Shown in pieces: positions 1 through 30,145 of a stretch of DNA of 30,145 nucleotides. The position numbers were made by a program, and so were the translations under genes. This DNA comes from a virus. The stretch lies in the IMG/VR virus record IMGVR_UViG_3300031578_000247, positions 1-30,145 of that record, one strand, 5' to 3'. Below the pieces are notes generated by a model, which made no database searches, was not told the DNA's origin, and saw only the letters and a list, made by a program, of their open reading frames with translations. Position 1 is the first letter of the stretch. The number at the start of each line of letters is the position of its first letter.

Positions 1-127
1 ATATACACGAAAATAGTTCACGTAACGACGTTAGAGAATGCGTAAGCCACAATAGTAAACAAGGTTATTCAGTTAAACAAACCCAACTACATTTAATGCT
101 TACTGGTACTTACAAAGAAGAATACGG
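1..127. repeat. Terminal direct overlap of the contig: nt 1-127 are identical to nt 30019-30145 (unit genome about 30,018 bp)
   Basis: Read directly: atatacacgaaaatagttcacg...caaagaagaatacgg is present at both window ends, and an ORF reads straight through the junction. 127 nt equals the largest default k-mer of common de Bruijn assemblers, so an assembly overlap is more likely than a physical terminal repeat. Confidence 0.9.
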
Positions 128-263
128 AGAAGGCGCGTTCGGTTGGCACGTTGAACGTGGAGCGCCCCCGAAGCCATTAGGCGGTAGAATATTGAAAATA
201 GAGTGCAAAGAAGTTGATAACTCATTAGTCAAGAATGTAGATTCTTTTAAGTTTCCGTTGTAA
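1..263 (+). CDS. 3' end of the calcineurin-like metallophosphoesterase gene that starts at 29415 and wraps around the contig junction (codon phase starts at nt 3; stop TAA at 261-263)
   Basis: The frame continues from 29415..30145 through the 127-nt overlap. The translation ...IHENSSRNDVRECVSHNSKQGYSVKQTQLHLMLTGTYKEEYGEGAFGWHVERGAPPKPLGGRILKIECKEVDNSLVKNVDSFKFPL* carries the GHxH motif (MGHIHE) at the junction. It is absent from the ORF track because neither fragment has both a start and a stop. Confidence 0.8.
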   Translation, partial: IHENSSRNDVRECVSHNSKQGYSVKQTQLHLMLTGTYKEEYGEGAFGWHVERGAPPKPLGGRILKIECKEVDNSLVKNVDSFKFPL

Positions 264-282
264 TTTAGCGACATAGCGTTTA

Positions 283-309
283 GGGGGGGTAGAAATATCC
301 CCTTTTTTT
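283..309 (+). terminator. Rho-independent terminator closing the late/lysis operon
   Basis: A G-run (283-289), loop tagaaatat and CCCC (299-302) are followed by T7 (303-309), 20 nt after the stop at 263. Confidence 0.7.
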
Positions 310-364
310 ATGCTTATTTCCTTATTTTTAAGCGTTTTTAACCTTTGTTAAGTGTTTTTCCTTA

Positions 365-381
365 TTTAGAATAATTCTAAA
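365..381. promoter_or_regulatory. 17-bp perfect palindrome TTTAGAAT-A-ATTCTAAA upstream of early promoter 1 (candidate operator or activator site)
   Basis: The 8-bp arms are exact reverse complements. Its 5' 12-mer TTTAGAATAATT recurs at 6197-6208 at a similar distance (about 40 bp) upstream of the -33 element of early promoter 2. Confidence 0.45.
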
Positions 382-414
382 TTTGTAGAAAAGTGAAAAA
401 AAATTGTTAAAAAG

Positions 415-446
415 TTTGGTACATTGAAACTTAGTATTTATATTTG
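415..446 (+). promoter_or_regulatory. Early promoter 1, Bacteroidota sigma-A type (-33 TTTG at 415-418; -7 TAtaTTTG at 439-446)
   Basis: Matches the TTTG / TAnnTTTG consensus with a 20-nt spacer. It lies after a terminator and before the first gene. The extended -7 TATATTTGYGTATA is shared with promoter 2. Confidence 0.65.
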
Positions 447-482
447 CGTATAGTTATTCACTAAACAATTAAAAAAAACGCT

Positions 483-674
483 ATGAAAACACTTAAAGAA
501 TTTACAATTTGGACTCCGAATAAATTCGGAATTGGTTGCTTTACTATTAAAGCCAAAGATTTTACGGACGCTTTTATTAGATTAGGTAAAAAAGACAAAA
601 TGAAAGATGGTTGGATTACTGACGAAGATGGAGAATGTATAACCTTTAACGCTATTTTAGGAATAGAAGAATAA
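483..674 (+). CDS. Early leader protein, 63 aa, hypothetical
   Basis: ORF track. First ORF after promoter 1, with start context AACGCTATGAAAAC. The motif FGIGCFT..DFTDAFIRLG weakly resembles YGTGKVT..LKECLIELQG in the leader gene of cassette 2 (6296-6613). Confidence 0.7.
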   Translation: MKTLKEFTIWTPNKFGIGCFTIKAKDFTDAFIRLGKKDKMKDGWITDEDGECITFNAILGIEE

Positions 675-675
675 C

Positions 676-710
676 AACAAAACAAGGGGTGCGACTTGGT
701 AACGCACATT
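676..710 (+). promoter_or_regulatory. Copy 1 of an identical 35-nt element AACAAAACAAGGGGTGCGACTTGGTAACGCACATT with hairpin GTGCG-N9-CGCAC (nut/put-like candidate)
   Basis: 100% identical to 6612-6646. It begins right after the stop of the leader ORF, has a 5-bp stem (689-693 / 703-707) with a 9-nt loop, and has no U-tract after it. Confidence 0.5.
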
Positions 711-723
711 TAATTAAAACGCT

Positions 724-888
724 ATGGAAACAATTATTAAAGCCTACGAACAAGAGTTAAAAGAGAACTACGAAGAACTGCGAGACGCGTTCGGAGTATT
801 AGACGAAGCAACTCAAAAAGCCTTCCGCGAATGGATGGTTATGGAAGAATTATTAACCCGATTAAACTTGAACGATGAAACTATTTAA
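724..888 (+). CDS. Small hypothetical protein, 54 aa (METIIKAYEQELKENYEELRDAFGVLDEATQKAFREWMVMEELLTRLNLNDETI)
   Basis: Hand-translated; below the ORF-track size cutoff. It has the start context AACGCTATGGAAAC shared with three other early genes, fills an otherwise empty gap, and looks like a helical acidic protein. Confidence 0.6.
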   Translation: METIIKAYEQELKENYEELRDAFGVLDEATQKAFREWMVMEELLTRLNLNDETI

Positions 889-1012
889 GAACCTATTCAA
901 AGACTTGGACAACGAAGGTAAAATGATGCTCAACACTTTTGTAGAATTTATAACCTTAGTTGGCTTATTTACCGTGTCCCTTTTATTAATTGCTTATTTT
1001 ATTATCTTATGA
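875..1012 (+). CDS. Small membrane protein, 45 aa (MKLFKNLFKDLDNEGKMMLNTFVEFITLVGLFTVSLLLIAYFIIL)
   Basis: Hand-translated. It has a C-terminal hydrophobic helix, and its stop overlaps the next start as ATGA at 1009-1012. Confidence 0.55.
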   Translation: MKLFKNLFKDLDNEGKMMLNTFVEFITLVGLFTVSLLLIAYFIIL

Positions 1013-1320
1013 ACTTAGAAATCCACTACCCGATCGCGTACTTTTACGCAGAAACCTACGAAGGAGAATGTACCTTCGAACTATCCGTAGACGAAGACAA
1101 CGACTTAAACGTAACTATTTGCACGGTGGTAGCCTACCGAACCGACTTGGAAATCGAATTAGAACACGTACTAACGGATTACGAACTACAATTAATCGCA
1201 ACCGAGATTTACGACGACTTGTTGAACTCCGATTTACACGACGAAGTAACCCAACAAGAATACAACAACAAAATACAAATAGCTTATGACAACGGAAAGA
1301 ACTCAAGACGTACAATATAA
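1009..1320 (+). CDS. Strongly acidic early protein, 103 aa, hypothetical
   Basis: ORF track. D/E-rich (for example SVDEDNDL, DLEIELEH, DDLLNSDLHDE). The alternative frame 990-1289 is an Arg-rich shadow. Confidence 0.75.
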   Translation: MNLEIHYPIAYFYAETYEGECTFELSVDEDNDLNVTICTVVAYRTDLEIELEHVLTDYELQLIATEIYDDLLNSDLHDEVTQQEYNNKIQIAYDNGKNSRRTI

Positions 1321-1522
1321 CTTACCAGTGCAGATAAAATGGTGGCTAAACGGCGAAGGTTGGCTACATAGAAACGGACACTTTAACTTTAATCACTATT
1401 GTAATGTAGTACACGCGAAATATGAAAAAATACGAAATAAAACATTATTACCAACAACGACCGAACTCCCGAAGAAGGGTAAAAATATCCGTTGTCGAAG
1501 CGTATTCCCCACACCACGCTAA
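1286..1522 (+). CDS. Hypothetical protein, 78 aa; boundaries uncertain (conflicts with 1422-1574)
   Basis: ORF track. The N-terminal two thirds look protein-like (WWLNGEGWLHRNGHFNFNHYCNVVHAKYEK) but the C-terminal tail looks less so. It overlaps the previous gene by 35 nt. Confidence 0.4.
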   Translation: MTTERTQDVQYNLPVQIKWWLNGEGWLHRNGHFNFNHYCNVVHAKYEKIRNKTLLPTTTELPKKGKNIRCRSVFPTPR

Positions 1523-1574
1523 ATTAGTTTTAGATATTTGGGAAGGATTAATAATTAACATTAAAGAGATATGA
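1422..1574 (+). CDS. Hypothetical protein, 50 aa (MKKYEIKHYYQQRPNSRRRVKISVVEAYSPHHAKLVLDIWEGLIINIKEI)
   Basis: Hand-translated. It ends in an ATGA overlap with the start at 1571, the coupling pattern used throughout this genome. It lies in the +1 frame relative to 1286-1522. Confidence 0.45.
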   Translation: MKKYEIKHYYQQRPNSRRRVKISVVEAYSPHHAKLVLDIWEGLIINIKEI

Positions 1575-1807
1575 CTGCAAAACAAAAAGCCGAAGAACTT
1601 TTAGCAAACTTTGGGGATATAGACCATTTAGGTGTTATAGGAGATTTTATGGGAAATTGGCAATGGAGTTCGTCTTTATGGAGACGACAAGCAAAAGAAG
1701 CCGCGTTAATTTGCGTAGATGAAATTTTAGAAACAATTTCCGAGTATCACTTGCAAGCGGAATGGTGGCAAGAAGTTAAACAAGAAATAAAAAAGATATG
1801 CAATTAA
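1571..1807 (+). CDS. Hypothetical protein, 78 aa
   Basis: ORF track; Trp-rich helical protein; coupled to neighbours. Confidence 0.75.
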   Translation: MTAKQKAEELLANFGDIDHLGVIGDFMGNWQWSSSLWRRQAKEAALICVDEILETISEYHLQAEWWQEVKQEIKKICN

Positions 1808-2205
1808 AGAACAAATTTACCACACTAATCGAAGACAACGACCTACGCAAACGTAGCCGAAAGCGGAAGTATGTAAACCAACGGGGATACCTAATTAAGT
1901 TAATGCGCCAGTACGGATTTAGCTACATAGAGATAGGCGAAATGTTAGGGCTTAACCACGCTACGTGCATACACGCGTTTAACAACGCCAACTTGTGGGA
2001 ATCAATAAACGATCGCCACTTTTACAACGATACGGAACACTTACGCGCCGCGATGAATAACTTTAAGGTTAATAGAACGATGCACGATTTATACTTAGAC
2101 GTTAAAACTGCGGGGGGCTTAAAAGACCTTGAACACATACAAGAACGAATAAGACGCGGGGAATATCAACTAACTTTTCAACACGATGAACAAATATTGA
2201 ATTAA
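1798..2205 (+). CDS. HTH DNA-binding protein resembling DnaA domain IV
   Basis: The segment RKYVNQRGYLIKLMRQYGFSYIEIGEMLGLNHATCIHAFNN resembles the DnaA C-terminal helix-turn-helix signature (…S..IG..fg.dHsTV.HA). Confidence 0.5.
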   Translation: MQLKNKFTTLIEDNDLRKRSRKRKYVNQRGYLIKLMRQYGFSYIEIGEMLGLNHATCIHAFNNANLWESINDRHFYNDTEHLRAAMNNFKVNRTMHDLYLDVKTAGGLKDLEHIQERIRRGEYQLTFQHDEQILN

Positions 2206-2223
2206 TTAGTTATCTTTGTGAAC

Positions 2224-2312
2224 GGCTTCCTTCGACATTATAAAGCCTAAAGATGTTATTAACCCTGTTAATGAAGTAGAGGTCGAAGGCTACGGATTTA
2301 ATGGGGTTTTTT
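2224..2312 (+). other. Structured intergenic region: nested inverted repeats ending in GGGG-T6
   Basis: CCTTCGAC (2229-2236) pairs with GTCGAAGG (2282-2289). This encloses ATTAAC-CCT-GTTAAT (2258-2272) and GTAG..CTAC (2276-2293). AACCC (2261-2265) can pair with GGGTT (2304-2308), followed by a T-run to 2312. A possible -7-like box TAtcTTTG lies at 2211-2218. Confidence 0.35.
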
Positions 2313-2332
2313 ATTGCTTAAAATTTAGACCA

Positions 2333-2953
2333 ATGGCAAAAGAAAAAAACGGGTTTGTATTGTACTGCGATGTCATACATACCGCTGAAAAACTAACCGA
2401 CGAACAAGCGGGTAAATTGTTCAAACATATTTTACGCTACGTTAACGACCAAAACCCCGAATGCGATTTTGTTACCGAGATAGCCTTTGAACCAATTAAG
2501 CAAACGCTTAAACGGGATTTAGTTAAGTACGAAAACAAGCGAGCGCAAAATAAAGAGAACGCACTAAAGCGATGGAATGCGAACGCATCCGAACGCATAC
2601 AAACCGATGCGAAAGATGCCGTAAGAGTAAGTGTAAGTGATAGTGTAAGAGTAAGAGATATAAATACTATACCTTCTTGCGAAGAGTTTATAGCTTATGC
2701 TTTGAGTAAAGAACCAACCGCAGATAAAAACGAACTACGATTAAAGTACGAAAGTTGGAAGGTTAATGATTGGTCAACTAATGTAAAAGGTAAGAACAAA
2801 AAAATTCTAAATTGGAAATCAACTATTTTGAACACGTTACCTTATATTCGCAAAATTAACCCGAATGATATTTCGGACGATTTACAGCAAACGGCTAACA
2901 TACTGGCGAAGTTAAATTACATAGATACTAAAGATTACAAAAATGCTGACTAA
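2333..2953 (+). CDS. Putative replication initiation / replisome-organizer-like protein
   Basis: The N-terminus GFVLYCDVIHTAEKLTDEQAGKLFKHILRYVND resembles N-terminal domains of phage replisome organizers of Bacteroidota and Firmicutes phages. It sits directly upstream of a DnaB-like helicase and contains iteron-like repeats. Confidence 0.45.
   Translation: MAKEKNGFVLYCDVIHTAEKLTDEQAGKLFKHILRYVNDQNPECDFVTEIAFEPIKQTLKRDLVKYENKRAQNKENALKRWNANASERIQTDAKDAVRVSVSDSVRVRDINTIPSCEEFIAYALSKEPTADKNELRLKYESWKVNDWSTNVKGKNKKILNWKSTILNTLPYIRKINPNDISDDLQQTANILAKLNYIDTKDYKNAD
2577..2657. repeat. Iteron-like repeat cluster inside the organizer gene (candidate origin of replication)
   Basis: ATGCGAA occurs twice (2577, 2607) and GAACGCAT twice, 10 bp apart (2581, 2591). 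There is a palindrome ATGCGAACGCAT. GTAAG occurs five times within 34 bp (2621, 2627, 2633, 2644, 2650), including GTAAGAGTAAG twice. An AT-rich tract follows. Confidence 0.45.
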
Positions 2954-3824
2954 ACAAGGGGATTCATTACAATACTTACTTGACTACAAAGAAGGTAAGA
3001 TTAAACGCGGCTTAAAAATAGATTGCCCGTTAGACGAATACTTACGCTTCAAACCTAAACAACTAAACATTATTTTAGGACACGACAACGTAGGTAAAAC
3101 GTATTGGGTATTTTGGTATTTCCTTGTTCTCGCACTTAAACACGGACTTAAATTCTGCATATGGTCGGGAGAAAATCAAAAGGGACAAATTCTTAGAGAC
3201 CTTATTCAAATGTATTCGGGCGAACCTTTTAAGAATCTAACTATTAATCAAATTCAAAGCTATTCCGCTTACCTTGAACAATTTTTTTACTTCGTGGATA
3301 ATAGCAAACTTTACAAGCCGTTGGAACTTTTGGAAATCTTCGCTAAGTCCAAATGCGAGGTAGGATTAATTGACCCGTTCACTGGGTTAGATCGCGAAAT
3401 GACCTACGAGGGAAATTATACTTTTATGAACAAGGCGCGGGAATTCGTAAACAAAACGGGTATGACTATCTACATAAACACGCACCCAAATACCGAAAGT
3501 GGACGAAGCGCCAACCTATACACCGATGGAGACTTTAAGGGACACTTAAAGCCACCACTTAAAGACCACATAGAAGGCGGGAAGGCTTTTCTAAACCGAT
3601 GCGACGATATGTTTGTAATACACCGACTAATTAAGCACGAATCAATGAAGTATAACACAATGATAGGAGTTGAAAAAATTAAGGATATGGAAACGGGCGG
3701 GAAGCATACTGGTATAAACGACCAAATTTTATGTAATTTTAACTCGGGATTAGGCTTCGAAGTTTACGGAATCAACCCGTTAAAAGATATGAGAACACCA
3801 AAGAAAAATAATATACCTTTTTAG
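2943..3824 (+). CDS. DnaB-family (RecA-fold) replicative helicase, C-terminal ATPase domain type
   Basis: Walker A GHDNVGKT; the following SGENQKGQILRDLIQMYSG resembles the DnaB_C S-x-E-M...ql..Rl motif; Walker B-like VGLIDPFTGLD. Confidence 0.65.
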   Translation: MLTKQGDSLQYLLDYKEGKIKRGLKIDCPLDEYLRFKPKQLNIILGHDNVGKTYWVFWYFLVLALKHGLKFCIWSGENQKGQILRDLIQMYSGEPFKNLTINQIQSYSAYLEQFFYFVDNSKLYKPLELLEIFAKSKCEVGLIDPFTGLDREMTYEGNYTFMNKAREFVNKTGMTIYINTHPNTESGRSANLYTDGDFKGHLKPPLKDHIEGGKAFLNRCDDMFVIHRLIKHESMKYNTMIGVEKIKDMETGGKHTGINDQILCNFNSGLGFEVYGINPLKDMRTPKKNNIPF

Positions 3825-3826
3825 TT

Positions 3827-4114
3827 ATGGACGATTATACAATACTACGAAGCCAAGTTTTATTAGGGTTTACCTACGTAAAGATTCAAAGTAGTTTAGA
3901 CGAAATAAAGACGAAGCACCCAAATAGAACGGACTTAATTAATTCAATGGAAGAAACGTTAGAACACATTCAAGAAGTTAAGTTATCGTGGAATCAGTTT
4001 GAACAAGAATTTAGAGCGATGCGCCAAAACGGATACCGAACCGATTTAATTAACTTGGATTTACGAGAGGAAAACAATAGGCTCAAAGCCGAACTAAACG
4101 CTATAAAATTTTAG
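3827..4114 (+). CDS. Hypothetical coiled-coil protein, 95 aa (internal RTDLIN repeat)
   Basis: ORF track; NRTDLINSMEE and YRTDLINLDLREE are repeated. Confidence 0.75.
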   Translation: MDDYTILRSQVLLGFTYVKIQSSLDEIKTKHPNRTDLINSMEETLEHIQEVKLSWNQFEQEFRAMRQNGYRTDLINLDLREENNRLKAELNAIKF

Positions 4115-4116
4115 AT

Positions 4117-5196
4117 ATGTTAAAAGTAGGAAGCGACTTTTCGGGGGTTGGTGCATTTAATCAAGCCTTAATAAGATTAGGAAAACAATATAAAGAAGTT
4201 TTTGCGTGTGATATGGATAAATACGCACGACAAACATTTATAGAAAATTACGGAGAGCCAGAATACTATCCGACAAATGTTTACGATCGTAAAATACCTA
4301 TAGATAGTTTAGATATTTATATGACTTCTCCACCTTGTCAAGCATTTTCGTTAGCGGGAAAACGATTAGGAAAAGACGATAAACGCGGAATTTTATTCTT
4401 TAATTCTTACGAGTTTATTCAAGTAAACAAACCACGTTTTTTTATATTTGAAAATGTTAAGGGATTACTTTCGGACGATAACGGTAAGACCTTTAGTGAA
4501 TGGGTAAATATGTTAGGTGGTAAATCAGTTAACGGAGTACCAGTATTATTCCCTTACGAAGAATCCGTTCCTTATCATTTATATTGGAAAGTTCTAAACG
4601 CAAAAGAACACGGAGTACCACAAAACCGAGAACGTGTGTTTTTAATTGGTATTCGAGACGATTCGGATAATAAGTTTCAATTTCCAAAAGAAGAACATTT
4701 AACAAAACGTCTTAAAGACGTATTAGAAGAAAACGTAGAAGAAAAGTATTTTTTAAGCGAAAAAATGATTTCTCATTTAAATAATTACGAAAGGAGCGTT
4801 CCTTTTATTAATGAAAATACAATAAATGTAAAAACGATAACTTCCAACTATTCAAAACAAAGTAGCGATTTACAATATTTAAAAATTAAAAGCGCAACCG
4901 CCAAAGGTTACGAAGAAGCAACCGAAGGAGATTCAATAAATTTTAGTGTATTAAATAGTGAAACAAGAAGGGGAAGGGTAGGTAAACAAGTAGCACAAAC
5001 GTTAGATACTGCGTGCAATCAAGGGGTAATAAATAATTTTCAAATAAGACGTTTAACACCCCGTGAATGTTTTCGATTAATGGACTTCCCAAATACCTTT
5101 ACTTGGCCTGTATCGGATTCACAAGCATACAAACAAGCGGGTAATTCAATAGTAGTAAACGTTCTTTACAAAATACTAAAAAATTTGCCGTTATGA
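4117..5196 (+). CDS. dcm: DNA (cytosine-5)-methyltransferase
   Basis: All canonical C5-MTase motifs are present: I DFSGVGAF, IV PPCQAFS, VI FENVKGL, VIII QNRERVF, IX RRLTPRECFRLMDFP, X GNSIVVNV. Confidence 0.95.
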   Translation: MLKVGSDFSGVGAFNQALIRLGKQYKEVFACDMDKYARQTFIENYGEPEYYPTNVYDRKIPIDSLDIYMTSPPCQAFSLAGKRLGKDDKRGILFFNSYEFIQVNKPRFFIFENVKGLLSDDNGKTFSEWVNMLGGKSVNGVPVLFPYEESVPYHLYWKVLNAKEHGVPQNRERVFLIGIRDDSDNKFQFPKEEHLTKRLKDVLEENVEEKYFLSEKMISHLNNYERSVPFINENTINVKTITSNYSKQSSDLQYLKIKSATAKGYEEATEGDSINFSVLNSETRRGRVGKQVAQTLDTACNQGVINNFQIRRLTPRECFRLMDFPNTFTWPVSDSQAYKQAGNSIVVNVLYKILKNLPL

Positions 5197-5717
5197 GGTG
5201 CAAAAACTGCAAAGCCGTATTTACCCCCGTTAAGTTTAATCAAAAATATTGCTTAGAATCCGATTGCGTTCGTGTTTGGGTAGAATCGGAAAAGGAAAAG
5301 CAATGGAAGAAGAAGAAGAAACAATTAAAAGACGAACTCCAAACCTTACCCGAGTTACTTAAATTAGCTCAAATAACGTTTAACAAGTACATACGACTAA
5401 GGGATAAAGATAAACCTTGTGTAAGTTGTGAAAAGCCGTTAGGAGCGAAATATGACGCGGGACACTATTTTAGTATGGGTGGACACAAAGCCGTAACATT
5501 TGACGAAGACAACGTACACGCTCAATGCGTAACGTGCAACCAGTACAAACACGGAAACTTATTGAATTACCAAATAGGAATACAACAAAGAATAGGAGCA
5601 GATAGGTTATTAGAATTACATTCCCGCGCTCACGATGTCAAGAAGTGGACAAAAGACGAACTAAACGAAATTATTAAACGCTATAAACAAAAGATAAATG
5701 ATTTCCAACAAGGCTAA
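5193..5717 (+). CDS. ninG: NinG/Rap-family recombination protein
   Basis: N-terminal CKNC..YC..DC zinc ribbon, then FNKYIRLRDKDKPCVSCEK...AGHYFS....VTFDEDNVHAQCVTCNQYKHGN, which matches the lambda NinG family pattern. ATGA overlap with the methyltransferase gene. Confidence 0.85.
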   Translation: MRCKNCKAVFTPVKFNQKYCLESDCVRVWVESEKEKQWKKKKKQLKDELQTLPELLKLAQITFNKYIRLRDKDKPCVSCEKPLGAKYDAGHYFSMGGHKAVTFDEDNVHAQCVTCNQYKHGNLLNYQIGIQQRIGADRLLELHSRAHDVKKWTKDELNEIIKRYKQKINDFQQG

Positions 5718-6201
5718 AGAACTATCGAGTAACGAACACATTCAGCACTCACAAGAAACGGGAACGCAAGGCGAATACAATTTTATTCAAGCGTGTAAAA
5801 AAAACAAAATCGAATTTAAGAAATCTACCGCAAACGAGGATATATTTTCGCACGTGGACTTCTTTATTTACGGAAAAGGAATAGACGTTAAAGGCTATAA
5901 AAAAAGCCACTCCGAGGGGTTTATAGTTGTTGAGTTTAAGAACGTAAACGGGTACGCTGGTAGTTGCTCAAACGAATCTAACGCGGAATGGATAGCGTTT
6001 CAATTCGAGGAATGTTTTTGGATAGTACGAAAAGACGAACTATTAAGGTACTGCCGTAAAAACGTTAAAGTAGAAATGGTAAGCGAGTTTAAGGATTGTT
6101 ATAAGAAACTATACACCCGTAAAGACCGCAAAGACTTAATGACAAGGCTACATTTAAGCGACCTTAAAACCTTTAATTTTATTTGGAAGTTAAAGTTTTA
6201 G
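5698..6201 (+). CDS. Hypothetical protein with a possible PD-(D/E)xK nuclease core
   Basis: E..(GEYNFIQ), then HVDFF, then GIDVKGYKK, giving an E / D / (D/E)xK arrangement on predicted strand-helix elements. Motif-level only. Confidence 0.35.
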   Translation: MISNKAKELSSNEHIQHSQETGTQGEYNFIQACKKNKIEFKKSTANEDIFSHVDFFIYGKGIDVKGYKKSHSEGFIVVEFKNVNGYAGSCSNESNAEWIAFQFEECFWIVRKDELLRYCRKNVKVEMVSEFKDCYKKLYTRKDRKDLMTRLHLSDLKTFNFIWKLKF

Positions 6202-6242
6202 AATAATTTTAACATTTTTTAACAAATTAATTATATCGAAGT

Positions 6243-6273
6243 ATTGCTATTAAACTAATTACCTTTATATTTG
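6243..6273 (+). promoter_or_regulatory. Early promoter 2, Bacteroidota sigma-A type (-33 TTG at 6244-6246; -7 TAtaTTTG at 6266-6273)
   Basis: 19-nt spacer. The extended -7 TATATTTGTGTATA is nearly identical to promoter 1. It lies in a 94-nt AT-rich gap, with upstream phased TTTTAACA repeats at 6207 and 6217. Confidence 0.65.
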
Positions 6274-6295
6274 TGTATAATTAAAAACAAACGCT

Positions 6296-6613
6296 ATGAA
6301 AACAACAAATGAAATCTTAAAAATGACACATCAAGAATTGATTAATTCAAGTGATGAAATAAAACAAATGTATCGTGAAGCAAAAACAATGGAAAACTTA
6401 ACTAAAGCAACAAATTTAATTGCTCAGGGTTACAAGCACTTACAATTCCGACAAGGCGGATGTATTCAAAAAAAGAAAAATTCAAACGGTGAATTTTATG
6501 TAATTAAAAACGGGTACGGAACGGGAAAAGTAACAAACACTTTTTTAACATTAAAAGAATGTTTAATTGAATTACAAGGTTGCGGATGGGGAGAAATCGT
6601 AGAATATAAATAA
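6296..6613 (+). CDS. Early leader protein of cassette 2, 105 aa, hypothetical
   Basis: ORF track. Start context AACGCTATGAAAAC identical to gene 483-674. Followed immediately by the 35-nt element. Confidence 0.75.
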   Translation: MKTTNEILKMTHQELINSSDEIKQMYREAKTMENLTKATNLIAQGYKHLQFRQGGCIQKKKNSNGEFYVIKNGYGTGKVTNTFLTLKECLIELQGCGWGEIVEYK

Positions 6614-6646
6614 CAAAACAAGGGGTGCGACTTGGTAACGCACATT
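6612..6646 (+). promoter_or_regulatory. Copy 2 of the identical 35-nt hairpin element (nut/put-like candidate)
   Basis: 100% identical to 676-710. It overlaps the last 2 nt of the leader ORF stop, and the next ATG lies 14 nt downstream. Confidence 0.5.
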
Positions 6647-6659
6647 AATTTTATACGCT

Positions 6660-7187
6660 ATGAAACATTTATTTAAATCGTTGGCAGCCTTCCAACAGGA
6701 AGTACCCGTAATTCACAAGGGTACACAAGGCTTCGGGTATAGTTACGCAGATTTACCCGCTATCTTTGAAAAGATTAACCCACTACTAAAGAAACACGGA
6801 TTAGGGTTTACGCAGTTGTTAGACACTAAAGAAGGTGTCGACTATATTGCTACCGTTATTTTCCATATTGAAAGTGGCGAAACTTTAGAATCTAAAGTAG
6901 CCATTCCACAAGTTACGTTAAAAGGAATGAACGATTACCAATCATTCGGAAGCGGGGTTACTTACTTTAGAAGATACGCGCTTAGTTCCGCACTCGGATT
7001 AGTTACCGACAAAGACACGGACGCAAGTGGCGAACAAGTAAAACACGAACCAAAGAAACCTAATATCGACCAAAAGCGTTTAGGCAAAGCCTTAGAAGCA
7101 ATCGCAGAAGGTAAATACACTAAGGACGAACTACTGGCGAACTTTAGTTTAACTGATTCTCAAATCAAATTACTCGAAAACGTATGA
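6660..7187 (+). CDS. erf: ERF-family single-strand annealing recombinase
   Basis: FGYSYADLPAIFEKINPLLKKHGL...HIESGE...QSFGSGVTYFRRYALSSALGLVTDKDTDA matches the Erf family signature (Y.YA.L, sGe, G...TY.rRY, D.DdD). Confidence 0.85.
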   Translation: MKHLFKSLAAFQQEVPVIHKGTQGFGYSYADLPAIFEKINPLLKKHGLGFTQLLDTKEGVDYIATVIFHIESGETLESKVAIPQVTLKGMNDYQSFGSGVTYFRRYALSSALGLVTDKDTDASGEQVKHEPKKPNIDQKRLGKALEAIAEGKYTKDELLANFSLTDSQIKLLENV

Positions 7188-7855
7188 AAGTCCGATGTTC
7201 TCAAATTGGTAAGATAATGACTAACCCCCGCAAGACGGGGGAAGTCCTAAGCCAAACCGCAAAAACCTACGTTCAAGACCTTGTCTTAGAAGAAAAATAC
7301 GGAATCCGTAAAGAATTTAGTTCACGTTATACCGACAAGGGTAACGAAGTAGAAGACTTGTCGATAGCGTTAGTTAACGAGGTACTGAATTACAAGTTTA
7401 TCTATAAGAACGACGAACACTTTAACAACGAATGGGTAACGGGTACGCCCGACGTAAACACGGACGAAGTATTAATAGACGTTAAAAGCAGTTGGGACGC
7501 TTCTACGTTCCCGTTCTTCGAAACTGAGTTACCTAATAAAGATTACTTTTACCAACTTCAAGGGTATATGTGGCTTACTGGAAAAACGGAATCCGTGTTA
7601 GCTTATTGTTTGATCGACACCCCGTTAGAAATGGTAGAAGACGAAGTAAGACGAGCGCATTGGAAGTTACACTTAATCGAAGAAAACACGGAAGTAAGAA
7701 ACGAAATAGAATCTAAACACAAGTTCGGACATATACCAAACAACCGCAGAGTTAAATATTGGTTCGTTCAACGCGACGAATCCGTAATAGAAGCAATCAA
7801 AGAACGCGTGGAGCTATGCCGTGAATACTATAACTTATTAATGAAAACGATATGA
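7184..7855 (+). CDS. PD-(D/E)xK recombination exonuclease (lambda Exo / YqaJ / Cas4-like fold)
   Basis: GTPDV...LIDVKSSWD...YYQLQGYMWLTG gives the D, ExK-type and QxxxY motifs. It is ATGA-coupled to erf, the typical SSAP-exonuclease pairing. Confidence 0.6.
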   Translation: MKVRCSQIGKIMTNPRKTGEVLSQTAKTYVQDLVLEEKYGIRKEFSSRYTDKGNEVEDLSIALVNEVLNYKFIYKNDEHFNNEWVTGTPDVNTDEVLIDVKSSWDASTFPFFETELPNKDYFYQLQGYMWLTGKTESVLAYCLIDTPLEMVEDEVRRAHWKLHLIEENTEVRNEIESKHKFGHIPNNRRVKYWFVQRDESVIEAIKERVELCREYYNLLMKTI

Positions 7856-8133
7856 CACTTTTTAACTTAGACGAATTTTCGGAAGATTGGAAAAAACATT
7901 ATATAGGAATGCCCGAATATAATAACGTAAAACCTTTGCCACCCGAAATAACCGCTACTTTTAAGTTTAGAAATAAAGAAGATTTTGATAAATTTATGCA
8001 AGTAGTTAAAGAATTGTTATACGATAATAAAAGAGTATTTGACGGAAAACAAAAAAAGAACGAGTATTCTGCTTGGTTTCCTTTAGATTCAAGACCTTCG
8101 GAACATATTTATATAGTACAAAATGAAAAATAA
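7852..8133 (+). CDS. Hypothetical protein, 93 aa, coupled to the glycosyltransferase gene
   Basis: ORF track. Contains W..HYIGMPEY...ATFKFRNKEDFDKF...SAWFP. Overlaps the next gene by 11 nt. Visibly AT-richer than the flanks. Confidence 0.7.
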   Translation: MTLFNLDEFSEDWKKHYIGMPEYNNVKPLPPEITATFKFRNKEDFDKFMQVVKELLYDNKRVFDGKQKKNEYSAWFPLDSRPSEHIYIVQNEK

Positions 8134-8953
8134 ATACCCAATTTATGTACCGACAAAAGGAAGGTTTGAAAGTAGAAAAACCATAAAAGCCCTTTTGGAA
8201 ATAGGAGCAGAATTTAAGGCGGTTATTGAGCCACAAGAATACGATTTATACAAAACAATACTTGACGATAGTTATATTCTTGTTTTGCCATTTTCAAAAC
8301 CTACCGACCATTCAATGTTAGTAACCGTTAGAAATTGGATTAAAGAACATTCAATAAACGAAGGGCATAAAAGGCATTGGCAATTAGACGATAATATCAA
8401 GGCTTTTTATAGAATGAACAATAACAAACGAAATAAGGTATTATCTCCCGTTATATTTAGATGCGTAGAAGATTTTGTAGACAGGTACAAAAACGTAGCT
8501 ATGGCTGGATTAAACTATATGAATTACGCAATACCCGACGGAAGGCCACCATATTTTTTGAATAGTAGAGTTTATTCGATGAGTTTAGTAAACAATGAAC
8601 TACCTTACCAATGGCGTGGAATATATAATGACGATACCGATATATGCTTAAGGATGTTAAAAGACGGATATTGCACAATAAATTTTAACGCGTTTTCGGG
8701 GGATAAAGATGCCACTATGGTAACAAAAGGAGGAAATACCCCTATTTACACGACGGGAGATTTAAGAAGCAATTTTGTAGATAGTTTAATAGAACAACAC
8801 CCCGATGTAGTTAAAAAAGTATGGCGGTTTAATAGGTGGCATCACGAAGTAAATTACAAACCTTTTGCGAAAAATAAATTAATACTTAAACAAGGAATAC
8901 AAATAGAAAATAAAGTAAATGAATACGGAATGAAATTAATTAAAACAATATGA
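8123..8953 (+). CDS. Putative GT-A-fold glycosyltransferase (resembles phage DNA-base / TET-associated glycosyltransferases)
   Basis: N-terminal PIYVPTKGR strand-loop; DxD-like WQLDDNI; a second acidic cluster YNDDTDICLR. Family assignment is from memory of the TAGT/GREB1-like pattern and was not searched. Confidence 0.4.
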   Translation: MKNKYPIYVPTKGRFESRKTIKALLEIGAEFKAVIEPQEYDLYKTILDDSYILVLPFSKPTDHSMLVTVRNWIKEHSINEGHKRHWQLDDNIKAFYRMNNNKRNKVLSPVIFRCVEDFVDRYKNVAMAGLNYMNYAIPDGRPPYFLNSRVYSMSLVNNELPYQWRGIYNDDTDICLRMLKDGYCTINFNAFSGDKDATMVTKGGNTPIYTTGDLRSNFVDSLIEQHPDVVKKVWRFNRWHHEVNYKPFAKNKLILKQGIQIENKVNEYGMKLIKTI

Positions 8954-9165
8954 ACATAACACAAGAAAACGAGCCAATAAAACACGAAGACACTATTCTA
9001 GTTTCGGTAATGACAAAGTACCACGAACGGAGTAAACGCGGGATACGAAAATACGGAACGAACTTAGATAGAAAAGACGTTGATTTATTAGGGTGGTTAA
9101 ACCACTTACAAGAAGAACTAATGGACGCTACTTTATACATAGAAAAACTAAAGAAGGAAATATGA
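8950..9165 (+). CDS. Small all-alpha protein, possibly MazG-like NTP pyrophosphohydrolase fold
   Basis: ERSKRGIRKYG...LLGWLNHLQEELMDATLYIEKL has the kYG...W...L.EE..D..Y pattern. At 71 aa it is short for a full MazG. Confidence 0.3.
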   Translation: MNITQENEPIKHEDTILVSVMTKYHERSKRGIRKYGTNLDRKDVDLLGWLNHLQEELMDATLYIEKLKKEI

Positions 9166-9383
9166 AAGCAATACTTGAATTTAACTTACCCGAAGACGAA
9201 GCGGAACATTACTGTGCCATTAAAGGTACTGCAATGCTTAATGTTCTTTGGGAACTTCAACAAGAACTACGTAAGCTATACAAGTACGAAGAACTAAACG
9301 AAGACGAATATAAAATAGTTGAGCGGATGCGGAATTTTCTAAACGATAGCTTAAACGATCACGAAATAAACCTAGACAAATGA
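9162..9383 (+). CDS. Hypothetical protein, 73 aa (start trimmed from the track ORF 9093)
   Basis: The in-frame ATG at 9162 forms an ATGA overlap with the stop of the upstream gene. The 23 codons upstream are a basic shadow of the overlapping gene. Confidence 0.7.
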   Translation: MKAILEFNLPEDEAEHYCAIKGTAMLNVLWELQQELRKLYKYEELNEDEYKIVERMRNFLNDSLNDHEINLDK

Positions 9384-9628
9384 AGTACGGAATAATCTTT
9401 TTAAGCGCTTTAATAATCGAAATATGTTCTACGTTTTACATTAGATACGTTTCGGAAGCGAACACGTTAGGAATGTTATTCTTTGCGTTTATAGCGCCGT
9501 TCCTTGGTTTGCCCTTTGCGGGTTATATGGTAGAATCAAAACTTTGGAGCGAACGAATTAAAATGGCTTTCTCGTTAGCCTTTGGATATGTAACGGGAGT
9601 AATAATAGTAATAAATTTAATCAAATAA
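9380..9628 (+). CDS. Small integral membrane protein, 82 aa (about 3 TM helices)
   Basis: Three hydrophobic stretches: IIFLSALIIEICSTF, LGMLFFAFIAPFLGLPFAGYMV, AFSLAFGYVTGVIIVINLI. Confidence 0.75.
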   Translation: MKYGIIFLSALIIEICSTFYIRYVSEANTLGMLFFAFIAPFLGLPFAGYMVESKLWSERIKMAFSLAFGYVTGVIIVINLIK

Positions 9629-9631
9629 AAA

Positions 9632-9871
9632 ATGGAAACAAAAAACAACACGGGAGCAATCTTTAAGAACGACAAAAAGACGAAGGAAACGCAACCCGAC
9701 TACCGAGGTAAAGTAAACGTAAACGGAAAAGAAATGGAAATAGCGTTATGGCTTAAAGAATCTTCCAAAGGCACAAAGTATTTTTCGTGTTCATTTAGCG
9801 AGCCATATGTGAACGAAACACCGAAACAAGTTCACACCCAAGTAATAGAAAAAGACGATTTACCCTTTTAA
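9632..9871 (+). CDS. Hypothetical protein, 79 aa (possibly DUF736-like)
   Basis: GAIFKNDKKTKETQPDYRGKVNVNGKEMEIALWLKESSKGTKYFSCSF resembles the PDYR...aW.k.s.kG..Y.S pattern. Confidence 0.6.
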   Translation: METKNNTGAIFKNDKKTKETQPDYRGKVNVNGKEMEIALWLKESSKGTKYFSCSFSEPYVNETPKQVHTQVIEKDDLPF

Positions 9872-9873
9872 TT

Positions 9874-10083
9874 ATGTTTATAGACGATAACAGCCTACGG
9901 AAGGAGTTAAAAGAAATTCTTCTTACGAAAACACGAAACCAAATAGTAAAGGAAATAAAGTCCAAAGGCTTAAAGATGCACCAATATACAATAGACCGCT
10001 TTTTAAGTGGCGCACTAGTAAGCATAAAAACATTAAGAACTTTAGACGAATACGTTTACCGAACTCAAAAAGGTTTTAAGTAA
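9874..10083 (+). CDS. Hypothetical protein, 69 aa (possible small HTH)
   Basis: ORF track. Last gene before the terminator at 10090. Confidence 0.65.
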   Translation: MFIDDNSLRKELKEILLTKTRNQIVKEIKSKGLKMHQYTIDRFLSGALVSIKTLRTLDEYVYRTQKGFK

Positions 10084-10089
10084 AGAAAT

Positions 10090-10116
10090 ACCCCGCCGTA
10101 AAAAGTGGGGTTTTTT
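10090..10116 (+). terminator. Rho-independent terminator ending early cassette 2
   Basis: ACCCCGC (10090-10096) pairs with GTGGGGT (10105-10111), including one G-U pair, with an 8-nt loop, then a T-run to 10116. Confidence 0.75.
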
Positions 10117-10123
10117 GTAAAAT

Positions 10124-10153
10124 TTTGTGTTTAGAAATTAATCATTATATTTG
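10124..10153 (+). promoter_or_regulatory. Promoter 3, Bacteroidota sigma-A type (-33 TTTG at 10124-10127; -7 TAtaTTTG at 10146-10153), driving the sigma-factor gene
   Basis: Consensus match with an 18-nt spacer, located between the terminator and the start at 10170. Confidence 0.6.
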
Positions 10154-10169
10154 ACAACAAACTAAGCAA

Positions 10170-10703
10170 ATGGAATGGCTTAAAATAGTAGCAAAAGATC
10201 ACAAAGAATGGGTTAAACTCGTTCAAAGTTTTGGCGAGGATTTCTTTGCAGAAGACATCGTACAAGAATCTTACCTTAGATTACATAAGTATTGCAAACC
10301 CGAAAACATTATACAAGATGGACAAATTAACAAAGGTTTTATGTATTTTGTTCTACGCAATCTTTACTTATTACATATTAAGAGCGAAAAGAAGAACGCA
10401 ATGGTAAGCCTTAACGAGTTAGCGGTATTAAAAGACGAACCAAACAACCTAACTAAAGAAGAAGCCTATACAAGGTTACTGAGTAAGATACACGAAGAAG
10501 TTGATTCTTGGCACTGGTATGATAAACAACTATTCACGATCTACAAAGACACGGATTTATCAATAAGGGATATAGCAAAAGAAACCACGATTTCAAGTAG
10601 TTCAATTTTCAACACGTTAAAGAACTGCAAAAGCAAAGTAAGAACAAAGTTCAAAGAAGACTACGAGGACTACAAAAACGAAGATTACGAATTAATTAAA
10701 TAA
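10170..10703 (+). CDS. Phage-encoded sigma-70-family (ECF-like) sigma factor
   Basis: Region 2-like FAEDIVQESYLRLHKY...FMYFVLRNLYLLHIK. Region 4-like HTH LSIRDIAKETTISSSSIFNTLKNCKSKVR. Confidence 0.6.
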   Translation: MEWLKIVAKDHKEWVKLVQSFGEDFFAEDIVQESYLRLHKYCKPENIIQDGQINKGFMYFVLRNLYLLHIKSEKKNAMVSLNELAVLKDEPNNLTKEEAYTRLLSKIHEEVDSWHWYDKQLFTIYKDTDLSIRDIAKETTISSSSIFNTLKNCKSKVRTKFKEDYEDYKNEDYELIK

Positions 10704-10709
10704 ATAACT

Positions 10710-11102
10710 ATGGGACGACCAAGAAAAAAACAAGCCGAAGGATTAGGCGATACGGTAGAAAACATTTTAGAAACTACAGGAATAGCAAAAGTAGCCAAAT
10801 GGGTATTAGGCGAAGATTGCGGATGCGAAGAACGCAAACAAAAGTTAAACGACCTATGGCGCTATACTAAACCCGAATGCCTAACGGAAGACGAATACAC
10901 CTACTTAGACGAATTCTTTAAGAAGGGTAGAAATTCAGTTGCACCCAGTGAGCAAAGAGAATTATTAAAGATTTACAACCGAGTATTAAAACAAAGAATG
11001 CAACCGACTTCGTGCGGTAGTTGTCTACGGGAAGTAGTTAACAAATTGAACCAACTTTACGCCATATATAAAGACGAACAAGAAAATGGGAAGACCGAAT
11101 AA
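10710..11102 (+). CDS. Hypothetical Cys-containing protein with AT-hook-like N-terminus (MGRPRKKQ)
   Basis: ORF track. The GRP core is flanked by basic residues. Four Cys as CGC...CGSC suggest a possible zinc site. Confidence 0.65.
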   Translation: MGRPRKKQAEGLGDTVENILETTGIAKVAKWVLGEDCGCEERKQKLNDLWRYTKPECLTEDEYTYLDEFFKKGRNSVAPSEQRELLKIYNRVLKQRMQPTSCGSCLREVVNKLNQLYAIYKDEQENGKTE

Positions 11103-11526
11103 AATACATAGTCCCGAACACCTTTGGGAACTATTTACCGACTATAAAAGCCAAGTAAAAAACAACCCTATCTTAAAACACACTTTCGTAGGTAAGGAAG
11201 GAAGAAGCGAATACAGCGAACTCGAACGACCTTTAACCATAGAAGGCTTCGAATGTTATTGCGCGGATTTAGGAATAATACAAGACCTATCTAATTATTT
11301 TGCTAATTCGAATAATAGATATAAACGCTTTTCAACTATCACTACGCGCATACGTAAAGAAGTACGCAACGACCAAATTGGTGGAGGTATGGCGGGAATC
11401 TATAACCCAAGCATAACCGCACGACTAAACAACTTAGTAGAGAAAAAAGAAATTACCAACGTAGAGCAACCACTATTCCCCGATGTTCAAGAAGACAACG
11501 GCAATCAAGAAGATTCTGAATCTTAA
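11086..11526 (+). CDS. terS: Terminase small subunit
   Basis: MGRPNKIHSPEHLWELFTDY...PLTIEGFECYCADLGI...IRKEVRNDQIGGGMAGIYNPSITARLNNL fits the small-terminase pattern (GRP.., P.T..Gf...lgi, g..n..ia.f.LkN). It sits directly upstream of TerL. Confidence 0.7.
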   Translation: MGRPNKIHSPEHLWELFTDYKSQVKNNPILKHTFVGKEGRSEYSELERPLTIEGFECYCADLGIIQDLSNYFANSNNRYKRFSTITTRIRKEVRNDQIGGGMAGIYNPSITARLNNLVEKKEITNVEQPLFPDVQEDNGNQEDSES

Positions 11527-12643
11527 AAAACGTGTTAAGATTATTCAGGGCGGAACTTCAGCGGGTAAGACGTTCGGAATAATACCCGTATTAATTGATA
11601 AGGCCGCACGAAACGAAGGAATCGAAATAAGCGTAGTTGCCGAAACTATCCCGCATTTAAGAAGGGGAGCGCTCAAAGATTTCTTAAAGATAATGAAATG
11701 GACGGGACGTTTTTTCGAAGATAGGTTTAACAAGTCTCTTTTACGTTATGAGTTCGCCAACGGAAGCGTAATAGAATTCTTTTCCGCAGATGATTCGAGT
11801 AAACTACGGGGAGCAAGGCGCGACATTCTTTATATCAACGAATGCAATAATGTAACGTTTGATTCTTACAACGAGTTAGCTATTCGAACACGAAAAGAAG
11901 TTTATTTAGATTTCAACCCCGCCCAAGAATTTTGGGTGCATAAGGAATTAAAAGACGAACCCGACTCGGATTTTCTTATTTTAACATACAAGGATAACGA
12001 AGCCTTAGACCAATCCATTATAGACCAAATAGAAAAGAACAAAGAAAAGGCGAAGACAAGTTCTTATTGGGCTAATTGGTGGAAGGTTTACGGCGAAGGT
12101 CAATTAGGAATGTTAGAGGGCGTTGTTTTCTCAAATTGGAAAACAATAGACACGATACCAAAAGAAGCGAAGTTGTTAGGAATAGGGTTGGACTTTGGTT
12201 ACACGAACGATCCGACTGCGATAATAGAAATATACAATTACAACGGGCAACGAATAGTTAACGAATTAGCTTACCAAACGGGGTTACTTAATAGCGACAT
12301 CGCAAAACTCCTACCAAAACACGTACCCGTATACGCGGATTCTTCCGAACCGAAATCAATAGACGAAATAAAACGCTTCGGGGTAACGATTAAAGGAGTA
12401 ACCAAAGGTAAGGATTCAATAAACTACGGAATAGACGTAATTCAGCGTAACGAATACTTAGTTACTGCGAATAGTCAAAACCTAATTAAAGAACTACGCT
12501 CGTACGTTTGGGACACGGACAAGCAAGGAAACCGCTTAAACAAGCCAATAGATTTTAATAACCACGCTATCGATGCGTTTAGATACCACGAAATGGAAAC
12601 GCTCGGAATAGGCTCAAACTACGGAAGCTATGCAATACGATAA
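11483..12643 (+). CDS. terL: Terminase large subunit (PBSX/Terminase_3-like)
   Basis: Walker A IIQGGTSAGKTF, Walker B-like DILYINE, and a C-terminal nuclease region with GLDFGYTNDPTA and NHAIDAFRY. Confidence 0.9.
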   Translation: MFKKTTAIKKILNLKKRVKIIQGGTSAGKTFGIIPVLIDKAARNEGIEISVVAETIPHLRRGALKDFLKIMKWTGRFFEDRFNKSLLRYEFANGSVIEFFSADDSSKLRGARRDILYINECNNVTFDSYNELAIRTRKEVYLDFNPAQEFWVHKELKDEPDSDFLILTYKDNEALDQSIIDQIEKNKEKAKTSSYWANWWKVYGEGQLGMLEGVVFSNWKTIDTIPKEAKLLGIGLDFGYTNDPTAIIEIYNYNGQRIVNELAYQTGLLNSDIAKLLPKHVPVYADSSEPKSIDEIKRFGVTIKGVTKGKDSINYGIDVIQRNEYLVTANSQNLIKELRSYVWDTDKQGNRLNKPIDFNNHAIDAFRYHEMETLGIGSNYGSYAIR

Positions 12644-12812
12644 AACGAACGATATGCAAGTAATGATTTCTCGCGTAGAACAATACATACACGAGCGTAC
12701 TGGCAAACGGGTTAGAATAGTGTTTAACAATATGCCACGTTTTACGGCTCACTTCGATATGCTAATTAAGGCACACGAGTACGTCGTGAATTACAAAAAC
12801 ACGAATAAATAG
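12630..12812 (+). CDS. Hypothetical protein, 60 aa
   Basis: ORF track. Overlaps the TerL stop by 14 nt. Confidence 0.6.
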   Translation: MQYDKTNDMQVMISRVEQYIHERTGKRVRIVFNNMPRFTAHFDMLIKAHEYVVNYKNTNK

Positions 12813-12822
12813 TTTAATAAAT

Positions 12823-13560
12823 ATGAAGTTAGAAATAGACGTTCCGAGTTCAATTAACGAAATCCCTTTAGTAAACTATCAAAAGTTTCTGAAGTTGCAG
12901 CAGTCTTCCAACGACGAAGAATTTATAGCTCAAAAAATGATAGAGATATTTTGCGGTATTCAGTTAAAGGACGTTGTTAAAATGAAATTGGTTAGCGTTA
13001 ACGAACTTATCTTACACTTCAAAAATATATTCGCAGAAAAACCAAAGTTCAAACCTACCTTTAAGATAGGGGAAATCGAATACGGGTTTATTACGGACTT
13101 AGAAAATATAAGTTTTGGCGAATACGTAGACTTAGATAACTACTTAGCGAAGTGGGAAGACTTCCATAAGGCAATGGCGGTAATGTATAGGCCTATCAAA
13201 ATACGAAACAAAGATAAATACGAGATAATCGAATACAACGGAGCGGGCGAATACGCGGAACTAATGCAGTACGCGCCAATGGACGTAGCTATATCCGCTT
13301 CGGTTTTTTTTTGGACTTTAGGAAGCGAGTTGTTAAGCGCTACCCTAAATTATTTAGAGAAGGAACTAAAGACGATGACCGCGAACGAACAAGCGACTTT
13401 AGTGCACGAACTCAATTCGGAAAAAAGTGGGGGTGGTATAGTTCAATCTATGGACTCGCTAAGGGAGACCTTACAAAGTACGACGAAGTTACTAAATACG
13501 GATTATATAAATGTCTTACCTATCTCACATTCGAAGCGGAAAAGAACGAAATCGAATTAA
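12823..13560 (+). CDS. Putative tail assembly chaperone-like protein, 0-frame product
   Basis: ORF track. It contains the T9 slippery run at 13304-13312, with a long open -1 frame overlapping its 3' third. The chaperone call is an inference from that architecture. Confidence 0.4.
   Translation: MKLEIDVPSSINEIPLVNYQKFLKLQQSSNDEEFIAQKMIEIFCGIQLKDVVKMKLVSVNELILHFKNIFAEKPKFKPTFKIGEIEYGFITDLENISFGEYVDLDNYLAKWEDFHKAMAVMYRPIKIRNKDKYEIIEYNGAGEYAELMQYAPMDVAISASVFFWTLGSELLSATLNYLEKELKTMTANEQATLVHELNSEKSGGGIVQSMDSLRETLQSTTKLLNTDYINVLPISHSKRKRTKSN
13304..13312 (+). promoter_or_regulatory. Candidate -1 programmed ribosomal frameshift site (T9; zero-frame G GTT TTT TTT TGG)
   Basis: T_TTT_TTT fits the X_XXY_YYZ heptamer. 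The -1 frame is open from 13191 to 13586. Confidence 0.4.
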
Positions 13561-13586
13561 TGGAAATTAAAAAAAGTTATAAATGA
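13311..13586 (+). CDS. -1 frame extension ORF (would give a fusion of about 254 aa with 12823-13311)
   Basis: A 91-codon open frame with protein-like sequence (KKWGWYSSIYGLAKGDLTKYDEVTKYGLYKCLTYLTFEAEKNEIE). It has no ATG of its own (the track used TTG). Its stop forms the ATGA overlap with the next gene at 13583. Confidence 0.45.
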   Translation: MDFRKRVVKRYPKLFREGTKDDDRERTSDFSARTQFGKKWGWYSSIYGLAKGDLTKYDEVTKYGLYKCLTYLTFEAEKNEIELMEIKKSYK

Positions 13587-14038
13587 ACGGATACTACTCA
13601 CTACTAAACGAACTAAGAACCCACTTTAACTCCGATCCGTTGGTTAACACCGTGTCGCAAGGTTCTATTTTTAACGTGGACTTAGGCAAACAAACTATTT
13701 TTCCACTGGTTCACGTTATGGTAAATCAAGTTACTTTTAACGACAACGTAATGACTGCGAATGTAACTTTAATGGCTATGGATAACGTAAGCCAACGCAA
13801 AGAAGAAGCGCCCGACACGTTCGAAACTGCGGACAACGAAATAGACGTTTTGAATACTCAACTTGCGATATTAAACCGCGCATTTGAAATGCTTAAACAC
13901 GGAAACATATGGGATAACCTTTACCAATTAAACGGAGCGCCTACGTGCGAGCCTTTTATAGAACGCTTTGAAAATTATTTAGCGGGTTGGGCTATGACAT
14001 TCGATGTAGATTTCCCTAACGATATGACACGTTGTTAA
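13583..14038 (+). CDS. Virion morphogenesis protein, 151 aa (possibly tail terminator / neck)
   Basis: ORF track; function inferred from position in the tail/neck block only. Confidence 0.6.
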   Translation: MNGYYSLLNELRTHFNSDPLVNTVSQGSIFNVDLGKQTIFPLVHVMVNQVTFNDNVMTANVTLMAMDNVSQRKEEAPDTFETADNEIDVLNTQLAILNRAFEMLKHGNIWDNLYQLNGAPTCEPFIERFENYLAGWAMTFDVDFPNDMTRC

Positions 14039-14560
14039 ATGGACAAGGAACTACAACTTAAAGCGCTCGAAGAATTTAGGGACTATGTTATATCCAAGGC
14101 GAAAAGTAACCTACGCAATAAAAAAAGCACGGGAAATTTAAGTAAAAGTTTGAACGCTGAAGTAAAGGTAATGCCGAATTCAATTCGTTTCTTTTTTGAA
14201 ATGGCGGAATACGGATTTTACCAAGACAAAGGGGTAAGCGGTACACGCAAAAAATATAACACGGAATTTAGTTACACTACCAAAGCACCACCACCCAAGG
14301 CGTTCGACAAATGGATAGTAAGAAAAGGAATAGCGCCACGCGATAAAAGCGGAAAATTCTTAACGCGTAAATCTTTGCAGTTTGCTTTGTCGCGGTACAT
14401 ATTTGTAAACGGAATTAAACCGAGTTTATTTTTTACACGACCTTTTGAAGCAGCATTTAAGAACTTACCGAACGAACTTATAGAAGCCTACGGGTTAGAA
14501 TCCGAAGAACTATTTGACACGATAATGAAAGAAAATTTTAAGAACTATGCCAATAAATAG
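14039..14560 (+). CDS. HK97 gp10-like head-tail joining / tail completion protein (tentative)
   Basis: AKSNLRNKKSTGNLSKSLNAEVK...FEMAEYGFYQDKGV resembles the gp10-family pattern (tG.L..S...; a.Yg.y.e.G). Confidence 0.4.
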   Translation: MDKELQLKALEEFRDYVISKAKSNLRNKKSTGNLSKSLNAEVKVMPNSIRFFFEMAEYGFYQDKGVSGTRKKYNTEFSYTTKAPPPKAFDKWIVRKGIAPRDKSGKFLTRKSLQFALSRYIFVNGIKPSLFFTRPFEAAFKNLPNELIEAYGLESEELFDTIMKENFKNYANK

Positions 14561-15638
14561 AATATTTGCACGAAGCCCGTATATTATAGAAGTAAACGAA
14601 GTAGGGCAAAGCGGAAGTAAGATAGAATTATTTATATATCAAAACGGAACAACCCCGCCACCTTCGCCAAGTTACACGTTAGAAAAGTTAATACCTTCTT
14701 CCAACGACATAAAAAATTACTATAATATTTCTCCGTATTTAATGGAGCAAATTAAACACAATACCGTATCTCAAAATTACTCTACCGATTCGGGAATATG
14801 GAACGTAGAAAACTACATTAAAGTAGACGTAAAGCGTTATAAGTTAACGTTGTCGGGTTATGTTTTATTAAACACTACTACTTATTGGGCGTTTGATGGA
14901 TTCGGCTATTACTCACAAGGATATAACCCTTTGCATATTGGAATAATGCCCGTACACTTAGACCCAAAAGATTACTACTACTGGGTAGACGCAAATAACA
15001 ACCCCGCAGTTAACCAATTAGAACGAGCGGGTACGTTTACGGCTTATTTAAGAACGGGAAGAACGATTAGGTACACGCAATTTCAAACGGGTTTAACATA
15101 TTCGTATAGCGTGCTAACCGATGACGTTTTTAACCTTTATCGTGTTTACCCAAGTTACTATTTAACAGGAAACAAAGTAGAAGTTTTGGTAGGGGCATCG
15201 GTTGTTTGGGAAGCCAATTTTTACCCAATAGAAGAATGTAGGTACGACGTAATTACAATAGATTTTATTAATATGTACGGAGCGTGGCAACGTGAATTTA
15301 TGTTCAAAGCGTCCTACGAAAGTTTATCTACGACGGCAACCGAATTTAACTTAATGCAAACGATGGGTTTATCGGGTTCTTGGAATACTGAATTAAACCA
15401 ACGCCAAACATTCAACACTAACGGAACAATAAGCTACCGAGTTAACACGGGTTGGGTAGACGAATCGTTTAACTCAAATATTCAACAACTACTTTTAAGC
15501 GAACGAATCTTACTTAATAACGAACCCGTTAAAATGAAAACTAAAGAGTTCGAAAAGCAAAAGAACATAAACAATAAGACGATTAATTACGTACTGGAAT
15601 TCGAACAAAGCAACGACTTAATTAACAACGTGATTTAA
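14547..15638 (+). CDS. Virion structural protein, 363 aa (tail or baseplate component)
   Basis: ORF track. Beta-rich, Asn/Tyr/Thr-rich composition. Adjacent to a 782-aa tail protein. Confidence 0.6.
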   Translation: MPINRIFARSPYIIEVNEVGQSGSKIELFIYQNGTTPPPSPSYTLEKLIPSSNDIKNYYNISPYLMEQIKHNTVSQNYSTDSGIWNVENYIKVDVKRYKLTLSGYVLLNTTTYWAFDGFGYYSQGYNPLHIGIMPVHLDPKDYYYWVDANNNPAVNQLERAGTFTAYLRTGRTIRYTQFQTGLTYSYSVLTDDVFNLYRVYPSYYLTGNKVEVLVGASVVWEANFYPIEECRYDVITIDFINMYGAWQREFMFKASYESLSTTATEFNLMQTMGLSGSWNTELNQRQTFNTNGTISYRVNTGWVDESFNSNIQQLLLSERILLNNEPVKMKTKEFEKQKNINNKTINYVLEFEQSNDLINNVI

Positions 15639-17986
15639 TGAAAAGACAGGTTCGCATATTTGTAGAAGGACGGAAGTTAGATTTATTCAACGACGAAACA
15701 ATAGAAGTAAATTCTACGATTCAAAATATACAGGATATTAGTAAAACCTTTACGGACTTTTCGCAGTCGTTTACAATACCCACGAGCGTAAATAATAACG
15801 CTATTTGGGAATACTTTTACGAGAACGCGTTAAATAGTTCTATAAACTACCAAGAACGATTAGACGGCTACATAGAAATAGATATGACCTTCTTCCGTAG
15901 GGGTAAAATCCAAATGGAAAAGAGCCAATTAAAAAACGGACAAGCGGATAACTATACGATAACGTTTTACGGGGATGTAACCACGCTTAAAGATTTAGTA
16001 GGCGAAGACCTATTAAGCGACCTTGACTACACTACAATAAACCACGATTACACGTTTAACGAGGTTTTTGATAGGGTACAAAATTACGGAACGGATTGGG
16101 ACGTATGTTACCCGCTAATTACTTCTAATCGAATATGGGAGTATTTAAGCACGCAACCGCAAAGTAATATCCCCCAGTGGTTAATTCCATTTATGGGTTC
16201 GAATTCAAACGACATACATACGAATTCGGGCGCAATAGATTACCGAGAATTATTTCCCGCAGTACGGGTAAAATCTATTTTCGATATTATCGGACTTCAA
16301 TACGGAGTAACTTTTACGGGAGCGTTTTTAAGCGATCCGAAATTCACTCAGGCTTATTTGTGGTATAAAAATAAAAATACTTACGCGTTTACGGGCGAAG
16401 CGCAAAGCGTTATATTTAATTCGGTTGTTAGTTCGTTTTTACCTACATACCCGCTTAATTTATATGTAGACCCAACGTTAGGTAAAATAAGTACAATTTA
16501 TTTGAATGGTGCGAGTTTTCACGAAGTAACAATGGCGGTTAATACCATTTCGTCTTTAACTATTCCGTACTATGTAGATGTTTATCGAAACGGAGCGTTT
16601 TTCGCTACGTGGAACGGGTTAGGGTTTACGTTAAATGGCGCGTTAAGTAACATTCCAAACACTTTAGGGCTTAACGATTACTACACCTTCCAAGTACGCG
16701 CAGAAAGTACGTTAAACATTGATTTTTATGTAACTTATTCCGTTAGTTATTTTATAAGCGGAACGCTAAACACGGACTTTATTACCTACGACACATTTAC
16801 AAACGCCTTAACAACGTTCACGGACTTAGCGCAGTTAGCGCCAACGATGAAAGTAACGGACTTCGTTACGGGGATTCTTAAACAATTTAACTTAACGTGT
16901 TTTGGTACTGGCGTGAACACTTACGAAATCGTACCTTTAGACGATTGGTATTCTGCGGGTGCGGTAATAGATATAACCGAGTTTACGGACAAAACCGAAA
17001 TAGGAGTAGACCGCGTTAAACTTTACAAAAAGATAGGCTTCGCGTTTGAGCAATCCAATTCGTTAATGAATAAAGCGTTTTTTGAGCAGGGGTTAAAGGA
17101 ATACGGAAACACGGAATACCAATACCCATACGACGGCGGGGAATTTACTATTAAAGTTCCTTTTGAGAATCTTTTATTCAATCAATTTTCAAGCGGTGGA
17201 ACTCCAACGGGTTTACAAGTTGGTTATTCGTTAGATAGCGCCTTCGCGCCTTACATACCTAAGCCGTGTTTATTGTACAAGTTCGGTGGTGTTAATTTAG
17301 TTGACCATATACATTTTACGGACGGTTCTTCGCATAACACCACGAATGATTATACGATGTTCGGACAAGACTTAACCGACAACGGAATAAAGTATAGCAC
17401 CAACTTTGCGCCCGAAACTTCGTCTTATTGGTTAACTCCGATTCAACAAAGCATATTCGCTACGTATTATTTTCCTTACTTGACTAATTTATTTAATCCA
17501 AAAAATAGGCTAACAACTATTAAGGCGAATTTACCCGTTTCAATTCTTACGGGGTTGAAGTTGAACGACCGCTTAATCATTCGGGATAAGCGTTATTTAA
17601 TTAACGAAATGAAAACGAATTTAGTAAGTGGGGAAACTACCTTCCAACTACTTAACGATTTTATGCCCGTGTTACCCGCGAGAATAATTAATGCTTCGCC
17701 AAATACGCCCACTTCGCCACCACCACCACCCGTACCAATCGTAGGAGTTCCGATTACGTTTCCTAACTTAGCACCAAGCCGAGGTAACACGATACGAGCC
17801 ACTTTTTCAAGTTCAAACCCCGATGTAATTTTACCCGCGCCAATAACAAGTAGCCAACGGGTAATATTTAATTTACCACCAACACTGGGTGCGGATGACC
17901 CGAACGCGGTTATAAGCATAAGCGTAATTTTTGAAGGTAGCAACGGAAGCGAACAAACGCAAGAAATAATAATTATTAGGCAATGA
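15638..17986 (+). CDS. Large tail / baseplate protein, 782 aa, with a poly-Pro linker and a small C-terminal domain
   Basis: ORF track. NTPTSPPPPPVPIVGVP at about 17700-17750 separates a roughly 90-aa C-terminal module. Confidence 0.65.
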   Translation: MKRQVRIFVEGRKLDLFNDETIEVNSTIQNIQDISKTFTDFSQSFTIPTSVNNNAIWEYFYENALNSSINYQERLDGYIEIDMTFFRRGKIQMEKSQLKNGQADNYTITFYGDVTTLKDLVGEDLLSDLDYTTINHDYTFNEVFDRVQNYGTDWDVCYPLITSNRIWEYLSTQPQSNIPQWLIPFMGSNSNDIHTNSGAIDYRELFPAVRVKSIFDIIGLQYGVTFTGAFLSDPKFTQAYLWYKNKNTYAFTGEAQSVIFNSVVSSFLPTYPLNLYVDPTLGKISTIYLNGASFHEVTMAVNTISSLTIPYYVDVYRNGAFFATWNGLGFTLNGALSNIPNTLGLNDYYTFQVRAESTLNIDFYVTYSVSYFISGTLNTDFITYDTFTNALTTFTDLAQLAPTMKVTDFVTGILKQFNLTCFGTGVNTYEIVPLDDWYSAGAVIDITEFTDKTEIGVDRVKLYKKIGFAFEQSNSLMNKAFFEQGLKEYGNTEYQYPYDGGEFTIKVPFENLLFNQFSSGGTPTGLQVGYSLDSAFAPYIPKPCLLYKFGGVNLVDHIHFTDGSSHNTTNDYTMFGQDLTDNGIKYSTNFAPETSSYWLTPIQQSIFATYYFPYLTNLFNPKNRLTTIKANLPVSILTGLKLNDRLIIRDKRYLINEMKTNLVSGETTFQLLNDFMPVLPARIINASPNTPTSPPPPPVPIVGVPITFPNLAPSRGNTIRATFSSSNPDVILPAPITSSQRVIFNLPPTLGADDPNAVISISVIFEGSNGSEQTQEIIIIRQ

Positions 17987-18168
17987 GTTATATAAACCAA
18001 ATAGTGCAACTTTTACAAGTAGCGGATTTCGTAGGCGAACACGAATATATTGAAATCGCAAAAGGAAAGTACAAACTAAACGACAAAATAAAGCCAGCGT
18101 ACAAACAAATGCTACGCGAGTTATATATAAAAAAAATAGAAAGAAATGGCGGAAAAACGAACGATTGA
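17983..18168 (+). CDS. Hypothetical protein, 61 aa
   Basis: ATGA overlap with the upstream gene. Overlaps the tape-measure start by 23 nt. Confidence 0.6.
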   Translation: MSYINQIVQLLQVADFVGEHEYIEIAKGKYKLNDKIKPAYKQMLRELYIKKIERNGGKTND

Positions 18169-20596
18169 ATTAGAGGTTCAAAGTGATGTAAAACCACTAA
18201 AGGCGCAATTAAAAGAAGCCGTTACGGAACTTGAAAAAATGGTTTCCCTTTACGGGGAGCAGTCCGAGCAAGCGGTAATAGCAGCAAAACGGGCAGCGCA
18301 ATTAAAAGACAAAATCGAAGACACGAACGATATGTTAAAAACATATAAGGGGGAAGGAACGTTTTTAGCAATGAATAAAGCAATGACGGCGGTCGCTTCG
18401 GGTTTTAGTGCAGTCGAGGGCGGGTTAGCGTTAGTAGGAGTTGAAGGGGAAGCCGTACAACAAACTATGATGAAGGTACAGGCGGCTATGGCTTTGGCTC
18501 AAGGGCTTGAGGGCTTAGAAGACGCGGGAAGGGCGTTTAGCACGTTAGGTACAAAGATAAAAGACGTAGTTTTAGGGTTAGTAAAGAAAAACGCAGTAAC
18601 CGCAGCGGGTGCAGCCGTAGACAAAACTAACGTAGCCACTACGGTAGCGCAAGGAGTTGCTTCTTCGGGGTTAGCAACCGCACAAACGGGCGTAGCGGTT
18701 ACCACTGGGGTAGCGAGCAACGCAATGAAATTATTTAGAATTGCTTTGATTTCTACGGGTATCGGTGCAATCGTTGTGGCGGTTGGTTTATTAATTGCAA
18801 ATTTTGACACCGTCGCAAAAGTTATTCAAAATCCAATAAAAGAGTTTGAAAAATTAGGAGTTTTTGGAAAAATTGTTGCGTTCACTTTTATGCCCTTGAT
18901 TGCAATATTTCAAGGCGTAGCAAAAGCACTTCAATTTTTTGGCGTAATAGATAGCGACGTTACAAAAGAAATGAAGGCAAACGCAGAAGCACACACGGAA
19001 GCGGTTATTAAAAGCGCGGATAAACGAGCGAAGGCAATCAAGAAGGAACAAGACGCAACCGACGCGAAGTACACGCATGAAATCAACATGGCGAAGGCTT
19101 CGGGTAAGGCAACTTACGAAATGGAACTTTCTAAGGCGAAATCACACTTGAAAACTGGGCGCGTTTTCTTAGAAGTTCAAAAATCTAAAATGAAGGCTAT
19201 AAAAGCCGAAATGGATTTATTGTTAGAAACGGAAGACAAGGACTCCGATAGATACAAGGAGTTGAAAAAACGAACGGAGGCAGTCCGTAAGATAATGGAC
19301 GAAACCTACAAAGACAACGTAGACACAAAGCACTCCATTGAAATAATGGAAGCCCAACACCAAAAAGAAATGGCGGATAAGGCTAAGCAAGGAGCGGATA
19401 AAGCAAAGCAAACCGCAGAACAAAACCGCAAAGCATATATAGACAACTTAAAGAAACAAAACGACGACCAAGCAAAATTAGAAGAAGAAGCCGAAAACCA
19501 AAAGCTCGCGTTATTGCAAGACGGGATAGACAAGGAAAAGGCGCTAAGACAAGACGCGTTTAACGATTACCGCGATAACTTCTTAAAGGAACGAACGCAA
19601 GAAGAACAAGCCGCCTTAAATAAACAATACGAAAGCGGAAAAATAAGCCGTGAGGAATATAATAAAGCCGTAGAAGAACTAAGGTTAAACGCAGAATCTA
19701 AACTAACGGAGCAAGAACGCCAAATTTTAGTAAACGCTAAAGACCTATTGAATAAAGACTTGTTAGCAATAGACGAAAAGCACCAAGCCGAAGTAAAAAA
19801 ACGCACCGAGGATTTTCAAAAGAAAATGCAAGAAGACGAAAAGAAAAGGCGGTTAGATTTCGATATGCAAATAGAGCAGATACAAGAACAAAACTACCAA
19901 GAAAGTTTAAGCGAGCAACAACGCGAAATATATTTACTTCAAGAAAAGTATGCGGAAATGCAGTTATTAGCACAAGGTAACGCGGATGCAGAAAAGACGA
20001 TAGCCGAAGCTAAAGGGCGCGAACTTGACGCAATAAACAAAAAGTACGACGAAGAAGACAAAGCACGAAGGGAAGCCGCATTACAACGTAACGCGGATTT
20101 AGCAAAGTCGGGGTTAAGCGCAATTAGCGAACTTACGGAGTTGTTTGGTAAGAAAAGCGAAAAACAAGCAAAGAAAGCATTCCAAATTAAAAAGGCGGCA
20201 AGTATATCGAGCGCGTTAATAGATACTTTTTTAAGTGCGCGTTCGGCTTATTTATCGCAGTTTACACCAGTACCCGACCCAAGTTCTCCCGTTCGTGGTG
20301 GTATCGCTGCGGGTATAGCGGTTGCAAGTGGGTTAATAGGAGTTGCTAAAATAGCTTCGCAAAAATTCGAGGGCGGTGGTTCGGCTTCGGGTGGCGGTGG
20401 CGGTGGTGGCGCTGAAGGTGGCGGGGGTGGTATGGGTGGCGGTAGCCAAGCGCCTTCGTTTAACGTTGTAGGCAATAACGGACTTAACCAACTTGCACAA
20501 CTTCAACAGCAACCGACACAAGCCTACGTAGTAAGTGGACAAGTAACTACGGCTCAAAGTTTGGATAGGAATAGAGTACAAAACGCAACACTTTAA
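18146..20596 (+). CDS. Tape measure protein (or internal/ejection protein), 816 aa
   Basis: A long Ala/Glu/Lys/Gln coiled-coil region, central hydrophobic helices (ALISTGIGAIVVAVGLLIANF, IVAFTFMPLIAIF) and a Gly-rich tail (GGGSASGGGGGGGAEGGGGGMGGG). It is the largest ORF. Confidence 0.65.
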   Translation: MAEKRTIELEVQSDVKPLKAQLKEAVTELEKMVSLYGEQSEQAVIAAKRAAQLKDKIEDTNDMLKTYKGEGTFLAMNKAMTAVASGFSAVEGGLALVGVEGEAVQQTMMKVQAAMALAQGLEGLEDAGRAFSTLGTKIKDVVLGLVKKNAVTAAGAAVDKTNVATTVAQGVASSGLATAQTGVAVTTGVASNAMKLFRIALISTGIGAIVVAVGLLIANFDTVAKVIQNPIKEFEKLGVFGKIVAFTFMPLIAIFQGVAKALQFFGVIDSDVTKEMKANAEAHTEAVIKSADKRAKAIKKEQDATDAKYTHEINMAKASGKATYEMELSKAKSHLKTGRVFLEVQKSKMKAIKAEMDLLLETEDKDSDRYKELKKRTEAVRKIMDETYKDNVDTKHSIEIMEAQHQKEMADKAKQGADKAKQTAEQNRKAYIDNLKKQNDDQAKLEEEAENQKLALLQDGIDKEKALRQDAFNDYRDNFLKERTQEEQAALNKQYESGKISREEYNKAVEELRLNAESKLTEQERQILVNAKDLLNKDLLAIDEKHQAEVKKRTEDFQKKMQEDEKKRRLDFDMQIEQIQEQNYQESLSEQQREIYLLQEKYAEMQLLAQGNADAEKTIAEAKGRELDAINKKYDEEDKARREAALQRNADLAKSGLSAISELTELFGKKSEKQAKKAFQIKKAASISSALIDTFLSARSAYLSQFTPVPDPSSPVRGGIAAGIAVASGLIGVAKIASQKFEGGGSASGGGGGGGAEGGGGGMGGGSQAPSFNVVGNNGLNQLAQLQQQPTQAYVVSGQVTTAQSLDRNRVQNATL

Positions 20597-20617
20597 TAAT
20601 AATTAAATTAATAAGAT

Positions 20618-21199
20618 ATGAGAATAATCGAACTTATAATAGACGAACAAGACGAACAAAGCGGTGTGGAAGCGGTAAGCGTGGTACATTCTCCCGCCAT
20701 AGAAGAAAGTTTTTTAGCTCTAAATAAACACGAAATTATATTAAAAGAAGTTGACACGGAGAAACGTATTTTAATGGGTGCGGCTTTAGTTCCAAATAAA
20801 CAAATTTACCGCAGAAACGCAAAGAACGAAGAATACTATATTTACTTCAGTTCGGACACGATCCGAAAAGCAAGTGAATTATTTTTAATGCGCTCAAATC
20901 AAAACAACGCAACGTATGAACACGAAAAGAAGTTAACAGGTTTAAGCGTGGTTGAATCGTGGATAATCGAAGACGAACAAAAAGACAAAAGCAAACTTTA
21001 CGGATTCGACTTACCTAAAGGAACTTGGATGATTTCAATGAAAGTAAATAACGAAGAAGTATGGAACGATGTTAAAGAAGGCAAAGTAAAAGGCTTTTCA
21101 ATAGAAGGTTATTTTGCTGATAAATTCGAAATGAGCGCGGAAGAATCCGAAGCAACCGAGGTGGTAAACGAACTTAAAAAACTATTAAACATAAAATAA
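20618..21199 (+). CDS. XkdF-like putative prohead serine protease (Peptidase_S78_2-like)
   Basis: GVEAVSVVHSPAIEESFLALNK and VVESWIIEDE...GTWMISMKVNNEEVWNDVKEGKVKGFSIEG match the recalled XkdF-family pattern. Confidence 0.55.
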   Translation: MRIIELIIDEQDEQSGVEAVSVVHSPAIEESFLALNKHEIILKEVDTEKRILMGAALVPNKQIYRRNAKNEEYYIYFSSDTIRKASELFLMRSNQNNATYEHEKKLTGLSVVESWIIEDEQKDKSKLYGFDLPKGTWMISMKVNNEEVWNDVKEGKVKGFSIEGYFADKFEMSAEESEATEVVNELKKLLNIK

Positions 21200-21201
21200 A
21201 A

Positions 21202-21576
21202 ATGAGCAACTTAAACACTATCCTAAACAAGTTAGGAAAAATAGAAGCAATCCACGAAACTAACTTAGGTAAACACGAAATCGAGTTAAGCATAAAAGAC
21301 AATGCAAAACAATTAGTATCAAAATATTACGGATTAACTGATACAATAAATTCTAAATATTCAGCAATACAAAAAGAAATTCGTCTTTTAACTGAAAAAA
21401 TAGACGAAGCAAATAAATTAGCAAACGAAATGCCTAAAGTTATTTCTAAATATGAAAATCTTGCTAAAGAATTGGGAATAGACGTAAACAATATTCAAGA
21501 ATTAAAAGATATGAATTTAGCCGTTAAGGATGTTGCTCAATATAAAACTTTGTCTTCTAAATTAAAATCTTTGTAA
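21202..21576 (+). CDS. Paralog family member 1 (124 aa), conserved N-terminal leader MSNLNTILNKLGKIEAIHETNLGKHEIEL
   Basis: ORF track. Its first 35 nt are identical to the start of 21589-21951. Shares the AKELGI motif. AT-rich. Confidence 0.8.
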   Translation: MSNLNTILNKLGKIEAIHETNLGKHEIELSIKDNAKQLVSKYYGLTDTINSKYSAIQKEIRLLTEKIDEANKLANEMPKVISKYENLAKELGIDVNNIQELKDMNLAVKDVAQYKTLSSKLKSL

Positions 21577-21588
21577 ATAATAAATAAA

Positions 21589-21951
21589 ATGAGCAACTTA
21601 AACACTATCCTAAACAAGTTAGGTAAAATCGAAAAAATACACGAAACGAATTTAGGTAAACACGAAGTTGAGTTAGGTATAATTCAAGACGATTTAAAAA
21701 AAATTATATCGGCTCAAAAGGACTTTGAAAATGCATTTTTAGTAATTTCCGCAGCAAGGCAAAAAGCTATTCCAATTATGAAAAACTCAATAACGACGGC
21801 AGAAAAATTTTTGGTTCAAGTAGAAAATGCAAAAAAAATAGCAAAAGAATTAGGGGTAAATTTACCAAAAGACTACTTAGACTTAAACCAAAAAGCAGGG
21901 GTTTTAGTTGGTGAGGCGCAAGACATTATCGATTGGCTTAATAAGTATTAA
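21589..21951 (+). CDS. Paralog family member 2 (120 aa), leader MSNLNTILNKLGKIEKIHETNLGKHEVEL
   Basis: ORF track. Near-identical 5' end of about 90 nt to member 1, with a diverged body. Carries the AKELGV motif. Confidence 0.8.
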   Translation: MSNLNTILNKLGKIEKIHETNLGKHEVELGIIQDDLKKIISAQKDFENAFLVISAARQKAIPIMKNSITTAEKFLVQVENAKKIAKELGVNLPKDYLDLNQKAGVLVGEAQDIIDWLNKY

Positions 21952-21967
21952 ACAATAAATAACTTTA

Positions 21968-22102
21968 ATGGCTAAACAAACAAGCGTAACTACTCACACT
22001 CGTAAACCAAAAGTAAAACGTCCTAACGTACACGCGAAAAGTAAAACGAGCAAACTAAAAACGAGTAAGAATTACGTAAAACTAAATAAAGGTCAAGGAT
22101 GA
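21968..22102 (+). CDS. Highly basic mini-protein, 44 aa (MAKQTSVTTHTRKPKVKRPNVHAKSKTSKLKTSKNYVKLNKGQG)
   Basis: Hand-translated; below the track cutoff. It has 13 Lys/Arg and no Asp/Glu, and an ATGA overlap with the next ORF at 22099. Confidence 0.5.
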   Translation: MAKQTSVTTHTRKPKVKRPNVHAKSKTSKLKTSKNYVKLNKGQG

Positions 22103-22281
22103 ACGAAAACGGGAACAAATCAAGAGCAAGTAGGACAAGCGGCAAACGCGCGTGCCTATGTAAAGATGGAACGTATAAACGAAAGTGCTGTACTGGCGAA
22201 CTACAAAACCAAGGAATCGGAAGCGACGTAACACCACCGCAACCCGTGCCACCCGCACCGAATTGGAATCCACTACCTTAA
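22099..22281 (+). CDS. Basic Cys-cluster / Pro-rich mini-protein, 60 aa
   Basis: ORF track. Contains CLCKDGTYKRKCC, then TPPQPVPPAPNWNPLP. Confidence 0.55.
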   Translation: MNENGNKSRASRTSGKRACLCKDGTYKRKCCTGELQNQGIGSDVTPPQPVPPAPNWNPLP

Positions 22282-22312
22282 AAATGCAACAAACAAAAAT
22301 TAAATAAGTTAT

Positions 22313-22729
22313 ATGATTATGAAAAACGTTTTAGACAAAATCAATAAGGCTCACGAAGTTGAAGCAACTAAGTTAGGTACGCACGAAGTTGAGTTAGCGT
22401 TAGTTGACGAATTAAATGCGTTAGAAGATAGGGGTTCTGCGATAGTAGAATTATTTACTAAAAACATAGATAAATTTGAGCAGTTAATTTTATCTATGGA
22501 AGATATTACAAAGAAAACTTCACAACAAAACGAAGTAGTAAATAATAATAAAGGTTTGGCGCAAAAGTGGGATAACGAAGTAACAAAAGTTTACTCAAAA
22601 GCATTAGATGCGGCTAAACAATTAGGAGTAAATAAAAACGATATTCAAGGTTTAGCTAAATTAGAAAAAACAATGATAGCCGTCCAAAACGCAATTAATA
22701 ACGCGCAAAAAATTGCAAAAAGATTTTAA
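22313..22729 (+). CDS. Paralog family member 3 (138 aa), leader MIMKNVLDKINKAHEVEATKLGTHEVEL
   Basis: ORF track. Shares the LG(K/T)HE(I/V)EL and AKQLGV motifs with members 1 and 2. Confidence 0.8.
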   Translation: MIMKNVLDKINKAHEVEATKLGTHEVELALVDELNALEDRGSAIVELFTKNIDKFEQLILSMEDITKKTSQQNEVVNNNKGLAQKWDNEVTKVYSKALDAAKQLGVNKNDIQGLAKLEKTMIAVQNAINNAQKIAKRF

Positions 22730-22745
22730 TTAATAAATAAACAAA

Positions 22746-23345
22746 ATGAAAAATAGCACACTATTAGAAAAAATCAAAGCGATGTTATCTAACGAAGTAA
22801 AGTTAGAACGAATGCTTATGGGCGACGGAGTAACCAAAATCGAAGCGGATTCTTTTGAAGCGGGTAAAGAGGTTTTTGTCGTAACGGAAGACGAACAAAA
22901 GATAGCCGTTCCCGTTGGAGAATACGAATTAGAAGACGGGCGTATTTTAGTTATCGTTGAAGAAGGTATTATTTCCGAAATCAAAGAAAAAGAAGAAGAA
23001 GTAGAAGAAGTTGAAGAGGAAGTAAAAGAAGAAGAGGTTGAAGCAATGCCCGAAGAAGAAATGAGCGCACCCGTTGCAACTCCTAAAAAAACTATTGAAT
23101 CCATTGTTAAAGAATCATTCTTTAGCGAAATGGAAAAACTTAAAGAAGAAAACGAAGCGTTAAAAGCAGAATTGGCTAAACTTTCCAAAGTTGACGCGAT
23201 CGCAAACGAAGCGACCGAACTTAGCGAAACACCTACCCCAATTTCTTTTAACCCCGAAAACGAAGCTAAAACCGAGTTTACTAAAATCGGTAAAAAAGCA
23301 CCACGCGGAATAATGGATTCCGTATTAGAAAAAATTAATAAATAA
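22746..23345 (+). CDS. Scaffolding-like acidic coiled-coil protein
   Basis: Directly upstream of the major capsid gene. Has a Glu-rich tract EKEEEVEEVEEEVKEEEVE and the coiled coil MEKLKEENEALKAELAKL. Confidence 0.5.
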   Translation: MKNSTLLEKIKAMLSNEVKLERMLMGDGVTKIEADSFEAGKEVFVVTEDEQKIAVPVGEYELEDGRILVIVEEGIISEIKEKEEEVEEVEEEVKEEEVEAMPEEEMSAPVATPKKTIESIVKESFFSEMEKLKEENEALKAELAKLSKVDAIANEATELSETPTPISFNPENEAKTEFTKIGKKAPRGIMDSVLEKINK

Positions 23346-23360
23346 TTAAAATTAAAAAAA

Positions 23361-24293
23361 ATGCCAAATCCAAACATTACAACTACTTACGCAGGTCAAT
23401 GGGCAGGTAAGTACGTTTCAGCGGCTTTATTAAGCGCACCAACTATCGAAGGTGGCGGGGTAACCGTTATGCCTAACGTAAAATTCAAAAGCGTTATCCA
23501 ACGTTTAGAAACTACTAACTTTCTACAAGATGCTTCTTGCGACTTCCAACCTGCGGGACAAGTTAACTTAACCGAGCGTATCTTAGAAGTTAAAGACCTT
23601 CAAGTGAATATGACACTTTGTAAAAAAGAGTTTCATTCAACTTGGCAATCTATCGAAATGGGTTATTCTTCTTTCGACACTTTGCCTAAATCTTTTGCAG
23701 ATTACCTTATTGCATACGCCGCTGAAAAAGTAGCCGCTGCTAACGAGGTTTCTATTTGGCAAGGTAACGGCGCACTTTCGGGAGAATTTGACGGGTTATT
23801 TACAACCGCTCAAGCGGATTTAGCTTTACCGCCAGCTCAAAATATCGCGGGTGGTGCAATCAACGCGGGTAACGTTATTCCTGCTTTACAATCGGTTTAC
23901 GATGCTATTCCTGCTTCTTTGTATGGTAAGCCCGATTTAAAAATTTACGTTGCACAAGACGTTATTAAAGCGTATGTTGCTGCATTAGGTGGTTTTTCTG
24001 CGTTGGCTACGTCTAACTCGGGGGTTAACGCTCAAGGTACAATGTGGTATAACAACGGAATGGTAACTTTCAACGGATTACCTTTGTTTATGGCTAACGG
24101 ATTGCCTACTTCTTCTATGATGGCTACAACTACTTCTAACCTTTACTTCGGTTGTTCTTTATTGAGCGACACGCAAGAAGTTAGAGTAATTGATACTTCT
24201 GCTACTTTAGGAGATGATAACGTTCGTGTAATTATGCGATACGCTGCGGGTGCGCAATATGGAGTTATCGAAGATATCGTAGTTTACGGATAA
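23361..24293 (+). CDS. Major capsid protein (HK97-fold type)
   Basis: 310 aa with Ala/Gly/Thr/Val-rich composition. It follows the scaffold-like gene and is followed by a strong intrinsic terminator. N-terminal region TTYAGQWAGKYVSAALLSA...LEVKDLQVNMTLCKKEF is typical of MCPs. Confidence 0.75.
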   Translation: MPNPNITTTYAGQWAGKYVSAALLSAPTIEGGGVTVMPNVKFKSVIQRLETTNFLQDASCDFQPAGQVNLTERILEVKDLQVNMTLCKKEFHSTWQSIEMGYSSFDTLPKSFADYLIAYAAEKVAAANEVSIWQGNGALSGEFDGLFTTAQADLALPPAQNIAGGAINAGNVIPALQSVYDAIPASLYGKPDLKIYVAQDVIKAYVAALGGFSALATSNSGVNAQGTMWYNNGMVTFNGLPLFMANGLPTSSMMATTTSNLYFGCSLLSDTQEVRVIDTSATLGDDNVRVIMRYAAGAQYGVIEDIVVYG

Positions 24294-24314
24294 TCCACAT
24301 AACCAAAATATAAC

Positions 24315-24347
24315 GGGGTGGTGGATAATACTGCCACCCTTTTTTTT
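24315..24347 (+). terminator. Rho-independent terminator after the major capsid gene
   Basis: GGGTGG (24316-24321) pairs with CCACCC (24334-24339), followed by T8 (24340-24347). Confidence 0.8.
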
Positions 24348-24367
24348 AACATTAAAAAATTTAAATT

Positions 24368-24928
24368 ATGAGCTGCGATATTTCACACGGTAGATTAGAG
24401 CCTTGTAAAGACGTTGTAGGTGGATTAAAAAACATTTACGTACTAAATTACGGACTTTACGAAGAAACCGATATTACTTATTCTACTACGATAGGATTAG
24501 AAGACCTAATTACTGGTATTTCTTTACCCGCTTTGGTTTCTATTTACAAATTCGAACTAAAGGGTACAAACTCCTTCGAAACCACTATTACAAGTTCACG
24601 CGAAAACGGAACTACATTCTTCGAACAAGTATTAAGCGTTCAACTTAAGAAACAAGACGCGATTACTCACAAGCAAGTTAAATTATTATCTTACGGACGT
24701 CCTAACATTATCGTTGAGACAAACGCGGGACAATACTTTATTGCGGGTCTTTTACGAGGAATGGACGTAACAGCGGGAACTATTTCTAACGGAACTGCGT
24801 TAGGAGATATGAACGGGTATTCTTTGACATTTACGGGTCAAGAAGCTACACCCGCTAACTTCTTAGATGCTCAAACGGAAGCACAATTAGTTACGTTATT
24901 AAATAATGCAAACGTAGTTAATTCTTAA
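24368..24928 (+). CDS. Abundant virion structural protein, 186 aa (possibly major tail tube protein)
   Basis: ORF track. It is bracketed by two strong terminators, which suggests a highly expressed unit. Beta-rich composition. The tail-tube assignment is tentative. Confidence 0.4.
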   Translation: MSCDISHGRLEPCKDVVGGLKNIYVLNYGLYEETDITYSTTIGLEDLITGISLPALVSIYKFELKGTNSFETTITSSRENGTTFFEQVLSVQLKKQDAITHKQVKLLSYGRPNIIVETNAGQYFIAGLLRGMDVTAGTISNGTALGDMNGYSLTFTGQEATPANFLDAQTEAQLVTLLNNANVVNS

Positions 24929-24951
24929 GAACTTTGTTTTATATGCGTTAA

Positions 24952-24975
24952 GGGGGTGGCAACACCCCTTTTTTT
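24952..24975 (+). terminator. Rho-independent terminator
   Basis: GGGGTG (24953-24958), GCAA tetraloop and CACCCC (24963-24968), followed by T7 (24969-24975). Confidence 0.8.
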
Positions 24976-25010
24976 ATTGCACAAAAAAACGAATTACTGG
25001 TTATTAATAT

Positions 25011-25343
25011 ATGATAGTAGTCCAAGAACAATTAACAAGCCAAACCTTCGATTTCATACCGCGTTATGGAACACCTACAACGTGCGAACTAATCGACGAA
25101 AACACTAACGTACTTACAACGGTTGCGGGTACGTTTACGGCGGGGGATTACGTCTACCAATTTACGGGAATCTTACCCACGGAAGAGAACCAATTTTATT
25201 GGATGGTATTAAAAGACGCGAACGGAGATTTAGTATTAAAAGAACGTATCTTTTGCACGAACCAACCTATTAACACGTTCTCGGTAAACAACGGGGAATA
25301 TGTAAGCAACCAAACAACTAACGACTTTATAATGTATGAGTAA
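25011..25343 (+). CDS. Hypothetical protein, 110 aa
   Basis: ORF track. Overlaps the portal start by 8 nt. Confidence 0.7.
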   Translation: MIVVQEQLTSQTFDFIPRYGTPTTCELIDENTNVLTTVAGTFTAGDYVYQFTGILPTEENQFYWMVLKDANGDLVLKERIFCTNQPINTFSVNNGEYVSNQTTNDFIMYE

Positions 25344-27150
25344 TAACGTTCACATATTACAATTAGCAGAATATCAACAACCGACTATTCAAGAATCTAA
25401 ACGCGATGCGTGGGTAGAATTCGGCGAAGATAATAACTACTTCGGGTACTTAATAGATAGGTACACGAAATCCACTACAAACAGCGCGATAATAAACAAC
25501 GTAAGCCGTTTAATTTACGGCAAAGGTCTTAGTGCCTTAGATGCTTCGCGTAAGCCTAACGAGTACGCTCAAATGATGACCTTGTTTTCTGCGGATTGTT
25601 TGCGTAAAATGGTATTCGATAGAAAACTATTCGGGCAATTTGCTATGCAAGTTCATTACAACGACAAGCACGATAAAATCTTAAAGGTTTACCATATACC
25701 AGTAAACTTATTACGTGCGGAAAAATGCAACGATAAAGGCGAAATAACGGGTTATTTTTATTCCGATAATTGGGACGATGTACGTAAGTTCCCACCTACG
25801 CGAATTCCCGCGTTTGGACACTCAAAAGACAAAGTAGAAATAATGTTTGTACGCCCTTACGGTGTTGGAATGAAATATTACGCATACCCCGACTACCAAG
25901 GCGCGATTCCTTACGCAGTTTTGGAAGAAGAAGTAAGCGACTACCTAATTAACGAAGTTCAAAACGGCTTTTCGGGAACTAAGGTGGTTAACTTTAACAA
26001 CGGAGTTCCTTCGGAAGAACAACAAGACTTAATTAGTCAAAAGGTACTAAGCAAGTTAACGGGTTCAAAAGGACAAAAAGTTATAGTAGCCTTTAACTTA
26101 AATTCCGAATCTAAAACAACGGTGGACGATATTCCTTTAAACGATGCGCCCGACCATTACACGTATTTATCGGAGGAATGTTTAAGAAAAATAATGTTAG
26201 GACACAACGTTACAAGTCCTTTACTTTTCGGTATTGCTTCCAGTAACGGGTTTTCAAGTAACGCAGACGAACTACAAAACTCGTTTGTATTGTTTAACAA
26301 TATGGTTATTAAGCCTTTTCAAGACGAAATCTTAGAAGCCTTAGACAAAGTCTTAGCATTTAACGGGATAGCCTTAAAACTATTCTTTAGAACATTAAAA
26401 CCACTTGAATTTACCGACTTAGAAAACGCCACTACGGAAGAACAAGTAACCGAAGAAACGGGAGCGGATGCAACTGAATTACATTCAGAACTTAAAGCAC
26501 AAAGCACGGAAGAACAAATAGCGTTAGCCTTACAAGAATTCGGAGAAGAACCCCAAGCGGATTGGCTACTAATAGACGAAGCACCAGTAGACTACGACAC
26601 GGACGAAGAAGAAAACAACGCGCTTAAAGGCGAAAAAAGTTTATTCTCTCGTTTGGTTGAATTGGTAAATACTGGCGTTGCATTTCCTAACGCTAAGTCC
26701 AAACAAGACGAAGTAATAGACGGCGTTAAGTTTATTACACGTTATGTTTACGAAGGAGAAGACGGGGGTAAAAGCGGTAAGACACGCCCATTTTGTAGGC
26801 TAATGAAATCGGCAAAAAAGATTTACCGAAAAGAAGACATTTTGCGAATGAGCAAAAGCGTAGTAAACGCATACTACATAAACGCGGAAGGCGAACAAAT
26901 AGGCTTCGGAAAAAAAGGCGCACTAACTTACGATATTTGGTTATACAAAGGCGGGCCTAATTGCCACCACCGTTGGAATAAACAAGTTTACGCGCAGTTC
27001 GATAGCCGTTTTGGTATAGACGTTAATAGCCCGAACGCAAAAAGAATGGCCGTAAGAAAAGCGGAAAAATTTGGATATAAAATTAAAAACAATGCACTCG
27101 TAAGCACTCGACCTATCGATATGCCGAACCGAGGTTTTTTACCTAAATAA
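25336..27150 (+). CDS. Portal protein with an acidic linker and a MuF/SPP1-gp7-like C-terminal module
   Basis: The N-terminus WVEFGEDNNYFGYLIDRYTKSTTNSAIINNVSRLIYGKGL resembles portal N-termini. Size is 604 aa. The C-terminal segment GKTRPFCRLM...IYRKEDI...GGPNCHHRW resembles the Cys/His motif of head-morphogenesis MuF proteins. Confidence 0.6.
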   Translation: MSNNVHILQLAEYQQPTIQESKRDAWVEFGEDNNYFGYLIDRYTKSTTNSAIINNVSRLIYGKGLSALDASRKPNEYAQMMTLFSADCLRKMVFDRKLFGQFAMQVHYNDKHDKILKVYHIPVNLLRAEKCNDKGEITGYFYSDNWDDVRKFPPTRIPAFGHSKDKVEIMFVRPYGVGMKYYAYPDYQGAIPYAVLEEEVSDYLINEVQNGFSGTKVVNFNNGVPSEEQQDLISQKVLSKLTGSKGQKVIVAFNLNSESKTTVDDIPLNDAPDHYTYLSEECLRKIMLGHNVTSPLLFGIASSNGFSSNADELQNSFVLFNNMVIKPFQDEILEALDKVLAFNGIALKLFFRTLKPLEFTDLENATTEEQVTEETGADATELHSELKAQSTEEQIALALQEFGEEPQADWLLIDEAPVDYDTDEEENNALKGEKSLFSRLVELVNTGVAFPNAKSKQDEVIDGVKFITRYVYEGEDGGKSGKTRPFCRLMKSAKKIYRKEDILRMSKSVVNAYYINAEGEQIGFGKKGALTYDIWLYKGGPNCHHRWNKQVYAQFDSRFGIDVNSPNAKRMAVRKAEKFGYKIKNNALVSTRPIDMPNRGFLPK

Positions 27151-27151
27151 A

Positions 27152-27652
27152 ATGGCGGAAGCATTACTAATAACACGAGAAGATTTAGTGCGATTTACCG
27201 CACTTAACGGGAACATTGATACTGATACATTCATACAATGGATTAAAGTTGCTCAAGACATCCATATACAGCAGTACACGGGAACGGAACTACTTAATAA
27301 GATCAAAGCGGATATAGTAGCGGGAACGTTAGCGAATCCTTATTTAGACCTTGTCGAAATTTACTTAAAGCCGATGTTAATACACTGGGCAATGGTTGAA
27401 TACCTTCCGTTTATGGCGTACACGTTAGCCAACAAAGGTATCTTTAAGCATAGTTCGGAAAACGCTTCTAACGTGGATAAAAACGAAGTGGATTTTTTAG
27501 TAGACAAGCAAAAGTATTTAGCGCAAAACTACACCGAGAGATTCGTTCAATTTATGATTTTTTCGGGTAACACTTTTCCCGAATACTACGCAAACACGAA
27601 TAGCGACATATATCCAAACACGGACTCAAATTACAGCGGATGGGTAATATAA
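27152..27652 (+). CDS. Head-tail adaptor / connector-like protein (tentative)
   Basis: The pattern I.REDL...T.....D...I...I..AQ...I...LG..L is typical of gp6-like connectors. It sits next to the portal gene. Confidence 0.4.
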   Translation: MAEALLITREDLVRFTALNGNIDTDTFIQWIKVAQDIHIQQYTGTELLNKIKADIVAGTLANPYLDLVEIYLKPMLIHWAMVEYLPFMAYTLANKGIFKHSSENASNVDKNEVDFLVDKQKYLAQNYTERFVQFMIFSGNTFPEYYANTNSDIYPNTDSNYSGWVI

Positions 27653-27732
27653 AGAAGGAATACACGCCAAAGAAAAGCAACGTAATTAAGTTGCAGAAAC
27701 TAATTAAAAAATTACAAAACGTAAAAAAATGA
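27640..27732 (+). CDS. Lys-rich mini-ORF, 30 aa (MGNIKKEYTPKKSNVIKLQKLIKKLQNVKK)
   Basis: Hand-translated. ATGA overlap with the next ORF at 27729. Coding status uncertain. Confidence 0.3.
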   Translation: MGNIKKEYTPKKSNVIKLQKLIKKLQNVKK

Positions 27733-27896
27733 TTAACCACCTACGCGGTCTATCTTTACTTTATTACCTACTATCTTTTACGGGCGTAGCGTTTACGTTA
27801 TTCGAAGCGCCTTACATATTTATTAAACTTTTTGCAGTTTCTTACGCAAGTTACCTTGTGTTTGAACTTTTGAATTATTACCAAAATGAACACTAA
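27729..27896 (+). CDS. Small two-TM membrane protein, 55 aa (candidate holin or antiholin partner)
   Basis: Hand-translated: MINHLRGLSLLYYLLSFTGVAFTLFEAPYIFIKLFAVSYASYLVFELLNYYQNEH. It lies immediately upstream of the holin. Confidence 0.5.
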   Translation: MINHLRGLSLLYYLLSFTGVAFTLFEAPYIFIKLFAVSYASYLVFELLNYYQNEH

Positions 27897-28308
27897 ACTC
27901 CAACTTTTATTACTTTCGTTTTTAGCTATTTTATCCCCCATTAAAGGAATGGTAATTATAACTATCTTTTTTATTTGGTTAGATTTAATTGCTGGGATAT
28001 GGCGAAGTAAAAAGTTGAATTTGCCTTTACGCTCAAGAGGCTTTGCCCGTACGATTTCAAAGACGTGCATTTACGCGGGTGGAATAGTTTCGGTTTTCTT
28101 TTTAGAAAAATACATTCTCGCGGATTTAATTGGAATCTTTATTACCGTTGAACTTGTGTTGACAAAAGCATTTACGTTTTACTGCGTTTTCACGGAGTTA
28201 AAAAGTATTAACGAAAGTTACTACGACGTAACTAAAAAAGACGCTCTAAAATCCTTTAAGGAGTTTATAACCGCGAAAAAACAAGAGTGGGATGAGCTTA
28301 AACCTTGA
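27886..28308 (+). CDS. Holin (phage_holin_4-like)
   Basis: Multiple TM helices. WLDLIAGIWRSKK...SRGFARTISK...FTELKSINES resembles the D..tG....k...S..g..k...E..SI.EN holin family pattern. It sits directly upstream of the endolysin. Confidence 0.65.
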   Translation: MNTKLQLLLLSFLAILSPIKGMVIITIFFIWLDLIAGIWRSKKLNLPLRSRGFARTISKTCIYAGGIVSVFFLEKYILADLIGIFITVELVLTKAFTFYCVFTELKSINESYYDVTKKDALKSFKEFITAKKQEWDELKP

Positions 28309-28945
28309 CATTCAAAAAATAGTACAAAAGCGTTTATCTAAAGGGCAATTCTTCGAAGAAGCAAGCGACAAAACGCAAATATATTTACACCACACTGCGG
28401 GAAACGGAAACGCGGAAGGGGTAGCGCGTTATTGGAATAGTAACGATTCAAGAATAGCAACCGCATTCGTAGTTGGGGAAAACGGAACGATTGTACAATG
28501 TTTTAGCTCAAAGCATTGGGCGTGGCACTTGGGTATTGATTCCCAAGACTTCGCAACTCGCGGACTACCTTATAAGAATCTAAATAAACTTTCGGTAGGA
28601 ATAGAAGTTTGTAATTGGGGAATGCTCAAAGAAAAAAACGGAAAATTCTTTAACTATGTAGGCGGGGAAATAAACCCTTTGTATGTTACTACTTTGGAAA
28701 CTCCTTATAAGGGTTACAAGCATTGGTATAAATACACGGATTCACAAATAGAAGCAACGCGCCAACTTGTCGTATATCTTTGCGAAACTTACGGAATACC
28801 TAAGGCTTATCGTAAACAAATATGGAGTTTAGATAACGAAGCGTTTAAGGGTTCTAAGGGAATTTATACGCATAACTCCGTTCGTAAAGACAAAGCAGAT
28901 ATTTACCCGTGTCCGAGAATGATTAAAATGCTTGAAAGTTTATGA
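28292..28945 (+). CDS. Endolysin, N-acetylmuramoyl-L-alanine amidase (Amidase_2/PGRP fold)
   Basis: IYLHHTAG..., ATAFVVGENGTIVQ, WAWHLG, VGIEVCNWG, YTDSQIEATRQLVVYLCETYGIP and THNSV..DKADIYPCP are the zinc-amidase motifs. Confidence 0.85.
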   Translation: MSLNLDIQKIVQKRLSKGQFFEEASDKTQIYLHHTAGNGNAEGVARYWNSNDSRIATAFVVGENGTIVQCFSSKHWAWHLGIDSQDFATRGLPYKNLNKLSVGIEVCNWGMLKEKNGKFFNYVGGEINPLYVTTLETPYKGYKHWYKYTDSQIEATRQLVVYLCETYGIPKAYRKQIWSLDNEAFKGSKGIYTHNSVRKDKADIYPCPRMIKMLESL

Positions 28946-29409
28946 TTCGATTAATAGCTATTTTAAGCGTTTTAACGCTGTTTTCGTGTTCAAGTGAACG
29001 CAAAGCACAATACCACTACCGAAAAGCGCTTAAACACGGGTTAAAGGTGGTACAAGATAGCGACACGATACGAATAACTACGTTAGATTCATTCCCCGTA
29101 ATTAAAAACGATACTATATTTTGGGAGAAATTCATAACCACTAAAGATACAATCGTAAATTTTAAGAACGTTTTTGTGCCGACGACACGTTTTCAGGAAA
29201 GAATCCGATTTAAAGAACGCGTGAAGACACTTCGAATTGAAGGGAAAACAAAATGGAAAACTGCGAAGGCGGTTCAAGTTGTTAAATACCGTACTTCGTG
29301 GTGGTTAGTGTTACTTGCTTTTGTGCTTGGATTTGTTCTTCGGTTCATCTTAAATTCTACCTTTATTTCGCGGGTTCGTCTTTTCTTCCGATATTTCGGG
29401 CAAATTTAA
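28942..29409 (+). CDS. Unimolecular spanin candidate (N-terminal lipoprotein signal plus C-terminal TM anchor)
   Basis: MIRLIAILSVLTLFS-C is a lipobox-like signal. The C-terminal helix is WWLVLLAFVLGFVLRFIL. ATGA overlap with the endolysin. Confidence 0.55.
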   Translation: MIRLIAILSVLTLFSCSSERKAQYHYRKALKHGLKVVQDSDTIRITTLDSFPVIKNDTIFWEKFITTKDTIVNFKNVFVPTTRFQERIRFKERVKTLRIEGKTKWKTAKAVQVVKYRTSWWLVLLAFVLGFVLRFILNSTFISRVRLFFRYFGQI

Positions 29410-29414
29410 CGCTT

Positions 29415-30145
29415 ATGAACTTAATTAAACACGGAAAAAATATCCACGAATTACAATTAGTGGGTACACAAGTTCACGTAGCTATGCTATCGGACTTGCA
29501 TTTTGATAACCCTAAATGCGATTGGGTACTATTAAAAAAGCACTTGGACTTCTGCAAAGAGAACGACATACCAGTAATTATTAACGGGGATTTCTTTTGT
29601 TTAATGCAAGGACGCGGAGATAATCGACGCAATAAATCGGACATTAGACCCGAACACAATAACACCCGTTATTTAGATTCAATCGTGGAAACGGCTGCGG
29701 AATGGTTTGCGCCTTACGCGGATATTATAAAGGTTATAGGCTACGGAAACCACGAAACCGCTATTATTAAGTTTCAAGAAACAGACATTCTAAGGCGGTT
29801 TGTTGACTTGCTTAACTACAAATGCGGTTCAAACGTTCAAACGGGAGGGTATGGCGGTTGGATAATTATTAGACAAAAATTCTACGGAAATGCTAACGTA
29901 ACCACAAAGGTAAAATACTACCACGGGAGCGGTGGCGGTGGTGTCGTTACTAAAGGAGCGTTAAACCTTACGCGAGCGCTTGAAATGTACGAAGACTTCG
30001 ACGTGTTTACAATGGGACATATACACGAAAATAGTTCACGTAACGACGTTAGAGAATGCGTAAGCCACAATAGTAAACAAGGTTATTCAGTTAAACAAAC
30101 CCAACTACATTTAATGCTTACTGGTACTTACAAAGAAGAATACGG
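29415..30145 (+). CDS. Calcineurin-like metallophosphoesterase, 5' part (continues at nt 128-263 after the 127-nt overlap; full length 288 aa)
   Basis: Hand-translated; not in the ORF track because it runs off the window. Motifs: LSDLHFD (DxH), INGDFF (GD), GYGNHE (GNHE), MGHIHE (GHxH). Confidence 0.8.
   Translation, partial: MNLIKHGKNIHELQLVGTQVHVAMLSDLHFDNPKCDWVLLKKHLDFCKENDIPVIINGDFFCLMQGRGDNRRNKSDIRPEHNNTRYLDSIVETAAEWFAPYADIIKVIGYGNHETAIIKFQETDILRRFVDLLNYKCGSNVQTGGYGGWIIIRQKFYGNANVTTKVKYYHGSGGGGVVTKGALNLTRALEMYEDFDVFTMGHIHENSSRNDVRECVSHNSKQGYSVKQTQLHLMLTGTYKEEY
30019..30145. repeat. Second copy of the 127-nt contig-end overlap
   Basis: Identical to nt 1-127. Confidence 0.9.

Follow-up and report, generated by a model that had tools for sequence, protein, structure and literature searches.

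A putative 25-nucleotide RNA pseudoknot accompanies exchangeable leader genes in early operons of uncultured freshwater Bacteroidota phages

Introduction

The IMG/VR virus record IMGVR_UViG_3300031578_000247, of which the stretch analysed here covers positions 1 to 30,145 (30,145 nt, hereafter the window), carries the 35-nt sequence AACAAAACAAGGGGTGCGACTTGGTAACGCACATT twice, each time between a small leader ORF and the first core gene of an early operon. What this element does in two otherwise different operons, and whether it acts as DNA or as RNA, is the question raised by the locus. A sequence-only reading had proposed a nut/put-like antitermination site in the manner of the lambdoid phages, and had listed a DNA operator, an RNA processing site and a translational regulator of the second gene as alternatives. 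Any answer has to be seen against the expression signals of the Bacteroidota, whose promoter consensus consists of TTTG at -33 and TANNTTTG at -7 with the transcription start 4-5 nt past the -7 box, and whose translation initiation requires an unstructured A-rich translation initiation region (TIR) and does not use a Shine-Dalgarno (SD) sequence (PMC6847099).

Results

A repeated element behind the leader gene of both early operons

The 35-mer is found exactly twice in the whole window, on the + strand at 676-710 and 6612-6646, and not once in 100 shuffles, which confirms the two identical copies initially noticed. Similarity between the copies reaches over 66 nt with 86% identity (664-729 versus 6600-6665) and then ends. 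Both copies had been described as starting at the stop codon of the preceding ORF, about 14 nt before the next ATG. This applies to copy 2, which overlaps the stop codon of the ORF 6296-6613, but copy 1 starts 1 nt past the stop codon of the ORF 483-674, and the end of the 35-mer is 13 nt away from the next ATG in both cases (ATGs at 724 and 6660).

Operon 1 starts on the + strand with the early promoter P1 (415-446; -33 TTTG at 415-418, -7 box TATATTTG at 439-446), followed by a leader ORF of 63 aa (483-674), an A-rich linker of 8 nt (675-682) between the stop codon and the core of the element (683-707), an AU-rich TIR (708-723, with AATTAAAACGCT before the ATG) and the first core gene of the operon, which encodes 54 aa (METIIKAYEQEL...; 724-888). 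The same order is repeated on the + strand in operon 2, with the early promoter P2 (6244-6273; -33 TTG at 6244-6246, -7 box TATATTTG at 6266-6273), a leader ORF of 105 aa (6296-6613), a core identical to that of copy 1 (6619-6643), an AU-rich TIR (6644-6659) and, as first core gene, erf (6660-7187), coding for a single-strand annealing protein of the Erf family (Pfam ERF, 4e-30; PHROG Erf-like). Both leader ORFs are ORFans, for which Pfam gave no hit and PHROG no more than a marginal one. Searches of essentially all ORFs of the window against Pfam and PHROG identified the recombination genes for Erf, an exonuclease and NinG, and detected no RNA-binding, SSB, sigma factor, RNA polymerase, integrase/recombinase or antiterminator family. 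No tRNAs were found in the window.

The core of the repeat is predicted to fold into an H-type pseudoknot

The element had been pictured as an A/C-rich single-stranded tract followed by a GTGCG/CGCAC hairpin with a 9-nt loop. The stem is indeed present (-6.2 kcal/mol) and, taken alone, thermodynamically ordinary (z -0.5 to -1.5), but the description of the loop was incomplete, as its CUUG (695-698) can pair with the CAAG (683-686) of the 5' flank. On comparative grounds, the core of the 35-nt repeat very probably represents a 25-nt H-type RNA pseudoknot. In copy 1 (683-707), S1 would be formed by 683-686:695-698 (CAAG:CUUG) and S2 by 689-693:703-707 (GUGCG:CGCAC), with the loops L1 at 687-688 (GG), L2 at 694 (A) and L3 at 699-702 (GUAA); the corresponding helices of copy 2 (6619-6643) would be 6619-6622:6631-6634 and 6625-6629:6639-6643. 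The consensus comprises S1 CAAG:CUUG, L1 GG, S2 GYGCG:CGCRC, L2 of 1 nt and L3 of 3-5 nt ending in AA.

Compensatory changes were found in both helices across 21 sequence variants, which supports the earlier suggestion that the element itself is under selection. The hairpin loop measures 9-10 nt across the set, and covariation supports pairing between four loop bases and the 5' flank. Pairing cells amounted to 97.4% across the 21 variants as compared to 7-60% in slid registers, and the covariation score was reached in none of 500 shuffles. Double changes occur at three pairs, namely S1 2:15 (AU in 9, GC in 10 and GU in 2 of the 21 variants), S1 1:16 (CG, UG or UA) and S2 8:25 (UA in 15, CG in 6), although such counts overstate the number of independent events because the contigs are not phylogenetically independent. 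S1 was paired even though it had been left unconstrained in the S2-based search, and the same was true of S2 in the S1-based search. All four combinations of S1 and S2 states exist, both in a phage lineage of 37% GC and in one of 50% GC, and G.U-type intermediates are present (CGCAT, CGAG:CTTG, TAAG:CTTG). The GG of L1, the AA of L3 and three pairs of S2 are invariant, even between lineages whose proteins are 25-48% identical, and L2 and the first positions of L3 are free to vary. Sequence conservation of this degree may point to binding by a specific partner, or else to horizontal spread in recent times.

These data bear directly on the operator alternative, according to which TGCG-N9-CGCA would be a double-stranded site for a dimeric repressor or a stoperator-like roadblock. 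The 5-bp inverted repeat, both arms of which change together from T/A to C/G, and the oriented intergenic placement, which resembles that of mycobacteriophage stoperators, would fit such a site. However, the inverted repeat interlocks with another one (a-b-a'-b'), which is not the geometry of an operator, G.U-type intermediates occur, the element always lies on the sense strand and the supposed spacer is more conserved than an operator would predict. Mycobacteriophage stoperators are asymmetric repressor sites found in large numbers in intergenic positions across the genome, whereas the window holds only two copies of the element, both at cassette junctions, with covariation that indicates single-strand pairing. 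We therefore consider an operator function extremely improbable. A more convincing candidate for an operator is the palindrome TTAGAATAATTCTAA, which is located upstream of both promoters.

The invariant unpaired GG and AA might also be taken as the binding site of a very small riboswitch, in which a ligand-binding pseudoknot controls the next gene, and H-type pseudoknots are common aptamer folds. Yet 25 nt is, to our knowledge, below the size of any known aptamer, L2 and the first positions of L3 vary freely, the genes downstream are unrelated to each other and no Rfam family matches, so that this explanation appears highly improbable.

Several other candidate structures and functions were rejected. 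An SD-like reading (GGGGUG against the anti-SD) was dismissed because the change U8 to C8 breaks the anti-SD pairing and is nevertheless compensated within S2. An extension of S2 through the loop (A-U, C-G) is not kept in the variants, and a larger fold including the flanks, for which copy 2 gave z = -2.65, involves flanks that are not conserved between copies or loci. A mimic of a tRNA anticodon arm would have a pyrimidine at position 37, and its 'anticodon' bases really belong to S1 and L3. A promoter within the element (TTG of the loop plus TAATTTAA) would have an 11-nt spacer, which does not fit the -33/-7 geometry. Recoding, readthrough or fusion was likewise discarded. Pseudoknots that stimulate -1 frameshifting or readthrough belong to the same fold class and lie 5-9 nt downstream of the A-site codon, as here, but the codon upstream of the phage element is a stop, often doubled (TAATAA), there is no in-frame slippery heptamer, and the next ORF has no fixed reading frame relative to the leader (stop-to-ATG length modulo 3 distributed 46/31/25), so no fusion product is expected.

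The element travels with exchangeable leader genes

Protein-anchored searches yielded at least about 600 relatives each, which are uncultured freshwater Bacteroidota phages. In three protein-anchored samples, the pseudoknot was always located on the gene strand and always 3' of a small ORFan leader behind a Bacteroidota-type early promoter, the usual order being a TAnnTTTG box, a small ORF of 41-105 aa, the pseudoknot and an ATG, and relatives in which the core gene directly follows the promoter never had a pseudoknot. This supports the view that the element acts on the transcribed strand of the early operons. Among 80 erf-anchored relatives, 37 possess a leader and a pseudoknot, 34 lack the pseudoknot and have erf right behind the promoter, with an equivalent -7 box about 22-23 nt upstream of erf itself, and 9 show other arrangements. 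The same facultative, cargo-tied pattern is repeated in the 50%-GC lineage.

For operon 1, empty sites are represented by seven relatives (L392, L398, L399, L403, L406, L409, L410), which retain the P1 promoter and 5'UTR, lack leader ORF 1 and the element, and have the homolog of the 54-aa core gene directly after P1. Comparison of empty and filled sites defines the insert as the ORF, the linker and the pseudoknot, with a duplicated TIR on both sides; in the window, the left-hand TIR copy lies at about 466-482 ahead of the leader ATG, and the right-hand copy is the TIR at 708-723. The linker travels with the leader ORF, and the TIR sequence moves with the downstream gene. An operon contains 0-3 copies of the pseudoknot in series, tracking the number of inserted small ORFs.

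The extent of shuffling is evident from 102 junctions, which combine 52 leader families with 23 downstream gene families. Thirteen of the leader families occur with at least two different downstream genes, erf is preceded by 23 different leader families in the relatives, and the family of leader ORF 1 recurs in L006, where it is joined to another downstream gene. No known family could be assigned to the leader ORFs by Pfam or PHROG. The linker measures 3-12 nt across the 102 junctions, with modes at 5 and 8. The distance from stop codon to pseudoknot is alike in both lineages (5-12 nt), whereas that from pseudoknot to ATG is lineage-specific, with an AU-rich TIR of 14-19 nt in the AT-rich lineage as against a C/A-rich leader of 26-30 nt in the 50%-GC lineage.

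Exceptions to this arrangement also exist. Some leader ORFs have no pseudoknot (the 9 other erf loci of 80; L341), which implies that it is dispensable, and in L041 the leader ORF is translated through the pseudoknot. In L240, L221 and L241, the junction holds a small terminator-like hairpin with U7 instead, which could mean that the function of the site is transcriptional.

Conserved intergenic motifs can mediate the shuffling of ORFans (PMC2839356), and a role of the pseudoknot as cassette boundary and recombination joint appears probable. It might then be asked whether the element is purely a DNA linker for recombination, similar to the PeSL motifs of T4-type phages and devoid of any RNA function, its sequence identity being due to recent horizontal spread of the cassettes. 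The empty and filled sites, the combinatorial shuffling with breakpoints at the element, the identical 22-mers that occur in non-alignable contexts and the presence of genes for Erf, exonuclease and NinG would agree with this. We regard it as quite improbable, however, since two interleaved helices show compensatory changes and G.U intermediates, which point to selection for pairing within a single strand, the orientation is strictly sense, and the sequence has been kept in a lineage of very different base composition.

Promoters and terminators of the early and late operons

An antitermination site would modify RNA polymerase through the nascent RNA, with or without a phage factor, for processive passage through downstream terminators. 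The element is a sense-strand RNA element that follows soon after both early promoters, past the first small gene, and the early-transcribed cis-acting RNA elements nut of lambda and put of HK022 are found in comparable positions downstream of early promoters; in lambda, nutR comes after cro, the first small gene. Upstream of the replication genes, at about 2261-2313, the window also has a hairpin and a U-run that resemble a terminator, and some relatives have a small terminator-like hairpin at the very junction that the pseudoknot otherwise occupies. The terminators that the sequence-only reading had named as obstacles are real, as the intrinsic-terminator scan called true terminators at 282, 10090, 24315 and 24950, but the need to read through them fails, because the late genes have a consensus Bacteroidota promoter of their own (TTG-18-TATATTTG, box at 10146-10153) directly after the 10090 terminator.

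The distribution of the element speaks against antitermination as well. The erf operon lacks the pseudoknot in 34 of the 80 relatives, the conserved spacer 2206-2332 is kept in 31 relatives, 22 of which have no element upstream, and the copy number of 0-3 follows the inserted ORFs instead of being one per operon. The spacer itself gave no indication of a structured RNA (z = 0.17). No match to boxA (CGCUCUUA, or UGCUCUUUAACAA of the rrn type) was detected within 100 nt of either copy; the nearest match with one mismatch falls within the leader ORF, at 569, and belongs to a chance-level set of nine on the + strand. A boxB-type, GNRA-like loop is lacking too, the supposed loop being paired. HK022 put RNA has about 65-70 nt and two stem-loops. 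The phage element, in contrast, is a single predicted pseudoknot of 25 nt with flanks that are not conserved and no two-stem fold. No N-like or Q-like family was hit, although small ORFans could hide one. A nut/put-type role is disfavoured because about half of the relatives run the same operons and terminator-like spacer without the element and the late genes have their own promoter; we therefore consider a lambda-style antitermination site unlikely, with roughly one chance in ten by our estimate.

The scan made no call at 683-720 or 6619-6656, in agreement with the earlier statement that the element is not an intrinsic terminator. A related possibility is a transcriptional attenuator or pause site, in which S2 and the following U-rich stretch would constitute a weak, possibly factor-stabilised terminator that keeps expression of the cargo far above that of the downstream operon. 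The pseudoknot is followed by AUUUAA, GUUUUAAUUU or AUUCUUUU, the hairpin GCUCG-GAAAGA-CGAGC with a U-run occurs at the same position in L221, L240, L241 and L285, and the stem-loops of PeSL serve as terminators or attenuators (PMC2839356). Nevertheless, a 5-bp stem with a 9-10-nt loop is not called as a terminator, the U-rich stretch belongs to the TIR as well and is kept at the L133 junction, which has no hairpin, and termination would leave the S1 pairing and the invariant loop bases unexplained. Moreover, no promoter follows the element, so that efficient termination would silence essential genes. Attenuation is thus as improbable, in our judgement, as antitermination.

Occurrence among phages and hosts

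The pseudoknot is absent from cultured phages and from host chromosomes. Searches of INPHARED by blastn with the early region and the element gave no real match, only two chance hits to Klebsiella phages, and Nonlabens phage P12024S, the nearest cultured relative according to the portal protein, shares the phosphatase-erf-exonuclease synteny but not the pseudoknot. A relaxed pattern retrieved from 185,579 species genomes no more than three single-copy MAG contigs, which are probably mis-binned phage, and no tandem arrays. The Rfam 15 covariance models did not match anywhere in the window at E<=1, and no earlier description of the motif was found in the literature. A pattern scan with 14 specified bases returned mostly chance matches but exposed the 50%-GC lineage, in which the only early-region protein clearly in common with the 37%-GC lineage is a phosphoesterase-like neighbour. 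As judged from these comparisons, the predicted pseudoknot is a previously undescribed RNA motif found widely across a large, uncultured group of freshwater Bacteroidota phages.

The search of host genomes also bears on the idea that the element is an early RNA decoy for counter-defence, mimicking a type III antitoxin pseudoknot, a solitary CRISPR-repeat-like RNA or a tRNA arm, and freed from its A-rich flanks. A small pseudoknot with A-rich flanks on the earliest transcripts, which can be reiterated and lies beside ORFan cargo that is possibly anti-defence, would be suited to this task. On the other hand, as no tandem arrays were seen among the 185,579 genomes, the host has no detectable repeat or antitoxin to be mimicked, the phage copies are spaced by genes and not arranged in tandem, and the tRNA variant places a pyrimidine at position 37 as stated above. 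A decoy would accordingly come as a considerable surprise.

Discussion

We propose that the pseudoknot marks the boundary of a cassette at the post-transcriptional level and, in addition, provides a joint for recombination, a function which we infer and which we hold, tentatively, to be the most likely. According to this proposal, the pseudoknot would form the 3' end of small mobile ORFan cassettes that insert ahead of the first core gene, behind an early promoter of the Bacteroidota sigma-A type, with the TIR of the core gene duplicated around the insert. Working in cis on the early polycistronic mRNA, it would form a boundary or insulator. Folding autonomously 5-9 nt past the stop codon of the cargo, it would abut the terminating ribosome and sit just outside the unstructured window of -20 to +20 that SD-less mRNAs need at the next start. 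With this geometry, ribosomes, exonucleases and misfolding would therefore be stopped from crossing the junction, and the insertion of arbitrary cargo would leave expression of the core genes intact. The pseudoknot may also mark a point of mRNA processing or stabilisation, and since it is conserved, it may double as a homologous-recombination joint through which cargo ORFs are exchanged. The specific insulator or processing mechanism is possible, given that insulation, processing and stabilisation are read from geometry alone. Two of the alternatives listed at the outset, translational regulation of the second gene and RNA processing, come close to this proposal. An insulator has no obvious need for such extreme sequence conservation, which counts against that role.

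The closest structural parallel is the operator of T4 gene 32, in which a 5' pseudoknot spans about 28 nt and the ribosome binding site lies in the unstructured, UUAAA/UAAA-rich leader that comes next (PMC535899). In T4 and RB69, as in the phages studied here, a compact pseudoknot of about 25-28 nt lies directly 5' of a short unstructured A/U-rich leader. This raises the possibility of a translational operator, at which a phage protein (SSB-like, Erf or another) or a host protein binds the pseudoknot, spreads over the TIR and represses or times the next gene. The 25-nt pseudoknot with its AU-rich TIR of 14-19 nt matches the T4 arrangement, and the invariant unpaired GG, AA and S2 core suggest a specific ligand. 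The gene 32 operator, however, is a single autogenous site before an SSB gene and is bound by that SSB, whereas the phage element precedes at least 23 unrelated gene families, which excludes autogenous control, belongs to an inserted cassette, is missing wherever the gene comes straight after the promoter, and is unrelated in sequence to its T4 counterpart. In addition, the family searches revealed no RNA-binding or SSB protein encoded in the window, only the phosphoesterase-like neighbour is clearly common to the early regions of both lineages, the distance from pseudoknot to ATG differs by lineage, with a leader that is C/A-rich and not AU-rich at 50% GC, and about half of the relatives would have to express their core genes without the element. 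Translational repression of this kind is thus rather unlikely.

With regard to its mobility, the element resembles the PeSL of T4-type phages, conserved intergenic stem-loop motifs which flank ORFans in plastic early regions, where empty and filled sites differ by one ORFan and one motif and the motif provides homology for modular shuffling (PMC2839356). In contrast to the phage element, a PeSL carries its own sigma-70 promoter and its stem-loop is a terminator. The 14-19 nt between pseudoknot and ATG contain no TAnnTTTG promoter box, no terminator is called, the U-richness after the pseudoknot is only partial, and covariation points to the RNA level. The cassettes are also reminiscent of integrons in that a promoter-proximal array of co-oriented, promoterless and diverse small ORFs, each with a conserved structured element, coexists with empty platforms. 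Unlike integrons, the ORFs scanned in the window include no IntI-type tyrosine recombinase or integrase family. The integron attC site is an imperfect single-stranded DNA hairpin of 57-141 nt with R''/L'' and L'/R' boxes and low sequence conservation, as opposed to the phage element of 25 nt, which is conserved in sequence and accompanied by a duplicated TIR around the insert. The duplicated TIR points to homologous recombination. A bolder version of our proposal, which we consider unlikely but worth stating, is a recombinase-free integron-like cassette system in which the pseudoknot represents a new class of ligand for the SD-independent ribosome or the RNA polymerase of Bacteroidota and makes insertion expression-neutral.

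A better knowledge of this very small structured RNA motif, which is new and has comparative support, may be useful in several respects. It marks the start of the early operon as a hypervariable slot between a conserved promoter/TIR and the pseudoknot, through which at least 52 ORFan families are exchanged. The position and timing of this slot are those expected of host-takeover or counter-defence genes, and the pseudoknot could thus be a practical beacon for such genes in metagenomes. Since polycistronic translation in Bacteroidota is SD-free, an RNA device at cistron boundaries would offer a handle on how internal cistrons are insulated and initiated, and possibly a part for the genetic engineering of Bacteroidota. 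If insertion is indeed expression-neutral, the pseudoknot would be a natural genetic insulator. Our work carries the idea of mobile regulatory cassettes, known from PeSL, over to an unrelated group of phages and adds a component that would act at the RNA level.

Structure of the repeated element

The 35-mer AACAAAACAAGGGGTGCGACTTGGTAACGCACATT occurs exactly twice in the window, at 676-710 and 6612-6646, both on the + strand, and no match to it was obtained in any dinucleotide-preserving shuffle. Similarity around the two copies extends over 66 nt with 86% identity (664-729 versus 6600-6665) and ends there. Each copy follows the stop codon of a small ORF on the + strand (63 aa, 483-674, and 105 aa, 6296-6613, respectively), and 13 nt lie between the end of each 35-mer and the next ATG (724; 6660). 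A search of the window thereby confirmed what a sequence-only reading had noticed, namely two identical 35-nt copies, each between the stop of a small ORF and the next start codon. The hairpin with a 9-nt loop proposed in that reading had to be corrected, since the "loop" pairs and covaries with the 5' flank. The GTGCG/CGCAC hairpin, predicted at -6.2 kcal/mol, is unremarkable when taken alone (z -0.5 to -1.5).

Relatives were sampled via neighbouring proteins and not via the element, using as anchors Erf, the phosphoesterase-like gene of a lineage with 50% GC and the window's own copy of the phosphoesterase-like gene. Among them, CAAG...CUUG is replaced by CGAG...CUCG or UAAG...CUUA, with the G.U-paired intermediates CGAG...CUUG and UAAG...CUUG and a register-shifted form, CGGG...UCCG, also present. 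The second stem shows the compensated change GUGCG/CGCAC to GCGCG/CGCGC. The segment order a-b-a'-b' is that of an H-type pseudoknot, which in copy 1 (+ strand) consists of stem S1 (CAAG:CUUG, 683-686 with 695-698), loop L1 (GG, 687-688), stem S2 (GUGCG:CGCAC, 689-693 with 703-707), loop L2 (A, 694) and loop L3 (GUAA, 699-702); copy 2 has the same core at 6619-6643 (+ strand).

Standard pairs were found in 97.4% of the alignment cells of 21 distinct variants, which stem from related contigs and are therefore not independent events, and in only 7-60% when the partners were slid by 1-3 columns as a control. Double changes occur at three pairs, and the covariation score of the 21 variants was reached by none of 500 shuffles; covariation in a 16-variant version supports the pseudoknot too. 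One variant carries a terminal C.A mismatch, and the register-shifted variant is scored as partly unpaired under the fixed alignment. Since S1 was left unconstrained in the search requiring S2, and S2 in the search requiring S1, the pairing of either helix could be judged without bias. The S1-required search returned all five S2 pairs in all 168 family members, while every match with 0-4 pairs was unrelated background. Each of the four combinations of S1 and S2 states was found, in lineages with 37% and 50% GC, and the single-helix energies (ViennaRNA, helices scored apart and not as a pseudoknot) are both favourable (-3.7 and -6.2 kcal/mol). Taken from these pairing patterns, the element is very likely a pseudoknot acting at the RNA level.

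Genome, promoters and host

The identical ends of the window (1-127 and 30019-30145, a 127-nt overlap) imply one complete genome of ~30,018 bp, circularly permuted or terminally redundant. All genes are on the + strand. The early region encodes a DnaA_C-type HTH protein, DUF6291/primosomal-like and helicase-like products, a C5 methyltransferase, NinG, Erf and a RecE-like exonuclease, and genes for terminase, portal, protease, tape measure, holin and amidase lie in the late region. The window yielded no hit to a family of RNA polymerases, sigma factors, integrases, antiterminators or RNA-binding proteins. A Bacteroidota host was inferred, because the closest cultured relatives of the portal protein belong to Nonlabens (Flavobacteriaceae) phages (36% identity). 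The sigma-A promoter of Bacteroidota comprises -33 TTTG and -7 TANNTTTG, with the start 4-5 nt past the box (PMC6847099). Three intergenic sites in the window fit it, all on the + strand: P1 (-7 box 439-446), P2 (-7 box 6266-6273) and P3, a consensus promoter of the form TTG-18-TATATTTG (-7 box 10146-10153). The latter is located directly 3' of a strong terminator (10090-10111), with the structural genes downstream, so that the late genes have a promoter of their own.

A perfect 15-bp palindrome, TTAGAATAATTCTAA, and a near-copy, TTAGAATAATTTTAA (366-380; 6198-6212), lie ~60-70 nt upstream of the P1 and P2 -7 boxes; a similar site is present in 19 of 246 related loci. The palindrome is a better repressor-operator candidate than the pseudoknot element. 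In both phage lineages, a 288-aa ORF, which spans the window ends here (29415-30018 into 1-263), lies shortly before P1. It matches no Pfam family, shows metallophosphoesterase motifs by eye (DxH, GD, GNHE, GHxH) and has its positional counterpart in gp16 of Nonlabens phage P12024S, whose annotation includes a metallo-dependent phosphatase domain. Among the late genes, three small neighbouring ones (21202-21576, 21589-21951, 22313-22729) are apparently tandem paralogues, as they have a common 5' segment (21177-21295, 21564-21682, 22366-22410; 76-82% identity). A 9-nt-periodic GAA/GAG-rich repeat (22975-23055) encodes an acidic E/K/V-rich stretch of ORF 22746-23345, possibly a scaffold-like protein.

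Distribution and junction architecture

An exact 22-mer of the element was found at 84 IMG/VR loci whose flanks are otherwise non-alignable. The element matched no Rfam family and was found in none of the cultured phages of INPHARED. Across 185,579 species genomes, a relaxed pattern matched only three MAG contigs, with one copy each; these only "cellular" matches (L085-L087), assigned to a Pseudomonadota MAG and to one of Candidatus Fonsibacter lacus, probably come from phages and were mis-binned because of their composition or coverage.

The 22-mer loci have a constant order: -7 box, small ORF, stop, A-rich linker, pseudoknot, short translation-initiation region (TIR) and ATG. The small ORF (41-105 aa) is highly variable in sequence and begins 22-38 nt after the -7 box, and the ATG is that of a gene from a small conserved set. 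All copies lie on the gene strand (34 versus 0 in the phosphoesterase sample). The linker from stop to pseudoknot measures 3-12 nt (modes 5 and 8) in the two lineages alike, whereas the distance from pseudoknot to ATG differs by lineage (14-19 nt versus 26-30 nt). One relative (L133, ~6450-7050, minus strand) has three pseudoknots in series, 250-280 nt apart, separating four small ORFs that share a single promoter upstream; its next junction retains the leader ATTCTTT...AACCCTCTAAACCC and lacks the 26-nt pseudoknot unit. In another (L041, 4215-4387), the leader ORF, as we call the ORF before the element, has no stop before the pseudoknot, reads through and stops 3 nt past it, so ribosomes must unwind the pseudoknot in that phage.

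Empty and filled sites

Among 80 erf-anchored loci, 37 have a leader ORF, pseudoknot and erf; in 34, erf comes immediately after the promoter and the whole locus lacks a pseudoknot; the other nine are arranged differently. In the 50%-GC lineage, the core gene comes right after the promoter, with no pseudoknot, in two loci (L324, L363); an extra ORF is accompanied by a pseudoknot in four (L295, L348, L365, L338) and lacks one in L341. In operon 1 of seven relatives (L392, L398, L399, L403, L406, L409, L410), the window's P1 and 5'UTR lead straight into ATGGAAACAATT, which is homologous to window gene 724-888. In the window itself, a 63-aa leader, linker, pseudoknot and second TIR copy (AATTAAAACGCT-ATG) come between this 5'UTR and gene 724-888. 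Comparison of these empty and filled sites defines the insert as ORF, linker and pseudoknot between duplicated TIRs. A start context ACGCT-ATG-RAAAC is common to independently starting genes (474-490, 716-732, 6288-6304, 6652-6668), many of which begin with MKT; on its left side, the boundary of the cargo slot thus takes in the initial codons of the leader ORF.

The 102 non-redundant junctions combine 52 leader families with 23 downstream families. There are 23 leader families before erf and 14 before a 54-aa gene, and 13 are each joined to at least two different downstream genes. Linkers stay with their leaders and TIRs with their downstream genes, and the pseudoknot is the joint common to all. 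No leader ORF could be assigned to a Pfam or PHROG family. One leader family (...IGS[RK]LYWSD.P.ILAG...; L252, L133) is common to the 37%- and 50%-GC lineages, which suggests that cargo is exchanged between phages of very different composition. We consider it likely that the pseudoknot is part of a mobile cassette, forming its boundary and recombination joint.

Possible function

The nut/put-like antitermination site favoured by the sequence-only reading is disfavoured. The element is facultative, as operons without it occur in about half of the relatives, boxA is absent and the late genes are served by P3. Moreover, the spacer 2206-2332 is kept in 31 relatives, 22 of which have no pseudoknot upstream. 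This 127-nt stretch (74-92% identity in the 31 relatives) separates the small early genes from the replication genes and contains a -7-like box, TATCTTTG (2211-2218), and then a hairpin ending in a U-run (~2261-2313); possibly it combines a promoter with an attenuator, and its overall fold is not significant (z = 0.17). At the leader/erf junction of four relatives (L221, L240, L241, L285), GCUCG-GAAAGA-CGAGC and a U-run stand in place of the pseudoknot; in L240 (2416-2500), the 85-nt spacer holds this hairpin with up to seven U after it and no promoter farther on. The hairpin resembles a small intrinsic terminator or attenuator, and its occurrence at the same junction hints toward a transcriptional role of the site.

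Tentatively, the pseudoknot, which adjoins the cargo stop codon, may act in cis as a post-transcriptional boundary, an insulator or processing site. Bacteroidota mRNAs lacking an SD need an unstructured -20..+20 window at the start (PMC6847099), and the pseudoknot would sit just outside both this window of the next gene and the footprint of the terminating ribosome. Such a boundary would shield the core gene from translation of the cargo, from RNA decay and from misfolding, and may mark where the RNA is processed or stabilised. What speaks most strongly against this is the extreme conservation of the sequence, suggesting that the pseudoknot has a specific partner, which would be a trans-acting protein or a machine of the host. 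The same conservation speaks for the rival that we rank first, an operator like that of T4 gene 32 (PMC535899), the closest system in architecture; unlike T4's, this element is not autogenous, and we regard such an operator as unlikely.

In evolutionary behaviour the closest system is the PeSL (promoter-early stem-loop) cassettes of T4-type phages (PMC2839356), which carry their own promoter and a stem-loop terminator; the element has no promoter, and the terminator scan makes no call at it. Integron cassettes are a looser likeness, with integrase and attC absent here. As the element lacks at least one defining feature of each of these systems, it is best regarded as an unclassified RNA motif belonging to none of them. 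It could also provide ~25-45 nt of conserved homology for exchange via Erf, the exonuclease and NinG. On comparative grounds, it is a conserved, previously undescribed pseudoknot that marks mobile early-gene cassettes.

Follow-up and report, generated by a model that had tools for sequence, protein, structure and literature searches.

Gene organization and base composition

The window (the whole stretch of DNA that was analysed, 30,145 bp) is a complete genome and carries terminal repeats. Between positions 7852 and 9165 it contains three + strand ORFs, which overlap one another as the earlier note had described. The first two encode a small protein, here called the adaptor, and a glycosyltransferase of the TAGT family. 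The features of the region are listed below.

7852–8133, + strand: adaptor ORF of 93 aa (from the ORF list)
7906–7920, + strand: GMPEY motif of the adaptor, residues 19–23, with M20 and P21 invariant in alignment A1; predicted core of the interface
8074–8082, + strand: W-x-P motif of the adaptor, with W75 and P77 invariant in alignment A1
8123–8133, + strand: 11 nt overlap of the adaptor stop and the TAGT start, read directly from the sequence; translational coupling
8123–8953, + strand: TAGT of 276 aa, the putative catalytic subunit (PF20691, phrog_842 and an AF2 model with a GT-A fold)
8387–8395, + strand: D89-D90-N91, DxD-type motif for metal and NDP-sugar, invariant in 32 sequences
8468–8476, + strand: E116-D117-F118, with E116 invariant and D117 and F118 at least 90% conserved
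8627–8641, + strand: N169-D-D171-T-D173, second acidic cluster, with N169, D171 and D173 invariant
8903–8947, + strand: C-terminal tail of TAGT, residues 261–275, N-x-YGM-x-L; predicted adaptor docking segment, from the predicted interface residues
8950–9165, + strand: ORF of 71 aa, outside the module though within 7852–9165; no homologue at 80 TAGT loci

The exonuclease gene upstream is joined to the 93-aa ORF by an ATGA overlap, as is the TAGT gene to the 71-aa ORF. At many related loci an upstream adaptor-bearing ORF, either short or long, stops approximately 10 nt beyond the TAGT start. In the window, the adaptor–TAGT module is situated within the recombination and replication operon, away from the structural genes.

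The region had been described as an AT-rich island, depleted in CG dinucleotides and possibly acquired as a moron. The lower G+C content is borne out, at 0.323 compared with 0.373 for the genome (2.9th percentile among stretches of the same size). This dip is due to the low GC3 of the 93-aa gene (0.22) and of the TAGT gene (0.28), compared with 0.45 in the flanking exonuclease gene; the G+C content of the 71-aa gene is ordinary (0.356). The depletion in CG is not borne out, since the observed/expected CpG ratio of 1.54 in the island, against 1.69 in the genome, lies at the 13th percentile. No + strand terminator was found inside 7852–9165, and neither a Bacteroidota-type promoter nor a convincing sigma-70-type promoter, by consensus scans that unusual signals may escape. 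The position of the module inside an early operon that is translationally coupled, together with the lack of promoter and terminator matches within the module, speaks against an autonomous moron. The flanks of the closest relatives differ, from which it follows that adaptor and TAGT travel between genomic contexts as a two-gene cassette, and the low GC3 of the cassette is compatible with acquisition.

The TAGT glycosyltransferase

The 276-aa protein encoded at 8123–8953 is a true TAGT, its catalytic motifs being intact and its fold of the GT-A type. It matches Pfam family PF20691 (TAGT) with an E value of 1.7e-38 and 133.1 bits, against a cut-off of 27.5, and the match is full-length (residues 5–204 on profile positions 1–205 of 205); it also matches phrog_842 (E 6.9e-41). 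The GT-A DNA-base glycosyltransferase family named in the earlier note is therefore correct. An AF2 model of the protein (pLDDT 89.5, pTM 0.90) has a GT-A fold. The Foldseek comparison that had been proposed as a check retrieved GT-A transferases, and all top matches by Foldseek (E ~1e-5) and by VIA (Z up to 14.3) are of this type. These are generic GT-A enzymes for proteins, glycans or teichoic acid, and include prophage TarP. A PDB sequence search gave nothing significant (best E 0.19), so that there is no solved complex of a like kind.

Motif conservation was scored on an alignment of 32 sequences. PIYVPTKGR, WQLDDNI and NDDTDICLR, the motifs originally quoted for this protein, are all present and fall on conserved columns. 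R14 of the PxKGR motif is invariant, as are H85, W86, D89, D90 and N91 of HWQLDDN. Experimentally active phage GT-A DNA glycosyltransferases and JGT share the motif R...DDD...EDY/F (Pyle et al.). The window TAGT fits R...DD(D/N)...ED(Y/F), with R14 as the arginine, D89-D90-N91 equivalent to 'DDD' and E116-D117-F118 equivalent to 'EDY/F'. The C-terminal tail lies beyond the Pfam TAGT domain and is conserved among adaptor-linked TAGTs. The predicted pI of the protein is 9.3.

The adaptor domain and its linkage to TAGT

The 93-aa ORF is a stand-alone copy of an undescribed domain of ~80 aa. Pfam and PHROG searches with the protein returned no family, and its close homologue clusters, more than 100 in number, are without exception annotated as 'hypothetical'. 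A profile search retrieved 3,407 representative clusters, and there is no Pfam model for the domain. The protein lacks ParB_N (PF02195), and its alignment to homologues that bear ParB_N is confined to their final ~80 residues.

With an adaptor-domain HMM, the domain was detected no more than 3 kb from TAGT in 76 of 80 related viral loci, which span 39–90% TAGT identity; for at least two of the four exceptions the locus runs into the end of its contig. The coupling of the two genes, pointed out from the overlap alone, is thus far tighter than had been guessed. The adaptor is adjacent upstream of TAGT at 50 loci, further upstream at 15, downstream at eight and in the same ORF at three. Three forms of it occur, one free, one forming the tail of ParB-like proteins and one fused to TAGT, and ParB_N heads are present on 28 of the 80 adaptors. 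N-terminal fusions to TAGT are found in Vibrio phage 1.076.O and Aeromonas phage 65 (E ~1.5e-13), and library proteins include further adaptor–TAGT fusions in N-terminal, C-terminal and tandem arrangements. The 93-aa protein is therefore a dedicated partner domain of an adaptor-linked TAGT subclass. The module is also carried by cultured phages: Aeromonas phages 65, Aeh1 and phiAS5, Vibrio phage 1.076.O and Tenacibaculum phage PTm1.

The alternation between free, ParB-linked and TAGT-fused forms in sister phages suggests that the adaptor would be the constant, TAGT-binding piece, with the ParB head as an optional accessory. The domain is occasionally fused to other transferases, including a Gly_transf_sug glycosyltransferase and an FkbM-type methyltransferase, so that it may recognise a shared substrate instead of TAGT itself.

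The low GC3 relative to flanking genes and the differing contexts of the cassette among relatives might also be expected of a recently acquired passenger, decaying or neutral and with no current role. This is highly improbable. Both genes are intact and, in comparison with close relatives, under purifying selection (dN/dS 0.04–0.07 for TAGT and 0.10–0.39 for the adaptor), all of the catalytic residues are invariant, translational coupling is preserved and the pair is conserved throughout the identity range given above.

Predicted structure of the complex

An adaptor-only model was of low confidence (pLDDT 66) and for this reason was kept out of the fold searches. Prediction of the adaptor together with TAGT gave ipSAE values of 0.88, 0.87 and 0.88, against 0.01 for the best control. 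Among solved complexes 58 of 80 reach the ipSAE mark, as do two of 110 mismatched pairs, although these rates are rough, own alignments having been used here. The runs share at least 85% of contacts, and the partner pLDDT is at least 75. Contacts with the lowest predicted error involve adaptor residues 20–23, and the predicted interface brings the invariant M20 and P21 of the adaptor together with the conserved tail residues 261–275 of TAGT.

Taken with the natural fusions, the model of the complex suggests that the 93-aa protein physically binds TAGT. The GMPEY motif and the C-terminal strand of the adaptor are predicted to clamp TAGT residues 97–118, a beta-hairpin and a helix located after the DxD motif, and the adaptor would also clamp the C-terminal tail (261–275).

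The 71-aa ORF

The third ORF had been considered a MazG-like member of the module, resembling all-alpha NTP pyrophosphatases. This assignment fails. A homologue of the 71-aa ORF is present at none of the 80 TAGT loci. A MazG or NTP-pyrophosphatase signal was sought without success: there was no Pfam family at E values up to 0.1, the PHROGs retrieved were of unknown function only and PDB sequences gave nothing better than E 0.65. The best named neighbour in the Atlas, YosH_C, scored 0.77, which is under the lead threshold. Homologue clusters are numerous (1,782), and nearly all of them are unnamed or 'hypothetical'. A MazG-like role is rejected, there being no support from families, PDB or Atlas and no co-occurrence with TAGT.

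Search for a route to the acceptor

The earlier note had reported no TET/JBP dioxygenase, hydroxymethylase or thymidylate-synthase homologue, and this is upheld for the complete genome. Tet_JBP (PF12851) is absent from the window and from the records of all 50 relatives, including 11 with a completeness of 90% or more, and the same search detected both positive controls, phage Cooper (4e-8) and phage P12024L (2.8e-29). The thymidylate-synthase family (PF00303) is likewise absent from the window and from the 11 near-complete relatives, and was found in three of the 50 records. In Aeromonas phage 65, the sole match to this family is td, situated beside frd. Since the 30-kb genome is complete, the lack of a detectable hydroxymethyl-pyrimidine route is genuine and does not stem from truncation of the contig.

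The C5-methyltransferase at 4117–5196, to which the earlier note drew attention, is a genuine gene (PF00145, E 2e-70). Its functional link to the island is not borne out: the gene is present in one of the 50 relatives' records, so that 5mC cannot be a general precursor and the enzyme is rejected as a pathway partner.

Clustering of gene neighbourhoods at the TAGT loci yielded DNA polymerase B, portal, terminase, UDP-glucose dehydrogenase, SAM methyltransferases and HSP20 as recurrent neighbours. No acceptor-making enzyme could be named among them; two recurrent families, of ~283 and 306 aa, are without a Pfam match. Within the window, a 167-aa ORF (5698–6201) that contains an H-x-D motif was considered as a hidden dioxygenase. 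This is unsupported, and its nearest named clusters are PD-(D/E)xK nucleases, a resemblance that serves as a lead only. Several late genes encoding 150–360 aa have no annotation; the unannotated late proteins include those encoded at 12823–13560, 13583–14038, 14039–14560 and 14547–15638.

These searches bear on the possibility that the enzyme works in the canonical way, adding sugar to a 5-hydroxymethyl-pyrimidine whose hydroxymethyl group is supplied by a divergent phage hydroxylase, by the host or by oxidation of phage 5mC. All characterized TAGT relatives use the hydroxyl of a hydroxymethyl-pyrimidine, or of a sugar carried on one, and the phage does encode a C5-methyltransferase. Furthermore, thousands of phage 5mYOX-like sequences escape PF12851 (PMC13229309), so that one of the late genes without annotation might conceivably encode a highly divergent hydroxylase. 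Even so, the canonical route appears improbable for this module. PF12851 is empty in the window and in its relatives yet detects both control phages, the thymidylate-synthase family is missing from every near-complete relative and the C5-methyltransferase is sporadic. Each early ORF of at least 170 aa in the window is assigned to another family, and the 167-aa product just below that size tends towards the nucleases. In addition, the TET-coupled TAGT of phage P12024L belongs to a structurally distinct subclass that has neither tail nor adaptor.

Comparison with characterized systems

Clusters of C5-methyltransferase, 5mYOX and GT-A genes have been described in phages (Burke et al., 2021; Pyle et al., 2023). 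The canonical TET–TAGT cluster of Nonlabens phage P12024L consists of a 2OG-Fe dioxygenase (gp26), a TAGT (gp27) and a methyltransferase (gp28). P12024L, a cultured phage of Bacteroidota that is likewise small and carries Erf, exonuclease, SSB and sigma-like genes, shares with the window PF20691, the GT-A fold, the catalytic motifs (R, DDx and ED-aromatic) and an early, replication-region context. The window TAGT and gp27 are 27% identical over residues 7–209. In contrast to the window, P12024L has no adaptor and gp27 has no C-terminal tail; conversely, P12024L has a dioxygenase beside TAGT, whereas a PF12851 search detected none in the window, either adjacent or genome-wide.

A second parallel is provided by the thymine dioxygenase 5mYOX176, which needs ParB176, including both the ParB N-terminal and C-terminal domains (O'Toole et al., PNAS 2026, PMC13229309). 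There, too, a DNA-base-modifying enzyme is combined with a small, dedicated ParB-type partner that lacks a classical DNA-binding domain, and relatives of the window carry a ParB_N head with an adaptor tail beside TAGT. The window differs in that its enzyme is a glycosyltransferase, not a dioxygenase, and in that the ParB head is missing, leaving the tail domain alone.

The beta-glucosyl-HMC alpha-glucosyltransferase of phages T2 and T6 has both phrog_842 and the Pfam family in common with the window TAGT. A search of cultured phages at E 1e-5 did not pick up T2 or T6, which are therefore more distant from it. The T6 enzyme demonstrates that the TAGT family can use a sugar hydroxyl as acceptor, besides the hydroxymethyl group of a base. 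In T6, hmC arises through dCMP hydroxymethylase and the first glucose is added by alpha-GT; the genes for both are absent from the window.

Probable target of the module

The reading best supported by these data is that 7852–8133 and 8123–8953 encode a two-subunit sugar transferase that acts, most likely, on phage DNA, independently of TET, thymidylate-synthase-type and C5-methyltransferase enzymes; we place its probability at roughly 0.6. The pair would be produced from the early operon alongside the Erf, exonuclease and SSB recombination genes. TAGT would be the catalytic subunit, an NDP-sugar being the expected donor for its DxD-type centre, and its adaptor-bound form would glycosylate phage DNA after replication, without TET/JBP, thymidylate-synthase-type hydroxymethylases or the phage C5-methyltransferase. 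In sister phages, the ParB head is probably what brings the enzyme onto dsDNA, in the manner of ParB176 with the thymine dioxygenase.

DNA as the target, and the timing after replication, are inferred from context. Neighbouring genes at TAGT loci include those for DNA polymerase B, N6/N4 DNA methylase, terminase, portal and recombination proteins, 28 of 80 adaptors have a ParB_N head and TAGT itself has a pI of 9.3. On dsDNA, ParB serves as the activator of a phage DNA dioxygenase (PMC13229309), and phage DNA methyltransferases commonly carry fused ParB folds (PMC12704722). A UDP-glucose dehydrogenase and a class-I SAM methyltransferase recur beside TAGT at other loci, which provides a sugar context.

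The acceptor of the adaptor–TAGT pair might instead be a virion or host protein, an envelope polymer, a small nucleotide or some other non-DNA molecule, with the adaptor recognising that acceptor or a docking partner. The failure of the Tet_JBP and thymidylate-synthase searches to find an acceptor-making enzyme in the window fits this reading, and the nearest solved folds are those of protein, glycan and teichoic-acid GT-A enzymes, including TarP. The fused gene of Vibrio phage 1.076.O lies between portal and head-morphogenesis genes, which fits a virion-protein target; elsewhere, terminase and portal genes are frequent neighbours of the module. The fusions of the adaptor to non-TAGT transferases point in the same direction, as does the report that ~65% of phage GT contigs have no base-modification neighbour and are less obviously DNA-directed (Pyle et al.). 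Against this, the characterized relatives in PF20691, namely the T6 second-glucose transferase and the 5hmC GT-A enzymes, have DNA as their substrate, more than a third of the adaptors (28/80) bear a ParB_N head and the window module belongs to a recombination/replication operon and not to a structural region. For an envelope target in particular, neither protein has a signal peptide or membrane segment evident by eye. A non-DNA target is accordingly a possibility of some weight, but an unlikely one.

If the two-subunit enzyme does act on DNA, its acceptor may not be a 5-hydroxymethyl-pyrimidine at all. The adaptor-linked TAGT could add sugar directly to a canonical base, for example, or to the backbone, with the adaptor giving access. 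As a specific proposal this is improbable. Were it true, an adaptor of ~80 aa, with or without a ParB head, would give the enzyme access to a new acceptor site.

Implications for phage DNA modification

Glycosylated DNA gives phages a major means of countering restriction and CRISPR systems, and its pathways are a source of enzymes for epigenetic sequencing. To our knowledge, all known routes to it begin from a hydroxymethyl-pyrimidine; a non-hydroxymethyl acceptor, if confirmed, would represent new DNA-modification chemistry. The ~65% of phage GT contigs that have no hydroxymethyl route nearby were left unexplained (Pyle et al.). The cultured phages that carry the module make the target of such an orphan TAGT directly testable. 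With the adaptor recognised, the tail found on many phage 'ParB-like' proteins is accounted for, and modules of this kind gain a simple marker. The TAGT family is split by this window into two structural subclasses, a TET-coupled group with no tail and no adaptor and an adaptor-coupled group with a C-terminal tail and an obligatory partner of ~80 aa.

Genomic context

The genome is complete at 30,145 bp, with direct terminal repeats at its ends. Three ORFs form an island within an early operon that also holds recombination genes (Erf, exonuclease, SSB-like). A replisome organiser, a helicase-like protein, NinG and the C5-cytosine methyltransferase named in the earlier note, confirmed by PF00145, are encoded upstream.

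Features of the early region
4117-5196, C5-cytosine methyltransferase (PF00145, E 2e-70), upstream of the operon genes
6660-7187, Erf, early operon
7184-7855, RecE/YqaJ-like exonuclease, early operon
7852-8133, + strand, adaptor ORF, 93 aa
8123-8953, + strand, TAGT (glycosyltransferase) ORF, 276 aa
8950-9165, + strand, third island ORF, 71 aa
9632-9871, SSB-like protein, early operon
10090-10111, operon-end terminator
10124-10153, promoter after the operon terminator

Read from the sequence, the adaptor ORF is joined to the exonuclease gene by an ATGA overlap and to the TAGT ORF by an 11-nt overlap, and a further ATGA overlap joins the TAGT and 71-aa ORFs. Over 7852-9165 the G+C content falls to 0.323 (genome 0.373; 2.9th percentile), a dip due to the adaptor (GC3 0.22) and TAGT (GC3 0.28) genes. 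CpG is not depleted, so that of the low G+C and low CG dinucleotide content previously ascribed to the island only the former holds. No + strand terminator or Bacteroidota-type promoter was found inside the island, and in the closest relatives the adaptor and TAGT genes are flanked by differing neighbours. The pair therefore behaves like a mobile cassette of two genes placed within an operon, rather than like the autonomous element that a moron would be. The C5-methyltransferase gene has the same GC3 as the adaptor gene (0.22) and, on composition, may also have been horizontally acquired.

The 71-aa protein had been suggested to be a MazG-like member of the module. It has no match in Pfam, among PDB sequences or among the named clusters of the Atlas, and no homologue in any of 80 TAGT loci; it is regarded as a neighbour only, and a MazG identity is unsupported. 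It is one of a very abundant family of small phage proteins, whose 1,782 clusters are almost all unnamed or 'hypothetical'. Its PHROG matches are solely to families of unknown function, 140-168 aa in length, of which it represents the C-terminal part.

The TAGT enzyme

The 276-aa protein covers the whole Pfam TAGT profile (PF20691; E 1.7e-38, 133 bits, cut-off 27.5) and matches phrog_842, 'beta-glucosyl-HMC-alpha-glucosyltransferase' (E 6.9e-41), as expected from its earlier recognition as a GT-A enzyme of the phage DNA type. The AlphaFold2 model (32 relatives aligned; pLDDT 89.5) has a GT-A fold. The Foldseek check that had been proposed, run with an independent exhaustive structural search, retrieved GT-A transferases exclusively (COLGALT1, SpsA, GnT-I, POMGNT1 and TarP; E about 1e-5, Z up to 14.3). 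There is no close homologue among solved structures.

Residues R14, R70, H85, W86, D89, D90, N91, E116, N169, D171, D173 and K195 are invariant among relatives at 42-90% identity to the window protein. They include the R...DDD...EDY/F motif reported by Pyle et al. for phage GT-A enzymes whose glycosylation of 5hmC in DNA has been demonstrated. The dN/dS of TAGT against close relatives is 0.04-0.07, and both cassette genes are under purifying selection. Judged by its residues, the enzyme can be taken as catalytically intact and looks active; it is most improbable that the cassette is an inert passenger.

Distribution and architecture of the adaptor domain

The 93-aa protein belongs to no Pfam or PHROG family, and none of its more than 100 close homologue clusters is named. 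Of 80 IMG/VR loci encoding TAGT relatives, 76 have the domain no more than 3 kb from TAGT, as detected with a profile of this protein; among the remaining four, at least two are truncated by the contig end, and two carry a TAGT identical to that of a domain-bearing locus. The domain is adjacent upstream of TAGT in 50 loci, further upstream in 15 and downstream in eight. Stand-alone ORFs of about 70-140 aa, the type seen in the window, occur in 44 loci. In 28 loci the domain forms the C-terminal ~80 residues of a roughly 170-360-aa protein (seven of the eight scanned have an N-terminal ParB_N match, PF02195), and in three it shares one ORF with TAGT. The 11-nt overlap onto the TAGT start is common among short and long forms alike. 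In cultured phages, for example Vibrio phage 1.076.O (NVP1076O_12, 390 aa) and Aeromonas phage 65 (ST65p128, 398 aa), the adaptor is an N-terminal extension of an annotated TAGT (E about 1.5e-13 each). Overlap, proximity and fusion together bear out the coupling noticed earlier. The Vibrio phage gene (MG592452, 4686-5855) is flanked by portal and head-morphogenesis genes, where a DNA-modifying enzyme would not usually be encoded.

Searched exhaustively with the adaptor profile, 1.84 billion representatives yielded 3,407 adaptor clusters at E <=1e-3 and 2,078 at E <=1e-10. A sample of the longer proteins includes TAGT fusions at either end of the adaptor and a tandem double form; one (P0329, 979 aa) has two TAGT domains and several adaptor stretches, and looks like the fused form duplicated in tandem. 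In two others (P0246 and P0356) the adaptor is N-terminal to non-TAGT transferases, a Gly_transf_sug DXD glycosyltransferase (PF04488) and an FkbM-type methyltransferase (PF05050).

A quick tree of TAGT requires at least five changes between stand-alone and ParB-fused states, and the fully supported clade of the window mixes eight stand-alone forms with one TAGT-fused form. What stays constant in the partner is therefore the adaptor domain, the ParB head being optional: the adaptor is the obligatory genomic partner domain of TAGT, repeatedly fused to it.

Predicted complex

Controlled complex prediction with the two window proteins gave ipSAE values of 0.88, 0.87 and 0.88 (best control 0.01). 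In the tool's calibration, 58 of 80 solved complexes attained the ipSAE mark, as did 2 of 110 mismatched pairs; these counts are a rough guide here, custom alignments having been supplied. Contact agreement between runs was at least 85% and partner pLDDT at least 75. This supports binding, short of demonstrating it, and we infer that the two proteins form a complex. The predicted interface comprises adaptor residues 9-28, a stretch that holds the GMPEY motif with its invariant M20 and P21, and 80-90, together with TAGT residues 97-118 (a hairpin and helix following the DxD motif, beside E116-F118), 138-146, 189-190 and the C-terminal tail, 261-275. This tail is external to the Pfam domain and conserved among adaptor-linked TAGTs. 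Modelled alone, the adaptor folds poorly (pLDDT 66), which is compatible with ordering upon binding.

Acceptor and target

Pyle et al. found about 65% of phage GT contigs to be without a 5mYOX (TET/JBP-type dioxygenase) or thymidylate-synthase neighbour. Six-frame searches with Tet_JBP (PF12851) gave no match in the window or in the full records of 50 related loci, 11 of them at least 90% complete. Cooper gp2 (4e-8) and P12024L gp26 (2.8e-29) were detected by the same search, so phage enzymes are within its reach. No member of the thymidylate-synthase family, dCMP and dUMP hydroxymethylases included, was found in the window or in the 11 near-complete relatives; three of the 50 records overall have one. 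These searches uphold the absences reported earlier. Vibrio phage 1.076.O has neither family, and the sole thymidylate-synthase-family match in Aeromonas phage 65 is td, adjoining frd. The C5-methyltransferase is present in one of the 50 relatives, so that of the window is incidental to the module. The module is independent of all three enzyme types.

Every early window ORF of at least 170 aa has another assigned family. The absence of a hydroxylase is qualified by several unannotated late genes and by the many phage 5mYOX enzymes that PF12851 misses (O'Toole et al., PMC13229309); even so, a cryptic or host-supplied hydroxymethyl route seems improbable. An unannotated 167-aa early protein (5698-6201) has a D...D-x-K pattern, and its closest named Atlas clusters are PD-(D/E)xK nucleases (PDDEXK_14, NOV_C), a lead only; a homologue (32% identity) lies ~3 kb upstream of TAGT in one related locus (L008).

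Phage DNA would be the glycosylation target, consistent with the motif shared with 5hmC-glycosylating enzymes; an acceptor other than DNA is less likely, although it is the stronger of the alternatives. In ParB-fused relatives, the ParB head would deliver the enzyme to dsDNA. The analogy is with ParB176, whose activation of 5mYOX176 is specific to dsDNA (O'Toole et al., PMC13229309), and with ParB-DNA-methyltransferase fusions, which are frequent in phages (PMC12704722). ParB genes in such base-modification clusters have been described by Burke et al. and O'Toole et al. (PMC13229309). At the genome end of Mycobacterium phage Cooper (NC_008195; L084/L085, 1-1753), ParB-like gene 1 overlaps gene 2, a TET/JBP-domain gene with the annotation queuine tRNA-ribosyltransferase; the two make another pair of ParB and base-modifying enzyme.

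A UDP-glucose/GDP-mannose dehydrogenase and a class-I SAM methyltransferase each occur next to adaptor-linked TAGTs in seven loci.

Recurrent dehydrogenase/methyltransferase neighbours in TAGT-relative loci
L041, 4260-5447
L018, 9156-10001
L024, 10834-11658

These neighbours agree with real sugar chemistry, and hint at a uronic-acid donor and sugar methylation in some phages. Two further recurrent families without a Pfam match (L042, 10524-11441, ~306 aa; L018, 7985-8833, ~283 aa) occur in subsets of loci and are absent from the window.

Two TAGT subclasses

Nonlabens phage P12024L, a cultured Bacteroidota phage of 35.6 kb, has a similar complement of Erf, exonuclease, SSB and sigma-like genes to that of the window, and serves as a natural comparison. 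It has a canonical cluster of gp26 (2OG-Fe dioxygenase, PF12851), gp27 (TAGT) and gp28 (methyltransferase). The adaptor profile, which scores the window ORF at 1.2e-30, finds nothing in this genome at E <=1, and the P12024L TAGT stops short of the C-terminal tail present in the window enzyme. Thus the TAGT family comprises a TET-coupled and an adaptor-coupled subclass.

A literature search found no published description of the adaptor domain or of an adaptor-linked TAGT subclass; the phage fusions in the ParB-fold survey (PMC12704722) are to methyltransferases and DUFs, the adaptor tail not being among them. The window contributes the ParB-less minimal form, adaptor plus TAGT, in a complete genome. 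Also new are the adaptor-TAGT fusions in cultured phages, a measure of how large the adaptor family is, and the dichotomy within the TAGT family between tail-and-adaptor and TET. More generally, the adaptor domain may be a docking or targeting module of modifying enzymes.

Follow-up and report, generated by a model that had tools for sequence, protein, structure and literature searches.

A two-slot family of hypervariable helical accessory proteins in the protease-scaffold-capsid operon of Flavobacteriia-type siphophages

Three paralogous genes in the head operon of a virus (IMG/VR record IMGVR_UViG_3300031578_000247; the whole 30,145-nucleotide stretch that was analysed is referred to as the window) were found to belong to a large protein family that is unannotated in Pfam and PHROGs and is carried by a lineage of ~30-kb Flavobacteriia-type siphophages. 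The protein layout comprises an N-terminal module of ~30-35 aa (the leader), a hypervariable helical shaft (the body), a conserved AKELG turn and a short return helix. Comparison of close relatives, in which zero to three copies occur, supports the assignment of the paralogs as dispensable accessories, and their hypervariability between near-identical phages suggests an arms-race accessory protein that is possibly carried in the capsid. The reading tentatively adopted here, to which somewhat less than an even chance was given, is that these accessory proteins dock by their conserved N-terminus onto a conserved procapsid component and that they may be packaged and delivered like the internal proteins of phage T4.

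The three open reading frames reported in a first-pass annotation of the window were recovered, all on the plus strand (Table 1); for copy 3 the start at 22319 was considered likelier than the alternative at 22313, which would give a protein of 138 aa, because homologues begin at MKN. The annotation had described an N-terminal block of ~30 aa common to the three genes, with divergent remainders, and this was borne out by a Smith-Waterman score of 62 between leader types A and B (shuffle mean 20, sd 4.4; reached by 0 of 2000 shuffles). Copies 1 and 2 do not differ in nucleotides 1-35, and 88% of their first 90 nucleotides agree; the AK(E/Q)LG(I/V) motif noticed near the C-terminus is real, being located at the turn with A conserved at 87%, K at 90%, E at 82%, L at 89% and G at 100%. 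L22 and G92 never vary among 69 family members, conservation is 90% or more at H25, L29 and K89, and the core of the N-terminal module reads ..ELxxH(E/K)VEL(A/G)L.DD. The paralogs are also AT-rich (GC 27-31% vs 37% in the window) and CG-poor (24-41 CG per kb vs 58 in the window), as had been described. Copies 1 and 2, but not copy 3, contain an I-H-E tripeptide, so a cleavage site common to all three cannot be named, and no cleavage motif can be assigned for the XkdF-type protease.

Table 1. Features of the head operon of the window, with coordinates given in window positions.
Feature	Position	Strand	Description
Prohead protease, XkdF / Peptidase_S78_2 type, short form	20618..21199	+	193 aa; upstream conserved flank of slot A; PF14550, phrog_24921
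Family copy 1	21202..21576	+	124 aa, in slot A, with a type A leader (MSNLNTILNKLGKIEAIHETNLGKHEIEL) and the most frequent body type (cluster 0)
Copy 1 leader	21202..21291	+	First ~30 codons; conserved N-terminal module; 5' recombination boundary
Family copy 2	21589..21951	+	120 aa, second gene of slot A, with a type A leader and a body of cluster 1
b44	21968..22102	+	Conserved 44 aa, very basic (pI 11.4, net +12.7); between the two slots
c60	22099..22281	+	Conserved 60 aa, Cys/Pro-rich (..GKRACLCKDGTYKRKCCTGELQNQGIG..PP..); start overlaps b44 stop (ATGA)
Family copy 3	22319..22729	+	136 aa, in slot B, with a type B leader (MKNVLDKINKAHEVEATKLGTHEVEL) and a body of cluster 4
Scaffold-like protein	22746..23345	+	199 aa, pI 4.5; conserved flank of slot B on the downstream side; homologue of P12024S gp01 (C-terminal half)
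Major capsid protein (MCP)	23361..24293	+	Last gene of the operon; phrog_11320 at 2e-37; 31% identical to P12024S gp02
Terminator-like hairpin	24315..24340	+	After the MCP gene; first such plus-strand site downstream of the protease

AlphaFold (AF2) models of copy 1 (pLDDT 92; helix 2-91, turn at G92, helix 99-122) and copy 3 (pLDDT 80; helix 2-102, turn, helix 112-135) predict the same shape, with one helix of 90-100 residues that ends in a Gly turn, after which a short helix runs back. As modelled, the single long helix would have to pair with itself or with a partner, and it may in principle be narrow enough for a portal channel. The ~370 family members seen share this single architecture at lengths of 97-176 aa, and no leader-plus-enzyme fusion or other fold was found among them. 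The pI of the family is near neutral (median 7.9, range 4.7-9.3).

A DNA search with the region gave no match among 50,697 phage records, and neither did a tblastn search of the same records with copy 1; no cultured phage in this collection encodes the family. The three paralogs returned sub-threshold coiled-coil noise only from Pfam and PHROGs and generic helical or coiled-coil matches only from a PDB profile search, and Foldseek with the pLDDT-92 model gave no match in the PDB or BFVD at E<=0.001. A clear unrelated function revealed by homology had been named as an outcome that would count against the first interpretation, and none emerged from the Pfam, PHROG, PDB and BFVD searches. A search of 185,579 genomes with the MCP for a prophage or host gave no match, and no proteomics data were found for the family.

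A leader-only profile search, meant to find fusions, returned truncated ORFs of 29-81 aa only, full-length members not being listed by it. The abundance of such leader-only ORFs in metagenome assemblies indicates that assemblies break or turn chimeric in this region, and is what could be said for regarding the family as chance similarity, an assembly artefact or ORFs that are not real genes. Set against it are 192 full-length homologues at E<=0.01, the 168 clusters formed at 50% identity in a wider representative library (E<=1e-10), codon-position-specific purifying selection on the leader, confident AF2 models and the recovery of the architecture from many independent samples. The homologue counts, the clusters and the selection on the leader effectively refute this explanation, which is almost certainly wrong.

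The genes surrounding the paralogs were identified as proposed in the first-pass annotation, with an XkdF-type protease upstream (PF14550 at 7.4e-18, phrog_24921 at 5e-49; 81-96% identity across 80 IMG/VR loci) and, downstream, the scaffold-like gene and the MCP gene; a portal gene lies at 25336-27150. The scaffold-like protein, which is conserved in relatives, matches positions 218-330 of phrog_24921 at 7e-07 and gp01 of phage P12024S by BLASTP at 8e-11. Pfam and PHROG searches with b44 and c60 gave no match (sub-threshold coiled-coil noise only). Intergenic gaps are 2-31 nt, or the genes overlap, and a scan of positions 20000-25000 found no terminator-like site on the plus strand inside the island; promoter- or terminator-like sites were not commoner there than in shuffled sequence, in a scan for sigma-70-type signals from which Bacteroidota promoters differ. 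This gene arrangement supports probable co-transcription of the paralogs within the protease-scaffold-MCP operon. Sister genomes carry a ~100-aa C-terminal extension on the protease at exactly the protease-scaffold junction, and since this extension is homologous to domains fused elsewhere in phages to prohead protease, portal/MuF and MCP genes, the junction is one used for capsid-associated passengers.

Copy number and sequence turnover across related phages, a comparison that the first-pass annotation had put forward as a check, were examined in the window and in 71 IMG/VR loci related to it (protease identity 81-96%), giving 72 loci in total, and yielded zero to three copies, at least 56 body types and cassette swaps. 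Family genes occupy two fixed slots, one after the protease (A) and one before the scaffold (B), separated by the two small conserved genes, of which c60 was found in 67 of the 72 loci. The 71 relatives hold between none and two copies and only the window holds three, slot A containing two genes in this locus alone among the 72. Family genes are missing altogether from five contigs, which come from different samples, and the gap between protease and scaffold varies from 544 to 1717 bp.

Median identity is 0.21 in the body and 0.52 in the leader. The 56 or more clusters of body types were obtained from 203 sequences, and the body of copy 2 has no counterpart of at least 40% identity in the 71 related loci. 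In the genome pair L005 and L006 the protease, the slot A gene, b44 and c60 are 100% identical in nucleotide sequence and the scaffold is 92-100% identical, and the slot B body is 20-57% identical; other genome pairs display comparable swaps and whole-gene indels. Because genomes that are 100% identical in the flanking genes carry unrelated bodies, exchange must involve entire cassettes, with breakpoints in the leader and at the 3' terminus of the gene. The same body types are found behind different leader types. Separate recombination of the N- and C-terminal halves of the body was rejected, since the halves are mostly co-inherited and the cassette is thus the whole body. A diversity-generating retroelement was judged implausible because the bodies differ by indels and unrelated sequence and not by point mutations.

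The leader is conserved across relatives at 0.91-0.96 in codon positions 1-2 and at 0.83-0.90 in position 3, values comparable to those of the protease, and conservation beyond it drops to ~0.4 by +107 nt, supporting its description as a module conserved in its own right, under purifying selection like that on core genes. Constraint on the leader at the nucleic-acid level was rejected, since conservation of position 3 barely exceeds that of the protease and the near-fixed His CAC codon is accounted for by a genome-wide CAC-before-G bias of 31:1. Neither accounts for an excess of GAG-TTA that was also observed.

The first-pass annotation had also perceived a similar N-terminus in the scaffold-like protein (MKNSTLLEKIKAM), a resemblance that did not survive shuffling (p 0.2-0.5, not above chance). 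A six-frame scan of the genome with the leader HMM did not retrieve the scaffold, hhalign of the family against the window scaffold gave a probability of 0.2, and homology between the two was rejected as unproven. A 6-10-aa motif of the family N-terminus does recur at both termini of the scaffold (MDSVLEKINK* in the window, NTILNK in the scaffold of locus L083) and was treated as weak support for the reading adopted here because it was found post hoc. The family proteins are conserved at both ends, in the leader and the AKELG tip, for which a structural role as a bridge could account just as well. Auxiliary scaffold proteins or assembly struts that play no part against the host, whose conserved ends touch assembly partners and whose shaft is a freely drifting spacer, would be in keeping with these conserved ends, with the position of the genes adjoining the scaffold gene and with an elongated helix and C-terminal helix-turn-helix like those of the phi29 and P22 scaffolding proteins. 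This explanation was nevertheless judged very unlikely: natural relatives without a copy imply that the proteins are not needed for assembly and exclude an essential scaffold role, drift in place cannot explain why bodies are unrelated where the flanks of two genomes match at 100% in nucleotide sequence, synonymous sites of the flanks are still ~0.72 identical whereas the bodies are at saturation (~0.4), and profile comparison detected no similarity to the scaffold.

In the mechanism that we tentatively propose, the conserved N-terminal helix would dock on a co-produced conserved phage partner, most likely the procapsid scaffold/protease core, and the proteins would next become part of the interior of the head, trimmed or not by the XkdF-type protease, and exit it along with the DNA. 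A variable host target, for example defence proteins, would be contacted by the variable shaft, and frequency-dependent selection would keep many alleles; the tandem repeated leaders, with their 35 identical nucleotides in copies 1 and 2, could supply the homology for unequal crossing-over and cassette capture. A bolder extension, which we regard as unlikely, is that in widespread, uncultured siphophages the two-slot cassette loads hypervariable coiled-coil 'lances' into the capsid by means of a conserved ~30-aa docking helix and that each of more than 150 shafts neutralises a different host defence protein as soon as the DNA enters; the system would then be T4-like, independently arisen with an XkdF-type protease, and would constitute a large untapped library of small helical defence inhibitors. 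The uniformity of the bodies counts against packaged effectors, as it is more in line with a strut, fibre or adaptor than with a diverse effector set.

Late accessory proteins that are not packaged were considered rather unlikely. Such proteins would act within the cell in counter-defence, as decoys or shields against immunity that senses the protease, scaffold or capsid, or in superinfection exclusion, the leader binding the protease or scaffold or coupling expression and the shaft binding host sensors. Hypervariable cassettes and dispensability are typical of counter-defence accessory regions; however, most genes for counter-defence are early ones or come with promoters of their own, and genes embedded without signals of their own in a late head operon would be expressed only once defence has largely acted. 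The lack of a Pfam or PHROG match for the family also speaks against this explanation, while the neutral pI and uniform adaptor-like fold suit a binder better than a DNA-associated internal protein. Host CBASS has been found to be activated by prohead protease activity, with escape mutations in prohead protease and capsid genes (PMC12991175; 10.1101/2023.05.21.541620), and such sensing provides a rationale for a variable partner gene beside the protease.

External decoration or head-fibre proteins, anchored to the MCP lattice by the N-terminus (and perhaps the AKELG tip) with an exposed coiled-coil shaft, were judged quite unlikely. In their favour are dispensability, variable copy number and a conserved anchor with a variable distal part, the last being the usual layout of exposed virion proteins, and the long helix of the AF2 models implies an oligomeric rod. 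The gene for lambda D likewise sits between protease/scaffold and MCP, and all-helical decoration proteins exist, P4 Psu among them. The family, however, has no fold or sequence match in the PDB or BFVD to any decoration family (gpD, Soc, Hoc, Dec and Psu types), we know of no agent that would select 168 or more sequence types on the surface of a capsid in water, and the two slots, which flank small genes with basic and Cys-rich products and are inserted between the halves for protease and scaffold, point inward.

Whatever the localisation of the proteins, the family, with at least 168 clusters and with unrelated bodies in genomes of identical flanks, is a very clear case of cassette hypervariability within a structural operon. 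Similar patterns have repeatedly yielded new counter-defence proteins, and the family is therefore a concrete candidate set for counter-defence screening. Were the leader a capsid-loading signal, it would represent a second, independently evolved internal-protein strategy of the T4 kind, in small siphophages with a different protease family, and would offer a 30-aa tag ready for directing proteins into HK97-fold capsids.

The comparison with T4 internal proteins on which the first interpretation was built holds in part. The T4 genes had been placed beside the prohead protease gene, which is inaccurate, as the T4 ip genes are located elsewhere in the T4 genome, whereas the genes described here lie inside the protease-scaffold-MCP operon. 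In T4 the CTS propeptide targets the prohead core, the prohead protease cuts at L/I-x-E, and the internal proteins are basic with mature bodies unrelated to each other. The T4 proteins carry N-terminal capsid-targeting propeptides of 10-19 aa, can be dispensed with and show little conservation from one relative to the next, and the present family resembles IPI, IPII and IPIII in being small and dispensable, with several copies per genome that have a short N-terminal block in common and a divergent remainder (PMC9026906). What stands of the T4-like cargo interpretation is the conserved leader as a block common to otherwise different proteins, dispensability and polymorphism among close relatives, cassette turnover and the location within the operon; replacement of the bodies as cassettes, as in the polymorphic T-even internal proteins, is supported by the comparison of relatives. 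Differing from T4 are the near-neutral median pI, bodies of one fold and size, a protease of the XkdF/S78_2 family in place of gp21 and the longer conserved block (~30-35 aa), and the non-significant scaffold similarity also weighs against the interpretation.

Polymorphic toxins of the MuF type are capsid-loaded variable cargo. In these MuF/gp7-type systems, and in the Dar system of phage P1 (P1 papers PMC9024508 and PMC12810830), capsid morphogenesis loads variable host-directed proteins, a concept that the family may share, packaging being only proposed here. The Dar and MuF cargos are large and have recognisable enzymatic or toxin domains, whereas the family proteins are 13-16 kDa, all-helical and devoid of a Pfam domain; no sequence or fold similarity to such cargo was detected in the PDB and BFVD searches, and in place of a recognisable toxin or enzyme C-terminus the 97-176-aa proteins are helical hairpins with no Pfam match at cut-off. 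With phi29 gp7, the C-terminal helix-turn-helix of P22 gp8 and SaPI1 CpmB they share an elongated helix with a C-terminal helix-turn-helix and a gene adjoining those for scaffold and MCP. Scaffolding proteins, however, are essential and conserved within a lineage, whereas the family is missing from the five contigs noted above, is hypervariable with unrelated bodies and has no relation to its own scaffold by hhalign. Variable content between conserved flanks in near-identical genomes was found here as in accessory-gene hot spots, a concept outlined in 10.1101/2023.04.06.535777, but the slots always hold the same family with a conserved in-gene leader, and unlike morons or hot spots they lie in a late structural operon in which no promoter or terminator of their own was found (sigma-70-type scan; Bacteroidota promoters differ). 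The nearest cultured relative, Nonlabens (Persicivirga) phage P12024S (MCP 31% identical; protease domain, the N-terminal half of gp01, 46% identical), has the same protease-scaffold-MCP order but possesses no island, no family member, no b44 and no c60; its kinship makes Flavobacteriia the probable hosts of the lineage. In P12024S the protease and scaffold form one 349-aa polypeptide, gp01, directly upstream of the MCP, which places the island inside an ancestrally single gene for the capsid interior; a protease-scaffold fusion split by the insertion of accessory genes is informative on the evolution of the head module.

The window represents a near-complete tailed-phage genome of ~30 kb, carried nearly throughout on the + strand and encoding a primase/helicase, a DNA methyltransferase, an exonuclease, the large terminase, tail genes, a tape measure, a head module and an endolysin. 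A search of 50,697 phage records gave no DNA-level relatives, and the nearest cultured relatives are the Nonlabens (Persicivirga) phages P12024S and P12024L (31% identity in the major capsid protein, MCP). The head module is ordered protease, three family genes, scaffold-like gene, MCP, two small genes and portal. The order of the late region is unusual, terminase, tail genes and tape measure being followed by the head module and a DUF6712-family gene; the protease-scaffold, MCP, portal order is the same in P12024S. Elsewhere in the genome, the methyltransferase and a glucosyltransferase-like protein suggest, from their profile matches, that the phage also modifies its DNA, as a separate way of countering restriction.

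Coordinates of features in the window and in related loci
Feature	Sequence	Position	Strand	Detail
DNA methyltransferase match	window	4117-5196		phrog_116, 5e-80
Glucosyltransferase match	window	8123-8953		glucosyl-HMC glucosyltransferase PHROG, 7e-41
Late region, terminase to portal	window	11483-27150		
Tape measure	window	18146-20596		
XkdF/Peptidase_S78_2 protease	window	20618-21199		PF14550, 7e-18
Protease to scaffold	window	20618-23345		1.5 kb between the two genes
Copy 1	window	21202-21576	+	
Copy 2	window	21589-21951	+	
b44	window	21968-22102		44 aa, pI 11.4, +12.7
c60	window	22099-22281		60 aa
Copy 3	window	22319-22729	+	
Leader sites (..L G K/T H E V/I E L..)	window	21262-21288, 21649-21675, 22370-22396		copies 1, 2, 3
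Scaffold-like gene	window	22746-23345		
Leader-like motifs at scaffold ends	window	22746-22775, 23313-23342		
MCP gene	window	23361-24293		
First + strand terminator-like site	window	24315-24340	+	after MCP gene
Two small genes	window			between MCP and portal genes
Portal	window	25336-27150		
DUF6712-family gene	window	27152-27652		
Slot A (after protease)	related loci			0-2 family genes; leader MSNLNTILNKLGKIEEIHETNLGKHEVEL
Slot B (before scaffold)	related loci			0-2 family genes; leader MKNILDKINKAxExxAxKxELGxHEVEL
gp01, protease-scaffold	P12024S (L001)	179-1228		349 aa
Leader-only ORFs	L083	5533-5631, 6001-6102		
Scaffold	L083	6374-6955		
Extra protease domain	L015	~6556-6880		phrog_2859

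The three tandem ORFs described in the first-pass annotation were recovered, and the observation was confirmed and considerably strengthened. The family has a conserved N-terminal module of ~30 aa (the leader) and a conserved turn. Copies 1 and 2 agree at 27 of the 29 leading residues; their DNA shows no difference for 35 nt and is 88% identical across 90 nt. The copy 3 leader is related to theirs (Smith-Waterman score 62, shuffle mean 20; reached by 0 of 2000 shuffles). All three carry AK(E/Q)LG ~30 residues before the C-terminus and are AT-rich (GC 27-31% vs 37% in the window) and CG-poor (24-41 CG per kb vs 58). The family is large, unannotated and strikingly evolving: a profile search over 5.8 billion proteins yielded 192 homologues of 110-150 aa, every one unnamed or labelled "hypothetical", and a further search, over 1.84 billion cluster representatives, yielded 168 clusters at 50% identity (E<=1e-10), with representatives of 108-176 aa except for one truncated 41-aa ORF.

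An IMG/VR scan with the protease identified 263 relatives, and 80 loci were examined (protease identity to the window 81-96%). Across them, the family is dispensable, hypervariable and swapped as cassettes at two fixed positions in the protease-scaffold-MCP operon. The order protease, slot A, b44, c60, slot B, scaffold, MCP is constant over a protease-to-scaffold distance of 544 to 1717 bp, and the proposed comparison of copy number and turnover gave 0-3 family copies per genome, three in the window locus only, with bodies (the variable remainder of the protein) exchanged as cassettes. Since it is absent from five contigs of different samples, the family is not required for capsid building. 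Random pairs of family genes from related loci have a median identity of 0.21 in the body vs 0.52 in the leader, and a body at least 40% identical to that of copies 1, 2 and 3 was found in 2, 0 and 1 of 102 relatives, respectively. The 203 sequences from homologues and loci comprise at least 56 body clusters (40% identity, 70% length coverage), and a given body type can stand behind different leader types. Nucleotide identity between loci L005 and L006 is 100% from the protease through the slot A gene and b44 to c60, 20-57% in the slot B body and again high (92-100%) in the scaffold; the one difference between L004 and L006 is the slot A body, and whole-gene insertions distinguish L012 from L013. 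Because the two halves (N and C) of a body are co-inherited in most cases, the body as a whole is the unit exchanged. Drift in place was ruled out, as synonymous sites of the flanks are ~0.72 identical and the bodies are saturated (~0.4).

The leader is a protein module under selection. Across relatives, slot A genes are conserved to the level of the protease over their opening ~45 nt, and conservation reaches background by about +107 nt; leader codon positions 1-2 are conserved at 0.91-0.96 and position 3 at 0.83-0.90, protease position 3 being ~0.72. The most conserved segment of the wider family is ..ELxxH(E/K)VEL(A/G/S)L.DD, the extreme N-terminus differing between sub-lineages. That CAC is the near-fixed codon for the leader His follows from the genome as a whole favouring CAC ahead of G (31:1). 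Relatives with Glu-Leu at both leader sites carry GAG-TTA twice, 21 nt apart, with GAG at these sites in 30/36 and 34/47 sequences; over the whole genome GAG makes up 13% of Glu codons, or 26% of those that precede TTA, and the adjoining Val codon varies freely. The window copies have GAG-TTA at the second site only (E-L of HEVEL/HEIEL) and Asn or Lys at the first. This excess may reflect shared ancestry or nucleotide-level constraint. Many metagenome ORFs (29-81 aa; e.g. P0126, P0145 and P0156 among P0121-P0191) consist of the leader only, with a stop just past HEVEL; such ORFs probably result from broken assemblies, from frameshifts or from genuine recombination scars at the edge of the hypervariable part, and their ends fit a recombination and assembly breakpoint there.

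The accessory island appears, from profile matches, to split an ancestral protease-scaffold gene at its junction. The first half of PHROG 24921 (349 positions) matches the window protease and the second half its scaffold; both halves form one protein in P12024S, directly upstream of MCP, and are separate genes in the window lineage. Between the slots, extremely basic b44 (48/72 loci) and c60 (67/72 loci), with a CxC...CC cysteine cluster and proline-rich tail, overlap at the b44 stop and c60 start (ATGA), gave no Pfam or PHROG match and could be small internal head peptides. In ~40% of related loci (L012-L020, L031, L035-L039 and others) the protease, at 294-298 aa, exceeds the short form of the window by ~100 aa. 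The additional C-terminal domain (ELESYTDYPK..ENAKIALRYAEENGWG..RANQLA..ISE.TI.RMASFERH..) has homologous segments within genes whose annotation is prohead protease, portal/head morphogenesis (portal/MuF) or MCP, both from haloarchaeal tailed viruses and from Roseobacter, Synechococcus and Vibrio phages.

AlphaFold2 models built with family alignments predicted the same shape for copy 1 (pLDDT 92; helix 2-91, turn at the invariant Gly, helix 99-122) and copy 3 (pLDDT 80; helix 2-102, turn, helix 112-135). A lone helix of 90-100 residues would be unstable, and the protein is therefore predicted to form a coiled coil with itself or to lie along a partner. Sequence and fold searches with the family returned no meaningful match. 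The family is near neutral (median pI 7.9; scaffold pI 4.5). Consecutive genes are 2-31 nt apart or overlap and no + strand terminator-like site was found within the island, so the family genes are most likely expressed with the assembly proteins, as judged from gene layout; promoter-like (modelled on sigma-70, not Bacteroidota, promoters) and terminator-like matches in 20000-25000 were not commoner than in shuffled sequence.

The likeness proposed between leader and scaffold N-terminus did not hold (shuffle p 0.2-0.5): a six-frame scan with a leader HMM did not pick up this N-terminus, and hhalign of family and scaffold profiles gave a probability of only 0.2. Short motifs at the scaffold ends do resemble family N-termini (window scaffold C-terminus MDSVLEKINK vs copy 3 start MKNVLDKINK; L083 scaffold start MKSNTILNK vs family MSNLNTILNK), a post hoc and statistically weak likeness. 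Two identities were rejected: scaffold, on essentiality and homology, and classical moron, the family genes being without signals of their own.

The best single mechanism, put forward tentatively, is that the proteins are loaded inside the procapsid and delivered together with the DNA. The conserved N-terminus would bind a conserved partner of phage origin that is produced concurrently, and the variable shaft would be kept diverse by selection from something itself variable, most plausibly host defence. Loading is favoured by the position of the island between two halves of a presumed ancestral capsid-interior protein, by the passenger domain that sister genomes carry at this junction, fused to the C-terminal end of the protease, by the resemblance of b44 and c60 to small internal peptides and, by analogy, by the T4 IP/CTS precedent (PMC9026906); the motif common to the family and both scaffold termini adds weak support. 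Against it stand the neutral charge, bodies too uniform in structure for diverse effectors, and the conservation of both molecule tips, which would equally suit a surface fibre or a bridging strut. An external decoration or fibre protein is improbable, as the family matches no known decoration family, and a host-neutral auxiliary scaffold, weakened by zero-copy genomes and cassette swaps, is slightly more so. A late counter-defence or decoy protein that is not packaged is rather unlikely, if topical, as prohead proteases trigger CBASS (PMC12991175; 10.1101/2023.05.21.541620).

The T4-internal-protein-like interpretation of the first-pass annotation is partly supported: dispensability, hypervariability, cassette exchange and a conserved leader agree with it, and basic charge and unrelated mature parts are lacking. 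The T-even internal proteins, whose genes are similarly polymorphic, are the closest system in behaviour, and the family would belong with them if packaging is confirmed. However, T-even internal proteins are basic and have unrelated mature parts, whereas the family is near neutral with structurally uniform bodies, and the protease here (XkdF/Peptidase_S78_2) is of a different family from that of the T-even system.
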